Shown here: piece after piece, positions 1 to 64,000 of the stretch
Layout: the number at the start of each line of letters is the position of its first letter
Numbering within the stretch: the stretch's first letter is position 1
The notes under the pieces: generated by a model
What the model was told of the DNA's origin: nothing
The model's database searches: none
Seen by the model: the letters and a program-made list of their open reading frames with translations, nothing else
Translations under genes and position numbers: made by a program
Assembly: GCF_030028105.1 (NCBI RefSeq)
Contig: NC_092374.1
Span: forward strand, 8,608,998-8,672,997
Direction: 5' to 3'
DNA length: 64,000 nucleotides
Source: Mobula birostris
Taxonomy: Eukaryota

Positions 1-129
1 CCAAAGCTTGCATATTCACGTTCGTATCCAAAACTGCCATATCTGGCAGTCCAGTAGATGGAAATTGATCTGTGAAAAAAAAGCCCTGTGCTTATCTCAG
101 TGAAGATGCGCAGGCACTGGAGAAGGTTC

Positions 130-600
130 AAAGGAGCTTCAGAAGAGTGATTCCGGGAATGCAAGGGTTAACGTATCAGGAGTGTTTGATGGCTGTGCGT
201 CTGTACCCGCTAGAAGACGGGGTGTGGGGGAGGTGGTAGGTAGGGGTAGGGGAGGGTTATCTTATTGAAACGTACCTAATATTAATCAAAGGCCTAGGCT
301 GAGTGGACGTGGAGACAATGTTTCCTGTAGTTGGGGAATCTAGGACTGGGGCCGCAGCTTCAGAATAGAAGGCCGTCCCTTTAGAACAGAGATGAAGAGA
401 AATTTATTTAGATAGAGAGTGATAAATCAGTGGAGGCCAAGTCATTAGACATATGAAAGCGGAGCTGGATATGTTCTTAATTTGTAACGGCGTCAAAGCT
501 TACGGGGAGAAGGCTGGAGAATGGGGTTGAGAGGGAAAATACAACAGTCATGATCGAATTGCAGAGTAAAACCGGCGGGCCGAATGTCCCAATTCTACTT
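130..600 (+). mobile_element. Old degenerate CR1 LINE 3' end
   Basis: Resembles the 3' ends of the younger CR1 copies in the window (gagaaggttcaaagg...ttattgaaac...ggggagaaggctggagaatgggg). No intact ORF. Boundaries approximate. Confidence 0.65.
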
Positions 601-942
601 ACATGTCTCATGGACTTGTTATGGAGTCCCCTTCGCTACTGCCTTATCTGGCATGTCACATACACACTGAAATTCAGAGGCTGCCTCAGTGCGACCTGGC
701 TACTGCTGTTGTGTCCAGAAAAGCTCACTACAACTCCCCCTCCACCCTAGCAGTGCTAAAAGTGTCTACTTGTGGACTTGCTACTGAGAGGAACAGTCAC
801 GGGGGGCACCCTGCTCCGTCGGTCCCGTCCACGACCTCTCCTGGTGGTCACCCAACTATCTTGCAGCCTGCGCTGTAGGTGTGACCACCTCACTAAAAAT
901 CTTGCCTGTGATGCTCTCAGCGTCCCGCAAGATCCTAGATAC

Positions 943-2640
943 ATAGAACATAGAACATAGAATAGTACAGCACAGTACAGGCCCTTCGACCCACAATGTT
1001 GTGCCCACCCTCAAACCCTGCCTCCCATATAAGCCCCCAACTTAAATTCCTCCATGTACCTGTCCAGTAGCCTCTTAAACTTCACTAGTGTATCTGCCTC
1101 CACCATTGACTCAGGCAGTGCATTCCAGGTACCAACCAGCCTCTGAGTAAAAAACCTTCCTCTAATACCTCCTTGAACTTCCCACCCCTTACCTTAAAAC
1201 CATGTCCTCTTGTATTGAGCAGTGGTGCCCTGGGGAAGAGGCGCTGGCTATCCACTCTATCTATTCCTCTTATTATCTTGTACACCTCTATCATGTCTCC
1301 TCTCATCCTCCTTCTCTCCAAAGAGTAAAGCCCTTGCTCCCTTAATCTCTGATCATAATCCATACTCTCGAAACCAGACAGCATCCTGGTAAATCTCCTC
1401 TGTACCCTTTCCAATGCTTCTACATCTTTCCTATAGTGAGGCGACCAGAAATGGACACAGCACTCCAAGTGTGGCCTAACCAGAGTTTTATAGAGCTGCA
1501 TCATTACATCGTGACTCTTAAGCTCTATCCCTCGACTTATGAAAGCTAACACTCCATAAGCTTTCTTAACTACCCTATCTACCTATGAGGCAACTTTCAG
1601 GGATCTGTGGACATGTACCCCCAGATCCCTCTGCTCCTCCACACAACCAAGTATCCTGCCATTTACTTTGTACTCTGCCTTGGAGTTTGTCCTTCCAAAG
1701 TGTACCACCTCACACTTCTCCGGGTTAAACTCCATCTGCCACTTCTCAGCCCACTTCTGCATCCTATCAATGTCTCTCTGCAATCTTCGACAATCCTCTA
1801 CACTATCTACAACACCACCAACCTTTGTGTCGTCTGCAAACTTGCCAACCCACCCTTCTACCCCCACATCCAGGTCGTTAATAAAAATCATGAAAAGTAG
1901 AGGTCCCAGAACAGATCCTTGTGGGACACCACTAGCCACAATCCTCCAATCTGAATGTACTCCCTCCACCACCACCCTCTGCCTTCTGCAGGCAAGCCAA
2001 TTCTGAATCCACCTGGCCAAACTTCCCTGGATCCGATGCCTTCTAACTTTCTGAATAAGCCTATCATGTGGAACCTTGTCAAATGCCTTACTAAAATCCA
2101 TGTAGATCACATCTACTGCACTACCCTCATCTATATGCCTGGTCTCCTTGTCAAAGAACTTTATCAGGCTTGTTAGACACGATCTGCCCTTCAGAAATCC
2201 ATGTTGACTGTCCCTGATCAGACCATGATTCTCTAAATGCTCATAGATCCTATCTCTACAAATCGTTTCCAGCAGCTTTCCCACCACAGACGTAAGGCTC
2301 ACTGGTCTATAATTACCCGGACTATCCCTACTACCTTTTTTGAACAAGGGAACAACATTCGCCTCCCTCCAATCCTCCGGTACCATTCCCGTAGACAACG
2401 AGGACATAAAGATCCTAGCCAGAGGCTCAGCAATCTCTTCCTTCGTCTCATGGAGCAGCCTGGGGAATATTCCGTCAGAACCCGGGGATTTATCCGTCCT
2501 AATATATTTTAACAACTCCAACACTTCCTCTCCCTTAATATCAACATGCTCCAGAACATCTACCTCACTTATATTGTCCTCACCATCATCAAGTTCCCTC
2601 TCATTGGTGAATGCCGAACTGAAGTATTCACTGAGGCGCC
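943..2640 (-). mobile_element. 5'-truncated CR1 LINE, ORF2 reverse transcriptase, disrupted
   Basis: ORFs 1583-2524 and 1085-1552 contain [33 protein letters not shown] and KFADDTK. A short repeated tail (atagaac)n lies at about 943-965. Confidence 0.92.
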
Positions 2641-3202
2641 TCGCTCACTTCCACAGACTCCAATTCAAACTCTGCCCGGTTTCCTCCGCACGGTAAGCGT
2701 GGAGCTGCATCTGGACGCATTTCCAGCAGCTGAAGTGATCAGGGAAAGTGGAGGTCTCCCTAGTTTCCACGCGCTACAGGGGGAGCCTGCTTCTTGCCTG
2801 ACAGCCATCTCATCCACTCCAATAGGGATCACACGAGATTCTGCAGAATGTCGAAATCCAGAGCAACGGAGGGTCTCGGCTCTCACCATGGACTGTTTTC
2901 AAGGATTTCAAATTCCCTGGCCCCAATCATCTTATTTTTACTGTGGAGTGTAAGTGTAAAGTGGCCGCTGGTGAGGGGACGACGGGTTCTGTGGGGCTGT
3001 GGAGAGTGCTGGTGGTGGTGGATGGTGGGGTGGGTTAATGGGTGGAAGTGTTGATCAGCCTGGCAGCTCGAAGCAATAACTGTTTCTGTGTCTAGTGGTC
3101 TTGGCATGGATGTGCGATAAAGGATGTTCATAAATATAACTATTGAAAGCCTGCTCACACCTTCCAGTTGCTGCAACGCCAAATTGTCCGTCCTTCCCTC
3201 AG

Positions 3203-3595
3203 CTCCCGGCGAGAGTGTCTCTGTGATGAATGGAACCGAGGGAGCTTCGGCCACGTTACCCTGTGTGTTCACACGGCCTCCGCAGAGCCTCACTGCACAC
3301 ACGGTGACGTGGATGAGGAAGGATCCCTACCGACACATCGTCACATTCAGGCGTTATGAAAATGGATCGTGGGCAGCGGAAAACGGAGTGACTCGGTACG
3401 AGCTCGTCGGGGACCCAGAGCGGGGAAACGCTTCGACCAGGATAAGGCAGCTGAGGGTGGGGGACAGTCACAGCTACCTGTGTCTGGCTGATTTCAGCGA
3501 CTTTACCCACCCTTACCCACACTTCTACGGACACCAGCTCGATCCCCCATATATCCATCTGCCCCAGAGTGAGATCCGGCTGCGGGTCAGACCAG
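3203..3595 (+). CDS. Ig V-set domain exon (V2) of SIGLEC15-like receptor, plus-strand paralog
   Basis: Acceptor ccttccctcAG ends at 3202 and donor GTAAGA starts at 3596. The exon is 393 nt, phase 1-1 and open. It has the V-set framework LPCVF...VTW...GNAS.RI..L...D...YLC...IRLRV. About 79% aa identity to 48474-48869 by manual alignment. Confidence 0.9.
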
Positions 3596-6109
3596 GTAAG
3601 AAATCATTGACACATTCTGCAGGATACGGGGAGGAAGCTGGAGGGAAGGGAGGAAGGGGAACAGGGATGGAAGACGCACCTAACGACGTTGAGGCGGCTG
3701 TAGCCTCGCCTCTGAGAGGCCAGCTTCTGCAGAGTAGGAATCTGGGCTGTCAGGTGGAGAGCGGGGGAGGGGGGCAGATGAAAGAGGAAGCGGGTTTAGA
3801 GAAGTGTTCAGTGAAACACGGAGAGGGCAAGAGAACCGGCTGGAATATCGCAGACCAAAAATACAACACTCTGTCGTTTTGTTTAATAATGGAGTAAATA
3901 ACCCTAACGAGAATTCGATAAGGGACTGTCCAATGTTCATCTGGGGTAACACGGAGAAACTTAGTAAAGCGGCGGGTTCTTGGTAAACCAGAGAGACAAC
4001 GAGTTGTCATTTTTCCCAAGTAAGGGAGAGTTTAACTAGAGTAAAGATATTATACAACAATCTTATAACTATTACATAATTACATATAATTAAAAGTTCC
4101 CGAGAATGTTTCCTGGAATACAACAGTTAACGTATGAAGACCGTTTGATGGATTTGGGACTGTAGAACATAGAAAATCTACAGCACATTACAGGCCCTTC
4201 GGCCCACAATATTGTGCCTACCATGTAACCTACTGCCTATAATTTCCCTACCGCATAGCCCTCTATTTTTCTAAGCTGCATGTATCTAAGAGTCTCTTAA
4301 AAGACCCTACTGTATCCGCCTCTACCACCTTCGCTGGCAGTTCATTCCACGCACCCACCACTCTCTGTGCTAAAATCCTACCTCTGACGTTCCCCTTGTA
4401 CCTACTTCCAAGCACTTTAAAACTGTGACCCCTCGTGTTACCCATTTCAGCCCTGGGAAAAGAGCCTCTGGCTATCCACATGATCTATGCCTCTCATCAT
4501 CTTATACAGCTCTATCAGGTCACCTCTCGTCCTCCGACACTCCAAGGAGAAAAGGCCAAGTTCACTCAACCTATTCTCATAAGGTATCCTCTCCAATCCA
4601 GGCACCATCCTTGTAATTCTCCTCGACATTCTCTCTGTAGTATCCACATCTTTCCTGTAATGAGGTGACCAGAACTGAACACGGTACTCCAAATGGGGTC
4701 TAAGTAAGGTCTTATATAGCTGTAACATTACCTCACGTCTCTTGAACTCAATCCCACTGTTGATAAAGTCCAACACACTGTATGCCTTCTTAACAACACT
4801 GTCAACCTGCGCAGCAGCTTTGAGTGTTCTATGGACATGGTCCCCAAGATCCCACTGATCCTCCGCACTGCCAAGAGTCTTACCATTAATATTATATTCT
4901 GTCTTCAAATTTGACCTACCGAAATGAACCACTTCACAGACGGTTAAACTCCGTCTGTCTCTTCTCAGCCCAGTTCTGCATCCTATCGATGTCCCGCTGT
5001 AACCTTTGACAACCCCCCAGAGTATCCACAACACCACCAACCTTTGTGCCATCAGCAAACTTACTAACCCACCCTTCTATTTCTTCATCCAGGTCATTGA
5101 TAGAGAGCACAAAGAGGAGGTGTCCCAGAGCAGATCCATGCAGAACACCACTGGTCACCATCCTCCATGCCAAATACGAGCCATGCACAACCACTCTTTG
5201 TTTTCTGTGGTAAAGCCAATTCTGGATACACGAAGCAAGATCTCCTTGGATGCCATGCCTCATTACTTTCTGAATGAGACTTGAATGGGGAAACTTATCA
5301 AGTGTCTTACTGAAATCCAAATACACTACGTCCACTGCTCTACTTTCATCAATGTGTTTTGTTACATCTTTAAAAAATTTAATCAGGTTTTCAAGGGCAG
5401 GGTCTGCCCTTGACAAAATTATGTTGACTATCCCTAATCAGTTTATTTCTGTCCAAATGCTCATAAATCCTTCCTCTTAGGATCTTCTCCAACAACTTGC
5501 TCACCACTGAAGTAAGACTTACTGGGCTATAATTTCCTGGATTATCTTTACTCCCTTTCTTGATCAAGGGAACAACGTTTGCAACGTTCCAATCCTCTGG
5601 TACTTCTCCAGTCCCTATTGATGATGCAAAGAGAATTGCCAGAGGCTCAGCAATCTCTTCCCTCGCTTCCCACAGTAACCCGGGGTATACCTCGTCCAGT
5701 CCCGGCCACCTATCTAACTTAATACCTTTCAAAAGCTCCAGCACATCCTCTTTCTTAATGTCTATACGCTCAAGCGTTTCAGTCCTCTTTAGGTCATCCC
5801 CATAATTGCCAGGGTCCTTTTCACTGGTGAATACTGAAATAAAGTATTCATTAAGTGCCTCTGCTACATCCTATGGCTCCATGCACATGTTTCTGTTCTC
5901 ACTCCTGATTAGGGCTATTCTCACACGGCTCATCCTCTTGCCCTTCACATGTTCGTAGAATGCCTGGGGTTATTCTTTATCCTGCCCGCCAAGGCCTTTT
6001 CATGGCCATTTCTAGCTCTCCTAATTTCATTCTTGAGTTCCATCCTGCCACCCTTGTAATTTTCTAGAGTTCTAACAGTACCTCGTTTCTTGAATCTTTC
6101 GAAAGCCTT

Positions 6110-8210
6110 TCTTTTCTTTTTTTCTTCCTTTCTTTATCAATCTTTTTATTAATTTAAAAAAGGTACATATATACAAACACGAGGAGAGTTATCACAAGTA
6201 TTTATATTGATAACAATACATATAAGCGGTAAAATAAACATATCTATATCATATATAGTATTAATCTAAAAATATATAATAAAAATAAGATATTCAATTC
6301 TCCTCTTATCATTTCATAGAAAGAAAAAAGACAAAGAAACTTCTATAATTTTATATCTATATATATATATATATATATAAAGAACCCCACTATTCTCTAT
6401 AAACAAAAACAAAAGTTAAAAAAAAAAGAAAAAGGGAAAAAAGGGGACTGGGCAGCCCATACTGAGAGTAAAAGCAAGAAGAAAGAGAAACTTCCTGATC
6501 AAATCCAACTTTCGAGAAAGTAACTGGAAGAGCGATAAATCAAACCATATGAAAATATTGAATAAAAGGACTCCAGGTTTTTTCAAATTTAAAGGATGTA
6601 TCAAATGTCTAACTTCTTATTTTCTCTAAACTTAGGCAGAGCATAATGGAGGAAACCCAATAAAAAACAGTAGGTGGATTAGAACCCTTCCATTTAAGCA
6701 AAATGGCTCTCCTAGCCAATAAAATTGTAAAAGCTATCATCCGTTGAGCGTAAATAGGATTATATCCTGCTTCCGGTGGAATGATCCCAAAAATTGCTGT
6801 AAGTAAATTCGGTCGTAGGTCCAAATTCAAGACTTTTGATAAAGTTTTAAGGACATCTTTCCAAAAATTATCTATCTTGATACAAGTCCAAAACATATGA
6901 GTTAAAGTAGCCAAACAACAGGAATTCTGCAAATGCTGGAAATTCAAGCAACACACATAAAAGTTGCTGGTGAACGCAGCAGGCCAGGCAGCATCTGTAG
7001 GAAGAGGTGCAGTCAACGTTTCAGGCCGAAACCCTTCGTCAGGACTAACTGAAGGAAGAGCGAGTAAGGGATTTGAAAGTTGGAGGGGGAGGGAGAGATC
7101 CAAAATGATAGGAGAAGACAGGAGAGGGAGGGATGGAGCCAAGAGCTGGACAGGTGATAGGCAAAAGGGATACGAGAGGATCATGGGACAGGAGGTCCGG
7201 GAAGAAAGACAAGGGGGGGGGACCCAGAGGATGGGCAACGGGTATATTCAGAGGGACAAAAAGGAGAGTGAGAGAAAGAATGTGTGTATAAAAATAAGTA
7301 ACAGATGGGGTACGAGGGGGAGGTGGGGCATTAGCGGAAGTTAGAGAAGTCGATGTTCATGCCATCAGGTTGGAGGCTACCCAGACGGAATATAAGGTGT
7401 TGTTCCTCCAAACTGAGTGTGGCTTCATCTTTACAGTAGAGGAGGCCGTGGATAGACATGTCAGAATGGGAATGGGATGTGGAATTAAAATGTGTGGCCA
7501 CTGGGAGATCCTGCTTTCTCTGGCGGACAGAGCGTAGATGTTCAGCAAAGCGGTCTCCCAGTCTGCGTTGGGTCTCGCCAATATATAAAAGGCCACATCG
7601 GGAGCACCGGACGCAGTATATCACCCCAGTCACAGTGTTGCCTCACCTGGAAGGACTGTTTGGGGCCCTGAACGGTGGTAAGGGAGAAATGTAAGGGCAT
7701 GTGTAGCACTTGTTCCGCTTACACGGATAAGTGCCAGGAGGGAGCTCAGTGGGGAGGGATGGGGGGGGGGGGTACGAATGGACAAGAGAGTTGCGTAGGG
7801 AGCGATCCCTGCGGAATGCAGAGAGAAGGGGAGAGGGAAAGATGTGCTTAGTGGTGGGATCCCGTTGGAGGTGGCGGAAGTTACGGAGAATAATATGTTG
7901 GACCCGGAGGCTGGTGGCCACCTCAATATTACATCTGTCGCAAATAGGATTAATATTGGGAAAATATGGGCTAACTTATCCTTGGACATATGTGCCCGAT
8001 GTACTACCTTGAACTGTATCAACGAATGACTGACACAAATAGATGACGTATTTACCAAATGAAAAATTTTACCCCTTTGATTACCTGAAAGTGACTCTCG
8101 AAATTCCAGTTCCCACGAACCTTTAATTTTATCTTTAGATACCTTTCGCAAATGCAATAACCATTTATAAATTATAGCTATCAGTCCTTTTTAAAATGGT
8201 TTAATTAGAT
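6110..8210 (-). mobile_element. L1-type LINE 3' fragment nested in CR1
   Basis: ORF2 C-terminal motifs SHSLIQFKVVHR and TLTHMFWTC...LARRAILLKWK...LSLEKIR. T-rich (polyA reverse complement) end near 6110. Confidence 0.8.
6915..7912 (-). mobile_element. Penelope-like element 3' part (GIY-YIG endonuclease) nested in L1
   Basis: ORF 7331-7633 reads GVIYCVRCSRCGLLYIGETQRRLGDRFAEH. It splits the L1 reading ...gaggtggc|c/tactttaactcat. Confidence 0.85.
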
Positions 8211-8942
8211 TTTCTACGCCTTTTGCACACCACGGTTGTTTTACAGTCCCATCCTTTCTCTGCCTCAATGGAACATAACTATACAGAACGCCATACAAAT
8301 GTTCCCTGATCATTTGCCACATTTCTGCCGTGCATTTCCCTGAGAGCATGTGCTCCCAATTTCTGCTGCCAAATTTCTGCCTAATAGCATTATATTTTCC
8401 TCTTCCCGAATTAAATGATTTCCCAAATCTTCACATTCTATCCCGCTCCAGCACTATTGTAAAGGAAATAGAGTTGTGTTCACTACTTCCAAAATGCTCT
8501 CCCACCGAGAGATCTGACACCTGACCAGTTTCATTTCCCAATACCAGATCAAGTACTGCCTTTCCTCTACTTGGCTTATCTACATATTGCGTCAGGAAAC
8601 CATCCTGAACACAGATAACGAACACCACCCCACCTAAACCCCTTGTTCTAAGGAGATGCCAATCAATATTAGGAACGTTAAAATCAACCATTATCACAAT
8701 ACGAGGGCGCTGGGAGTGGACCTAGATGCAAGACACTAACAGATGCTCGTTACAGGGAGAGCAAAGCAGAAACAGGAATGGCGTACCGGACAAAGACTCA
8801 GGCCTAGGACTAGGCTGGGACTAAGGGTCTGGGTTCTTGAGGCTTGAGACTGGGGTCTGGGCTCTTGTTGTTTTAGGCTGGTGTCTTGAGTCTTGAGTAT
8901 TGGGGCTAGAAGCTGGGCTAGGACTTGGAATCATGGACCGCC

Positions 8943-9098
8943 AGGGCCAGCACTTGGTGCTTGGAGCCGCCGGGGCCAGGACTTGGTGCTTGGAGCCGCC
9001 GGGGCCAGGACGTGGAACTTGGAGCCGCCGGAGCCAGGACTTGGTACTTGGGAGCCTCCGGAGTCAGGACTTGGTACTTGGAGCCTCCGGAGCCAGGA
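8943..9098. repeat. 29-bp tandem repeat, about 5.4 copies
   Basis: Unit ggggccaggacttggtgcttggagccgcc recurs at 8943, 8972, 9001, 9030 and onward, with drift. Confidence 0.9.
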
Positions 9099-9439
9099 GC
9101 TCTTCTTATGCACGGGACAGATACAGACACAGGACCCGTTTTAGACGCACGACATGGATACGGAGACCACTCAACAATGAATAGAACTATAACTGGGCTC
9201 AAGCACGCTCCAAGCCGCGACGAGCTCTAGACTCACCACAGCGGGTTAATTTAGACCTGCACTGACGAGGGAAGGCGGCTTGCTGGCATTTGCTCCGGGA
9301 GGAGACTAGGCTTGGTCCGGCCAGATGACATTGGCTCGTTGTACCTTTGGTGACTTTGCAAACGCTGTCGCCCCGAACGGCTGAAAGCCGGAGACTTATA
9401 AACTGCCGGTTCAGCCGAAAGTAAATTGCCTCTAATCAC

Positions 9440-9935
9440 CATAAGACCATAAGACCGTAAGAAAAAGAAACAGAAGTCGGCCATTCAGCCCATCGAGTCT
9501 GCTCCGCCATTTTATCATGAGCTGATTCATTCTCCCATTTAGTCCCACTCCCCCGCCTTCTCACCATAACCTTTGATTCCCTGGCTACTCAGATACCTAT
9601 CAATCTCTGCCTTAAATACACCCAATGACTTGGCCTCCACTGCCGCCCGTGGCAGCACATTCCACAGATTCACCACCCTCTGACTAAAAAAAAAATCCCC
9701 TTTCGCATCTCGATTCTGAATGGGCGCCCTTCAATCCATAAGTCATGCCCTCTCGTACTAGACTCCCCCATCATGGGAAACAGCTTTGCCACATCCACTC
9801 TGTCCACGCCTTTCAACATTCGAAATGTTTCTATGAGGTCTCCCCTCATTCTTCTAAACTCCAAGGAATACAGTCCAAGAGCGGACAAACGTTCCTCATA
9901 TATTAACCCTCTCATTCCCGGAATCACTTTAGTGA
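9440..9935 (-). mobile_element. Young CR1 3' end nested in the LTR-like element
   Basis: ORF 9670-9927 reads YEERLSALGLYSLEFRRMRGDLIETF. Tail (ataagacc)n. Closely matches 50400-50895 in reverse complement. Confidence 0.87.
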
Positions 9936-12469
9936 ATCAAGCCCGTTGGACATGGGAAAACAGGGAACCAAAGGGAAACAGGGAGTCAACGGTCCGGATT
10001 GTTGCATAAACAAAGTAAATTTAAAGGGACCCCGATCTGGACCATGACAATGATCACAACAACCATATTATTATTGCACCATCCAGAATCTGCGTCCCAG
10101 TCTAATCCCTGATATATCTAAATTACTTTGGGGGGGGGGGTGTCTATAAAACACCCAGTAAAGTTATTGTCCCTTCCTGCTTCTGACTTCCACCCACAGA
10201 GACTCAACAGACAATCCCTCTCAGACCTCCTCCTTTCCTGCAGCCGTGCTTCTATCCCTGATTAGCAGTGCCACTCCTCCACCTCTTTTGCCTCCCTCCC
10301 TGTCCTTTTTGAAACATCTAAAGTCTGGCACACTCAGCAGCCATTACCGCCCCTGACTCATCCAAAACTCTGTAATGGCCACATCATCATAGTTCCACGT
10401 ATTGATCCACACTCTAAGTTCATTCGCCTTGCCCATGATACTCCTTGCATTAAAATAGACATATCTCAAACCATCTGGCTGAGTGCTTCTTTGCTTTATC
10501 ATCTACCTATCTTTCATCATAAACTTCCTACAAGCTGTCACTACTTGTGCGCCAAACGCCCCATCCTCTGCATCTTCACTTCGGTTCCCAATACCCTGCA
10601 AATCTGGTTTAAATCCTCCCCAACAGCATTAGCAAACCTCCCTCCCAGGATATTGGTTCCCCTCCAGTTCAGGTGCGACCTGTCCCACTTGTACAGGTCA
10701 CTCCTTCCCCAGAAAAGGTTCGAATCATCCAAGAACGGCAAATCCCTGCCCCCTGCACCATCTCCTCAGCCACTCATTCGTCTGTGCTATCTTCCTGTTC
10801 TGACCTTCACTAGCTGTGGCACCGGCAGTAATCCGGAGATTACCACCTTGGATGTCCTGCTCTTCAGCCTCCTTCCTAATTCCCTAAGCATATTGCGCAG
10901 GACGTCTACCCCTCTCCTGCATACGTCATTGGTTTCAATATGTACCACGATTCTGGCTGCTCACCCTCCCCGTCAAGAATATTCTACAATCCTGGACCCG
11001 AACACTCGGGAGGCAACCCACAATCCTGGTGTCTCTTTTGCTGCCACAGAATCCCCTATCTGTCCTATCAAGTCCCCTTTGACTATTGTTCCGCCCGACT
11101 TCACCCTTCCTTTCTGAGACTCGGAGCTAACCACAGTGCTATTGGTCTGCCTGTTGCTGCGTTGCCCAGATATGTCATCCCCCTCAGCAGTATCCAAAGG
11201 GTACTCAAAGTATACCTGTTGCTGAGGGGAATGGCCACAGGAGGAGGCTGCAGTGACTTCCTTCTCCCTTCACCTCTCTCGGTGTTCATCCATCTACTCC
11301 CCGAATTCTGCAGTCTGCGTGTAACCACCTGCTCAAAAGTCTTATCTATCGATTGCCCCGCCTACCGGATGATCCTTAGTTCGTCCAACTCCAGCTCCGG
11401 CTCCTTACTGCGTCTTTCATGAGCTGGAGTTGGCTGCACTTCCCGCAGGTGTAGTCATCAGGGAAACCATCAGGTTCCATGAATTCCCACATCCTACAGG
11501 GGGAGCATTCCACTGCCATATCTGCCATCCTGCCTGCACTGTACAATGGGCAACGAAGAACAACCCTACTAACCCGTGTCTTTGGGCTCGGCGCCTTCTT
11601 TGGCCTCTTGAGTCCGAGCCTTATGCTCTCACTCACACCGCTGGCCTACTCCCAGCAATAGCCGCCCCGCTTGCCCCTTCTATACTTTTATTTACTTCGC
11701 AGTGCTCTGCTCTCGACGCTGATTGGCCCTCTAGAATGTGCGAACTCCCGCGAAGCAATCCTTTTCTAATAGCTTCGCTGACTTGCGAGTCAACTCTTCG
11801 CAGTGCTCTGCACCCGACGCTGATTGGACTCTGGACTGCTTTCGCCAGTTTACTACAATGAGTGGGGCGGGAGAGGGGACTCTTTGAAACCTATCGACTA
11901 TTGAAAGGCCTGGATAGAGAGGACGTAGAGAGAGTTCATATAGTGGGGGAGACTAGAACAGCCTCAAAATAGAGAAACGGCCCTGAAGAGCAAGAACAAA
12001 GATGAAGAGGAATTTATTTAGCTAGAGGGTGGTGAATGTGTGGAAGTCATTGCCACAGGCGATTGTGGAGGTCGTCTTTGTTCTTTAAGTGGAGATTTAT
12101 AGGTTCCTGATTTGCAAGGACGTCAAAGTTTACGGCGAGATGGCGGGAGAATTGGGTTGAGACGAATAATCATCCATGATAGACTGGCGGAACTGACTCG
12201 ATGGGCCGAATGTCCTTTGTCTTATGATTTGTGGTCTTACTGTAGGTTTATTTTTTGTTCCAACGTTTAATTCCTGTCATTGTGATCTCTACATTCTTAG
12301 TAATATCTTTTTCTTGTTCCTTCGTACACGCGTAATCTTCCGTAGTTCTGTTAGTATAAATCTGCTAAATTATCTGTTCGTCTCCACATCTACAGATTAT
12401 AATCTGTGCAAATTATTGGTTTTTCCCCTTCGCCTGAGTCTGGATTGACCACTCTCACTTTCACTTCAG

Positions 12470-12569
12470 GGACAGACGCTTTTGCCGTGCTGATGTTGTG
12501 TATCCCACTCGGATTGAAAACTCTCGCCCTTTTAGTGATGGGCGCCGTTCTCTGCTGTGACAAACTCAG
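12470..12569 (+). CDS. Transmembrane exon of plus-strand SIGLEC15-like receptor (central Lys)
   Basis: Acceptor ttcacttcAG ends at 12469. Phase-1 frame reads GTDAFAVLMLCIPLGLKTLALLVMGAVLCCDKL. Donor CAG|GTACCG follows 12569; read-through would give RYRAQ* with TAA at 12583-12585. 95 of 100 nt identical to 47496-47595. Confidence 0.85.
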
Positions 12570-13439
12570 GTACCGTGCACAATAATGCTGAAGGCTCTTG
12601 CCGTGACGTGACTGAAATCTGATTCACTGAGACAGTCGGTGGGCGTTGGGAAGCGATTCGAACACTTGAAGCGTCCAGTAGGTATTCGCCTACGAACACC
12701 TCATTGCTGGCGTGGGAGCCTTTGATACTCAGAAAATGGTTGCTAAATTTTCTACATCATAACAGTGACTGCTTCAAACGTGTTTATTATATGTTTACAT
12801 TTTGAAAAACCTTTCGTATCGAAAATACCTGGTAAATACCACCGAATGATAGAAAAATGGAGGGATATGTAGGAGGGAAGGGCGCCACAGTAGCGTAGCG
12901 GCTCAGTAGTTTGTGTCCATTTCTCTTGCATTATGGACAATCAGTTTCCTGCTTAATTTACAACCGCTGTCTGTTATGTCCCCAGTACCTTGCATGTACT
13001 TAACACCCTGTGTACCCATTTCTCTCTGTTCCTTAATAGTCCAGGAGAACTAACATCCAAAGTCTATTCCATAAAAATTTCGCTGCAGCCAAGATATTGC
13101 ATCTGCCATTCATAAAAGGATCTCCCTTTAGAGCAAAGAATACAAGGAATTTATTGCCACAAACTGCTGTGGGTATATTTAAAGCGGAGATTGATAGGAT
13201 CTTGATTTGTAAGAGTGTCAAAGATTACGAGATGGGGGCATAAGAATGGGTTGGGAGGGACAATAACTCAACCACGATAGAATAGCAGAACAGAATAGAA
13301 GGACTGAATGCCCTAATTCTGCTCTGAAGTCTTCTGGTTTTCTGGACTTAATCTAAGTATCGTACTATTTGATAAATATTATACCATAGTCCGAGACCAT
13401 CCTCCTTTCTACCAACACTACCTACTGTATGCTTGGCAT

Positions 13440-14182
13440 TAGCCAAACCCCCCACGCCATCAAAAACACAGCATCCCTACAGTGAAGCATAGTGGTAGCT
13501 GCATCATGTTGTGGAGATGCTTAACTGCAGCAGGTCTCGGAAAGCTTGTGAGGGTAGAGGGTAAAATGAATGCAGCAAAAACCAGAGAAACCCTGGAGGA
13601 AAACCTGATGCAGTCTGCAAGAGAACTGCGACTTGGGAGAGGATTTGTTTTCCAGTAAGAAAATAATCCCAAATATAAAGCCACAGCTACACAGGAATGG
13701 CTTAAAAACAACAAAGTTAATGTCCTGGAGTGGCCAAATCAGAGTCCAGACCTCAATCCAATTGAGAATTTGTGGCTGGATTTGAAAAGGACTGTTCACT
13801 CACGACCCCCATGCAATCTGATCGTACTTGAGCAGTATTGTAAGGACAATTGCAGTGTCCAGATGTGTAAACTGGATAGAGAGCTATCCACACAAACTCA
13901 AGGCTGTAATTGCTGCCAAAGGTACATCTACTAAATACTAACTTAAAGGGGGGGGGGTGAGGTTTAATACGTATGCAATCAATTAATTTGTTTTTATATT
14001 TGTAATTAATTTAGATCACATTGTAGTGATTTGTTTTTACTTTGACATGAAAGAGTCTTTTTCTGTTGATTAGCGCTAAAAAGCCAAATTAAATCCACCG
14101 TGATTCAATGTTGTGAAACAATAAAACATGCAAACTTCCAACGGGGTGGGGGGGGGGAGGGTGAATACTTTCATAGGTACTG
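13440..14182 (+). mobile_element. Tc1-like DNA transposon 3' half, decayed
   Basis: Plus-strand frame reads PTVKHSGSCIMLW...FVFQ*ENNPKYKA...VLEWPNQSPDLNPIENLW (DD34E domain). The right end ...gtactg is followed by TA. Confidence 0.85.
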
Positions 14183-14408
14183 TATATTGTGTGTCACTGC
14201 AAAGCTTCCAATTCATTGTGTATCTGTGCTCATCTCCAATGTTGTTGTCAAACATTGATACCAACGATGATATTTATCCTGCGGAAAATCCCGTTCAAGT
14301 CTCGATCTAAATCCCTTCAAAGGCTGTAAGTGAATGGGGAGGCCGGATTAGGTCTTGTTGTACAACTGCCAGGGAGGTTCATGTTAACTGGTCTTGTTCT
14401 GTCCACAG

Positions 14409-14529
14409 AAAGGGAGGAGACTCATGCACCGCAGGAGGCAGAGAAGACCAGACTTCCAAGAACCAGGAACAGACGCCCCGCCCTCCTCGCTCCATCAGCT
14501 TACCGCACTCTGGGTGCGGGCATTTCTGA
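14409..14529 (+). CDS. Candidate cytoplasmic-tail exon of the plus-strand receptor (speculative)
   Basis: Branch-like gttaac, pyrimidine tract and CAG ending at 14408. The phase-2 frame joins the TM donor to give RKGGDSCTAGGREDQTSKNQEQTPRPPRSISLPHSGCGHF*. No clear homolog in the minus gene. Confidence 0.25.
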
Positions 14530-15669
14530 TCTTATTTCCAAATTGCTTTCTGATTCTCTCTTGTCTGTGTTTTATGGTTCCAGCCCCTCTGACATTCAGC
14601 AACTTTGCCCTTGTCACGCCCATATTGTCCTGTTAGAATTTTACACGGCTTTATGAGTTACCCTTCATTTCTCTCAACTCCAGGGACTATGGGGCCAACA
14701 GGCATCAGTTCTGCTCATCCTGGGATGCTCACTGCACTTGCTCTGTGATAAATCACCCTAACTCAAACAAATTTAAAAATACACAATTTTCAGATAGGGA
14801 ATCACTAAGGCTCTGTACAACTACAGCAAGACATCCTTTCTTCTGTTCTTAAATCACCTTGCGATGAATGTCAACGTAACAGTTGCATTCCAACCTGTCA
14901 CTGCTGAACTCCTGATTTGTACTGTGCAGTGGCATCTATTTCTTTCCTCCCTCCCACCATTCAAAAACAATTTGCATTGCCATATTTAGACTCATACTTG
15001 TGTACATTAAACTGCCTCTGCTATCCATTTGCCCTCTCGATTAACTGCTGCAAGTCACATAGAAAATTCATCCTCTCCTCCTGGCATTGCGCCATCCTCA
15101 GAGCTGGAGGTGTTAAATTTACTTCCTTCATCAACTTCCTTGCTGTCGACTTTGAACAACTGGGGCATAAACACAAATTCCTCTGGTTGGCCTCTAGTTA
15201 CTGCCTGCCACCTGGGAAAAGACTTGTTTCCTCATCCGCTTTGTTGTTAGAATCAGATGTTTTAAATCTAAAGTTCTTCCAGACGCAGACAGCATGGGAA
15301 TTCAAAATGCAGCCTAGCCCTTTTTGAGAAGAGGACCGGATGCAGGGTGCAGAGTGGCCTAGTTCTCTTCTAGCTCTTGCTCTATCACACCGAATAGACT
15401 AGTATAGCACACTCAAGGCCTGTCAGTCCATAATGTTGACACAACTTTTTAACCTACTCTAAGCTCAGTCTGACAGTCGCCTGACTCAGTAGAGTAGCGG
15501 TTATGGCATTGATCACCAGTCAGTGATGAAACTTCGCGGTTGAATTCCCACCGCTGTCTGGGCTCAGGGTGCTGGCTGGTTGGAAGAGGGTAGACTGACC
15601 CTGAGACAATCTGTACTGTCAGTCTCAGGGAAGAGTACCGATAGCTGATCCATTTTTCAATTTCATCAC

Positions 15670-17288
15670 ATACTCTGTAAAGTCCAGAACCTTGAGGAAA
15701 ATTAAAGTGGATAAATCCCCGGGACCTGACAGAGTGTTCCCTCGGACCTTGAAGGAGACTAGTGTTGAAATTGCAGGGGCCCTGGCAGAAATATTTAAAA
15801 TGTCGCTGTCTACAGGTGACGTGCCAGAAGATTGGAGAGTGGCTCATGTTGGTCCGTTGTTTAAAAAGGGATCAAAAATTAATCCGGGAAATTATAGGCC
15901 GGTAAATTTAACGTCAGTAGTATGTAAGTTATTGGAGGGAGTACTAAGAGACAGAATCTACAAACATTTGGATAGACATGGACTTATTAGGGAGAGTCAA
16001 CATGGCTTTGAGTGTGGTAGGTCATGTTCGACCAATCTATTGGAGTTTTTCGAGGAGGTTACCAGGAAAGTGGATGAAGGGAAGGCAGTGGATATTGTCT
16101 ACATGGACTTCAGTAAGGCCTTTGACAAAGTCCCTCATGGGAGGTTAGTTAGGAAAATTCAGTCGCTAGATATACATGGAGAGATGGTAAATTGGATTAG
16201 ACATTGGCTCAATGGAAGAAGCCAAAGAGTGGTAGTAGAGAATTGCTTCTCTGAGTGGGGCCTATGACTAGTGGTGTGCCACAGGGATCAGTGCTGGGTC
16301 CATTGTTATTTGTCATCTATATCAAGGATCTGGATGATAATGTGGCAAATTGGATCAGCAAATTTGCTGATGATAGAAAGATTGGAGGTGTAGTAGACAG
16401 TGAGGAAGGTTTTCAGAGCCTGCAAAGGGACTTGGACCAGCTGGAAGAATGGGCTGACAAATGGCAGATGGAGTTTAATACAGACAAGTGTGAGGTATTG
16501 CACTTTGGAAGGACAAACCAACGTAGAACATACAGGGTTATTGGTGAGACACCGAGGACTGCAGTAGAGCAGAGGGATCTGGGAATACAGATACAAAATT
16601 CCCTAAAAGTGGCGTCACAGGTAGATAGGTTCGTAAAGAGAGTTTTCGGTACATTGGCCTTTATTAATCACAGTATTGAGTATAAGAGCTGGAATGTTAT
16701 GATGAGGTTGTATAAGGCATTGGTGAGGCCGAATCTGGAATATTGTGTTCAGTTTTGGCCACCAAATTACAGGAAGGATATAAATAAGGTTGAAAGAGTG
16801 CAGAGAAGGTTTACAAGGATGTTGCCAGGACTTGAGAAACTCAGTTACAGAAAATGGTTGAATAGGTTAGGACTTTATTCCCTGGAGCGTAGAAGAATGA
16901 GGGGAGATTTGATAGAGGGATATAAAATTATGATGGGTATAGATAGAGTGAATGCAAGCAGGCTTTTTCCACTGAGGCAAGGGGAGAAAAAAAACCAGAG
17001 GACATGGGTTAAGGGTGAGGGGGGAAAAGTTTAAAAGGAACATTGGGGGGGGCTTCTTCACACAGAGTGTGGTGGGAGTATGGAATGAGCTGCCAGACGA
17101 GGTGGTAAATGCGGGTTCTTTTTAACATTTAAGAATAAATTGGACAGATACATGGATGGGAGGCGTATGGAGGGATATGGTCCGTGTTCAGGTCAGTGGG
17201 ACTAGGCAGAAAATGGTTCGGCACAGCCAAGAAGGGCCAAAAGGCCTGTTTCTGTGCTGTTGTTTTTCTATGGTTTTCTATGATTTCT
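15670..17288 (+). mobile_element. 5'-truncated CR1 LINE ORF2 (RT), frameshifted
   Basis: ORFs 15692-16267 and 16255-17034 with RT motifs. Tail ttttctatggttttctatgatttcta. Confidence 0.92.
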
Positions 17289-17845
17289 AACCTCGGAACA
17301 CACGGTACCAGTCTGAAATGAGCAGAAATTTCCAAGTGCGATGAACTTACAGCTTTGAGTAGAAAATTCTTTTTGTCTCCAGCACAGAAGATGGTCATCC
17401 ATGAACGTGTAGACTGGGTGGAACTTAAACCTTCGATGACTGATTCAGTTTTTAAAGAATGGGATAGATTGGGTATTGAATGCTTCCAGGATTTGTTTAA
17501 TGGAGGAAGACTTCTTTCATTTGAGCAAACGTCAGTTAAATATAGTTTACCCCAAACTCACTTTTTATGTTATTTACAAATTAGAGACTTGCTGCGTTCT
17601 CAACTATGTACATTTACTATAAGTTCTAATAGGGACTTATTAGATGTAACTTTTAATTTGAAACCTTTTTATAATGGTTCAATATCCAATATTTATGGTA
17701 CGTTGTTAGGAATGAGAAATGTTCCTATTTAAAAAACTAAAAATCTTTGAGAACAGGATTTACAGACTTCAGTCTCTGAGGAAACTTGGAATGAAATTTT
17801 TAAATTGGTTAACACTTCATCGTTATGTGCCTGTCATTCCCTCTT

Positions 17846-19585
17846 TGTCACAATGGGGTGCTGGGAACGGACCCAAATGCGAGACAGACACTGAAGTACA
17901 AGGAACAGGACTTGACTGGAGTAGGGACATGACAGGATACAGTCAAGGAGCAGGGACAAGAACGCAGAGTTGGGCTAGGGAAAGCGGGACCAGGACTAGG
18001 AACCATGGACTAGGAGACAAGGCTTGGACTCCAAGCCCGAGACTGGACAAGGACTCAGAACCTGGGTCTTGCCTCGGGCTCGGGCCCCAGAACCAAGCAA
18101 GGACATGAGATGGCTTCAGGACAGGACGTGGCTGGGGTCTAGAGGCGTGTGCTTGGAGACAGGCTGTGGTCTTTGCTCTTGAGGCTGGGATCTTGGGTCC
18201 GGAGCTTGGCTGCGGGATCCTCGAGGCTTGGGTTCTCGGAGCTTGGCTGCGGGATCCTCGAGGCTTGGGTTCTCGGAGCTTGGCTGCGGGATCCTCGAGG
18301 CTTGGGTTCTCGGAGCTTGGCTGCGGGATCCTCGAGGCTTGGGTTCTCGGAGCTTGGCTGCGGGATCCTCGAGGCTTGGGTTCTCGGAGCTTGGCTGCGG
18401 GATCCTCGAGGCTTGGGTTCTCGGAGCTTGGCTGCGGGATCCTCGAGGCTTGGGTTCTCGGAGCTTGGCTGCGGGATCCTCGAGGCTTGGGTTCTCGGAG
18501 CTTGGCTGCGGGATCCTCGAGGCTTGGGTTCTCGGAGCTTGGCTGCGGGATCCTCGAGGCTTGGGTTCTCGGAGCTTGGCTGCGGGATCCTCGAGGCTTG
18601 GGTTCTCGGAGCTTGGCTGCGGGATCCTCGAGGCTTGGGTTCTCGGAGCTTGGCTGCGGGATCCTCGAGGCTTGGGTTCTCGGAGCTTGGCTGCGGGATC
18701 CTCGAGGCTTGGGTTCTCGGAGCTTGGCTGCGGGATCTTCGTCTTGAAATGCAGAGGCTGATGCTGAGAGACAGACTGGGAACTGAACAAGATAGAGCTG
18801 GGACTTGTCCTTCGAAAAGCCGGGACTCATCGTTAATACGACACCAACATGAGACAGGACAGTACATAGACATAGAGCGGGGACTTATACTTAGACAAGC
18901 AGGGACTCAACCTCTCCACACCAAGGTGGGACAGGTCCACCTGTTGGGTAACGGCAGAACGGTCGGACTTACCCAACAGAGGCAAAGACAAGACATGACC
19001 CCCACATGGCAACGGTAAAACGGCCTGACTTACTCCACGGAGCGAGGACAAGACAAGACAAGACAGGACAGATCCCCCCCGCAGGCCAAATGCAAAACGG
19101 CCTGACTTACCCCACGGAAGCGAGGACAAGAAGAGACAAACACCAAAGAATAACAGACAGTTCCATCTCTGCTTTGGGGTAGCTCCGAGTCTCAGTTCGG
19201 CCAGCAACTTCAGCAGGCTATGAAAACAGCTGGATCCCAACCTAGCTCGGAGTAGCTGGCAGTCACTCAGCTGGCCCAGTAAACAGCCGAATCCATACTG
19301 CAAAGACAGCTCCGACTGCCAACAGCAAGGCTCCATGAAGTGATGGCTCTCCAACACGGCCTGAAGATGACAAGTGGCCGCTGTAGCCTTCCACCGGCAG
19401 GTTGCTCCCAGGGCAACTGAAAAGACAAACAAGCAGCCCACACTCAACCTCAAGGCTACTTATATTCCAAGCTCCAAGATGGGAATCAGGTGCCTGTGCT
19501 TAACTCAATCAAACGAGGGACAGCTGGAAGACCCGGAGTCCGGATCCTGAACTGAAATGCAGACTTGACGGACCAGACCATGACA
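17846..19585 (+). mobile_element. Solo-LTR-like element with 37-bp array, 5-bp TSD
   Basis: Starts TGTCA and ends TGACA. Flanks are ctctt (17841-17845) and ctatt (19586-19590). Removing it restores the L1 reading frame. Confidence 0.78.
18201..18737. repeat. Perfect 37-bp minisatellite, 14.5 copies
   Basis: Unit ggagcttggctgcgggatcctcgaggcttgggttctc: 14 full copies (18201-18718) plus 19 nt. Confidence 0.97.
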
Positions 19586-19889
19586 CTATTACAATTTAAA
19601 GTGGTTCATAGGGATCACATGTCTAAAGATAAGCCATCTCGTTTTTATTCGGATATATATCCTTTCTGTGATAGATGAAATAATGGAGAAGCTTCATTAA
19701 TTCACATGTTTTGGACATGTCCGAGCCTTGAAAGATACTGGAAGGAAGTATTCCAAACTTTCTCGGTACTTTTTATGGTAAATTTTAAGCCTAACCCTTT
19801 GACCCCATTATTTGGTATTGTTGGAGGAAAAGACTTTATTTTGGAGACACCTGATTTGCATATTCTGGCTTTTATCTCTCTTATAGTGC

Positions 19890-20865
19890 GCATGTGCCGG
19901 TCTTGCATGCAGCCTGTTACAACCGTTCCGATCAGATTCTTACTTTTTTCTTCTTCCTTTTTAACTTACCTTATTTTTCGCAGTTTTTTTTTATCACGGT
20001 AACACGTCGAAGCTGCACCCTCTCTAACATTCTGGTAGAAAGAGTTTTATCTGGGTTTTTAGCGGTGGAAATAGTTACATCCCGACACACGGGACAGAAG
20101 CATGGTCGCATTGTCTATTCCAGGGACCAGCTGCTTGCCCAAATGCCGGCTGGTTTAGCGAGCAGAGTGGCGGACACCCCTGCTGAAATCTAGAGGAAAG
20201 CACACAGAGGATGCGGAGGGGGATCACAAAGTCGAGGAAAGAGGACCGGGTCGAGACAACAGAGACTTATGGAGAAGTGGAGTTCGGTGGGTAATAAAAT
20301 GGACGAGTTCACGGCGCTAGCCAGGCGTCAGAGAACAATTCGGGAGTGCAGTATTATGTGTTTCACTGGGACGGGGCTGCACGAGGACATACCCGATCAA
20401 AACTTCTCCATGGACGGCTTCCAGACCGTTCCGGCTGACCGGAAGTGCACTGAGAGCGGTAAGCGTGAAGGAGTTAGGTGCTTACTGTTCTGGTTAACAA
20501 CGGATGGTGCAATCCGGGTCATATTACGATCGAGGAACGTGTTTGCAGACCGGATATTGACCTTTTTTACTGTTGGATTTCGGCCATATTTCACTGAGAT
20601 ACAACACTGGGCGGCACAGGAGGTCGTTCCTGCGTGTGGCCATCGAACGTGCAGCTCCTCCCGTGGAGGGTCAGACACCCTGAGCCAATAGGCTGGTCCT
20701 GGACTTATTTCCATCTGGCATAGTTTGCATTTTGTTGTTTGATTGTTTGTGGTTTTTGTATTGCTATATTTACGCTCTATTCTTGGTTGGTGCGGCTGTA
20801 ACGAAACCCAATATTTCCCTCGGGATCAATAAGGTATATCTATCTATCTATCTGTCTATCTATAG
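19890..20865 (+). mobile_element. Rex1/Babar-like LINE, internally deleted
   Basis: Endonuclease-like ORF 20269-20691 (SVGNKMDEF...RECSIMCFTGTGL) joined directly to a 3' end with a (tatc)n tail. Confidence 0.65.
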
Positions 20866-22639
20866 CTAGGAGGGCGCTCTTGCTTAAATGGAAGGATACT
20901 GTTCCGCCTACTCATGCTCAATGGTTACGTGATGTTATGTCATGCTTAAATTTAGAGAAGATCCATTGTTCAGTTTTTGAATCTAGCAAAGACTTTTATA
21001 CATTGTGGCGACAATTTTTGAGTTATTTTCAAAACTTTTGATTTGTTGTAAAAGTACAGATGGTGGCTAATAATATATTTCATTATATGATAAGGAGTTT
21101 TCCCCCCTTTTTCTTGTTTTTCATTACAGCTCTGACTTTGGTAGCGGGCTTAGATTCGTTTTCTGTGTAACAAAGTTATTATATTTCAGCATTATCATTT
21201 AATTTAATTTTTATGAATACAGGGTTTTGTGATTGTAACTGTTTTTAGTACAATGTACTTGGTACGATTTTATTTTTTTACTTTTGACTTATAATATACA
21301 TCTTCTTGTACTCTGTATTCTTCTATGCAGAAACTGATAAAAATATTGAAAGAGACCGGTAGTGCAGGGCCGGGTGACCGAATGGCCAACACATATTAAC
21401 TGGGTGGAGGAGGAGGGACTGACCCTGCGAGGGAAACAGGGAGGTGGATATATAGATAGATATATAGATGGAAAGATAGATAGATAGATAGATAGGTAAG
21501 TTGTGTTCAGTGATCAGTTTTGTGTTAAGGTGAGTGCAGTTTTCGACGCTAGCCGTGATGATTGAAGGATAATAACTGTTCCTCAGTCTGGTGGTGTGGG
21601 ACCTAAGAATCCGATATCTCTTTCCCAATGGCAGCAGAGACAACAGAAGATGACTTGGATGTTGGGGTGGTGGACATCCTTAATGATGGATGTTGTTTCC
21701 CTGGGGCAGCGCTGCTTGTAAATGTGCTCAGTGGTGGTGGTGCTGGTGATGGGGAGACAGGGTAGGTGATTTCCTATGACGGATCGGGCAGTACCGATCA
21801 CTTTTTGTTAGTGTCTCCATTCTTGGGCATTGGTGTTCCCTCTCCATTATTAGTAGATGACTGATCATCTCTGATCATCAATTATCCGATCTGCTGTTTG
21901 TAGGAGTCTTTTACATTTCTAACAAACGTTGCACAACAGAGGATCGAAAATAAGGTCAGACAGAGGGTTAGGGGTTTAAAGAGGTGTTGCGGGAATGACA
22001 TTTACATACGGACTGGTTGTTATCTGGAATGTGCTTGATCCATTGAGACAGTCACTTAAATAGGCAAGGTGCAGAAGCCTATGCACCTAAAGGGGTCAAG
22101 TGGGATGCGTAGACAGCGAAAGCTTTAAACGAAAGAACATCTGCAGATGCTGGAAATCCAAGCAACAGACTCAAGATGCTGGAAGAAGTCAGGGGGCCAG
22201 GCAGCATCTGTGGAAGGAAGTACACTCAAGGTTTCGTGCCAAGACCCGAAGTTTGTCAAGGTCGCGGAGGGCCAATAGGGTGATTTTTGTACTGTGCAGC
22301 TCTGTGGCAACACTTGAGAATTTTAAATAAGCACTATACATGGAATAGAGGGTATGGAGGAAACTGGTCCCTGTGTGGATCGATGGGACTAGACAGATTA
22401 GCAGTTTGGTATGTACTAGATGGGCCGAAGGACCCTTTATGTGCTGGCGCTTCAGGAATCTACTACTGTAGTGTTATATCAACCGATTTCCAATCCGTTA
22501 CTTGGCACTGGAAACATGTGACAAAATCCATCTGAAGCAGTCAGGGTGTTTCACTTACTGACCCCTGTAACAGCATTTCAATGAACTAAAAACATATAAC
22601 TTCTTGTAGGTTGGGAACATAAGAATGCGCATTGTGTGA

Positions 22640-23240
22640 AAACAGTAACTAAGCAACGAGCACCTTCGCTCCATCGGCAAAAATTTAGATTTGCAAGCAG
22701 CCAGCCATTTTCACTCCAATCCCATTCTCATGGCAAGATGACAGTCCAAGGCCTCCACTACTGTCACAACGACGCCCCCTTGAGGTTGAAGGAGCAACAC
22801 CTCACATTTCCTTTGGGTGGCCTTGAACCTGCTGGCATGAACATCAATTTCTGCAACATTCCTAATTACCTATCCACTTCCCTCCTCCTCAGTTCCCCAG
22901 TCTGCCACCCCCTTACCTACCTCGTCTCCTCACGGGCTAACCATCTCCTCCGGTGGCCTTCCTACTGTACTTCCCTTTCGCCACTGGTGCGCTACCGTCC
23001 CCTATCAGATTTTTTTTCCTTTCCATCCCTTTATCTATTCCATCTATCACCTTCCTGCTCCGTTCTTCACCTCCCACCCCCACCCACCTGGCTTCACTTA
23101 TCTTGCACTCTGTCCTTTTCATTGAGGCAACTTCCTCCTTCCTTTCCAGTATCGGTAAATGGTCTCGGCCTTAAACGTCTTTCCCATAGATGTTGCCCGA
23201 CCTGCTGAACTTCCTCCAACATTTTGTGAGTGTTCTGCTG
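22640..23240 (+). mobile_element. Degenerate Penelope-like 3' fragment, duplicated in inverse at 30280-30900
   Basis: HSHGKMTVQGLHYCHNDAPLRLKEQHLTFPLGGLEPAGMNINF resembles the GIY-YIG C-terminus of 7331-7633. Confidence 0.72.
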
Positions 23241-24137
23241 AACTATTTAGCTGTATCTGTAGATGTTATTTAAATTCAATAACCGTTCAATGTTATTTAG
23301 TATTTAAAAGGAGACCTCCTCGCCCATCGCACAAGGGGGACCACTCTGCCAGCTCTCACCAGAGAGGTCCCCCTTGTCCCATTCCCTCCCTGCTTCCCTG
23401 TAACCCGTCCTCTCTCATAAATGCCCATCAACTGCCCCCAAATTTCCTGGAAATGATACTCGTGATAATTTAGGTCGGAAAATTAACTAATCATCCAACG
23501 TGTCCTTAGGACGTGGGGAAAGAAACAGAAAATTCATGGGATACCCACCCACAGTCACAGTGAGAATTTGCAAATTCCACACATACGCACCAGTGATCCG
23601 CGTTCAATTCTCGCTGTTGTCTCTAATGAGTTTGTATGCTTTTGTGATACCGCTTGGGTTTCCTCCGGGTGCACCGGTTACCACCCACATTCGAAAGACG
23701 TACGGATAAGGAGGGCAATTAGTCACTTGGATGTAATTGGGCGGCGCAGGATTGTTACCGCGCTGCATCTCTGAATAATAATATAAAGTAAAGTTTCCTC
23801 TATTAGTAAGATACAGTTTACTATGTAAATTCTAGAGCAGGGATTCTCAAACTGACGTTCACGCTCCCCTTTATTAAGGGTATTGCTCCATTTGGAAACG
23901 AAAAGTTTGGGAACCCGTGCATGAGAGGCGTTTCCTGTTTCAGACATGATCATGGGTCTTGAATTAATAAAAGATAAATGAAGACGTTTTAAGCAGCAGA
24001 AATATACTCTGTTCCTCATTCTTTCATTGCCGGTATCATCCTCACGAACCTTCTCTGGACCCCGTCCAATGCCAGCACAAATGTTCTTCGAAAAAGGCCC
24101 AGAACTGCAAATATTACAAGGCATAGTTTAAGGTTGA

Positions 24138-24142
<5 letters not shown>

Positions 24143-24198
<56 letters not shown>
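24143..24198. repeat. (GT)28 microsatellite
   Basis: Read directly from the sequence. Confidence 0.97.
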
Positions 24199-24199
<1 letters not shown>

Positions 24200-24239
24200 G
24201 TGGGGGGGCGAGGGGGAGAAAAGGATGTCGCTTGGAGTG

Positions 24240-24720
24240 AGCAGGGGTGCAATTTGAAAGAGCGGGTAACTTTAATGTGATGAGTGCATTAAGACAAACT
24301 TTGCCGTTGCCCCTTTAAGTTCCAAGAATAACTTTATTCTCTGCTCTGCCACCTGATTCCTTTGTGTCATAAATGTCGGCGTTTTAGCTTAGCAGTTCCT
24401 TGACCTTCTGCAGCAAGTGAAAAAAAGAAGTGTTTCAGGGCCGGGAAAGAAAGGACAGCGATCGAGAAGGCCCCAACACTGAGTTGTGAGTGACGAATTC
24501 TAGCGTTGTCTTCGCAGGGTCCTGGCGTCAGACTCAGGGCGAGGTGACTATAGCTGATTCATTCTTCACACTAATTCCCCCACGCTAACTGTAAGGTCTA
24601 GAATCTGTGGCCACAGCCTTGGGACGTATGGTACCAGTCTGGGATGAGCAGAAATTTCTCTGTCTCCGAGTGTGAGGAACGTACACAGTTGTCTCCAGCC
24701 CAGAATGCTGAAGAGTCCAA
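24240..24720 (+). repeat. Locus-specific duplicated block M, plus-oriented copy
   Basis: cctttaagttccaagaataac...cagttccttgaccttctgcagcaagtgaaa...attcattcttcacactaattc...gaatctgtggccacagcc matches the reverse complement of 32050-32620 and of the three copies at 38.8-45.3 kb. Confidence 0.75.
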
Positions 24721-24964
24721 GTCGCTAAATGTATTCAAGAAGTCAATTTCCTAATGCCAAATCTTAAACACAAAAAATTCTGCAGATTTTGTAAATCTAG
24801 AGTAACACACACAGAATGCTGGAGGAAATCTGCTGGTCAGACAGATTCTATGGAAAATAATAAACATTACTGTAATGATCAAGGGTCTGGGGTCAAAACA
24901 TCGACTGTTTATTCCTGTCTGATCAGCTGAGTTCCTCCATGTTGTCTTAATACAAAGTGATTGA

Positions 24965-25250
24965 GGTGTAAGTATGCTGAAGACTGCAACTAGCGGGGCA
25001 CTGTCTACGCCACTCCGAGCTACCTGGCAGCCTTGTCATCATATGGGAGCCCAAGCATGGGAGGATGAACCCTGGGCACCCTCCCAAGACTATGGTCAAC
25101 ACACTCCTAGAAGACAGCGGTGCGGCTAATGTAGATAAACTGAACACACTGATGAGGGAGAGGGAGAAATGGAGAGTCTGTCATCGTGCTCGACGTCGGC
25201 CCCCTAGTCCTGAGTTGACGTAGTAATGGTAGTAGTAGTAGCAGTAGTAG
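24965..25250 (+). mobile_element. RTE-like LINE extreme 3' end
   Basis: LAGHCLRHSELP..LVIIWEPKHGRMNPGHPPKT...W followed by an (agt)n tail. Confidence 0.6.
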
Positions 25251-25317
25251 TATCCTGAAGTGGATGGTCTGCCATAATCGTGTTGACGGGTGGAGTAGGG
25301 CCGGATGACCGAATGGC

Positions 25318-27775
25318 ACTAGACACTAGACACTAGAATACTACAGCACAGTACAGGCTCTTCGGCCCTCGATGTTGTGCCGACCCATAACTTCCTTTAA
25401 AAATGTATTAAATCCACACTACCCAGTACCCCTGTATTTGTCTTTCATCCGTGCGCATGTCCAAGAGGTTTTTAAATACCCCTAATATTTTAGTCTCCAC
25501 CACCATCCCTGACAAGTCATTCCAGGCACCCACAAACCCCTCTGTAAAAAGCTTACCCCTGATGTCTCCCCTAACCTTCCCTCCCTTAACTTTGTACATA
25601 TGCCCTCCGGTATTTGCTATTCATGCCTTGGGAAACAGGTACTGGCTATCCATCCTATCTATGCCTCTCATAATCTTGTAAACCTCCATTAAGTCCCCTC
25701 TCATCCTTCTACGCTCCAAAGAGAAAAGTCCCAGCTCTGTTAACCTTGCCTCATAAGACTAGTTTTCCAATGCAGTCAACATCCTGGTAAATGTCCTCTG
25801 CATCCTCTCCATAGCTTCCACATCCTTCCTAAAATGAGGTGACCAGAACCGAACACAATGCTCCAAGTGTGCTCTCACCAGAGATATGTAGAGTTGCAAC
25901 ATGACCTCTCTACTCTTGAACTCAATCCCCTTATTAATGAAGCCTAGCATCCCATAGGCTCCTTAACTACCCTATCAACCTGTGCAGCGACCTTGAGGGA
26001 TGTATGAATTTGAACCCCAAGGTCCCTCTGTTCATCCACACTCATAAGTAACCGACCATAACCCTGTACTCAGCCTTCTGGTTTGTCCTTCCAAAACGCA
26101 TCACCTCACATTTATCCGGATTGAACTCCATCTGCTATATTTCTACCCAACTCTGCATCCTGTCTATATCCTCTTGTAACCTTCGACAACCTACAGCTTC
26201 ATCCACAACTCCTTCAATCTTCGTGTCATCCGCAAACTTACTCACCCATCCTTCCGCCTCTTCATCCAGAATATTTATAAAAATCATAAAGAGCAGGGGT
26301 CCCAGGACAGATCCTTGTGGCACTCCACTAATCACCGATCTCCAGGCAGAATACATTCCTTACAGTACTAACCTCCGCTTTCTTCCTGCAAGCCATTTTT
26401 TTTTATCCAAACAGCCAAAGGTTCCACTGATCCCATGCCTTGTGACTTTCTAGATGAGTCTTTCGTGGGGGACCTTGTCAAATGCCTTGCTAAAATCCAT
26501 GGAGACCACATCTACCGCCCTACCCTCATCAATTTCTTTTGTTACCTCTTCAAAAAACTCAATTAGACTCGTGAGGCACGACCTTGCCTTCACAAAGCCA
26601 TGTTGACGATCCTTGAGTAGACTGTACTTCTCCAAATGCTAGTAAATCCTATCCTTAAGAATCCTTTCCAATAGTTTGCAGACCACCGACGTAAGACTCA
26701 CCAGTCTATAGTTCCCAGGATTCTCCCTATTACCTTTTTTAAACAAGGGAACTACATTTGCCATTCTCCAATCCTCCAGCACCTCCCCTGCAGCCAAAGA
26801 GGATTCAAAGATCATAGCTACTGCTCCAGCGATCTTTTCCCTCACTTCCCACAACAACCTGGGTGAAATCACGTCCGACCCTGGAGACTTAACAATCTTA
26901 ATGTTTTTAAGAAGATCCAACACTACTTCATCCTTAATCTCCACTTTGTCCAGCACACAGACCTGTTCTATTTCGACCTCACCCTAATCAAGGTCCTTTT
27001 CACTTGTGAATACTGAAGCAAAGTATTCATTTAGGACCTCCCCAATCTCGTCCGCCTCCAGGCACATGTTGCCTTCTTTATCCTTTAGCGGCCCCACCTT
27101 CATTCTTGTCATCCTTCTGTTCTTCACATACGCATAGAATTTCTTGGGGTTCTCCTTAATCTTACATGCCAAGGCCTTCTTATGCCCCCTTCGAGCTCTC
27201 CTAAGTCCTTTCTTAAGCTCCTTCCTGGCTACCCTATATTTCTCATGAGCCCCTCCTGCTTCCTGCTTCTTAGATCTAACATATGCTTCCTTCTTCCTCT
27301 CGACGAGTTGCCTCACGTGTTTTGTCAGCTATGATTCCATTTTCCTATCATTTTTTCCTTGTCTCAGTGGGACAAACCTATCCTGAACCCATTACAAGTG
27401 GTCCCTAAACTTCCTCCACATTACTTCTGTGCTTTCACCCTTGAACATGTTTCCAATTTACTCTCGTTAGTTCCTGCCCCATATTTAAGCCCTTCCCTAG
27501 TTAAGCACTTTCCCATTTTGTTTGTTTTTATCCTTTTCCATAGCTATGCTGAAGCTAAGGGAGTTGTGGTCAGTCCCACCAAAATGCTCCCCCACCAAGA
27601 GGTCTACCACCTGACCAGGTTCATTACCCAGAACTAGATCCAGTATGGCCTCTCCTCTCGTCGGCCGGTCCACATACTGCGTTAGGAATCCTTCTTGAAC
27701 GCACCTGATAAATTCTGCCCCGTCTATCCCCCTTGCAGTCAGGAGGTGCCAGTCAATATGAGGGAAGTTGAAATC
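25318..27775 (-). mobile_element. CR1 LINE ORF2, multiple stops
   Basis: ORFs 25759-27316 with RT motifs and tail (actagac)n. It interrupts the continuation of block M (gaatggc|...|ggcctaca). Confidence 0.9.
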
Positions 27776-29139
27776 GGCCTACATCTGTTAACTGGGCTCA
27801 GGATGGTGGGTGGGTGGGAGAGGAGGGTCTGTCCTTGAGAGGGATTCAGGGAGGTGAAGTTGAAAGTATGTAGGGTGGAGGAGGTTTTGGAATAGAGTAA
27901 GGTTTCAGGCGAAGCTCACGGGAAAGATCCGAACCAATTCTAGTGACCCTTGCGGGTTGTCCCCAGAATATCCTTAAATGCTGGTTGTTTATGCAAATGG
28001 TTCATTTCACATGAAATAAATACATAAATGTATTTGGATCTGATTTAATGAGATCGTGGATAACTTGTGTATGTGCTTCCAGATTCCACCAAAGTTCAAA
28101 GGAAACTTATCATCAAAGTGCATAGATGTCACCATCTCCTGCCCTGAGATTCATTCTCATTCAGGCATTCACCTAGAACAAAGAAATACAACGGATTCAA
28201 TGAAAAACTGTATGCAAAGACTGAGAAGTAGCCAACGTGTAAAAGACGACAAAATGCAAAAAAAGAAGAGACGGTTTGCACCTGACCTGGAAATGGACAA
28301 TAGTGCTGCTCGGGGTTGTGGGGGGTGGGGGTGAGTTGGGGGGGGGCAGGTGCGGGTTTAAACTAGAGTTGCAGGAGTATGGAAACTTGAGTGGCAGTTT
28401 GTAGAGAGGTTGTGGAGACGATGTTGCTGGGGCCTCAGTCAAATTCGGGAATCAAAAGGTTGAACGCGGTGCGACTGATGTCCTGAGCTGCGTATACTTC
28501 AGTGCAAGTAAAGGGAAGGCAGATGGGCTCAGGGCATGGATCAACAGCTTGAATTATGATGTTGCAACCATTCGTGAACCTTAGTTGCAGGAGGGGCAGG
28601 ACTAGCAGTTCAATATCAGACGTGACAGAGCGGAAGGGATTAAAGGAGAAGGGATGGCGTTACTAGTCAAGGGAAACTAGTCACGGCAGTGTTCAGTCAG
28701 GACGTACTGGAGCCTTTTGAAGTGAGGTGCTATGGGTGGAACTGAGTAACAAGAATTGTATGACCACGTTACTGGGGCTATATTACAGACCGCCCAACAG
28801 TCCGTGTCATGGTCCCGTCTGGTAATGTCCCATCTTATGCAATATCCACTTCATCCCCTTTATCTGCCCTGCTTGTAATCCCCTCGAAGAATTCCAACCG
28901 TTGCATCAGACAATATGTTCCCTTAATGAAACTATTCGACTTTGTCTTATCTTGTCGTGTTATCAAGTACTCCATAACCTCATCCTTAGCAATTATCTCC
29001 AACATCTTCCTAACCACTGAGGTCAGGCTAAGGCCAGTCTCAGTTAGTCTCAGAACTTAAAGGAACAACAGGAAAGTGTGTCTGAGTCCCGTCAGTGCAT
29101 TCTGATGTAAACCGGACTTGCACTTCTCCTTAAACTGCA

Positions 29140-29305
29140 NNNNNNNNNNNNNNNNNNNNNNNNNNNNNNNNNNNNNNNNNNNNNNNNNNNNNNNNNNNNN
29201 NNNNNNNNNNNNNNNNNNNNNNNNNNNNNNNNNNNNNNNNNNNNNNNNNNNNNNNNNNNNNNNNNNNNNNNNNNNNNNNNNNNNNNNNNNNNNNNNNNNN
29301 NNNNN
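29140..29305. other. Assembly gap (166 N)
   Basis: Run of N adjacent to a short minus-oriented block M piece (about 29040-29139). Confidence 0.99.
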
Positions 29306-30279
29306 GTTAAGAACTACTGGTTTGCGGATACAAATGTCTTTGGGTCGTCGCATTGCATCTCAGGTAAGTTCCCCACGATGAGTCTATCTAGCGCATGCAC
29401 ACCACGTGAATTCATTCGCTGCCGGGTGAATTCCTAAACCTCACCAACCCCACATTTTCCACTACAATCACATATCATGGGGTCGAGCACCACATTTCCA
29501 CAACTGGATGGCAGGTTCATTCCTTTGCGCGTCGACTGGACTCGGAACAGCTGGTCAGCGTGAAGAACCAAGTATGCTAACTGAGAAATGTTTATTATTC
29601 TACGCAGATTGAGTAGCCCTTGGGCTTCACCCCTCCACATTGCCCATAAATCCCGTTTTCATGTTTCTGCTGGGGTCCAGGGTGAACTTTTCTGTACATC
29701 AAAGATTAGATTTGTACTTGGAAGATAGAACAGTACAGCCCAGCCCTTCGGCCCACCATGATGTGCCGATCTGTTAAGATCAATCTATCATTTATGACTT
29801 TATTTTTAGAGATGTAGTGTGGAACTAATTACCCTTCTAACCAGCGCGTCTTTCGAATGTGGGAGGTAACCAAAGCACACGGGGGAAATCCACGTGGTAT
29901 CAGGCAAACTGTACCAACTCCTTTGAGGCAGCGGTGGGAATTGAACACGGGTGGCTGGTGATCTCTGTGTGGAGTCAGCACATTGTCACTGTCACTGTGG
30001 GTGGGTATCCCATGAGTGCCCCGTTCCTTTCCGGGTTTCCTAAGGACGCGTGGGATGAGTGGTTAATTTTCTGACGTAAATTATCCGGAGGGTGATTCGG
30101 GGGCAGTTGATGGGCATTTATGAAAAGATAGCTTACAAAGAAACAGAGAGGGAATGGAACGACTGGGACCACTCTGCTGAGAGCCAGCATTGTCCAATGG
30201 GCCGGAAGGCCTCCTTTTGACTAATATGTAACATTGAACAGTTACTGAATTCAAATAACATCTATAGATATCATCTAAA

Positions 30280-30900
30280 CAATACACTGCCGCATACACA
30301 AAACGTTGGAGGAAACTCAGCAGGTCGGCAGCATATAATGGAATGAATAAACTTTTGACGTTTTGGGCCGAGACCATTCATCAGTACTGGAAAGAAATGG
30401 AGAAGAAGCCAGAATAAGACAGTGGACGAAGGGAGTACAAGAGAAGTGGAGCCAGGTGGGCGGAGGATGAGAGGTGATAGGTGGAAAATGTAAAGGGCTG
30501 AGGAAACAAATAATCTGATCGGACAGGATAGTGGGCCATGGACGAAAGGGAAGTACAGTAGAAAGGCCACCAGGGAGAGATGATTGGCCTCTGATGAGAT
30601 GAGAGAAGCAGGGAGTTGGCAGAGTGAGGAATTAAAGAAGTGGGGGGGACCTGAAATTAGAGAAATCCATGCTCATGCCATCAAGTTCAAGGCCACCAAA
30701 CAAAATATGAGGTGTTGCTCCTTAGACTGAGAGTAACCTCGCCGTGGCAGTAGAGGAGGCCATGGACCGTCATGTTGGAACAGGAAAGAGGATAGCAGTG
30801 GAAGTGGTTGGCAACTGGCAAATCCAAACTTTTTCAAATGGAGCGGTCCCCCAATCTACATCGGGTGTTGAATACGTAAGTTTAACAGTTATTTACACAA
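30280..30900 (-). mobile_element. Degenerate Penelope-like fragment, inverted duplicate of 22640-23240
   Basis: Shares idiosyncratic translations with the other copy (MAFLLYFPF; RCYLNS.TVQCY) and the same adjoining SINE-like sequence. Confidence 0.7.
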
Positions 30901-32049
30901 TCCGCCTACTTACATTCCCAGCCTAACAAAGTTAAATATTTCAGTTAATAGAAAATACTGTACAGAAATTAGTAAGTTAAACAGAGTGACTTCTTCGGAT
31001 GGATTCCGTGAGATATTCCTGGTGTTTAAGCAGAGGGCTGCCAAGTAAAGAGCTGAAAGCAGGTTGTCAAAACATTACAGTTGTAGGGTCAAAAAGCACT
31101 CGTACAGAAACTAGTCATTCGGCCCACTAGCTCCACGTTCACTGTTATTCTGTCTAGTCCCATTGACCTTAGTTCCTATATATATATATTTGTCTATCTG
31201 CCTGTGTCTATCTATTTAATTAATCTGCATTTTATTTTTTGTCTCTTTATATTGATACGGTCTGTCTTGTTTTATACAATAGTTACTTGGCAGTCTTTGT
31301 GTGCAGTTTTTCATTGATTCTATCGTATTTCTTTGTTAGAAAAATAGAAAACTTACAGCACAGTGCAGGCCCTTCGGCCCACAAAGCTGTGCTGAACATA
31401 TCCTTACTTTAGAAATTACCTAGCGTTACCCATAGCCCTCTATTTTTCTGAGTTCCATGTACCTATCCTGAAATCTCTTAAAAGACCCTATCGTATCCGC
31501 CTCCACCATCGTCGTCGGCAGCTTATTCCACGCACTGACCACTCTCCGTGTTAAAAAAACTTACCCCTGACACCTCCTCTGTTCTGCTCTGAATGCCAGC
31601 ATGAAAATGAATCAGGGTAGTCCATGGTGATATATACGTACTTTCATAATAATGATACTTTGAACTTTCAAGGAATCTGGAAGAACATACACAATTCGTC
31701 CATGATCATATTAATTCAGCTTCAGATACGTTTATTGATTTATTACTCGTGAAATGCACCATTTGCGTTAACGACCAGCACTTAAAGATGTGCTGAGGAC
31801 AGTATGCAACTTTTGCTATAATTGAAAGTTGGGCCCTTTCCGAGTGCTTCACCTGAAACCAGACTCAATTCCTCAGCACCCATCCCGCCCCTGAGGCCGC
31901 GTTGCCCAGCTTTTCCTCCTTGTTTCCCTCTCAGCACAGTCCCTCCTTTGTCGATTCCTGAGCCTCAGCCCTCAGCGCACGTGCCTCAGATCCACCTCCC
32001 TGTATCCCCCTGACGCCCAGTCCCTCCTCTTCCACCCACCCACCGCCGT

Positions 32050-32620
32050 GACCCAGTTAACAACTGTAGGCCATTCGGTTATCCGGCCCTGCTCCACCAG
32101 TCTACCCGTGCATGATTGAGAATCTACTTCTGTGCTGGAGACAAAAATTGTCAGTTCTCCATTCGGGTGCAAAGAAACTTCTGCTCAATCCGTAACTTCA
32201 TCACGCTCAGAAGTCGAGCAATTTCTGCTGATCTCGAACTGGTACCACGTGTCCCAAGAGTGTGGCCACAGATTCTGGACTTTATAATTTGAGTAAGGAA
32301 ATTAGTGTCAAGAATGAATACCCTACCCCTGAGAAAGACAGAAGGCCACTGCAAAGGCAACGCCAGAGTCCTTCACCCACGCCCCAGTGTTTGGGCCATC
32401 TCGCTCGCTGCCCTTCACTTGCTGACGCTGAAATGCTGACCTTTTCACTTGCTGTAGAAGGTCCAGGAACTGTTAAACCGCAACACTGACACGTATGACT
32501 CAAAATGAATCAAGAGGTCGAGCAGAGAGCGAAATTATTCTTAGAACTTAAAGGAACAAAGCAAAGTGCGTGTCACTGCTCTCATCACACTTCGCGTAAA
32601 ACAAACCTCCTCCGATTTTC
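32050..32620 (-). repeat. Locus-specific duplicated block M, minus-oriented copy
   Basis: Reverse complement aligns by eye with 24240-24720 and with 17290-17450 plus 21355-21450. Confidence 0.75.
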
Positions 32621-33059
32621 AAACTGCCACCATCCTCCCCCTCCGGAAATGAAAGGATTAACATGTGGAGAGCGTGTGGTGGTTCTGTGACTCCATTCGC
32701 TGGAGTTTGGAAAAATTAGTACCAGTTTTTGGGAGGGTGATTCCTACAGTGAGCGAGTCCGTGACCAGAGTGCACAGCCACAGAACAGAAGTACGTCCAC
32801 TTATAACGAAGATGAGTAAGGATTTCGCTAGCCGGAGGGTATAGAAACTGTGGACTTCGTTGCCATAGACGGCTGTGGAGCCCATGACATTGTGCATACT
32901 TAAAGCTGAGGTTGGTTGGTTCTTGAGTAGTCAGGGTGTCAGATATTTCTGGAATAAGGCAGAAAAATGGGTTTGAGGGCAATAATAAATTAGTCATGAT
33001 TTAGTCATTGATTGGATTCGATGGATCGAATATTCTAATTCTGCTCCTAAGTGTCATGG

Positions 33060-34360
33060 TCTTTTTTATACATGGGAGCAGAATTAGGCCATTTAGCCCA
33101 TTGCATCTGCTCTGCCATTCAATTATGGCTGATTCTTTCAATCTCTATCAATCTCTTCCTTACGTACACCCAACGACCTGGCCTCCACAGCAGCCTGTGG
33201 TTAAAAATTCCTCATATCCTCTACCCTCTACCCTTAGGCTAAAGAAGTTTCTCTGCATCTCTGTTTTAAATGTGCGCCCCTCTATTCTGAGGCCGTGCCC
33301 TCTTGTCTGAGACTCCGCCACCATGGGAAACATCCTTTGCACATCTAATTTGTCTAGGCCTTTCAACATTCGAAAGGTTTCACTGTGATTCCCTCCTCAT
33401 GCTTCTGAATTCCCAGAATCATCCTTGTGAACCTCCTCTTAACTCTCTCCAATGCAAGCACATTCTTCCTCAGGTGAAGAGCACAAAACTGATCCCTATA
33501 CTCAAGGTGAGGCTTCACCAGTGCCTTATAAAGACACAGCATCACATCCTGATCTTGTATTAAAGACCGCTTGAAATGAATGCTAACATTGCATTTGCCT
33601 TCCTCACTACTGACTCAACCTGCAAGTTAATCTTTAGGGTGTTCTACACAAGGACTCACAAGTTCCTTTGCATTTCAGGGATTTAGGATTTACTCCCTGT
33701 TTGGAAAATAGCCTGCACATTTATTTCTTCTACCAAAGTGCATGACCATGCATTTTTCAACATTGTATTTGAATTATCCATTCTCCTAATCTGTATCAGT
33801 ACATCCTTGTTTCCTCAACACTACCTGCTCCTCCACCAATCTTCGCATCATCTTCTATCATTGGCAACAAATCCATTTATTCTGTCATCTAAATCATTTA
33901 CAAACAGCATAAAAAGAAGTGGTCCCAATACCGATTCCTGCAGAACACCACTAGTCACTGGCAGCCAACTAGAAAAGGATCCTTTTGTTCTCACTCGCTG
34001 GCTCCTACCATCAGTCAATGCTGTAAACACGGTAGTAACTTTCCTGTAAGACCATGGGCTCTTAACTTTGTAAGCAGCTGCGTATGCGGCACCTTGTCAA
34101 AGGCCTTCTGAACGTCAAATATACAGCATTCTTTGCATCCTCTTTACCTATCCTACATGTAATTTCCTCAAAGAATTCCAATAGATTCGTCAGGAACGAT
34201 TTTCCCTTAGTGAAACCATCCTGAGTTTGTCCTATCTTGTCCTATGTCACCAAGTACTCCATAACCTCATTCTTAACAATTGACTCCAACATCTTCCAAA
34301 CCACTGGGGTCAGGCTAATTTGTGCTGCCTCCCTCTTTTCTTAAAGTGGAGTTACATTTA
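33060..34360 (-). mobile_element. Degenerate CR1 ORF2 fragment
   Basis: [26 protein letters not shown] and LYKALVKPHLEY motifs. Confidence 0.8.
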
Positions 34361-34869
34361 CAGAGTCTTAATTGCGGCTGTCATTATAAACACACTGAGA
34401 ACTATGCAATGCAAACGCACAGCTAACAATGTGAAAATACCCTTAACACACACAACATTTTCATACACAGGAATCGGCAGAGCAAACGTGAAATACCACA
34501 GAATATCAATTATTCCACGGCCGAAGTCACTAAGAATCACATGTCTTTCCCATTTTGATGTTTGCTCTGAACAACAACTGAACGTCCCACTGAAAGGTTT
34601 CAACCCGAAACGTCGACTTTCATAGATGCTGCCTGGCCTGCGAAGTATCTCCCGCATTTTGTGTGTGTTGCTCCGATTTCAATTTTCTCTTGCTTGTAGC
34701 TGAACCTCTTAAGCATTCATCATGCCTTTATGCCTTGCTCTGCCACTACATGAACCGTCTGATTAGATATTTGCATGAACAAGCGGCGAAACCTAATAAA
34801 GTGGCCAGTGAATGCAAGTGATAAATCCTCGACCAACTTGATTCACTCAATCTATGTGTAAGTTAAAGT

Positions 34870-36100
34870 TCCCCATGATAACTGCCCCATTCTTACATTC
34901 CTCAGATATTTCTCCGTTTATTGCCTGTGCCACTGTAATATTGTTCGGTGGCCATTAGACAACTCCCACCAGTAATTTTTTTTCCCTTTACTCTTCCTAA
35001 TCTCTACCAAGATGGATTAAACATTCTACTTGGATCTTATATCGTCTCTCAATATCGCCCTGATCTCATCTTCAATTAAGAGCGTTAATCCACATCCCTT
35101 ACCTTCCTTCCTATCGTTCCGTTTTACCTGATATCCTTGGATATTTAATTCCCGATCCTCTTCACTCTGCAACTACGACACTGTAATGGCCAATAAACAA
35201 CCGCTTTTTACTGATTCGTGCCACATGTTCACTGATCTTGTTTCGAATACGACGGAAGTTCAGATAAAGTGCCCTTACAGTCATTGTGCTTTTAAAATTT
35301 TGTAATCTTTCATTTTTTTCCACTGGACTTTTCTTCACTCCACTTTTTTCTCTTTTCTCTTTTGCTTTTTCTTTATCTTTATCCACACTTTTCTATTTTA
35401 CTTTATCCATACTTCTCCAACAAGCCCCCCCCCCCCCCCCCCGCCACACTACTGTTTAGTTTAAAGCCCTGTCCACAGCCCGAGTTCTGCGCTTCGCTAG
35501 GATCCAAGTCCCATCACGGTTCAGTTGGAGCCCGTCCCATTGGTACAGCTCACTTCTTCCTCAATACTGGGGCCAATTTCCCATGAATTCAAACCCACTT
35601 CTCCCACACCAACCCTGGAGCCACACATTCAACTCTCTAATCGTCTTGATCCTATGCCAATTTGCACGTGACTCGGATAGTAATCCAGAGATTACCAGAT
35701 TTCTGGTTCTGCTTCTTAATTTAAAAACTTAATTTAATTTCCCTCAACTGAACCCCTTTCTTCGTTCTACTCATATCGTTGGTACCCACATGGACCACAA
35801 CAAATGGATCTTTCCCCTCCCACTGCAAATTCTTCTGCAGGTCAGAGAAGATGTCCCGAACTCGGGCACCAGGCACACAGCCTTGGGGACGCTCTATTCT
35901 CACGACTGAGAACTCTATCTATTCCCCTGACTATGCTATCCTCAATTACTACCACATTTCTCTTCTCTCCCCCACCTCCATCACTCCCGATACCTTGAAT
36001 GACTCCCTGAACTACGGTGCCACAGTTAGGTTGCTCATGCTTCCTACAGCCCGCACTCGCAACCACACAGGGAGCAAGAATCTCAGACCAACTGGGGCAC
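34870..36100 (-). mobile_element. CR1 5' part (ORF1 SGNH-esterase region), decayed
   Basis: VVVIEDSIVRGID...PGARVRD...VVVHVGTNDM motifs. Confidence 0.72.
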
Positions 36101-36204
36101 GCTCAGGGGCTGATGCTCCTCCAGAACTGTCTCTTGCATCCCATTACCCGCCTCACTCGCAGTCACACCCTCTTGACCCTGACCACAGACCGAATTTGAG
36201 GCAA

Positions 36205-38130
36205 CTAATCTCAGAATCAGGTTTATTATCACCGGCACGTGACGTGAAATTTGTTAACTTAGTAGCAGCAGTTCAAATTAATATAGAAAAAGATACAAAC
36301 AATAATAATAATAATAATAAATAAATCCATCAATTGCAGTATATGTATATTGAATAGATTAAAAATTGTACAAAATAGAAATACTATATTTTAAAAAAGT
36401 GAGGTAGTGTTCACGTGTTCAATGTCCATTTAGGAATCGAATGACAGAGGGAAAGAAGCTGTTCCTGAATCGCTGAGTGTGTGCCTTCCGGCTTTTGTAC
36501 TTCCTACCTGATGGCAACAGCGAGAAAAGGGCATGCCCTGGGTGCTGGAGGTCCTTAATAATGGACGCTGCCTTTCTGAGACACCGCTCCCTGAAGATGT
36601 CCTGGGTACTTTGAGGCTAGTTCTCAAGATGGAGCCGACTAAATTTAAAACCCTCTGCAGCTTCTTTTCGGTCCTGTGCAGTAGCCGCCACCCCATCCCG
36701 ATCCCCCATCCAAGAGACTGCTGCAGCCTGTCAGAATGCGCTCCACGGTACAGCTATAGAGGTTTTTGAGTGTATTTGTTGACATACCAAATCTCTTTAA
36801 ACTACTAATGAAGTATAGTCACTATCTTGCCTTCTTTATAACCGCATCGATATGTTGGGACCAGGTTAGATCCTCAGAGATCCTGATACCCAGGGACTTG
36901 AAACTGCTCATTCTGTCCATTCTGATCCCTCTGTGAGGATTGGTATGTGCTCCTTCGTCTTACCCTTCTTGAAGTCCACAATCAGCTCTTTCGTCTTACT
37001 GACGTTGAGTGCCAAGTTGTTTCTGCGAGATCACTCCATTTGTTGGCATATCTCACTCCTGTACGCCCTCTCGTCACCACCTGAGATTCTACTAACAAAT
37101 CGTCAGCAAATTTGTAGATGGTATTTGAGTTATGTCTAGCCACACAGTCATGGGTATAGAGAGAATAGAGCAGTGGATTAAAACACACCCCTGAGAGGAA
37201 CCAGTGTTGATTGTCAGTCAGGTGGAGATGTTATCACCAATCTGCACAGACTGTGGTCTTCCGGTTAGGAAGTCGAGGATCCAATTGTAGAGGGAAGTTC
37301 TGCAAAGGCCCAGAGACCCAAGTTCTGCAACTTCTTAATCCGGATTGTGGAAATGATGGTATTGAATGCTGAGTTATAGTCAATGAACGGCATCCTGACG
37401 TTGGTTCTTGTGTTGTCCAGGTGGTCTAAAGCCATGTGAAGAGCCATTGAGATTATGTCTGCTGTTGACATATTATGGCGATAGGCAAATTGCAATGGGT
37501 CCAAGCCCTTGCTGAGGCAGGAGTTCAGTCTAGACATGACACACCTCTCAAAGCATTTCATCACTGTAGATGTGAGTGCTACCGGGCGGTAGTCATTAAG
37601 GCAGCTCACATTATTCTTCTTAGGCACTGGTATAATTGTTTCCTTTTTGAAGCAAGTGGGAACTCTCCCCTGTAGCAGTGAGAGGTTGAAAATGTCCTTG
37701 AATACTCCCACCAGTCGGATTGCACAGGTTTTTAGAGCCTTACCAGGTACTCCATCGGGACCTTCCGCCTTGGGAAGGTTCACTCTCTTTAAAGACGGCC
37801 GAACATCGGCCTCTGAGGCAAAGATCACAGGGTCATCAGGTGCAGCAGCGATCTTCTAAACTGTAGTTGTATTCTCCCTTTCAAAGCAGGCGTAGAAGCG
37901 TTGAATTCAGCTGGTAGTGAAGCATCGCTGCCATTCATGCTATTGGGTGTTGTTTTGTAGAAAGTAACGTTTGCAAACCCTGCCAGATTTGCCGTGCATC
38001 CGAAGTCTAATGGGTGTGACAATCTCCTGAAACAGTGAATGTAGGTAACTGTTCCCCTCCCAGCTGTGCCGCAGTTCACACATGTAGGCTACTCGGCAGT
38101 CCAGCCGTGCTCCACCAGTCAGCATCGTCA
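36205..38130 (-). mobile_element. Rex1/Babar-like LINE RT fragment
   Basis: ORF 37265-37828 reads KAEGPDGVPG...LNDYRPVALTSTVMKCFER...LDPLQFAYR...IDYNSAFNTI. Confidence 0.85.
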
Positions 38131-39928
38131 TGTCAGAATATTCAATTCAGTGTTCTGTTCTCATCAATCCCATTGTCATTAGGAAATTGTTGAAGTGGAA
38201 GGATACATCGGCTCCCATTTTGTCACAATGGTTCATTCAAGTGAAGCTATGGCTAAGTTTAGAAAAAATTAGAAGTCGAACCTTTCAACCTATGCTTGAT
38301 TTTGAGAAAAGATGGGGTTCATTTACTCTTTATTATCATTTGAGTTCATTGCTAGATTTCCTCCACGACCTAATTGGAAATTTTTGGTACTTTTTTTTCT
38401 TGCTGGCGGTTTGATGTTTATCTTTAGAAGCTTTTTGTATGACGTACGGCTCCGGGGTTGAACACCTAAGAGGGCTTTTTTTTCTCACTTTTCCTTGCTT
38501 AGTAGGGTTTTTCTTTCTCTTTTGATTTTTTCCACCAAAATTTCTTCAATTATGAAAGCAATGTGTTTTTTTCGAGACATTGTAAGTGTTGTCTACTTTG
38601 ATGTACACTTCTTAATTTTGGAGAATAATAAAAAAAAAGATTTGAAAAGAAGAGGAAATTATGAAGGAACGCAACAGGTCAAGTCGCATCCATGGAAAGA
38701 AATGAACAGTCAACTGATGAAGGGTCTCGGTCCAAAATGTTAACTGTTTATTTTTTTTCCATCATGTGCGCCCTGATCTGCTGAACTCCTCCGGCATATT
38801 CTTTCTGAATGTTACTCTGGATTTCCACCATGTGGAGAAACTCTTCTGTTTATGATTTGTCATTCGGAAATTGTCTCCTTCTTGAGTATATTTAGCGACT
38901 GGGCTTCCGCTACGTTCTGAGCCAGAGAAAGCTCTGTAAGTTCATCACACTCGGGGGTGGAGAAATTTCGCTTATCAAGATGTGGTACCACGTATTCCCG
39001 AGTCTTTGGCCGTGGGTCCTGGACTTCACAGCTGGTGTGAAGAATATATCAACTATTGTCATTCCGCACCAACACTGAGAGCAGGATCCTTGAGTTCTTC
39101 ACTCGCACTACAATGTTTTGAACTTCTCACCCGCCGCTGACCCTGAAATGCTGACTTATTTCAGTTCTTGCAGAATTTGAGGAACTGTTCAACCACAACA
39201 CTGACACTTATGACTCAAAGGGATCAGGAGGCAGAACAGAGAGCAAATTTATTCTTAAAACATAAAGGAGCATTGCTCCCCCAACCCTCCCCCCTACACT
39301 CACACACACTCACATGACTGCTAGCAAATCTTAAGATATATAACCAAGCACATGGACTTCAATCCTCCAAGATATGCTCTGAACCCAATGGCGGTTGCCA
39401 TCCATGCAGCGATAAACGTCGCCTGATGAGACCAGCAGCCGTGATCCCGATCCCACGTATTCAAGACATTTCGGCACGTTTAGCCTAGAATTCAACTACA
39501 GCTTGTCGTGTCAAAGGAGTGGGGGGTATTTATTTAGTAAATGGAACCCACTTACATTTTCACTTGTTGGTCGCATCCATATAGTCAAAATGATGACTTT
39601 ACCAAAAAGTTTATATTTATTTCAGAATATCCCTGTTTTTCTGAGTAAGAAGTTTTTTGATCGGATTAATTCTATTATTTTATCCTTTATTTGGAATATT
39701 AAAAGACCAAGAATTGGTAAATGTCACTTACAAAAGCTGAAAAAGGATGGAGGTCTCACTTTGCCTAATTTAAGAATGTATTACTGGGCTGTTAATGTGC
39801 GATATATGTCCTTTTGGTTACACTGGGTTGATAAGAACGATCGGCCAATTTGGGTAGATTTGGAATTGAAAGCTGTGAAACAGTTTTATTTAACCTCGTT
39901 ATTGGGAGCTGCTTTAGCTATACAATTA

Positions 39929-40610
39929 GATTAGATTAGATTATGAGGACACGCAGTCCTCGTTTATTGTCATTTAATAATGCATGCATTAAGAAATGAT
40001 ACAATGTTTCTCCAGTATGATATCACAGAAACACAAGACAGATCAAGTCTAAAAAACTGACAAAAAGCACATAATAATAAAATATAGTTACAACAGTGCA
40101 AAGCAATACCGTAATTTGATAAAGAGCAGACCATGGATACGGTAAAAAAGAAGTCTCAAAGTCTCTCGAAAGTCCCATCATCTCACGCAAACGGTAGAAG
40201 GAAGAAAACTCTCCCTGCCATGAACCTCCAGCGCCGCACAGCTGCCGATGCAGCACCCTGGAAGCACCCGACCACAGTCCGACTGAGTCCGTCTGAAAAC
40301 TTCGAGCCTCCGACACCGAGCACCAAGCACCATCCTTGCCGAGCGCTTCAACCCAGGTCCCGGCCGCCAAGCAACAAGCAAAGCCGTGGATTCGGGGCCT
40401 TCCCCTCCGGGGATTCTGGATCACACAGTAGCAGCGGCAGCGGCAGCGAAGTGGGCATTTCAGAAGTTTCTCCAGATGTTCCTCTGTGCTTCTGAAGTCT
40501 GTCTTCATCAAATCAGGATTGTGCGCGGCCCCTATTTAGCAATTACAGATACCATTCACCGGAGAGGCCGCGCACGCCGCGACGTGCCGCCATCATCTCC
40601 TCCCCTCCAC
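39929..40610 (-). mobile_element. Short non-LTR insertion present only in the middle unit
   Basis: (attag)n tail at 39925-39945, flanked by duplicated caattag/aaattag. The third unit reads ctatacaattagctaaag uninterrupted. Confidence 0.6.
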
Positions 40611-42601
40611 AAATTAGCTAAACTTGTTAATTTAAATTTATACCTTCTGATTAAACATTCCTTACAAACTTGGATCCGGTTCCTAAATTTTGTTTAATCT
40701 TAAACAATTTAAATTTTGTAGTTTAATTTATCGAAATTACTTTTTTAAGCCCTCTTTGAGTGATCGAAATTTTTTTACTTTGGAAAAATAGAGGTATTAA
40801 TTATTTTCTGGATTTATTTAAAGAAGATAGACTGATGTCTTTTGAACAATCAGTTGATAAATATTCTCTTTCATACTCACACTTTTTAGAATACCTTCAA
40901 GTTAGACATTTCTTACAAAAATATTTGGGTAATTTTCCTTACATTTTGGATGCCGACCTGTTAGATACTATTACGAGTATGAACCTTCTGATGAAGGGTT
41001 CCATTGGAAGAATTTAAAATTTACTATTACAATGGGATAAGCGTCCTTTATTTAAGATTAAACAAGAATGGGAAAAGGAACTTAATTTCACTTTTATGTC
41101 GAAGGACTGGATGCGGATTCTGAAGTTGGTTAACTCTTCTATGATCTGTGCTAGTCATTCACTGGTTCAATTTAAAATTGTACATCGTTACTCTTTGACA
41201 AAGGAGAGACTGTCTAAAATGTTACCTAATGTTGATAGTTATTGCGATAGATGTAAAACTGAGACAGCTACACTGACACACATGTTTTGGTCTTGTTCTA
41301 TACTGGAACAGTTCTGAAAGTCAGTTTCTTCTACAGTTTCTAAAGCACTTAAAATTAATTTACAACCTAACAAATCAACTGTGCTTTTTGGAATAATTCC
41401 TCAAAATATCCACGGTATTTCTTTGTCTGACCAACATGTTATTGCATTTGTTACATCGATAGCTAGGAGGGCCATTTTTTTGAAGTAGAAGGATATATCA
41501 GCTCCCATTTTGTCACAATGGTTCTCTCAAGTGATGCTATGTCTTAGTTTGGAGAAAATTAGAAGTCGAGCGTTTGAACCTATGTTTGATTTTGAGAAAA
41601 GGTGGGGTTCATTTGCTCTTTACTTTTATTTGAGTTGATTGATAGATTTCCTCCACGATCTAATTGTAAATTTTTGGTACTTTTTTTTGCTGACGGTTTG
41701 ACGTTTATCTTTAGAAACTTTTTGTATGATGCATGGCTCCGGGGTTGAACACCTAATAGGGTTTTTTCTCACTTTTCCTTGCTTAGTAGGATTTTTTTTT
41801 CTCTTTTTTTGTCACCAAAATGTTTTCAATCTTTAAAATAATGTTTTTTTTCTTGAGACATTGTAAGTGCTGCCTACTTCGATGTACGCTTGTTAATTTT
41901 ATGTAATAATAATAAAAAGTTTTGAACAGAAGAGGAAATTATGAAGGAACACAACAGGTCAAATAGCATCCTTGGAAATAAATCAACAGTCAACGGTTCC
42001 CGCCGAGACCTTTCATCATGTCGAGACTGATGAAGGGTCTCGGTCCAAAATGTTAACTGTTTATTTTTTTTTCCATTATGTGCTCCCTGCAGATCTCCTC
42101 CGGCATATTCTTTCTGAATGTTGCTCTGGATTTCCACCATGTGGAGAAACTCTTCTGTTTATGATTTGTCATTCGGAAATTGTCTCCTTCTTGAGTATAT
42201 TTAGCGACTGGGCTTCCGCTACCTTATCAGTCGGAGACAGCTCTGTAAGTTCATCACGCTCGGGAGTGGAGAAATTTCGCTTATCAAGATGTGGTACCAC
42301 GTATTCCCGAGTCTTTGGCCATAGGTCCTGGACTTCACAGCTGGTGTGAGTAAGCCACTGTGAAGAATGAATCAACTATTGTCATTCCGCACCAACAGTG
42401 AGAGCAGGATCCTTGAGTTCTTCACTCACACTTCAATGTTTTGAACTTCTCACCCGCCGCTGACTCTGAAATGCTGACTTATTTCAGTTCCTGTAGAACT
42501 TGAGGAACTGTTCAACCACAACACTGACACTTATGACTCAAAGGAATCAGGAGGCAGAACAGAGAGCAAATTTATTCTTAAAACTGATCGGAACATCAGC
42601 C

Positions 42602-42734
42602 NNNNNNNNNNNNNNNNNNNNNNNNNNNNNNNNNNNNNNNNNNNNNNNNNNNNNNNNNNNNNNNNNNNNNNNNNNNNNNNNNNNNNNNNNNNNNNNNNNN
42701 NNNNNNNNNNNNNNNNNNNNNNNNNNNNNNNNNN
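42602..42734. other. Assembly gap (133 N)
   Basis: Run of N. Confidence 0.99.
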
Positions 42735-45328
42735 TTAAGATATATAACCAAGCACTTGGACTTAAATCCTCCAAGATATGCTCTGAACCCAATGGCGGTT
42801 GCCGTCCATGCAGCGATAAACGTCGCCTGATGAGGCCAGCAAGCCGTGATCCCGATCCCACGTATTCAAGACATTTCGGCACGTTTAGCCTAGAATTCAT
42901 TCACAGCTTGTCGTGTCAAAGGAGTGGGGGGTATTTATTTCGTAAATGGAACCCACTTAAATTTTCATTTGTTGGTCGCATCCATATAGTCAAAATGATG
43001 ATTGTACGAAAAATGTTATATTTATTTCAGAATATCACTGTTTTTCTGACTAAGAAGTTTTTTGACCGGATTGATTCTATTTGTTTTATCTTTTGTGTGG
43101 AATAATAAAAGACCAAGATTTGGTAAATGTCACTTACAAATGTTGAAAAAGGATGGAGGTCTCGCTTTGCCTGATTTAAGAATGTATTACTCGGCCGTTA
43201 ATGCGCGATACACGTCCTTTTGGTTACACTGGGTTGATAAGAACGCTTGGGCAATTTGGGTAGATTTGGAATTAAAAGCTGTGAAACAGTTTTACTTAAC
43301 CTCGTTATTGGGAGCTGCTTTACCTATACAATTAGCTAAAGTTGTTAATTTAAATTTATACCCTGTGATTAAACATTCTTTACAAACGTAGATCCAGTTC
43401 CGCAATTTTGTTTAATCTTAAAGAATTTAAACTGTGTAGTTTAATTTATTGAAATTACTTTCTTAAGCCTTCTTTGAGTCATACATTTTTTTTGCTTTGG
43501 CAAATTAAAGGTATTAATTATTTTCTGGATTTATTTAAAGAAGATAGGCTGATGTCTTTTGAACAATTAGTTGATAAGTATCCTTTTTCACACTCACACT
43601 TTTTAGAATACCTTCAAGTTAGACATTTCTTTCAAAAATATTTAAGTAATTTTCCTTATATATTGGATGCCGACCTGTTAGATAATATTACGAGTATGAA
43701 CCTGTTGATTAAGGGTTCTATAGGAAGAATTTATAATTTACTATTACAATGGGATAAGTGTCCTTTATTTAAGATTAAACAAGATTGGGAAAAGGAACTT
43801 ATTTTGGCTTTTATGACGGAGGACTGGACGTGGATTCTGAAGTTAGTTAACTCTTCGTTGATGTGTGCTAGTCATTCACTGGTTCAATTTAAAATTGTAC
43901 ATCGTTACTCTTTGACGAAGAAGAGATTGTCTAAAATGTTTCCTAATGTTGATAGTTATTGCGATAGATGTAAAACTGAGCCAGCTACACTGACACACAT
44001 GTTTTTGTCCTGTTATATACTGGAACAGTTCTGGAAGTCAGTTCCTTCTACAATTTCTACAGCATTTAAAATTAATTTACAATCTAACAAATTAACTGCG
44101 CTCTTTGCAATAATTCCTCAAAATATCCACGGTATCTCTTTGTCTGACCAACATGTTATTGCATTTGTTCCATGGATAGCTAGGAGGGCCATTTTTTTGA
44201 AGTAGAAGGATACATCAGCTTCCACTTTGTCACAATGGTTCTCTCAAGTAATGCTATGTCTTAGTTTGGAGAAAATTAGAAGTCGAGCGTTTGAACCTAT
44301 GTTTGATTTTGAGAAAAGGTGGGGTTCATTTGCTCTTTACTTTTATTTGAGTTGATTGATAGATTTCCTCCACGATCTAATTGTAAATTTTTGGTACTTT
44401 TTTTTTGCTGACGGTTTGATGTTTATCTTTAGAAGCTTTTTGTATGATGAATGGCTCCGGGGTTGAATACCCAATAGGGTTTTTTCTCACTCTTCCTTGC
44501 TTAGTAGGATTTTTTTCTCTTTTTTTGACACCTAAATGTTTTCAATCTTTAAAACAATGTTTTGTTTTCTTGAGACATTGTAAGTATTGCCTACTTTGAT
44601 GTACACTTATTAATTTTGGATAATAATAATAATAAAAAGATTTGAAAAGAAGAGGAAATTATGAAGGAACGCAACAGGTCAAGTAGTATCCATGGAAAGA
44701 AATGACAGTCAACGTTTCTGGCTGAGACCTTTCATCATGTCGAGACTGATGAAGGGTCTCGGTCCAAAATGGTAACTGTTTATTTTTTTCCATCATGTGC
44801 TCCCTGATCTGACGAACTCCTCCGGCATATTCTTTCTGAATGTTACTCTGGATTTCCACCATGTAGAGAAACTCTTCTGTTTATGATTTGTCATTCAGAA
44901 ATTGTCTCCTTCTTGAGTATATTTAGCGACCGGGCCTCCTTTACATTTTGAGCCGGAGACAGCTCTGTAATTTCATCACACTTGGAGGTGGAGACATTTC
45001 TGCTTATCAAGATGTGGTACCACGTATTCCCGAGTGTTTGGCCATAGGTCCTGGACTTCACAGCTGGTGTGAGTAAGCCACTGTGAAGAATGAATCAACT
45101 ATTGTCATCCCGCACCAACACTGAGAGCAGGATCCTTGAGTTCTTCACTCACACTTCAATGTTTTGAACTTCTCACCCGCCGCTGACTCTGAAATGCTGA
45201 CTTATTTCAGTTCCTGTAGAATTTGAGGAACTGTTCAACCACAACACTGACACTTATGACTCAAAGGAATCAGGAGGCAGAACAGAGAGCAAAGTTATTC
45301 TTAAAACTTATCGGAACATCAGCCCCCC

Positions 45329-45506
45329 NNNNNNNNNNNNNNNNNNNNNNNNNNNNNNNNNNNNNNNNNNNNNNNNNNNNNNNNNNNNNNNNNNNNNNNN
45401 NNNNNNNNNNNNNNNNNNNNNNNNNNNNNNNNNNNNNNNNNNNNNNNNNNNNNNNNNNNNNNNNNNNNNNNNNNNNNNNNNNNNNNNNNNNNNNNNNNNN
45501 NNNNNN
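45329..45506. other. Assembly gap (178 N)
   Basis: Run of N. Confidence 0.99.
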
Positions 45507-45905
45507 ATATAGCCAAGCACTTGGACCTCACTCCAAGTTACGCTCGAAAGCCAATGGCAGTTGCCGTCCATGCAGAGATAACCGTCGCCTGATGAGGCCA
45601 CCAGCCGTGATTCCAAACCCACGTATTCAAGACATCTCGGCACGTTTAGCGGAGAATTCAACCACAGCTTCTAGTGTCAAAGGAGTGGGGGGTTAATGAA
45701 GGTCAGGTAACATTTCTTCGCGTGGAACATAGCGTTCTCATTAGGTTCCTTCCTCCAGCTGGTTGTTGCGTATGCGCAGAGCAAGAACGACAATGGTGTA
45801 GTGTGATTAAACATTTTACTGAGTTATGGTAGCCAGGGTACACTCTGGGTAACTTACAGAGTCGCAGAGACCAACCGGGATTGCCAAGACGACACGCATG
45901 CGCAT
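45507..45905 (-). other. Exon-like cassette (speculative): short ATG exon 45858-45905, 187-nt intron, exon from 45670 into the gap
   Basis: Donor TCT|GTAAGT. Acceptor cattaac-cccccactcctttgacacTAG. The joined frame is open: MRMRVVLAIPVGLCDS-KLWLNSPLNVPRCLEYVGLESRLVASSGDGYLCMDGNCHWLSSVTWSEVQVLGY. The other two copies of the second piece have stops or frameshifts. Confidence 0.22.
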
Positions 45906-46939
45906 TCGAAAGTCCGTGCCCAAAAGAAAGTGCCACCCGCGCCTAAGAGGCCTGGCCGTCCTGGAACGATCGATCGGCCGCTTTTGAAGAGATTTGGCTC
46001 GAGACTTGAACGGGATTTCCCACAAGATAAGTTTAATCGACAGTGTTAGTGTTTGACAACAAAACAGAAGTTGAGCCCAGAAACACAATCAATTGGAAGT
46101 TTTACGGTGAAGTAACGATATAGGAGGTGGTATTGATAGTAAGGAAGATGGTCTTAGGCTATAGGATAACTTTGATCAAATAGCAAGGCACTTATATTAA
46201 GACCATAAGACATAGGAGCAGAGTTCGGGCATTCGGCCCTCCTACTCTGCTCTGTCATTCCATCATGGTTGAGATAGTCTCCCTATCAACCCCATTCTCC
46301 TGTTCTCACGCCGTAAACCTGACACCCTTACGCAACGAGAACCTATCAATCTCCACTTTAAAAATACCCACGTCCGTACGTGGCAGTAAATGTCACAGGT
46401 TCACCACGCTCTGGCTGAGGAATTTCTTCGTATTCTCTGTTCTGAAGGGGCATCCTTCTGTGAATGGAAGATTGAAGTTATCCAGACTGTAGTGTAAGTA
46501 GACACTGAATGTTAGGTTTCTTGGGAAGTGAGTGCAAAATTCCTCGGAGCTGAGTAAACGCAACGTACTGGGGACAGGAACAGGTGGAGGTTGTTAATTA
46601 AGGAGGAACCTGATTTTCAATAATATAAGATAAATGGATTTCATTTGAATTCCCTTTGAGTGTTAATATGTTTGAAGTGGATACGATTACAGTTCAAACT
46701 GGATTACGGTGAAGGGAGACGGTTACAGAGATTCGGTTAGCAGGCAAACCTCTGAGGGATTTTGCCTCGTAGACGCTTTCTGTCGACCAAGAGAGCTGAT
46801 TCATCCTGGGCTTGGACTGAGTTAGCTGATCCCAGTGAAGGTGGATTGCTGAAAGTCGAGACTTTCCCGTATACTTCCTTCTGCTGTGTTCCAGGGCGAC
46901 TTTTTGCGTATATCAAAGATTACATATGTATTTAGAACG

Positions 46940-47210
46940 TAGGACATGAGAGCACAGTACAGGACCTCGGGCCCACGATGCAGCGCCGGCCTTTTAGACT
47001 TATTCGAGCCGCGCCGCCCAGCACCTCACCCACTAAACCCACCCTAATCGCAGGTCGATTTACAACTAAAAATTAACTTGCTGACTGGTACGTTTTTTGG
47101 ACAGAGGGAGGAAACCGGAGCACCTGGAACAAAGGACTCCAGGATTGAACCCTGAACTCAGACGCCCGACGGGTAATAGCGTCCCCTTAACCGCTACGCT
47201 ACTGTGGCGT
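46940..47210 (-). mobile_element. tRNA-derived SINE (HE1-like)
   Basis: Reverse complement begins gacgccacagtagcgtagcggttaag...gggttcaatcc (A/B-box-like) and contains caggtgctccggtttcctccc. Confidence 0.55.
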
Positions 47211-47495
47211 CCTAACCCATCCCTCCTGCATATCCTTACATTTGTCTATCATTCAGTGGGTGTTTAGCAGAGACATTCAATCTGAAAGCTATCTCAAAAT
47301 GCTAAATAGCTGACAAACGTGGACTATTTTCTGCGTAGCTCCGACAAACAGCAATCTGATAATGAGTTGTTTGTCGACAATACCGACTGGGACGCCTTAA
47401 TGTTTGAGTCAGTTTCCAACTCCCACCGACCGTCTCAGTGAATCTGATTTCAGTCACGTCACGGCAAAAGCCTTCTGCATTATTTCATACAGTAC

Positions 47496-47595
47496 CTGAG
47501 TAAGTCACAGCAGAGAACGGCGCCCATCACTAACAGGGCGAGAGTTTTCAATCCGAGTGGGATACACAACATCAACTCGGCAAAAGCGTCTGTCC
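47496..47595 (-). CDS. Transmembrane exon of minus-strand SIGLEC15-like receptor (central Lys)
   Basis: Acceptor ttcacttcAG at 47597-47596. Reads GTDAFAELMLCIPLGLKTLALLVMGAVLCCDLL. Donor CAG|GTACTG; read-through gives RYCMK* with TAA at 47482-47480. Confidence 0.87.
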
Positions 47596-48473
47596 CTGAA
47601 GTGAAAGTGAGAGAGGTCAATCCAGACTCGGAAAAGGGGGAGAGACCAATAATGTAGACTGATTGAAATGGGTAGATATGGGGATGAACATATAATTTAG
47701 TAGATTTATACCGATGGCACTGCGGAAGATAACTTTTGTGTGATGGAATAAGACAAGGATATTACTAAGAATGTAGAGATCAGGAAAACGTCAGAACAAA
47801 AAATAATTAACCTGCAGTAAGACCATAGATCAGAAGACATAGGAGCCGAACTAGGCCATTCGACCAATCGAGTCAGCTCCGCTATTCCATCATGGCCGAT
47901 TAGTTATCCCTCTCAACCCCATTCTACTGCAATCTCCCCGTAAAATTTGACGCCCTTAATAATCAAGAGCCTACAAACCTCCGCTTGAAGACCAAAGACC
48001 TGATCTCCACAGTTACCTGTGGCAATGAATTCCACATATTCGCTACCCTCTGGCTAAAGAAATTCATTCTCCTCGCTGTTCTAAAGGGACGTCCCTGCAT
48101 TCTGGGGCTGTGCCTTATGGATCCAGATTCCACCCCCCCCCCCCACCCACCATGAATCTTCTCCACATCCCCTCTATCTACGCCATTCGACATTCGATAG
48201 GGTTCAAGGAGATGGCTCTGGCTTTTTATAAACTCCATCGAATACAGTCCCAGAACCATCAAACGCTCCTCATACGTCAACCTTTTCATTCCTTTCTCTA
48301 AACCCGCTATCCCTCTGACTGCCCCCTATCCCCCGCTCTCCGTGCGACATCCGAGATTCAAAGGCGGGGCTGCAGCCGCCTGAATGTCGTTAGATGCGTC
48401 TTCCTATTTCTGCTCCCCTTCCTGTATCTAATCTTCTCCCCGTACCCTACAGAATGTGGCAATGTTTTCTTAC

Positions 48474-48869
48474 CAGGTCTGACCCGCAGCCTGATCTCAC
48501 TCTGGGACACATGGATATATGGGGGATTGAGATAGTGTCCGTAGAAGAAGTGTGGATAACGGTAGTCCGAGTCCCTGAACTCAGCCAGACACAGGTAACC
48601 GTGAGCGTCCTCAACAGCAGGCTGCTTTATCCTGGTCGAGGCGTTTCCCAGTTCTGGGTTCCCGACGAGCTCGTACCGAGTCACTCCGTTTTCCGCTGCC
48701 CACGATCCATGTCCTCGGTGCCTGAATGTGACGATGTGTCGGTAGGGATCCTTCCTCATCCACGTCACCGTGTGCGCGGTGAGGTTCTGCGGAGGCCCTG
48801 TGAACACATACGGTAACGTGGCTGAAGCTCCCTCAGTTCCAGTCATCACAGAGACACTGTCGCCGGGAG
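48474..48869 (-). CDS. Ig V-set exon V2 of minus-strand receptor (B-strand Cys replaced by Tyr)
   Basis: Acceptor ccttccctcAG at 48871-48870 and donor GTAAGA at 48473. The exon is 396 nt, phase 1-1 and open. Confidence 0.92.
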
Positions 48870-50119
48870 CTGAGGGAAGGACAGGCGATCTTCTGTCAGT
48901 TATATGTATATATCTATACATATTTAATCACACCTCCACCCATTAACCCATCCCAACCCCACCATCCCTCACTACAACGACATCCACGTCAGCCACTCCT
49001 CTCCACTGCCCCTCAGCATCCTTTATCACCCCATGCGCCGCTGACACATCCACTCCTCATTGAACCACTGACCATTCACTGTCCTCCTGAATTTTCATTT
49101 GCCCTGCTTCGACCTAGAGGAGTTCCTCCTGCCTAGAGTTGTTTTGTCACTATGATGTCCTGTCAGAATCACCTTATGTTCAAATACTCCTGCTCCTACC
49201 ATCACTTTCTGGAGTCTATGTACATAGGCTAATCCTTTCTACGTACATTTGTATATACGGCCACACTTAAATAGTCACTTGTGCATTGTGTTTTATATTT
49301 ATTATGCGTGTGTTTTGGTTGTTTTTTAATTGTGTTCGTTATGCTTATTGTGTTTTTTTATAAGAACATAGGAGCAGAATTGGGCCATTTGCCCGTCGCG
49401 TCCGCTCCGCCATTCCATCATGGCCGATTCATTTTCCTTCTCTGCTCCAATCTCATGCCTTTTCCCCGCATTCCTTCATGCCCTGACCAATCAATAATCT
49501 ATCAATCGAATATACCCAATGACGTGGCCTCCACAGTCGTCTGTGGCAATGAATTCCACAGATTCACCATTTTCAGGCTAAAGAACTTCCTTCTCATCCC
49601 CGTTCTAAAAAAACGCCCCTTTATTCTGACTGTGTGTCCTCCGATCTTAGACTCCCCCATTAAAGCAGATATCCACACTATCAAGCCCTTTCACTATTCA
49701 ATAGGATTAAATTAGACCACATCTCCTTCTTCTGAATTCCAATGAGTAGGGGCCCAGAGACATAAAATGGTCCCTGTATGACATCTTTCGTCCCAGAATA
49801 AGTTTCGTGAACCTCCTTTGAACCCTCCCCACTGTCAGAACATCTTTTCTTTGTAAGGGGCCCAAAACTGCTCATAATACTCGAGGTGAGACATTGACAG
49901 TGCTTTATAAAGTCTCAACATTACATTCTTGCTTTTATATTCCCGTCCTCTCGAAATGTATGCGAACATTGCATTTGCCTTCCTCACCACCGACTCAACC
50001 TGTAAATTCACTTTTAGGGAATCCTGCACGACGGCTTCCAAGCCCTATTCACCTCGGAATTTTTTTTAAATTTTTCCCTCTATTTAGAAGTTCTCCGACA
50101 CTTTTATTACTTCTAATAA

Positions 50120-50895
50120 ACGGGCAGACTGTTATTTAAATGGGGAAAGAATTCAAAGTTCTGAGATGCAACGGGACTTGTGAGTCCTCGTACAGGATAC
50201 CCTTAAGTTTAACCTTCAGGTTGAGTCGGTGATGAAGAAGGCGAATGCAATGTTGGCATTCATTTCTAGAGGGAATAGAGTATAGGAGCAGGGATGTGAT
50301 GTTGAGGCTCTATAAGGCACTGGTGAGACCTGATTTGGAGTCCTGTGGGCAGTTTTGGTCTCCTTATTTAAGAAAGGATGTGCTGACGTTGGAGAGGGTT
50401 CAGAGAAGATTCACTAGAATGATTCCGGGAATGAGGGTTGACATATGAGGAACGTTTGTCCGCTCTTGGACTGTATTCCTTGGAGTTTAGAAGAATGAGG
50501 GGAGACCTTATAGAAACATTTCGAATGTTGAAAGGCATGGACAGAGTGGATGTGCAAAGTTGCTTCCCATGATGGGGGAGTCTAGTACGAGAGGGCATAA
50601 CTTAAGGATTGAAGGGCGCCCATTCAGAACAGAGATGTGAAGAAATTTTTTTAGTCAGAGGGTGGTGAATCTATGGAATTTGTTGCCACGGGCAGCAATG
50701 GAGGCCAAGTCTTTGGATGTATTTAAAGCAGAGATTGATAGGTCTCTGAGTAGCCAGGGTATCAAAGGTTATGGTGAGAAGGCGGGGTAGTGGGACTAAA
50801 TGGGAGAGAATGGATCAGCTTATGATAAAATGGCGGAGCAGACGCGATGGGCCGAATAGCCGACTTCTGCTCCTTTGTCTTATGATCTTATGGTC
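50120..50895 (+). mobile_element. Young CR1 3' end in the V1-V2 intron
   Basis: YRSRDVMLRLYKALVRPDLE...RVQRRFTRMIPG, with a tcttatg-type tail. An older minus-strand CR1 fragment lies at about 49360-50060. Confidence 0.87.
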
Positions 50896-51548
50896 TAAGT
50901 ATTTGCCTTCTCTGTTCCCCTGGACTGTCGACTTTCATAATTCCGCTGCTTCGTTTTCTGGAGGCGGGGAAGGGATTGAAGATTTTCTGGGCACCGGGTA
51001 CATACAGGAGAGTTCCTGGATTTCCCTCGGAGTGACAGAGAGTTTACAGCTGGGAAGGAAGACATTCGGTCACTTGACAAACTCCCTGACTCTTCATTCT
51101 GTCTCTATTCTCAGAGTTTAAATACTATCAGATTATTCACCAAATCCCATGCCTCCGGCTTTTGCTGCTCTTAATAAAAGAAGCCAATATTGTCCAACTT
51201 CTGTTCGCAACCACTTTCCAATCTATTAAACCCCTTCTGAATACTCTCCAACGCTTCCATACCCTTCCTCTAATGTAGCTCCTAGATCAGCACAGAAATC
51301 TCCTAATGTCGGTTCTCCAAAGTTTTATAAAGCTGCAACACTTTTATCTCAAACTGCCCGACCAAATATACCAGAGCCAGCGTTTCATGCAGGTCCCCAA
51401 GCACACTGCCCAACAGGATTTACCGGAGAGGGATCCGGATCAGGGTCCCCGACACTTCACTCCCACATTTATTGATCAGGTTTGGACCATAGGGATCCTG
51501 TGGTCCTTGCGCTCTGAGGCAGCTACAGTACCTGAATTTGGTCCTCAC

Positions 51549-51935
51549 CTCTCACAGAGAGCTCCGTTAGAACCACTGTTCGAAATTTATTAGTATTGAG
51601 CTCCACCTGGCACCAATACCGACCACCGTCACTCCGGTTCAGACGCTGCACCATTATCGAAATGTCTCTTTGAATGAAGTTCTCCACGAATCCGAACCGC
51701 CCTCCTCCAGTCTCCTGTGTCGTTATTTCGCACCGGGAGCGGCCGGGACTGGGAAATGTGCAATTAAGCACCAGCTTTTTAGCACCTGATTCCACCCTGT
51801 ACCAGATCACGGAACCGAAAAGGGCGACGTCAGTGGGTGGGTGGGTGAAAGTCCACGGTAACACAGCTGAGGCCCCTTCCACCGCAGAGACCACATCAGC
51901 GCCGGACATTGACCAACCACGGATCGAATTGTCTG
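51549..51935 (-). CDS. Ig V-set exon V1, SIGLEC15-like N-terminal domain (B-strand Cys replaced by Trp)
   Basis: Acceptor (ct)nCAG|CAG with both AGs in phase 1, and donor G|GTGAGG at 51548. Reads WSMSGADVVSAVEGASAVLPWTFTHP...GSVIWYR...NCTFPSPGRSRC...GRF...DISIMVQRLNRSDGGRYWCQVE...TELSV, which matches my recollection of SIGLEC15 V-set motifs (WSM, LPCTFTHP, extra Cys pair, YFCRVE). Confidence 0.92.
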
Positions 51936-51964
51936 CTGAGAGAGAGAGACGGGCGGAGAGATCG

Positions 51965-51965
51965 A

Positions 51966-52022
<57 letters not shown>
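51965..52022. repeat. Compound (GT)n(GA)n microsatellite just upstream of the V1 acceptor
   Basis: Read directly from the sequence. It is (CT)n(CA)n on the gene's sense strand. Confidence 0.95.
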
Positions 52023-52199
52023 GGTGGGGGAGGGAGAAGGAAAGATCAACAGCGGAGCAGCTGGTGAACAGACAGAGTTTCAGAAAAAAAAACTGAACCG
52101 GATCCTGGTCTGTAGCGGCACGGGATATGGTAACGTATCGGTGAGCCTGGATTTTATATCGACACAGCCAAGTGGGTTACTGACGTGCGGCGGGTCCGG

Positions 52200-52560
52200 G
52201 GAATGGGTACATGTACTATAATGGATACCCGGGTGGGTGTTACAGCTTGTGGTCACACCCTTTTGGGGTCTGGGATGGGGTTTATATATGTAATAACAGA
52301 TACGCGGGGTTACAGGCTGAGGTCGGACGTGGGAGGGAGCGGGACGTGATTATTAGTATAATAACGGATACATGAGAACGGCATAGAGGCTTGGGTCTGA
52401 CGTGGGAGGGATCCGCGGTGAAGGGCATATGTAGTATAATGGATACCCAGGAGTGGGTTACCGGCGGGGGTCTGAAGTGGCAAAGGTGTGGGGGTGAGGG
52501 TTGTGTGTATAATAACGGATGCCCGGGAATCGGTTACAGGCTGGGATCCAGTGATGGTTT
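52200..52560. repeat. Degenerate minisatellite of about 70-80 bp, about 5 copies, in intron 1
   Basis: Recurring core tata(at/ataac)ggatacc...gttacag(g)ct...g(gg)tc. Confidence 0.5.
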
Positions 52561-53435
52561 CAGGGGTCTGTCATTGTCTGTTCCCCGGATCTGTTGGATT
52601 TATAATCCTCCTGCATCAGAGGGAAAGTAGTTGGAGATTCTGGGTATTGGTTGCAAACAGGAGAGTTCTTGGAATTACCTCAGAGTGAAAGAAAGGTTAC
52701 AGCTGGGTACGATAACATTCAACCTATTAAACTCATACTGGCCCGGTGTAAGAACCACCCACGCAGTCCGACTCGCCAATCCTCTCTCCACCGCCCCGCG
52801 AATTCATTTCAGACACTTGTAGCTCTCTCCTTTTCAACGCCGCCTTCCTACCTGGCCCCACGTTTCATTTCGAACACTACTGGGGTGGAAATAATGTGGC
52901 CAGGCAACTCTACAGCTCTTCGTCGAATCACTTTCATTCTGTAACGACATTTTTTCCCCGTCCACCAATGGGAACAGCCTCCCTCAGTCCACACTCTTCA
53001 TAATTTTAACTCTCCAACCCCGTCCCCCCAAAAGCAGGTCTCCATCGGGTATGTGGGTTAGAAGCAGGAGGCCTCGGCACCTCTAGATCTCACCACCATT
53101 GAAGCTGATCTACGTTAAACTCAACTCCCGATCCTCTCCCGCCGCCTAAATCCATCCACCCTCCCATGTGCCGAGGGTTCCACTCTGGGTTACAAAGTCC
53201 TGGGATCCAGATGTGTGTTCCTCCAGCTGTCAGGTCACCAGATCACCTCTACCAGAGGGAGTGTAGTGTGCGAAGGAGGAGGATCAGTCAGGAGCGCTTA
53301 GGGTTGGAAAGTCTCCCAATATCCCCTCACTCCCTGAGTGTAATCCAAGGCCCAGACAGCTGTAGAGCTGCCACAGCGGAAACCCGAATATTCGGATGAG
53401 GCAAGGAGATAATGAGGATAATGAAAAACACTTAC

Positions 53436-53496
53436 TGTATCCCTGGACTGAGATGGATAGCAGGATCGTGCAGAGGCAAACCCGGAGGGAACGCAT
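53436..53496 (-). CDS. Signal-peptide exon of minus-strand receptor
   Basis: ATG at 53496, MRSLRVCLCTILLSISVQGY, then A|GTAAGT (consensus donor). Phase 1, compatible with the V1 acceptor. Confidence 0.85.
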
Positions 53497-54166
53497 CGCC
53501 AACGCGTTAGTCTGACATCCTTTGTGCATCCTAAAACTGAAATGCAGAAGTCGTGTCAAGTATTGGTCATTTCGTCAAAGATCCACCACCCTTATAAACG
53601 GGTTATAATTCGACAAATCACTGATTTCTAACTGAACAGGGTTGGTATGTTGCAAGAGCAGCACCTTGTGGGCATCACGCATACGCATTCAGTCGTGACC
53701 ATCTGAAAACGGAAGAAGCCCCTGAGCAGTGCGGAGAGTTCGGATGCGTTCCCAAAACTGAACTTGAGAGGGCAAAGGGTAGCAATAAAGTTTCAACAGC
53801 AGACATGATTAAGGAGGTTCCTAAAACATTTCAAAATTCATTTACTCTCCTTAACCAAAACGTGTGTACCTTTGGGATGCCCGGGGTGAATTCCAATTAT
53901 TTATTCAGACTTGCTCAAAAATTCTGAATTCCCACAAGCCATTTTAAGTGAGGGCAGCTCTGACAAAATGTTCTGCTTCTCCCCGGGTTTGAAGGGTTTA
54001 TGGATGGAGGTAATCAGTGTTAAAAGCTGGCTGAAGCAGTCACGGTGGTCGATTTACCGTTGTGTGATATCAATGGCTGCCATCCCAACCTATTGTCCCC
54101 TCAAATATCTCCAAATTAATTCCCATATTGAGCAAAATATAAAGGATGGGTAAAAATTGAACAGTA

Positions 54167-55033
54167 CGTTATTAAGAACCAGCAGCAATAGACCACAGAC
54201 TCAGCTTTTAATATTAAACGAATGTATTTTCAATACCACCCCAAAAATATAGACATTTGAACAGATTTAAACAGATTACTCCCCTAAACAAAGAAAACAG
54301 AGTTTACTACCTCTTAGCGCACAAATTGTGGATGTTTAGAAACAGTTCTTCCCACGTCTTAGGATGGCAACCCAGAAGGTTCCCAAAACTACGGGAGCAG
54401 GTACAGGTGTCTGTAAAGAAGGGTTTTAAAATCCACCTTAAGTTGACAATGAGGTCGATCGCGGGGCAATTCCAGGGGACAAGTGATCATCGCGTTCACA
54501 CTGGGACTACACAGGGAAAACAAGGCAACAGTCACGGAAGGTTCTAGACATCGAGTAGACGTCATTTAAAAACGGGAGTCCATGCGGAAGTAACAAAGTC
54601 TAAGTTCCAAACTCCACGTGAGGATATCCCAAGGTGACAGTCACGGAATATTTTCTAACACGAGTGGTGGCCACGTTACACACCCGAATCCATTCTTGGA
54701 TTAACAAAAAGTGTTTATCGCAGATACAGTCAGAAATCCATGTGTGGATCATACAAAGTGACAGTCAGGTATCCAATATGCTCGGTGTGCCGTTAATTTT
54801 GATAATCCTCCGGACATGGAGAAATATTGGCATCGCCTAATGCTGTACTGGACCCTTTACTAACTCCATCCAGCTCACTCTCCCGCTGGCGTAGCTACTG
54901 AAGTTTCCAGAAAACTCCCGATCTGAGTCGAAGAACCCTTCCCCCGTTTGTTATATGACGTCATCCCCACGCACGTAAATGACGCTTACGTTTAATCAAA
55001 GCAGCGGTAACATGGAACAGCATAGTTACCACA
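54167..55033 (-). mobile_element. Putative solo LTR upstream of the receptor gene
   Basis: The minus strand starts TGTGG, has TGACGTCA-TATAA near its 5' end and ends ...AATAACG. Flanks are acagta and acagtg (imperfect TSD). No family match could be run. Confidence 0.35.
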
Positions 55034-55274
55034 ACAGTGTATGCACTCTGTAATATTGCACTCGGTGCCGCTGAACTCACGATGCCCTTTCATAGGAAAG
55101 TTTGTTGCCTCAAAAAAATTAAACTCATTCTTACCAACACACAAACACATTATCAATTAAGTATCATACTGCACTAACTCTCTGAACGAGTATACACACT
55201 CACTCCACTAGCGACCCGTCCCGAACGGTCAGTAACCACCTTTCGCAACTGGAATCCGTTCTCATTACACTACC

Positions 55275-55637
55275 CAGAAATGTTTGGTCTCCAGCGCATC
55301 TGTAGATGTGAGCTTCCCACTATTCAGGACATTTACAAAGACAGCTATGTAAGAAGGTCGCAAAGGATCATTGGGGACCCAAGTCACCCCAACCACAAAC
55401 TGTTCCAGCTGCTACCATCCGGGAAACGGTACTGCAGTATAAAAGCCAGGACCAACAGGCTCCGGGACAGCTTCGTCCACCAGGCTTTCAGACTGCTTAA
55501 CTCACGCTAATACAATTGTATTTCTATGTTATATTGACTGTTCTGTTATACATACTATTTATTATAAATTGCACATTACATATTTTAAAGGGAGACGTAA
55601 CGTAAAGATTTTTACTCCTCGTGTATATGAAGGATGT
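55275..55637 (+). mobile_element. Rex1/Babar-like 3' end
   Basis: ELPTIQDIYK...IIGDPSHPNHKLFQLLPSGKRYCSIKARTNRLRDSF. Confidence 0.75.
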
Positions 55638-55781
55638 NNNNNNNNNNNNNNNNNNNNNNNNNNNNNNNNNNNNNNNNNNNNNNNNNNNNNNNNNNNNNNN
55701 NNNNNNNNNNNNNNNNNNNNNNNNNNNNNNNNNNNNNNNNNNNNNNNNNNNNNNNNNNNNNNNNNNNNNNNNNNNNNNNNN
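55638..55781. other. Assembly gap (144 N)
   Basis: Run of N at the tail of the preceding LINE. Confidence 0.99.
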
Positions 55782-56819
55782 CCGTGAAGAGTCTGAGAGC
55801 AGTTTCATAGAATTTGTCCTATTTGTATTTGAGGCTGGTGATACGGGCTTTCGGGCTTTTGTGACTTCTGCCTCATAGGAGAGAGAGAAGAGAGAATCTC
55901 CGGGTTGTGTGGGCTGTTTGATTATGCTGGTTCTTTACTGAAACCAAAGTCTGTAGAGGAGAGTTGCAGTTGACGTTTCAGGCCGAGACCCTGTCGAAGG
56001 GTCTCGGCCTGAAACGTCGACTGTACCTCTTCCTAGAGATGCTGCCTGGCCTGCTGCGTTCACCAGCAACTTTTATGTGTGTTGCTTGAATTTCCAGCGT
56101 CTGCTGAATTCCTGTTGTTTCTATAGAGGAGAGGCTGTTTCCTCTGATGTGCAGAGCTGCGTCCGCAGATTCCTATGATTACGTGCAGAACAGTTGCCAT
56201 ACTAGGGCGTTATGTATCCAGACTGAACACTTGGTAGCTACATCGGGAACGTGCCGAATTCCTTCAACCCCCTGAGGACGTAGAGACGGTTTTGAGTTTT
56301 CTTTGCCGTAACGTCAACGTGATTGGAACAGGACAAGCTGCTGGTAATGGTCACAGCTAGGAACTTGAAATTCTCAACCCTCTCAACCTCTAGATTGTTA
56401 ATGTAGAGCGCAGCATGTGCACCGCCATCCCTGGCCCCCAACCTTCCCCACAATCTGAAATCAATGACCTGTTTTATTGCGCTGTTGACATTGAGTGAAA
56501 GGTTCTTGCCATGAAACCATGGCATTAAGCTCTCTGTCTCTTTCCTGAACTCCGACGTATAGTCTGCAGAAGACTGATGAGATTACTGAAACTTTGCTAT
56601 CTCAGGTAAGGAGCCAGACGAATGGAAGACAGCGTATGTCTGTTTCATTTATTCGGAACAGTAGCTACTGATCAGTTGCGACGAAGTGTCTTCGACATGA
56701 AACGTTACTCTGTTTCTCTTCCCACACATACTGCCCGACCAGCTGAGTATTTCCAGCATTTTCAGTTTTGTTACTTCTGCTGTTTTATTTTCAATTTCAT
56801 TTTTCATATTTCAATAGAA

Positions 56820-59770
56820 GATCAAGATGGCGCCGTATTCGGCGGGCGTGTTGCGAGCTCCGTTCCAAATCTACTGTATACTACTAATTCTTACGATTTT
56901 CTTAGCATTTTCTGTCCAAGTAGCTGATAGTCACATCAGATACAATAGACTGACCCTTCTGAAGATCGGAAAGACGGCATTTACCCACTATGTGCCGCCT
57001 TTCCTACACTGTGAACCCCTGCTCGGGCGATCCATGGGAGACTCATCTCTTACGCTGCCACGACCTCGGAAGAAGGGCCGGAGGCGAGGAGAAGGACCAG
57101 CGTCCTGTTAAGGGTGAGACGGCATGCAAATAAACTGCCGCTCCCTGGCTAACGTTCAGTCCCTGGATGACAATCTTTGCGAACTGAGAGCCAGAATCTC
57201 CTATCAGTGGAAACCAAAGGAATGCAACGTTTTGTGCTTCGTGGAGACCTGGCTGACGGAGGAGATACCGGATCATTCCATCTCTTGTCTCCTAGTGTAA
57301 AGTGCCCTCCTGCTTCAAATTATCCACCATTGTCCCTGTACCAAAAAGGTAACATGCCTGCACGACTGGCGTCCTGTTGCATTCACTTCAATAATAAGCA
57401 AATACTTTGAGAGGCTGGTCAAGACTGCAGCATGCTACCACCCAAAATGGACCCCGTACAATTCGCCTACCGGCACAACCGATCGGCAGACGATGCAATA
57501 GCTACTGCTCTACATACCGTCCTTACACATCTGGAGAAGAAGGATGCTTACGTGAGAATGCTGTTCTTGGACTACAGTTCAGCATTCAACACCATAGTTC
57601 CATCCAGGCTCGACAGAAACTCAGAGACCTGGGCCTTGACCCTGCCTTGAGCAGCTGGATGCTGGACTTCCTTTCAGATAGCCAGCAGGTGGTAAGAGTG
57701 GGCTCCCTCACCGCCACCCCTCTGACTCTCAACACAGGTGCCCCTCAGGGCTGTGCACTAAGTCCTCTCCTTTACTCCTTGTATACCCATGACTGTGTAG
57801 CCACCCACAGCTCCAATCTACTAATTAAATTTGCCGACGACACCACATTCATTGGCCTTACCTCGAACAATAACGAGGTGGCCTACAGGGAAGAAGTTAT
57901 CTCTCTGACACAGGGGTGTTAGGAAAACACCTCTCCCTCAATGTCGCAGAAACAAAGGAGCTGGTTGTGGATTACAGGAGGAATGGAGACGGGCTAACCC
58001 CTATTGACATCAATGGATCTGGGGTTGAGAGAGTAAAGAGCTTTAGGTTCCTCGGCATCCACATCACTGAGGACCACACACCAGCTGTGTGGTGCAAAAA
58101 GCACAGCAGCGCCTCTTTCACCTCAGACGATCGAGGAAGATTGGTAAGGGCCGCCAGATCCTAAGAACTTTCCACAGGGGCACAATTGAGAGCCTCCTGA
58201 CTGGCTGCCTCGCTGCCTGATATGGGAACTGTACCTCCCTGTCATGGTCTGGTCCGTGAAGCCCGTATTCCGTTTCACGGTCCGGTCCATAGTTCCTTAT
58301 TCCAGGGTTTCTGGTTTCCCCCAGTTTCTGTTGTAGGCACATGATTCTCGTTTTGGGGCTGAGACATAAATACCTCTGCAAACCAGGGATTCCCTGCTGG
58401 ACTGTTCTGTTCCCCTCCTTGTCTTCCCCACCTCGCCTGACTCTCTGCCTGGATACCTCGCCTGACTCTCTGCCTGCTCTGCTAGCCTTGATACCCCGCC
58501 TGTACCGCTGAAGTTTTACAGCCGGACCAAGACCGGAGCCTTGTTAGATCAGGATAAGGACCTGTCTTTCGTTGTGTGGAATTGTTTCTCGGTGTCATAC
58601 GCCTTCGCTAGGTAGGCCCGGCGGTTTGCCGCCACCTTGTTTTGGGATCCGTCTCTTCATGTTCAGCGTTCTGTGTATGAGTCCCGGCCCTACGTCCTCT
58701 TCCCAAGGAGGATTCCCGGCACTGTGTTCCGTGCTCCCGTCTCTTCTAGTCCAAGGTTCCGTGCTCCTGCAGGCCCTCGTCCAGTCCGTGCCCAGTCCAG
58801 TCCGATCCGAGTACTGTCCATGTGCGTTTACCTGTTCTTGTGTCTCGCCCTACCCAGGAGTTCCTCACCCAAGAAATGCCAGTCCTGTAGCCTCGTCTTG
58901 TCCTCGCCTAGTTCTGGAGTCTGAGCCCGAGTCAAGTCCCAGGTTCTGGGTCCTTGCCTAGTCTCTGGCTCGGAGTCCATACCCAAGCCTCGAAATACTC
59001 TAGACTCAAGCCTCAAGACCCCAAGCCTGTGTCCAAGCCTCAAGACCCCGAGCCTGTCTCCAAGCCTCTGGACCCCAGCCACGTCCTGTCCTGTAGTCAT
59101 GTTATGTTCTTGCCTGGTTCTATGGCCCGACCCCGAGGCAAGACCCAGGTTCCATGTCCTTGTCCAGTCTCTGGCTCGGAGTACAAGCCCAGGCTCCTAG
59201 TTCGTAGTTCCTTGCCCAGTCTCTGGCTCGGGGTTCAAGCCCAGGCTCCTAGTTCATAGTTCCTTGTCCGGTTTCCCTGTTTCTTGTCCATGTCCTAGCC
59301 CAGGTCTTGCATCCTTGTCCTGTTTTTAGTACTTCAGTGTCTGTGTCTTGCATTTGGGTCTGCCATCAACGCACGCATTGTGACACTCCCTTAATCGCAG
59401 GACTCTGCAGAGAGTGGTGCGGACAGCCAGCGCATCTGTAGTTATGAACTTCCCATGATTCAGGACTATTGCAAGGACAGGTGTGTAAACAGGGCCCGAA
59501 GGACCATTGGGGACCCGGGTCACCCCAACGACAATCTATTCCAGCTGCCATCATCCGGGAAACGGTATCGCGGCATAAAAGCCAGGATCAATAGGCTCCG
59601 GGACAGCTTCTTCCACCAGGCCATCAAACTGATTAACTCACGCTGATTTGAATGTACTCTATATTACATTGACTGTTCTATTTATTATATATTATCATAA
59701 ATTACTCTGATTGCACGTTGCACATTTAGATTGAGACGTAATGTAAAGATTTTTACTCCCCATGTGTGGA
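56820..59770 (+). mobile_element. Rex1/Babar-like LINE, decayed, split by a solo LTR
   Basis: [18 protein letters not shown]...[10 protein letters not shown]...GAPQGCALSPLLYSLYTHDC...KFADDT. The 3' end resumes at 59386. Confidence 0.85.
58240..59385 (-). mobile_element. Solo-LTR-like element with perfect 5-bp TSD
   Basis: Termini TGTCA...TGACA with ctccc on both sides (58235-58239 and 59386-59390). Ends are homologous to 17846-19585 in reverse complement. Confidence 0.82.
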
Positions 59771-59949
59771 AGAAAAATAGTAAGATACTGTGACGAACGT
59801 TAAGGGGTTAATGACCTTCTTCTAGAATGTGAATTCGAAGTCTGTAATCACTTCTCTGCGACTGATGTACGCCAGGATTTGCCTGGTGGCCGCTGATGGA
59901 GTAACAGCTCTCTGCTGGTGTTCTTAACTTGCTTACTTTTGACTCCAAC

Positions 59950-60760
59950 CTTTTGAAGTACTACTGTTAGACGGGTTATTATATTACTATGACTACCAAA
60001 GCAGCATTGGAAGCTATTCAAAAGCTTACTGAGGAGTTTCAACAGTTCAGGAAAGAAGCGTCGGCTGATTCGCAATAGATCAGAGCGGAAATTAAACAAA
60101 TATGTAAGAAATTAGACGATTTTCAAGCAATTCTAACCAAGCATGATAAGAAGATCAAGGAACATGAAGAGGTTATTACTATACTGGACGACAGAATGGA
60201 TGATTTGCAAAAGTTGTATGAAAAACAATCCATGTCCAACGAAATACTGAGACAGAAGATTGTTGATTTGGAAAACAGGAGTAGGAGAGAAACAACTTAC
60301 GATTCTTTGGACTTAAAGGGCAAACGGAATGAGATAATCTTAAAGAATTCTTTGCAAACTTTTTGATTGAATTATTCCCTGATATTATAAAGACTCTGCC
60401 TTTGATTGATCGTGCTCACAGATCACTTATCTACTGATCGACTTCAAAATCAAAACCAAGATCAGTCATTATATGTTTCCATGAATTTCAAATAAAGGAC
60501 CGTCTGATTCGTGATGCCCGTGGGAAAGTTGTGGTTCACTACCAAGGTCAGAAGATTCGTATTGTTGAAGATTTTTTCATCAGAAGTTATGGCAGAAAGT
60601 GTTAAGTTTAAAAAAGTTATGGCGGAGCTGCACAGCCAAAATTTTAAGCCTTCTCTTCGTTTTCCGGCTCGTCTGAGAATCGCAATGGAAGATGGATCAT
60701 TTAAATGGTTTTGTACGAAGGGGCAGGCGCAAGAATTTTTAGGCTCAAAACAATGACTCT
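59950..60760 (+). mobile_element. L1 ORF1 (coiled coil/RRM), frameshifted
   Basis: Pieces read LENRSRR, IDRAHRSL, KPRSVIICFHEFQIKDRLIR and FKPSLRFPARLRI. Confidence 0.75.
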
Positions 60761-60789
60761 CTCTCCATATATATATATGGTGGTGGAAT

Positions 60790-62330
60790 CCGTTAGTCTC
60801 GCGAGACCATGGATCTACGCCTGGGAAGTCTTGGTTCAGTCTGTGTTAGAGCAGCGTCTGTTGCGGCTGTGGAGGCCCACCCGGGAGTGACAGTCTCGGC
60901 TGCAGCGACTGCACTTGAAGGCGCTGTCCTCCAGTGTTGTCTTGGTGCTGTTTTTCCGACCTCTCCAGCCTCCAGTGAGAGCGATCGCTTGCGATGTCCT
61001 CCCGCCTCTCGACGTTCATTTTCAGTGACTTCCTGTCTCTCTTGCAAACGTCTTTGAAACGAAGATGGGGCCGCCCTTGTGCTCTCTTGCCGGAGGCCAG
61101 TTCCCCGTACAGCAGGTCTTTCGGGATGCTCCCGTCTGACATGCGGTGTACGTGGCCCAGCCAGCGGAGACGGCGTTGTTGGAGCAGGGTGAAGAGGCTG
61201 GGTATCTGGGCGCAGGCCAGAACCTCATTGTTGGTGACTTGGTCAGTCCACGTGATGTCCAGGATGCGTCTCAGGCTGCGAAGGTGGAAGGCGTTGAGAC
61301 GCCGCTCTTGTCTGTAGTAAAGGCTCCAGGTAAAGCAGTGTGCTGAGGACGCAGGCCCTGTAGACTGCAACTTTGGTGTGCGTCGTCAGCTTTCTCTTCT
61401 CTCAGACTCTCTTAGTCAACCTGGCGAATGTTGAGGCTGCTCGTCCGATCAATATGTTAATCTCGGGATCTAGGGAGAGGCTGTCCGTGAAGGTGGAGCC
61501 AAGGTAGGTAAACTCGTGAACTACCTCTAACTCGTAGTTGTTGACGGTTATGGCGGGGGGTGCTCAACACCTTGGCCCAACACGTTGGTTTTCTTCAGGC
61601 TGATGGTCAAGCTGAAGTCCTGGCAGGCTCTTGAGAAGCTGTCCATGAGGCGTTGCAGTTGCTGTTCAGAGTGTGTTGCCAGTGCCGCATTGTCTGCAAA
61701 CGACATGTCCCTGATGAGTACTTCACGAACTTTGGTTTTTGCCCTCAGCCGGGACAGACTGAACAGCCTCCCGTCCGATCTGGTGTGGAGGTAGACACCA
61801 TCAGTTGATGTTCCAAAGGTGTGCTTCAGCATGACTGCGAAGAAGATGCCAAACAGGGTGGGGGCAAGCACACGGCCCTGCCTCACACCACGCAGATGTT
61901 GAAGGCCTCCAAAGAAGAGCCGTCGAACTGATCGACACCCTTCATTTCTGTGTGGAATGAATGAACTATCCTGAGGAGCCTCGGGGGACAACCAATCCTG
62001 GCGAGGATATTGAACAGGCCGTCTCTGCTCACAAGGTCGAAGGCCTTCGTAAGGTCAATGAAAGCGACATAGAGTGGTTGTCTTTGCTCTCTGCATTTCT
62101 CTTGTAGCTGTCGAAGGGGGAAGATCATGACGACTGTGGAGCGTTCTGACCAGAAACCACACTGAGACTCGGGATATACACTTCGGCTATTTTCTGCAGT
62201 CTATTCAGGACCACGCGGGTGAAGACCTTCCCACTGATGCTCAGCAAGGATATTCTTCTGTAGTTGTTACAGTCGCTTCTGTCCCCTTTGTTCTTATATA
62301 TGGTGACAATGTTGCAGTCTCTCATCAGGG
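60790..62330 (-). mobile_element. RTE (BovB-like) LINE RT fragment
   Basis: YVAFIDLTKAFDLVSRDGL, GVRQGRVLAPTLFGIFF, FADNAAL and RLRWLGHVHRMSDGSIPKDLLYGEL. Confidence 0.87.
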
Positions 62331-64000
62331 ATAGTATCAATTCCAAAGAAGAAACATACAAATTAGCCAGAACAAGTGGCTCACCTGAGGACTAGGAGAA
62401 ATTCAGAGTCCAGCAGAGGAGGGCAAAGGGCTTAATTAGAAAGGGGAAAAAAGATTGAGAGAAAACTGGCAGGGAACATAAAAACTGACTGTAAAAGCTT
62501 TTATAGATATGTGAAAAGAAAAAGATTGGTTAAGACAAATGTAGGTCCCTTACAGACAGAAACAGGTGAATTGATTATGGGGAACAAGGACATGGCAGAC
62601 CAATTGCATAACGACTTTGGTTCTGTCTTCACTAAGGAGGACATAAATAATCTACCGGAAATAGTAGGGGACAGAGGGTCTAGTGAGATAGAGGAACTGA
62701 GGGAAATACATGTTAGTAGGGAAGTGGTGCTAGGTAAATTGAAGGGATTAAAGGAAGATAAATCCCCAAGGCCAGATGGTCTGCATCCCAGAGTGCTTAA
62801 GGAAGAAGCCCAAGATGTTGGACTAGTTCCTGAGGATTGGAAGGTGGCTAATGTAACCTCTCTTTTTAAAAAAGGAGGAGAGAGAAACCAGGGAATTATA
62901 GACCGGTTAGCCTAACATTGGTGGTGGGGAAAATGCCAGAGTCAGTTATCAAAGATGTGATAACAGCACATTTGGAAAGCGGTGAAATCATCGGACAAAG
63001 TCAGCATGGATTTGTGAAAGGAAAATCATGTCTGACGAATCTCATAGAATTTTTTGAGGATGTAACTAGTAGAGTGGATAGGGGAGAACCAGTGGATGTG
63101 GTATATTTGGATTTTCAAAAGGCTTTTGACAAGATCCCACACAGGAGATTAGTGTGCAAACTTAAAGCACACGGTATTGGGGGTAAGGTATTGATGTGGG
63201 TAGCGAATTGGTTGGCAGACAGGAAGCAAAGAGTGGGAATAAACGGGACCTTTTCAGAATGGCAGGCAGAGACTAGTGGGGTACCGCAAGGCTCAGTGCT
63301 GGGACCCCAGTTGTTTACAATATATATTAAGACTTAGACGAGGGAATTAAATGCAGCATCTCCATGTTTGCGGATGACACGAAGCTAGACGGCAGTGTTA
63401 GCTGTGAGGAGGATGCTAAGAGGATTCAGGGTGACTTGGATAAGTCAGGTGAGTGGGCAAATTCATGGCAGATGCAATTTAATGTGGATAAATGTGAGGT
63501 TATCCACTTTGGTGGCAAAAACAGGAAAACAGATTATTATCTGAATGGTGGCCGATTAGGAAAAGGGGAGGTGCAACGAGACCTGGGTGTCATTATACAC
63601 CAGTCATTGAAAGTGGGCATGCAGGTACAGCAGGCAGTGAAAAAGGCGAATGGTGTGCTGGCATTCATAGCAAGAGGATTCGAGTACAGGAGCAGGGAGG
63701 TACTACTGCAGTTGTACAAGGCCTTGGTGAGACCACACCTGGAATATTGTGTGCAGTTTTGGTCCCTTAATCTGAGGAAAGACATTCTTGCCATAATGGG
63801 AGTACAAAGAAGGTTCACCAGATTGATTCCTGGGATGGCAGGACTTTCATATGAGGAAAGACTGGATCGACTAGGCTTATACGTGTTGGAATTTAGAAGA
63901 TTGAGTTTGAATCTTATTGAAACATATAAAATCCTAAAGGGATTGGACAGGCTAGATGCAGGAAGATTGTTCCTGATGTTGGGGAAGTCCAGAACGAGGG
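62330..64000 (+). mobile_element. CR1 LINE ORF2 (RT), running off the window
   Basis: QHGFVKGKSCLTNLIEFFE...YLDFQKAFDKIPH...GVPQGSVLGPQLF. Confidence 0.92.

Follow-up and report, generated by a model that had tools for sequence, protein, structure and literature searches.

Siglec-15, the closest described counterpart of the receptors analysed here, is a conserved single gene whose product has a lysine-bearing membrane span followed by a short tail, the activating layout of DAP12-type receptors. Long, Tyr-rich third hypervariable loops are carried on the V domains of IgNAR and of bovine antibodies with ultralong CDR3, where they are made by V(D)J recombination and braced by extra cysteines, and in CD28 and CTLA-4 the Pro/Tyr-rich FG loop of a germline V-set domain (MYPPPY) is a ligand contact. 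No living lineage with antibodies and T-cell receptors is older than the cartilaginous fishes, whose germline-encoded leukocyte receptors are, to our knowledge, almost unstudied. Paired receptor families, among them PILR alpha/beta, Siglec-5/14, KIR, SIRP and teleost NILT, combine near-identical ectodomains with either a charged transmembrane (TM) segment or an ITIM-bearing tail; PILR beta is reported to pair with DAP12 (PMC2211832), and in one account the teleost NILT receptors have one or two domains of the V type together with ITAM or ITIM (PMC3022915).

Here we describe two genes, gene a on the plus strand and gene b on the minus strand, that are arranged tail-to-tail in a 64,000-nucleotide stretch of Mobula birostris DNA (the window; Table 1). 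The domain encoded by the V2 exon of gene a (V2a) matches residues 148–279 of M. birostris protein P0173 exactly, and the two V domains of gene b (V2b and V1b) are identical to M. birostris protein P0185; the signal and V1 exons of gene a fall beyond the left end of the window. The domain order of the receptor is signal peptide, V1, V2, Lys-bearing TM helix and short tail. No C2-set exon was found between the V2 and TM exons of gene a or gene b, and translation of the gene a tail revealed no ITIM or ITAM. The hallmark of DAP12-type receptors, a lysine or arginine in the TM span together with a short motif-free tail, was found, with the TM sequence IPLGLKTLALLVM in both genes. Judged by sequence, both window genes have an activating, DAP12-type layout, from which pairing with an adaptor may be expected. 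The possibility that genes a and b form an activating/inhibitory pair was rejected, because both carry a Lys-bearing TM segment. Two LINE-like insertions bearing reverse transcriptase (minus-strand ORFs 958–2640 and 4170–6054) flank the V2a exon and inflate the V1–V2 and V2–TM introns of gene a, the latter being 8.9 kb as against 0.9 kb in gene b.

Table 1. Features of genes a and b in the window, with the basis on which each was placed.
Feature	Coordinates	Strand	Basis or remark
V2 exon of gene a	3203..3595	+	Membrane-proximal V-set Ig domain; AG/GT bounds; phase 1-1
YLC-to-IRLRV stretch of V2a, 30 residues (domain residues 95–124)	3484..3573	+	Translation in exon frame (from 3202)
Hypervariable FG core of V2a, domain residues 99–114, 16 aa	3496..3543	+	Column entropy and pairwise identity
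Alternative terminal exon start (rest of Gly codon, His, stop)	5093..5100	+	Inside LINE-like element at about 4170–6050
Transmembrane exon of gene a, Lys in span (IPLGLKTLALLVM)	12470..12570	+	Hydrophobicity scan; tblastn with M. hypostoma ortholog P0174
Cytoplasmic tail exon of gene a, short	14395..14526	+	tblastn, 89% identity to P0174 residues 308–351; translation
Transmembrane exon of gene b, also Lys in span (IPLGLKTLALLVM)	47495..47596	-	Sequence; tblastn
V2 exon of gene b, 31-residue loop, B-strand Cys to Tyr	48474..48869	-	Exact P0185 match
V1 exon of gene b, Siglec-15-like V-set, B-strand Cys to Trp, F-strand Arg to Gln	about 51540..51927	-	
Signal-peptide exon of gene b	53431..53529	-	ORF; tblastn with P0185 residues 1–33

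V2a is a V-set domain (Pfam PF07686, E 3e-12, 47.1 bits against a cut-off of 26) in which both cysteines of the B–F disulfide positions, Cys21 and Cys94, are present, and the phase of its exon is the one usual for Ig-domain exons. The G strand (IRLRV) is encoded in the same exon as the rest of the domain, with no separate J, and a search of the few hundred bases around each V2 exon gave no exact match to an RSS heptamer or nonamer. Together with splicing from 3595 to downstream exons, the lack of an RSS and the same-exon G strand rule out a rearranging Ig, TCR or IgNAR V segment. The preliminary description of V2 as a germline-encoded, non-rearranging V-set domain is therefore upheld.

Translation places 30 residues between the YLC and IRLRV anchors of V2a, 31 between the same anchors of V2b (48496–48588, minus strand) and 14 between YWC and TELSV in the V1 domain of gene b, the same counts as had been given for V2a, V2b and V1 in the preliminary description. 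The CDR3-like region of V2a is indeed unusually long: the equivalent distance is 17 residues in Siglec-15, 16–17 in Heterodontus and Mustelus and 20 in Heptranchias, and ranges from 12 to 35 in batoids. However, this is the length between anchors and not that of a 30-residue loop. Strand assignment with AF2 divides the V2a stretch into an F-strand extension, an FG loop and a G-strand extension, with the first four to five residues (LADF) and the last eight to ten (PPYIHLPQSE) conserved and modelled as strand, and only about 16 residues form the hypervariable loop itself. The V2a stretch contains four histidines, three tyrosines and five prolines, and no cysteine.

Global alignment of the two V2 exons recovered the ten substitutions and the sole indel that had been noted in the loop, all within 31 loop columns, as against 17 substitutions over the 102 columns outside it. 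The clustering of substitutions is modest, since enrichment over the whole 30-residue stretch is weak (Fisher OR 2.5, p = 0.07) and becomes clearer when only the 16-residue core (residues 99–114) is considered (7/16 vs 20/116, OR 3.7, p = 0.02). The single indel amounts to one TTC codon adjoining another TTC (3523–3528 vs 48541–48549), and runs of the YYYYY type occur in the loops of relatives, which together suggest that variation in loop length may come from codon slippage.

We next consider the transcripts. Four same-species runs cover positions 3201–3600 but are empty or nearly so over the unique flanks at 2801–3200 and 3601–4000, indicating that these runs behave as RNA. RNA contigs are continuous over 3401–3596, 3402–3596 and 3462–3596, that is, through the loop to the exon end, and no splice joint that removes the loop was found in the RNA contigs over the gene a V2 exon. 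Excision of the loop from an internal donor, a possibility that the preliminary description had raised, can be discounted, because the sole GT within the stretch lies at its very end (3569) and the contigs pass it unbroken to 3595. The loop is thus present in transcribed RNA. Contigs of runs X1 and X8 also contain a spliced joint from 3595 to 5093 with GT..AG ends, the product of which ends in RPGH and agrees with the annotated isoform P0173; this isoform of gene a lacks a TM segment and is presumably secreted or soluble. For gene b, 60% of the sampled V2 words occur in the RNA-like run X8, and expression of this gene is accordingly proposed only tentatively, from word sharing with one RNA-like run. 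A third M. birostris paralog (P0184/P0005), which belongs to a different subfamily and has a 24-residue loop, is transcribed in the same RNA runs; its transcripts match the conserved F-strand sequence and diverge exactly at the loop start. These transcripts explain the loose contig ends at 3491 and 3227, which had been considered as a candidate chimeric transcript joining the framework to another loop.

When V2 was searched against 1.8 billion representative proteins, 16 matches below 1e-30 were returned, and those that were looked up are elasmobranch proteins; more distant matches come from lungfish and lamprey. The family has so far been named by automatic pipelines alone, NCBI names being mostly 'uncharacterized', with some Siglec-15, sialoadhesin-like, HAVCR1-like and pIgR-like, and our search of the literature found no description of it. 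These sequence matches indicate an elasmobranch-wide, multigene, Siglec-15-related family, the expansions of which are clustered and lineage-specific. A related but distinct M. birostris protein of 874 aa with multiple V domains and a short FG loop (P0011, YFCHVW...) is encoded on the same 210-Mb chromosome, which suggests further Siglec-15-like expansions there.

The best single-domain sequence match in the PDB is human Siglec-15 (7zoz), with 36.7 bits for V2 and E values of 6e-9 for V1b and 3e-13 for the V1 domain of gene a (V1a). V1a aligns with Siglec-15 at the F-strand arginine, which in Siglecs binds the carboxylate of sialic acid, and at the extra cysteine pair, whereas V2 has Leu95 at the arginine position and is missing the extra cysteines. 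The V1 arginine is itself not fixed, as it is replaced by lysine in the M. hypostoma ortholog and by glutamine in gene b. The window genes resemble Siglec-15 in having a lysine in the TM span and a short tail, but differ in that their second domain is V-set rather than C2-set and in that they belong to a multigene family with ITIM-bearing partners. V2 therefore has neither the F-strand arginine nor the V-set-then-C2-set order of Siglecs; the proteins lack these two defining features, yet their sequences clearly point to derivation from a Siglec-15-like V domain.

A family member has either a short tail behind a Lys-bearing TM segment or a C-terminal ITIM-like motif (such as VIYAEV or VTYAAV) behind a plain TM segment. 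Both forms occur within each of Mustelus, Heterodontus, Leucoraja, Amblyraja and Hemitrygon, and their V2 loops there are identical or nearly so, so that paired activating and inhibitory receptors are found at the level of the family and not in the two window genes. The near-identical ectodomains joined to charged TM segments or ITIM tails are shared with the paired families introduced above. The V type is different, however, being Siglec-15-like, and the membrane-proximal domain carries an FG insertion that is hypervariable and varies in length.

To describe this variability we aligned 61 V2-type domains and calculated column entropy over the 45 that belong to this family. Per-site variability, which the preliminary description had proposed to plot, is concentrated in three hypervariable regions at the CDR1, CDR2 and CDR3 positions (BC 25–33, C'C'' 51–54 and FG core 99–114), and the FG core is the most variable of them, with column entropies of 2.2–3.2 bits and nearly all of the indels. 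Mean pairwise identity among 16 stingray-clade domains is 85% for the framework, 74% for BC, 41% for C'C'' and 38% for the FG core, and returns to 83–87% in the FG flanks. The conserved flanks comprise, across the family, the first four residues after the cysteine (LAEF/LVEF) and the last ten (PPYIH..QSE). It can be concluded from these alignments that the FG core is, at the family level, the most variable part of V2 in both sequence and length.

A tree calculated without the loop columns places the sharks basally and the batoids in one clade (SH-aLRT 99), and on this framework-only tree shifts in length occur between close paralogs, for example 35 versus 23 in Rhinoraja. The comparison indicates that in rays and skates the V2 FG turn grew from about five residues to 8–21. 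Tyrosine makes up 11.5% of the FG core against 3.2% of the framework, and Lys, Asp, Arg and His are also enriched. The His/Tyr/Pro-rich character ascribed to the loop therefore applies to the Mobula copies only, the family-wide bias being towards Tyr, Lys, Asp, Arg and His. Batoid V2 domains retain PP(Y/F)(I/T)H at the C-terminal end of the loop, recalling the MYPPPY loop of CD28 and CTLA-4; this is an analogy only, as the batoid motif sits in the conserved flank where the modelled G strand begins, and we found no sequence relationship between the V2 loop and CD28/CTLA-4.

Codon-level analysis of the a–b pair (Nei-Gojobori) gave a dN of 0.199 and a dS of 0.087 for the loop, a ratio of 2.3 with only 1.5 synonymous changes behind the loop dS, as against a dN of 0.096 and a dS of 0.212 for the rest of the exon and a dN/dS of 0.45 for the framework. 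The loop dN is about equal to the dS of the whole exon (0.187), and below the divergence of about 0.3–0.4 of the downstream intron, which is 70.5% identical between the genes (3596–3803 vs 48267–48473). The loop therefore evolves at about the neutral rate when measured against whole-exon dS, and more slowly than neutral when measured against the intron. Between M. birostris and its M. hypostoma ortholog, 1/30 loop residues differ compared with 6/102 elsewhere, giving no excess in the loop. The earlier view of the loop as diversifying between paralogs thus holds as family-level hypervariability (38% against 85% identity), whereas positive selection on it is not established. We also observed that the V2 exon is 87% identical between a and b while the adjoining intron is only 70.5% identical, with exon dS below the intron divergence; possible explanations are gene conversion limited to the exon and constraint acting on synonymous sites.

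Gene b itself departs from the family pattern. The B-strand cysteine is lost from both of its Ig domains, being replaced by Tyr in V2 (48807–48809) and by Trp in V1 (about 51820), and its V2 is the sole domain without this cysteine among the 45 family V2 domains aligned. Despite both cysteine losses and that of the V1 arginine, it keeps an intact four-exon ORF, and gene b would be a young pseudogene or else a receptor that lacks the disulfides. Since the B-strand cysteine has gone from both domains, relaxed constraint in gene b may add to the a–b divergence. In the V1 alignment one or both canonical V1 cysteines are missing from some Narcine bancroftii members as well (LPFHF, YWSRVEL), indicating that disulfide-less V1 domains recur in the family.

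An AF2 model of V2 alone, built from the 61 aligned sequences, has a mean pLDDT of 86 and the strands A, B, C, C', C'', D, E, F and G, with the F strand at residues 90–99, the G strand at 122–130 and the loop between them at pLDDT 52–65. When V1 and V2 were modelled together (pTM 0.86), the F strand extended to residue 100, the G strand began at Tyr117 and the loop rose to pLDDT 73–87. In the general topology of tandem Ig domains, V2 points its CDR-like end towards the base of V1. This topology and the rise in pLDDT with V1 attached lead us to place the loop, with confidence values that are moderate for the loop itself, at the V1–V2 junction rather than in free projection, and the models lend no support to the protruding finger envisaged in the preliminary description. 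Prediction of V1 and V2 as separate chains in a complex scored 0.01, which speaks neither for nor against their contact. Foldseek returned only generic V-set matches for the single-domain model (nectin, CAR, CRIg, TIM) and no informative long-loop analogue. For the two-domain model the best match was JAML (PDB 3MJ6, E 3e-16), which is likewise a tandem of two V domains and is also matched by V1 in sequence. However, the TM-score of 0.41 and rmsd of 11 Å indicate that the predicted domain arrangement is not that of JAML, and we know of no long FG loop, Lys-bearing TM segment or ITIM pairing in JAML.

The loop is thus real, expressed, germline-encoded, CDR3-like and hypervariable at the family level. 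On balance, we consider it most likely to be part of a paralog-specific recognition surface on V2, beside V1, in a DAP12-type receptor of a paired family derived from a Siglec-15-like ancestor. In such a receptor BC, C'C'' and the FG core would together form the surface atop V2, adjoining the base of V1; the binding of each receptor would be tuned by this surface, with V1 retaining a Siglec-like face, and length variants would arise by codon slippage and possibly also by exchange between paralogs. Adaptor pairing, ligand contact and the position of the loop at the V1–V2 junction are what we infer from the layout, the variability and the models. Against a recognition surface, the main ligand site would lie unusually close to the membrane, V2 being the membrane-proximal domain, and the loop dN is close to the exon dS, the ortholog shows no excess in the loop and gene b has lost its cysteines.

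These same observations bear on the chief rival, in which the long FG loop would serve mainly as a weakly constrained structural element, a buttress or spacer on V1 that sets the V1–V2 angle or the height of the stalk, with slippage altering its length and the ligand site lying in V1. We regard this as rather unlikely, although several findings are consistent with it: the CDR-like end of V2 would face V1, the presence of V1 is needed for the higher model confidence and for the longer F and G strands, the F-strand arginine of Siglecs is retained in V1a but is leucine in V2, the loop dN is not above the neutral estimates and the M. hypostoma ortholog shows no acceleration. Simple relaxed constraint is nevertheless unlikely to be so patterned, since the variability is concentrated in the three CDR-equivalent loops and the flanks are conserved like the framework. 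The Tyr- and charge-rich composition of the core is, moreover, typical of binding loops, and the V1 arginine to which a ligand site might be assigned is itself unconserved (Lys in M. hypostoma, Gln in gene b).

A more far-reaching form of the recognition hypothesis, which we think doubtful, is that rays and skates evolved, within this paired family, a germline 'CDR3 repertoire', a Tyr-rich FG insertion in V2 whose length and sequence would be varied across paralogs by slippage and exchange under pathogen-driven selection, in convergence with antibody CDR-H3; a secreted recognition molecule could then be supplied by the soluble isoform of gene a. Improbable, and unsupported by the present analysis, is the suggestion that the loop is a free-standing finger which, like the CDR3 of IgNAR or bovine antibodies, binds metal or pathogen ligands by itself through its His and Tyr residues. 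The V2 loop does share a long, Tyr-rich third hypervariable position on a V domain with those molecules, but it has no RSS or cysteines and its G strand is in the same exon. The 30 residues as against 17 in Siglec-15, the four His, three Tyr and five Pro of the gene a copy, the hypervariability across the family and a paired activating/inhibitory layout of the kind that often accompanies pathogen-driven evolution would all fit a finger. Only about 16 of these residues are true loop, however, the rest being strand extensions; neither stabilising cysteines nor a beta-hairpin stalk is predicted and confidence is low in the isolated domain; the His and Pro richness is specific to Mobula rather than a trait of the family; and the domain is membrane-proximal. 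Finally, it is very improbable that the a–b difference is largely decay of gene b as a young pseudogene with an intact frame, with no bearing on function, since the loss of the B-strand cysteines from V1 and V2 and of the V1 arginine, in the sole one of 45 family V2 domains so affected, is offset by an ORF intact over four exons and annotated as P0185, the V2 words in an RNA-like run, a framework dN/dS of 0.45, the similar lack of V1 cysteines in some Narcine members and a family-level hypervariability that is independent of gene b.

The receptors described here show how Siglec-15, a lectin receptor type conserved as a single copy, could duplicate into a paired multigene family, and how in batoids a hypervariable loop resembling those of antibodies was gained without any rearrangement. 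Should the role of the loop be structural alone, the result amounts to the orderly annotation of a receptor family particular to one lineage. If, as we favour, the loop is a ligand contact, the family would offer a set of naturally occurring loop variants on a common scaffold, useful for studies of the host–pathogen arms race in elasmobranchs and possibly for the engineering of binders.

Follow-up and report, generated by a model that had tools for sequence, protein, structure and literature searches.

A probable receptor gene of the giant manta ray with tandem V-set domains and its place in a SIGLEC15-related family of elasmobranchs

Introduction

The question raised by four exons on the minus strand of a stretch of DNA of the giant manta ray, Mobula birostris, is whether they make up a real receptor gene and, if so, whether this gene is the SIGLEC15 of this animal or belongs to a group of its own. 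The stretch analysed, called the window here, comprises 64,000 nucleotides (NC_092374.1, positions 8,608,998 to 8,672,997). Mammalian SIGLEC15 is a conserved single gene with roles in bone resorption and in tumour immune suppression. A first-pass annotation made from the letters of the window had described the exons as a hidden gene of a lineage-specific family of activating receptors with two V domains rather than a SIGLEC15 ortholog. The focal gene is, with a probability of roughly two in three, a real protein-coding gene of this animal, one already present in the public annotation, and belongs to a multigene receptor family which is found throughout the elasmobranchs.

Gene Structure and Public Annotation

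For the gene structure the minus strand was read directly and the exons were joined by script. Exon 1 (53436..53496, minus strand, 61 nt) holds the ATG start and the signal peptide MRSLRVCLCTILLSISVQGY, ends in phase 1 and is followed by GTAAGT. Exon 2 (51549..51935, minus strand, 387 nt, acceptor ctctcag, donor GTGAGG) encodes the first V-set domain, which is SIGLEC15-like, and exon 3 (48474..48869, minus strand, 396 nt, acceptor ccctcag, donor GTAAGA) encodes the second V-set domain, which has a long F-G insert and a single cysteine. Exon 4 (47496..47595, minus strand, 100 nt, acceptor cacttcag, donor GTAC) contributes a stalk and the transmembrane helix. The membrane segment LMLCIPLGLKTLALLVMGAVLCC includes GLKTL, and the lysine codon AAA of this motif (47546..47548, minus strand) lies in the middle of the membrane helix. 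All internal junctions are in phase 1. If the donor of exon 4 is read through, the exon extends to 116 nt with a TAA at 47482-47480 and an end in ...RYCMK, and the joined exons then make 960 nt coding for 319 amino acids with zero internal stops. Translated, the gene gives a type I membrane protein in which a signal peptide is followed by two V-set domains and by a membrane helix with a lysine at its centre. The four exons, the GT-AG sites, the matching phases, the frame of 319 amino acids, and the lysine of GLKTL were all found exactly where the first-pass annotation had located them.

The gene had not been hidden, as was claimed there, since it is already part of the public annotation. The four-exon model is identical over 315 residues to an annotated "uncharacterized protein" of Mobula birostris, P0161 (326 amino acids), and is therefore not a chance open reading frame. 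P0161 takes as its start an in-frame ATG further upstream, at 53529, and is longer by 11 codons at this end (MHKGCQTNALA). The ATG at 53496 is the likelier start because the paralogs begin there, with M-x-SLRVCLC. At the other end, P0161 has the 100-nt form of exon 4 spliced to an acceptor at 28173/28172, where G plus TGA follow, and the protein ends in ...CCDLLR. This fifth coding exon (28169..28172, minus strand, acceptor ttctag) lies 19.3 kb downstream of exon 4 and contributes only one base, the G completing AGG (Arg), and the stop codon. The annotated gene span of 25,361 bp puts the last coding base exactly at 28169.

The V-Set Domains

Pfam V-set matches both large exons above its curated cut-off, with E values of 7e-10 for exon 2 and 2e-6 for exon 3. 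The best match among solved structures was for both domains the V domain of human SIGLEC15 (7zoz), with E values of 9e-11 for domain 1 and 1.7e-7 for domain 2. Domain 1 scored 63.5 bits against a mammalian SIGLEC15 V domain, and individual domains of pIgR scored E > 10 in the same comparison. A predicted structure (mean pLDDT 81) yielded two beta sandwiches and a transmembrane helix at residues 296-325, a fold which matches tandem-V proteins. The resemblance to bony-vertebrate SIGLEC15 (human Q6ZMC9, 7ZOZ) includes the WSM motif, the LP-x-TFTHP B strand and the C'-C'' cysteine pair in domain 1, as well as the short stalk, the central lysine in an LG-x-K-x-L membrane helix and the short tail. 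The second domain is V-set, in contrast to the C2-set second domain of bony-vertebrate SIGLEC15.

Conservation of single residues was counted in 79 domain-1 and 91 domain-2 sequences of the family, the membrane segments and tails in 98 family proteins, and a tree was built from 63 V domains. The extra C'-C'' disulfide (human C95-C104) is unique to SIGLEC15 (PMC10264397). Focal domain 1 retains the aligned cysteine pair (LNC...RC), domain 2 is without it, and the two cysteines are present in 78 and 76 of the 79 family domain-1 sequences. Unlike in human SIGLEC15, the canonical inter-sheet disulfide (human C64-C142) is broken, and this holds for both focal domains, which retain the F-strand cysteine. 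In domain 1 the alignment to SIGLEC15 puts TGG (Trp) in place of the B-strand cysteine (human C64; 51853..51855, minus strand), a position occupied by cysteine in 72 of 79 family sequences and by tryptophan in three, all of them from Mobula. In domain 2 the B-strand cysteine is replaced by TAT (Tyr; 48808..48810, minus strand) where a paralog on the plus strand has TGT; cysteine is found here in 89 of 91 sequences and tyrosine only in the focal copy and P0225. Among the sampled family members the focal copy alone has lost both B-F disulfides together.

A further difference from the human protein concerns R143, the essential arginine on strand F with a role in binding of sialic acid (PMC10264397). 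Focal domain 1 has CAG (Gln) at this position (51607..51609, minus strand), as seen from the alignment of RYWCQVEL with RYFCRVEF, and the equivalent residue of domain 2 is leucine. The arginine is retained in 58 of 79 family domain-1 sequences. Its loss predicts that the focal protein would not bind sialic acid in the canonical way, and judged from these residues the protein, if working, would most likely be a non-lectin or weakened receptor.

The Inverted Paralog and the State of the Focal Copy

A paralog lies in the same window on the plus strand, inverted and tail-to-tail relative to the focal gene. Its domain-2 exon (3203..3595, plus strand) matches P0172, has the B-strand cysteine intact, and shows 79% amino acid identity to focal domain 2. 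Its exon for the lysine-containing membrane segment (12470..12569, plus strand) is 94% identical to the focal one at the amino acid level, and a terminal cytoplasmic exon (14395..14526, plus strand) is 89% identical to the tail of P0160 from Mobula hypostoma. This usual terminal exon of the family has no counterpart in the focal copy. The inverted homology ends at about 14324 on the paralog side and about 45980 on the focal side. Between the two copies the exons are 87-95% conserved versus 68-76% for the introns, and the dN/dS ratio comes to 0.63 in domain 2 and to 0.47 in the membrane exon. The divergence of the focal gene from its nearest paralog amounts to a dS of about 0.19, with introns 24-32% different.

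RNA support for the exact focal copy is thin. At most 12% of the exon-2 words were present in any single RNA run, and at a likeness to RNA of at least 99% the exons of both V domains were essentially uncovered. One exact-match contig splices exon 3 to exon 4 (48474/47595); it has just 28 letters on the exon-3 side and is indistinguishable from a near-identical 'RYENG' variant with deeper expression. Over intron 3 and beyond the donor of exon 4 the exact-match contigs are unspliced.

These observations bear on the most serious alternative, which is unlikely all the same, namely that the focal copy is a pseudogene in progress or a recent one, with a frame still open and selection for a receptor gone. 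The two structural disulfides and the lectin arginine were each lost by a single-base change, the terminal exon is gone at the edge of the inverted duplication, and no annotated protein of M. hypostoma is more than 77% identical to the focal one, while the ortholog pair of the neighbouring paralog reaches 91%. The dN/dS of domain 2 and the near lack of exact-match RNA over the V exons, together with unspliced contigs, fit decay as well. On the other hand, the start codon and 315 codons are undamaged, as is every one of the four splice sites, and the open frame survived neutral substitution in only 0.7-6% of simulations, in which indels were uncounted. In branch length the focal domains do not exceed the paralog lineage, whose M. 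hypostoma ortholog is conserved. The change from cysteine to tryptophan in domain 1 is shared with the intact Mobula genes P0165 and P0167 and the change to tyrosine in domain 2 with P0225, so that these changes are tolerated in the family, and a short tail suffices for activating receptors. A working gene is the reading preferred here.

It is very improbable that alternative 3' ends make the product a secreted or decoy V-V protein instead of a signalling receptor. P0173 and P0213 are without a transmembrane segment, and so is P0172, the X2 isoform of the neighbouring paralog, which stops directly behind domain 2; exact-match RNA contigs continue unspliced from exon 3 into intron 3. Such contigs may, however, stem from pre-mRNA or DNA carry-over, the splice of exon 3 to exon 4 is found in one contig, and no part of the gene is better conserved than the transmembrane exon.

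An Elasmobranch Family Related to SIGLEC15

Relatives with the V-V architecture and the membrane motif CIPLGLK occur in skates, rays, and sharks. About 100 sampled relatives form one family, mostly with two V domains, and the focal protein is 70-77% identical to family members of Mobula, Hypanus, and Hemitrygon. In the tree the family domains 1 form a clade with support of 98/96 and the domains 2 a clade with support of 100/98; the focal domains fall within their respective clades, and both clades lie apart from the V clade of bony-vertebrate SIGLEC15. Placement relative to this SIGLEC15 clade is weak, given long branches and low support (62/15) at the deep nodes.

A separate conserved gene with V-V-C2 architecture and a transmembrane lysine, named SIGLEC15 by NCBI, exists in M. 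hypostoma (P0034/P0233) and has orthologs among sharks, skates, and other rays; in these elasmobranchs it shares chromosome-sized records with the family. Its two V domains are of the same two types as those of the family, its V2 being sister to family domain 2 (support 97/88), and the membrane segments, LCLIPLIKFLLLLITG versus LCIPLGLKTLALLVMG, are very similar. Unlike the family it has retained the C2 domain, and it has neither the C'-C'' cysteine pair nor the arginine. It appears to be single-copy, with 87% identity between Mobula and Hypanus versus 75-79% for the family, and its branches in the V-domain tree are very long. Its V1 and family domain 1 are equally close to the V domain of mammalian SIGLEC15.

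When the C2 domain of P0034 was used as a tblastn query against the window, no C2 exon was found; intron 3 measures only 878 bp, introns 2 and 3 are without a run of N, and the public model P0161 is likewise without a C2 domain. That the focal gene is simply the manta's SIGLEC15 ortholog, its C2 exon missed or in an assembly gap, can be set aside as the least probable reading, since domain 1 and the membrane segment are indeed SIGLEC15-like but dozens of relatives have the V-V-TM layout, the family is multi-copy per genome, and related species have the separate V-V-C2 gene.

The proposal of a lineage-specific V-V family was borne out by homology searches and phylogeny of the single domains, and the focal gene is very probably no plain ortholog. 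Setting the family against SIGLEC15 altogether goes too far: it does have its own clades and a separate V-V-C2 gene beside it, but on sequence grounds it appears to be best described as SIGLEC15-derived, that is, as a SIGLEC15 co-ortholog. The family would descend from an ancestral SIGLEC15 gene by loss of the C2 exon, with subsequent diversification of paired forms.

Paired Forms and a Putative Mechanism

The family is not simply an activating one, as had been assumed. Lysine-bearing forms exist, but the family is paired and contains inhibitory-type forms with ITIM tails too: the transmembrane lysine, in a motif as in the focal LCIPLGLKTL, is present in 33 and ITIM tails in 29 of the 98 sampled members. 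An activating-type form would combine the lysine with a short tail and an inhibitory-type form an uncharged membrane span with an ITIM tail. P0165 and P0176, of activating and inhibitory type, respectively, and from one species, have 88% identical ectodomains.

In human SIGLEC15 lysine 274 pairs with aspartate 50 of DAP12 (PMC6941304). By analogy, the focal lysine may form such a pair with the aspartate in an ITAM adaptor resembling DAP12, so that binding of a ligand by the ectodomain would activate a myeloid or NK-like cell. A survey from 2014 did not find FcR gamma in sharks and is silent on DAP12 there (PMC4016189). The focal protein may act as the activating counterpart of relatives which have a similar ectodomain and an ITIM.

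A wider and decidedly tentative idea, doubtful as it stands, is that sharks and rays have made SIGLEC15 a paired activating and inhibitory multigene system, perhaps replacing FcR and LRC. The focal copy would then be a working activating receptor free of disulfides and arginine, whose target has changed from sialic acid to some other ligand, perhaps of a pathogen, and which counterbalances inhibitory relatives still reading sialic acid. Earlier surveys reported the classical FcR and LRC families to be absent from cartilaginous fish, and a SIGLEC15-derived system may therefore stand in their place.

The focal gene alone adds little, being already annotated. Of more weight is that the SIGLEC15 lineage has in elasmobranchs expanded to dozens of genes which evolve fast, have V or V-V ectodomains, and bear a lysine of DAP12 type or, alternatively, an ITIM tail, a concrete and testable candidate for paired innate receptors in cartilaginous fish, on which little is published. 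Members which have retained or lost the arginine, or the core disulfide, are natural variants from which one could learn how a Siglec V domain turns from a lectin into a binder of a different sort.

No paper on an elasmobranch family of SIGLEC15-like V-V paired receptors was found in the literature searched, which gave only a passing mention of skate MDIR, and none of the relatives found carried the MDIR name. The family, from which mammalian SIGLEC15 differs in lacking many copies and inhibitory partners, resembles CD33-related Siglecs, KIR/LILR, PILR, SIRP, and CD300 in that near-identical ectodomains are joined to either a charged membrane segment with a short tail or an ITIM tail, and in clustered genes, inverted duplicates, quick evolution, and patches suggestive of gene conversion. 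It differs from these paired families in its origin from the SIGLEC15 branch and in its V-V or V-only ectodomains. With skate MDIR and teleost NITR it shares being a multigene set of fish immune-type Ig receptors with charged-membrane and ITIM forms. It matches SIGLEC15 best, and this sets it apart from MDIR, whose domains are, according to their description, CD300/pIgR/TREM-like and of the I- or C2-set. NITRs are genes of teleosts and have a J-like motif.

Structure of the gene and its public model

The four minus-strand exons proposed between 53496 and 47480 by the first-pass annotation were found exactly as described when the sequence was read directly. They form a SIGLEC15-derived receptor gene with two V-set domains and a lysine in the membrane helix, which belongs to a family of paired receptors of elasmobranchs. 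Read on the minus strand and joined, exon 1 (53496-53436, 61 nt) carries the ATG and the signal peptide, exon 2 (51935-51549, 387 nt) V-set domain 1, exon 3 (48869-48474, 396 nt) V-set domain 2, and exon 4 (47595-47496, 100 nt, or 116 nt if read through to the TAA at 47482-47480) the stalk and the transmembrane helix. All introns begin with GT and end with AG after a pyrimidine tract, all internal junctions are in phase 1, which is the usual phase among exons of immunoglobulin superfamily genes, and the joined exons give 960 nt with zero internal stops. The lysine of the membrane segment, LMLCIPLGLKTLALLVMGAVLCC, is at mid-helix. The exon 2 acceptor at 51933-51938 (minus strand) is a tandem cag/cag (NAGNAG), and splicing at the second AG would leave the frame unchanged but shorten the protein by a single residue behind the signal peptide; a (CT)n/(CA)n microsatellite in intron 1 (51965-52030, minus strand) lies some 30 nt before this acceptor.

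The gene had been presented as hidden among repeats, but is already present in the public annotation: the domain 2 exon used as query matched P0161, "uncharacterized protein [Mobula birostris]", at 100% identity, and the joined model agrees with it at all 315 shared residues. In the public model an in-frame ATG further upstream, at 53529, serves as the start and adds 11 residues. Because the paralogs begin with M-x-SLRVCLC at the ATG of exon 1, the latter is the likelier start. At the other end, exon 4 of the public model is spliced from its donor to the acceptor 28173/28172; a single G there finishes an Arg codon immediately before the TGA, and a last coding exon at 28172 agrees to the base with the public gene span of 25,361 bp. 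Located 19.3 kb further downstream than exon 4, this exon (28169-28173, minus strand) is situated between two genes arranged tail to tail and consists of one base and the TGA. Support for its choice in the annotation may be weak, and the read-through ending at 47480 is an alternative.

Domains and hallmark residues

Both large exons match the Pfam V-set model above its curated threshold, in agreement with the two tandem V-set domains originally assigned, and the best solved-structure match of both is the V domain of human SIGLEC15 (7zoz; E 9e-11 for domain 1 and 1.7e-7 for domain 2). Domain 1 has in common with SIGLEC15 the WSM motif, the LP-x-TFTHP B strand and the extra C'-C'' cysteine pair, C95-C104 in SIGLEC15, which is unique to that protein according to the crystal structure paper (PMC10264397). 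The membrane segment likewise resembles that of SIGLEC15, where K274 pairs with D50 of DAP12 (PMC6941304). A fold search with the whole model matched only generic tandem-V structures (JAML, scFv, CD33, and Siglec-10) and was no finer than the sequence evidence. A missed C2 exon, which had been named, with a tree placing the gene as a plain SIGLEC15 ortholog, as a refuting finding, is ruled out: tblastn of the whole window with the C2 domain of P0034, a Mobula hypostoma protein named SIGLEC15 by NCBI, found no C2 sequence, and introns 2 and 3 contain no assembly gap. Affinity to pIgR, CD300 or TREM is also ruled out, the pIgR score being the sum of five weak domain matches, each with E > 10.

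Three hallmark residues are altered in this copy, each by a single-base change. In domain 1, Trp (TGG) takes the place of the B-strand cysteine (human C64), and Gln (CAG) that of the sialic-acid arginine (human R143); in domain 2 the B-strand cysteine is replaced by Tyr (TAT; TGT in the paralog within the window). Among the sampled family sequences the B-strand position of domain 1 is Cys in 72 of 79 and Trp in three, all from Mobula (P0161, P0165, P0167); that of domain 2 is Cys in 89 of 91, with Tyr in P0161 and P0225; and the arginine is kept in 58 of 79, with Gln in P0161. P0161 is the only sampled family protein with neither disulfide. Since each of the changes is singly present in other intact genes, each is tolerated.

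An elasmobranch family of paired receptors

Relatives were searched with exon pieces and then with the database copy P0161. An exhaustive profile-free search with domain 1 gave 35 cluster representatives at E <= 1e-10, and word-indexed searches gave about 100 named relatives. They occur in skates (Leucoraja, Amblyraja, Rhinoraja), rays (Mobula, Hypanus, Hemitrygon, Pristis, Narcine), and sharks (Heterodontus, Chiloscyllium, Hemiscyllium, Rhincodon, Stegostoma, Heptranchias, Pristiophorus) under automatic names such as SIGLEC15, SIGLEC12, sialoadhesin-like, JAML, and uncharacterized. The architecture is mostly V-V, some members having a single V domain and some three or four. A lysine-containing membrane segment of the CIPLGLK type followed by a tail of few residues is found in 33 of 98 sampled members, and an uncharged membrane segment with a long tail carrying ITIM sequences such as VxYAxV in 29 of the 98. 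The ectodomains of activating P0165 and inhibitory P0176, both of M. birostris, are 88% identical, a pattern that is the signature of a paired-receptor family. The earlier proposal of a lineage-specific V-V family was essentially right, with the refinement that the family is SIGLEC15-derived and paired. A literature search on SIGLEC15 expansion in elasmobranchs, MDIR, and DAP12/TYROBP in sharks found nothing relevant. The novelty lies in this uncharacterised family and in the odd residue losses of the present copy, the existence of the gene having been annotated before.

Relation to SIGLEC15

The M. hypostoma gene named SIGLEC15 by NCBI (P0034/P0233) is separate from the family and has the architecture V-V-C2-TM(Lys), with a membrane segment very like that of the family. 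Clear orthologs of it are present in rays, skates, and sharks, where they share their chromosome-sized records with the family. A maximum-likelihood tree was built from 63 V domains; in it, domain 1 of the family formed a clade (support 98/96), as did domain 2 (100/98). The second V domain of P0034 was the sister of family domain 2 (97/88), its first V domain joined family domain 1 weakly, and the V domains of bony-vertebrate SIGLEC15 formed a clade of their own (92/87). These placements indicate that the V-V duplication is older than the divergence of the family from the V-V-C2 gene, and that the family then lost the C2 exon. Compared with the first V domain of P0034, domain 1 of the family is equally close or closer to the V domain of mammalian SIGLEC15. 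Co-orthologs of SIGLEC15 is the most fitting term for both the V-V-C2 gene and the family, and no more than that is claimed, since the tree has weak deep nodes and long branches. Unlike SIGLEC15, the V-V-C2 proteins P0034, P0239, and P0246 lack the C95-C104 pair, and neither of their V domains has the arginine equivalent to R143; therefore, despite its SIGLEC15 architecture, this gene too probably encodes no canonical sialic-acid lectin.

The inverted paralog and the terminal exon

The plus-strand paralog, tail to tail with the gene, corresponds to P0172, named 'SIGLEC12 isoform X2' in M. birostris. The window contains its domain 2 exon with the cysteine intact (3203-3595), its transmembrane exon (12470-12569), and a cytoplasmic tail exon (14395-14526) matching P0172 and its M. 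hypostoma ortholog P0160; the signal and domain 1 exons lie to the left of the window. DNA alignment of both copies showed that the homology ends at 14324 in the paralog and 45980 in the minus-strand gene, about 70 nt before the tail exon, and revealed no counterpart of this exon, the normal last exon of the family, in the latter. A search for an inverted arm that would begin within the window at its right end found none.

A working or a decaying gene

With a probability of about two thirds, the copy encodes a working, probably non-lectin, activating receptor that would signal via a DAP12-like adaptor, the membrane lysine being the one pointer to this adaptor step. A drift toward pseudogene status is considerably less probable. 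It would fit with the thin RNA for the exact copy and with the fact that the closest annotated M. hypostoma protein is at most 77% identical, whereas the ortholog pair of the neighbouring paralog is 91% identical. The exons, however, are far better conserved between gene and paralog (87% identity in domain 2 and 95% in the transmembrane exon) than the introns (68-76%), with dN/dS values of 0.63 and 0.47, respectively. In addition, the branches of the gene in the V-domain tree are not longer than those of the paralog lineage, an open frame survives in only 0.7-6% of neutral-substitution simulations at the observed divergence, indels and splice sites being ignored, and a structure of two beta sandwiches and a membrane helix is confidently predicted (pLDDT 81), by a predictor which may miss a lost disulfide.

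RNA evidence was taken from Logan contigs of public runs, where the repeats of introns 2 and 3 dominate the output. At most 12% of the exon 2 words occur in any one public RNA run. At a likeness of at least 99%, run X1 yielded exact contigs that run unspliced through intron 3 and beyond the exon 4 donor, and almost nothing over the two V exons. A single contig of this run has the exact joint of exons 3 and 4, with 28 letters on the exon 3 side. At 90% likeness the same runs gave contigs, deeper than the exact-match ones, which start exactly at the exon 3 boundary and depart from the window sequence in a clustered patch (48711-48719), where HRGHG is replaced by RYENG as in the paralog, and in three other bases. 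The RYENG version of the exon, seen in several runs, is about 99% identical outside this 9-nt patch and also differs at 48775 and 48785. The patch looks like gene conversion, and the version represents an allele or else a neighbouring copy that is nearly identical. Of the junctions for which spliced reads had been called for, that between exons 3 and 4 was thus recovered exactly in one contig, which is compatible with both the RYENG version and the copy in the window, and RNA support for the exact copy is weak and ambiguous.

Repeats in the window

Introns 2 and 3 of the gene (47.7-48.3 kb, 49.3-50.9 kb) contain repeat copies which draw RNA contig depths in the thousands. Fragments of non-LTR retrotransposons were found at 1085-2524, 4447-5744, 15692-17034, 43474-44205, and 62511-63337; Pfam RVT_1 and zf-RVT matches were obtained on the scanned stretches 1583-2524, 16255-17034, and 43474-44205, the other fragments being reverse transcriptase-like by translation of their open reading frames only. 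A very regular tandem repeat of 37 bp (18192-18741; 14.9 copies, 99% matches) gives rise to spurious open reading frames of 177-295 amino acids in several frames on both strands. Two similar open reading frames at 42500-43105 and 45223-45696, each starting with MRNCSTTTLTLMTQRNQEAEQRA and each entering a stretch of N (42602-42734 and 45329-45506), represent one repeat present twice, each copy being broken by masked or gap sequence.

What the first reader, a model, noticed from the sequence alone, without database searches (positions are those of the whole stretch)
48808..51855. Both V domains of the minus gene lost the same canonical cysteine, by different single-base changes
Seen: V1 has LPWTF (TGG at 51853-51855) and V2 has LPYVF (TAT at 48808-48810), while the plus paralog keeps TGT at 3262-3264. 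The F-strand Cys is kept in both domains and all frames stay open. Known: the B-F disulfide is near-invariant in V-set domains. Inference: two independent hits at the same position, both to aromatic residues, fit either selection for non-canonical domains with free thiols (inter-domain or dimer disulfide) or early pseudogenisation or a misfolded decoy.
Basis: partly seen in the sequence, partly recalled or inferred. Interest (0 to 1): 0.72.

Follow-up and report, generated by a model that had tools for sequence, protein, structure and literature searches.

The report
Manta Siglec-15-like receptor lacking core disulfides
A giant-manta immune-receptor gene related to Siglec-15 really does lack the usual core cysteine in both of its antibody-like domains, but the swap to an aromatic residue is old in one domain, recurs in relatives and is already known from human PILR receptors, so it is most likely a tolerated variant and not new chemistry.

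Summary
The window is Mobula birostris DNA. The minus gene is NCBI protein XP_072113658 (326 aa): signal peptide, V1, V2, then a transmembrane helix with a lysine. All four exons are open and have AG/GT borders. V1 reads LPWTF (TGG) and V2 reads LPYVF (TAT), where paralogs have TGT. Both domains match human Siglec-15 best, and W59 and Y181 align with its C64.

The two losses differ in age. The M. hypostoma orthologue also has W, and Q in place of the sialic-acid arginine, but it keeps Cys in V2. The W-bearing V1 is the best-conserved V1 between the two mantas (5/118 differences against 12-17 in other pairs). V2 Tyr is specific to M. birostris.

Every replacement of this cysteine in the family is aromatic: W twice, Y three times, F once. 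Solved human PILR alpha and beta have Phe there with the F-strand Cys kept.

Best reading: a tolerated, PILR-like, disulfide-less V1 plus a young V2 change in a fast-evolving, still-coding gene. Early decay of the M. birostris copy is not excluded. RNA shows V2-TM splicing but no V1 exon. The other V2-Tyr gene has a frameshifted V1. Nothing supports a new disulfide. Interest is modest.

The scan's earlier notes cover this same locus and a sister cluster.

The parts
53436..53529 (-). Exon 1: start codon and signal peptide (MHKGCQTNALAMRSLRVCLCTILLSISVQGY; a second ATG at 53496 gives MRSLRV..., as in the paralogs). Donor is gtaagt.
   Evidence: tblastn of P0015; sequence; spliced translation equals P0015
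51549..51935 (-). Exon 2: V1, a Siglec-15-type V-set domain. W59 (TGG, 51853-51855) replaces the B-strand Cys. C90 and C100 match the extra C'-C'' pair. C140 (F strand) is kept. Q141 replaces the sialic-acid Arg.
   Evidence: Siglec-15 disulfides and R143 from PMC10264397
48474..48869 (-). Exon 3: V2, a second V-set domain. Y181 (TAT, 48808-48810) replaces the B-strand Cys. C254 (F strand) is its only Cys. P244 sits at a Leu that the other 45 aligned proteins all keep.
47496..47595 (-). Exon 4: stalk end, transmembrane helix with Lys309 (LMLCIPLGLKTLALLVMGAVLCC) and CDLL(R). Donor is gtactg. The last residue and the stop come from an exon that was not located.
   Evidence: V2-to-TM splice joint 47594/48473 (CT..AC) in RNA contigs of X10 and X17
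3203..3591 (+). V2 exon of the tail-to-tail plus paralog (P0004), with Cys kept (TGT at 3262-3264). Its V1 lies about 0.8-1.2 kb before the window start, its TM exon at 12469-12570 and its tail exon at 14395-14526.

Best explanation
The minus gene is an intact member of an elasmobranch-wide, locally expanded family of Siglec-15-like receptors. The architecture is signal peptide, V1, V2, a transmembrane helix with a lysine, and a minimal tail. This is the layout of receptors that signal through an adaptor of the DAP12 type (inferred from the Siglec-15 precedent). In V1 the B-strand half-cystine was replaced by Trp before M. birostris and M. hypostoma split. The domain has stayed strongly conserved since. 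It therefore most likely folds without the B-F disulfide, with the aromatic side chain filling the core beside the remaining, buried and reduced F-strand Cys, as in human PILR alpha and beta (inferred). The same V1 also lost the Arg that Siglec-15 needs for sialic acid. So it probably no longer binds sialic acid in the canonical way and has a shifted ligand (inferred). The V2 Cys-to-Tyr change is a separate, young event in the M. birostris lineage. It lies in a domain that evolves fast in this orthologue pair, and it is either tolerated in the same way or mildly destabilising. Shown here: the sequence, gene structure, homology, age of each change, recurrence in the family, and the PILR precedent. 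Inferred: folding without the disulfide, the state of the thiols, adaptor coupling, and ligand change.
For: Gene intact: four exons with AG/GT borders splice to P0015 residues 1-325. Family and homology: the best PDB sequence match of both domains is Siglec-15. About 10 paralogs lie on the same contig, with relatives in rays, skates and sharks. Age: orthologue P0211 (92% identical) has FPWTF and YWCQVEL but LPCEF in V2. Constraint: amino-acid differences between the two mantas in V1 are 5/118 for P0015/P0211, against 13/117, 17/117 and 12/110 for other pairs. The P0015 branch has dN/dS of 0.68 (V1) and 0.55 (V2), against 1.28 and 1.16 on the Cys-bearing sister branch. P0015 deviates at only 3 of 74 columns that are at least 90% conserved, which is mid-range for the family. 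Recurrence: the B-strand Cys is replaced by W in P0011 and P0012, Y in Hypanus P0028 and F in a Narcine clade. Trees need at least 4 changes in V1 and 2 in V2, and every one is aromatic although only 3 of the 7 non-stop single-base replacements of TGT are aromatic. Precedent: solved PILR alpha (4nfb, 3wuz) and PILR beta (4nfc, 4nfd) read ..SVEIPFSFYYPW.. and ..SVYFCRVELD... In a profile search, 11 further V domains have Phe at B with Cys at F. Transcription: RNA contigs in both species join V2 to the TM exon exactly at the exon borders. Locus-exact contigs cover intron 3 and the TM exon, and paralog exons are at most 87% identical. The AlphaFold2 model has pLDDT 84.2 and pTM 0.83 with both V folds.
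Against: No RNA run holds the V1 exon. Only 6-12% of its sampled words are found, the same share in both species, and one paralog-like contig with TGT explains all V1 depth in X10. So a transcript carrying the Trp codon is not shown, and the RNA contigs over V2 stop 3 bases short of the Tyr codon. V2 of this orthologue pair changes at about the neutral rate: 8 non-synonymous changes, 4 synonymous changes and one codon indel in about 100 codons. V2 has also lost residues conserved in the rest of the family in both species: L244P and C181Y here, Y203D, V207A and L244S in P0211. The only other V2 with Tyr (P0021) belongs to a gene whose V1 exon is frameshifted. The M. hypostoma model starts inside V1 without a signal peptide. 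The paralog's tail exon has no counterpart in the minus arm. AlphaFold2 hardly responds to point changes: the Cys-bearing control P0004 scores 87.3, so the model says nothing about stability.
Confidence: 0.6

Rival explanations
1. Early pseudogenisation or relaxed constraint of the M. birostris copy. The gene still reads open but is losing function. V2 Cys-to-Tyr, L244P, G116E, the missing tail exon and the missing V1 RNA would be first signs of decay, on top of an older tolerated Trp.
For: V2 evolves at about the neutral rate between the two mantas and has lost conserved residues in both species. No V1-specific RNA words occur in any run. In X10, intron 2 has no coverage while intron 3 has, so transcripts may start at or near V2. 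The other V2-Tyr gene has a frameshifted V1. The essential Arg is gone. The tail exon is absent. With dS of about 0.05 since the species split, an open frame of 980 bases is only weak evidence of constraint.
Against: All four exons are open with canonical splice sites. Trp and Gln predate the species split and V1 is the most conserved V1 of the family. Branch dN/dS is below 1 and below that of the intact sister. There is no excess of deviations at conserved columns. V2-TM transcripts are spliced in both species.
Confidence: 0.25
2. Tyr181 is a private or polymorphic allele of the sequenced individual, or a short gene-conversion or multi-base event, and is not a fixed feature of the species.
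For: Three of five adjacent residues differ from the orthologue (YVFTG against CEFTR), which looks like a clustered event. X1 contigs differ from the assembly 14 bases away, at 48823. An RNA contig of another sample carries a paralog-type patch (RYEN for HRGH) in the same exon. No second individual could be genotyped at the codon.
Against: No alternative letter is listed at 48808-48810 in the DNA contigs. The RYEN patch is flanked by at least 42 bases identical to paralogs, so it may be a chimeric contig.
Confidence: 0.15
3. Selection for free thiols: the unpaired F-strand cysteines C140 and C254 form a new inter-domain or inter-chain disulfide, or act as redox sensors.
For: Each domain is left with one unpaired Cys. 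This is the only family member with both domains affected.
Against: The F-strand Cys of a V-set domain points into the core (established knowledge of the fold; C64-C142 links the two sheets in Siglec-15). The same unpaired Cys is present in PILR alpha and beta and in single-loss relatives. The orthologue has a normal V2, so no paired design is conserved. One Narcine protein with Phe at B has also lost the F-strand Cys, as expected if that Cys is merely left over.
Confidence: 0.05
4. Assembly or base-call error at one or both codons.
For: Run X1 holds a contig with TGT at the V1 codon. The difference table is truncated, and the DNA runs are probably the assembly's own sample.
Against: The TGT contig carries paralog-type letters and a broken middle. 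A second contig agrees with TGG. The orthologue in another species has Trp. The same TGG is in P0011, and Tyr is in L020.
Confidence: 0.03

Closest known systems
Siglec-15 (human, PDB 7ZOZ)
   Same: It is the best sequence match of both V domains (E 1e-10 and 1.6e-7). V1 shares the LPxTFTHP and Y(F/W)CxVE(F/L) motifs, the extra C'-C'' cysteine pair (C95-C104) and a transmembrane lysine, with a short tail.
   Different: Siglec-15 has the C64-C142 disulfide and the essential R143; here these are W59 and Q141. Its second domain is described as C2-type; here it is a second V-set domain. Siglec-15 is a conserved single-copy gene (established knowledge), whereas here about 10 paralogs lie in two clusters, some with long Tyr-motif tails.
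PILR alpha / PILR beta (human, PDB 4NFB, 3WUZ, 4NFC, 4NFD)
   Same: These are functional V-set domains with a Siglec-like fold (PMC13358205). They have an aromatic residue (Phe, IPFSF) at the B-strand Cys position and a kept F-strand Cys followed by Arg (YFCRVEL). PILR is a paired family with ITIM and DAP12-coupled forms.
   Different: PILR has a single V domain. PILR keeps the Arg, while P0015 has Gln (P0011 and P0012 keep Arg). PILR was not among the best 60 PDB sequence matches of V1, so direct kinship is not shown.
V-type Ig domains without the B-F disulfide (CD2 domain 1, CD58, SLAM-family V domains)
   Same: These are cell-surface V-type domains that fold stably with hydrophobic residues in place of the two cysteines (established knowledge, not tested here).
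   Different: They usually lack both cysteines. Here only the B-strand partner is lost and the F-strand Cys stays.
Arginine-mutated Siglecs (for example human Siglec-XII)
   Same: These are Siglec-type V-set domains that lost the essential Arg while the gene stays open (established knowledge).
   Different: They keep their disulfides. The lineage and domain layout also differ.

Membership tests
Siglec-15 | N-terminal V-set domain with significant sequence similarity to the Siglec-15 V-set | tested here: met
   phmmer against PDB: 7zoz_A E 9.8e-11 for V1; Pfam V-set E 1.5e-9
Siglec-15 | B-F inter-sheet disulfide (C64-C142) | tested here: not met
   W59 aligns with C64; C140 aligns with C142 and is kept
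Siglec-15 | Extra C'-C'' disulfide (C95-C104) | tested here: met
   C90 and C100 are present and conserved in 46/46 and 44/46 family members. Their pairing is inferred.
Siglec-15 | Essential Arg on strand F (R143) for sialic acid | tested here: not met
   Q141 in P0015 and in orthologue P0211; Arg in 31 of 46 family members
Siglec-15 | Second domain of C2-set type | tested here: not met
   The second domain scores as Pfam V-set (28.3 bits against a cut-off of 26). Its best PDB match is the V-set of Siglec-15.
Siglec-15 | Lysine in the transmembrane helix that couples to DAP12/DAP10 | tested here: met
   K309 in LGLKTLALLV. Its role is from PMC7226832. Coupling itself is not testable here.
PILR-type disulfide-less Siglec-fold V domain | Aromatic residue at the B-strand Cys position with the F-strand Cys retained | tested here: met
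   P0015 LPWTF/YWC and LPYVF/YLC; PILR IPFSF/YFC in solved chains
PILR-type disulfide-less Siglec-fold V domain | Arg directly after the F-strand Cys | tested here: not met
   Gln in V1 and Leu in V2 of P0015
PILR-type disulfide-less Siglec-fold V domain | Detectable sequence homology to PILR, and a single V domain | tested here: inconclusive
   PILR is not in the best 60 PDB sequence matches of V1. The architecture has two V domains.
Unprocessed pseudogene | Stop codons, frameshifts or broken splice sites | tested here: not met
   325 codons are open and all borders are AG/GT
Unprocessed pseudogene | Neutral evolution (dN/dS about 1) | tested here: inconclusive
   Branch dN/dS is 0.55-0.68. 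V1 shows 5/118 differences to the orthologue, but V2 is about neutral. The family baseline is itself about 1 or higher.
Unprocessed pseudogene | No proper transcript | tested here: inconclusive
   V2-TM spliced RNA is found in two species. No V1-specific RNA is found.

The most novel reading that the evidence does not exclude
Replacement of the B-strand cysteine by an aromatic residue is a selected, recurrent route in elasmobranch Siglec-15-like receptors. It would make V domains that do not depend on disulfide formation. P0015 of M. birostris would be the first natural tandem V-V receptor whose ectodomain has no inter-sheet disulfide at all. It would carry two buried free thiols and have lost sialic-acid binding, acting for example as a ligand-shifted activating receptor or a pathogen decoy.
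Probability: 0.1. Interest if true: 0.55.

Novelty: new member of a known kind. Interest (0 to 1): 0.3.

Why it matters
The finding shows that loss of the 'invariant' Ig disulfide is not by itself a sign of decay. In this family it happened at least five times, always to Trp, Tyr or Phe. In one lineage it has been kept across a species split in the family's best-conserved V1. That gives a natural series for asking how aromatic packing substitutes for the B-F disulfide in Siglec-fold domains: Cys, Trp, Tyr or Phe at one core position, with or without the partner Cys. It also flags an expanded Siglec-15-like receptor family in rays and sharks that my literature searches did not find described. 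For genome annotation, the lesson is that such genes should not be called pseudogenes on the cysteine alone.

Tried and rejected
1. Base-call error was rejected for V1, because the orthologue has Trp and a DNA contig agrees. It is unlikely for V2.

2. M. hypostoma DNA could not be obtained. For P0012 the sample file was too large, and P0005 was not on record. Codon-level orthologue dN/dS was therefore limited to differences read off one RNA contig.

3. The PILR structure paper PMC4050567 is not held.

4. Foldseek of the two-domain model returned only generic two-V proteins such as JAML, VCBP3 and scFv. This did not bear on the cysteines.

5. AlphaFold2 on P0015 and on the Cys-bearing control P0004 gave similar confidence (84.2 against 87.3).

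6. The RNA word search with the V1 exon found only paralog-shared words.

7. I asked whether gene conversion carried TGG between P0015 and P0011. Identity around the codon runs at most about 45 bases, and P0011 has the paralog-type base 15 bases upstream. Conversion and recurrent mutation cannot be told apart.

8. Literature searches for Siglec-15 in sharks or elasmobranchs found no description of this family.

Full report
**What is at the coordinates**

On the minus strand, 51853-51855 reads TGG inside ..GASAVLPWTFTHPP.. and 48808-48810 reads TAT inside ..GASATLPYVFTGPP... The plus-strand exon has TGT at 3262-3264 inside ..LPCVFTRPP... All three exons score as Pfam V-set.

The best solved-structure sequence match of both minus-strand domains is human Siglec-15 (7zoz): E 9.8e-11 for V1 and 1.6e-7 for V2. 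The alignments put Trp and Tyr on Siglec-15 C64 (LPCTFTHP). They put the retained Cys on C142 (YFCRVEF). In the crystal structure C64-C142 links the two sheets, C95-C104 ties the C'-C'' loop, and R143 is essential for sialic acid (PMC10264397).

V1 keeps the C95/C104 equivalents and C142, but it has Trp for C64 and Gln for R143. V2 has a single Cys, on the F strand, followed by Leu.

**The gene**

The window is Mobula birostris, G000 contig C6:8608998-8672997. The minus gene is NCBI protein XP_072113658 (P0015, 326 aa).

Four exons have canonical AG/GT borders and splice exactly to residues 1-325:
- 53529-53436: signal peptide
- 51935-51549: V1
- 48869-48474: V2
- 47595-47496: transmembrane helix

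The transmembrane helix carries Lys309 (LGLKTLALLV). This is the feature through which Siglec-15 couples to DAP12/DAP10 (PMC7226832). The tail is only a few residues long. The cytoplasmic exon of the plus paralog (14395-14526) has no counterpart in the minus arm, where homology stops near 45980. The last residue and the stop come from an exon I did not locate.

**The family**

The genome holds about 8 V1 and 10 V2 copies. All are on contig C6, in two clusters at 7.2-7.6 Mb and 8.5-8.72 Mb. Annotated relatives occur in rays, skates and sharks: Mobula hypostoma, Hypanus, Hemitrygon, Pristis, Leucoraja, Amblyraja, Rhinoraja, Narcine, Heterodontus, Pristiophorus and Heptranchias. Members have either a transmembrane Lys with a short tail, or a long tail with repeated DSCTYAxI motifs.

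The plus paralog (P0004) lies tail to tail with the minus gene. It also has the transmembrane Lys, so the two are not an activating/inhibitory pair.

**How unusual is the cysteine loss?**

In a 46-protein alignment the V1 B-strand column is C in 40, W in 3, F in 2 and Y in 1. The V2 column is C in 45 and Y in 1.

V1 losses:
- Trp in P0015
- Trp in the neighbouring M. birostris gene P0011, with the same TGG codon
- Trp in M. hypostoma P0012
- Tyr in Hypanus P0028
- Phe in a Narcine clade

V2 losses:
- Tyr in P0015
- Tyr in M. birostris P0021 (L020)

Maximum-likelihood trees need at least 4 changes in V1 and 2 in V2. P0015 falls outside the Mobula clades that hold P0011/P0012 and P0021.

Every replacement is aromatic, although only 3 of the 7 non-stop single-base replacements of TGT are. 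For five independent events (3/7)^5 is about 0.014. This points to a filter for core-filling residues. The V2 cases are the easy G>A transition, so they carry less weight.

One Narcine protein with Phe at B has also lost the F-strand Cys.

Outside the family, solved human PILR alpha (4nfb, 3wuz) and PILR beta (4nfc, 4nfd) read ..SVEIPFSFYYPW.. and ..SVYFCRVELD... That is the same arrangement, in functional sialic-acid receptors with a Siglec-like fold (PMC13358205). A profile search of 1.84 billion representatives gave 449 V-domain matches. Of these, 281 were C/C and 11 had Phe at B with Cys at F.

**Age of the two changes (the key result)**

The 90% cluster of P0015 holds one more protein. 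It is XP_062905820 of M. hypostoma (P0211), 92% identical.
- Its V1 reads ..AVFPWTFTHPP.. and YWCQVEL. Trp59 and Gln141 therefore predate the split of the two mantas.
- Its V2 reads ..TLPCEFTRPP... Tyr181 therefore arose only on the M. birostris side. It sits in a cluster of three changes within five residues (YVFTG against CEFTR).

Amino-acid differences between orthologue pairs of the two species:

| Pair | V1 | V2 |
|---|---|---|
| P0015/P0211 | 5/118 | 14/130, plus one codon indel |
| P0004/P0005 | 13/117 | 7/130 |
| P0011/P0012 | 17/117 | 15/129 |
| P0029/P0032 | 12/110 | 9/124 |

The Trp-bearing V1 is thus the best-conserved V1 of the family. V2 of this gene is among the fastest.

From an RNA contig of the orthologue I counted 8 non-synonymous changes, 4 synonymous changes and one in-frame codon loss in about 100 V2 codons. 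This is roughly neutral.

**Other tests of decay**

Nei-Gojobori distances among M. birostris paralogs give family-wide dN/dS of about 1.1-1.8. This could be diversifying selection, or conversion of silent sites. By three-taxon decomposition the P0015 branch has 0.68 (V1) and 0.55 (V2). The Cys-bearing sister branch has 1.28 and 1.16.

At 74 columns that are at least 90% conserved, P0015 deviates at three: G116E, C181Y and L244P. P0211 deviates at four: L57F, Y203D, V207A and L244S. The family range is 0-9.

On the other side, the only other V2-Tyr gene (P0021) has a one-base frameshift in its V1 exon, and its NCBI model starts at an internal Met.

**Reads**

*DNA.* Contigs of run X1 agree with TGG. 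A second contig with TGT also carries the paralog-type base at 51868 and aligns in two pieces, so it is from a paralog. A contig spans the Tyr codon and no change is listed there, but the table is truncated. X1 differs from the assembly at 48823, a synonymous change.

*RNA.* Contigs of X10 (M. birostris) and X17 join 47594/5 to 48473/4 with CT..AC ends. This is the V2-TM splice. X17 is M. hypostoma, because its translation equals P0211. Locus-exact X10 contigs also cover intron 3 and the TM exon.

Paralog exons are at most 87% identical, so these contigs belong to this gene or its orthologue.

*Limits.* Both V2 contigs stop just short of the Tyr codon. All X10 depth over V1 is explained by one paralog-like contig with TGT. 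No RNA run holds more than 12% of the V1 exon's sampled words. Expression of the Trp-bearing exon is therefore not shown.

The X10 contig carries RYEN where the assembly has HRGH. The patch is flanked by at least 42 bases identical to paralogs. It may be an allele made by conversion, or a chimeric contig.

**Structure models**

AlphaFold2 folds P0015:28-296 as two V domains (pLDDT 84.2, pTM 0.83). The Cys-bearing control P0004 gives 87.3 and 0.86. The difference is small and AlphaFold2 is insensitive to point changes, so this only confirms the fold class. Foldseek returns two-V proteins such as JAML and VCBP3.

**Verdict**

The reading of 'two independent hits, hence selection for free thiols or early pseudogenisation' needs splitting.

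V1 Trp is an old, conserved variant that recurs in the family. It is of a kind already known from PILR and is best explained as a tolerated aromatic substitute for the disulfide. It sits in a domain that also gave up the sialic-acid Arg.

V2 Tyr is young and specific to M. birostris, in a fast-changing domain. It may be equally tolerated, may be polymorphic, or may be a first step of decay. Nothing supports a new disulfide.

Earlier first-reader notes of this scan already describe this locus as a V-V-TM(Lys) Siglec-15-like gene with an inverted paralog, and a similar gene 1.2 Mb away. My results agree with those descriptions.

Noticed in passing
G000 contig C6, 7.2-7.6 Mb and 8.5-8.72 Mb; loci L001-L031: An expanded family of Siglec-15-like V-V receptors. 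It has about 8 V1 and 10 V2 exons in two clusters. Members have either a transmembrane Lys with a short tail or a long tail with repeated DSCTYAxI tyrosine motifs. Relatives occur in rays, skates and sharks. My two literature searches found no description of it.
   Followed up: partly
window 3203-3591 and paralog loci L013-L021: Pairwise dN/dS among M. birostris paralogs is about 1 or higher (V2 of P0004 against the Mobula clade: 1.5-2.4). This suggests diversifying selection, or gene conversion that homogenises silent sites.
   Followed up: partly
beyond the window end, window-equivalent coordinates 91336-113796 (L034-L036): The neighbour gene P0011 has its signal exon at 91336-91398. A 137-base fragment 94% identical to the minus gene's V1 lies at 92874-93008. 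It starts right after the Trp codon position, at a (CT)n run. The real V1 (also TGG) is at 102536-102919, V2 at 111325-111720 and TM at 113695-113796. It looks like an inverted partial duplicate of the minus gene's 5' end feeding a hybrid gene.
   Followed up: partly
L007 (C6:7619152-7619513, minus) with L020: The V1 exon of the gene encoding P0021 has a one-base deletion right after FTHPP. Two frames are needed to read it, and the NCBI model starts at an internal Met without a signal peptide. Its V2 carries the other Cys-to-Tyr change.
   Followed up: yes
window 48708-48722: An RNA contig of run X10 has RYEN (7 base changes within 9 bases) where the assembly has HRGH and M. hypostoma has HQGN. 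It is either a gene-conversion allele or a chimeric de Bruijn contig through stretches shared with paralogs.
   Followed up: partly
window 48823: All X1 DNA contigs read C where the assembly has T (synonymous, TCA to TCG). So the read set and the assembly differ here.
   Followed up: no
window 12401-14324 against 47664-45980: The tail-to-tail arms of the plus and minus genes are inverted copies (66-79% identity) through the TM exon and about 1.9 kb beyond. Homology ends about 70 bases before the plus gene's tail-exon acceptor.
   Followed up: yes
window 51975-52040: A (CT)n(CA)n microsatellite lies directly upstream of the V1 acceptor. It is present upstream of V1 in all the paralogs aligned.
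   Followed up: no
window-wide, for example 1088-2644, 4450-5870, 15605-17031, 62436-63999: Many open frames of LINE-type reverse transcriptases lie on both strands. Intron 2 of the minus gene (about 49400-50900) holds a very high-copy repeat, with contig depth over 200,000 in DNA runs. There are four N gaps: 29140-29305, 42602-42734, 45329-45506 and 55638-55781.
   Followed up: no
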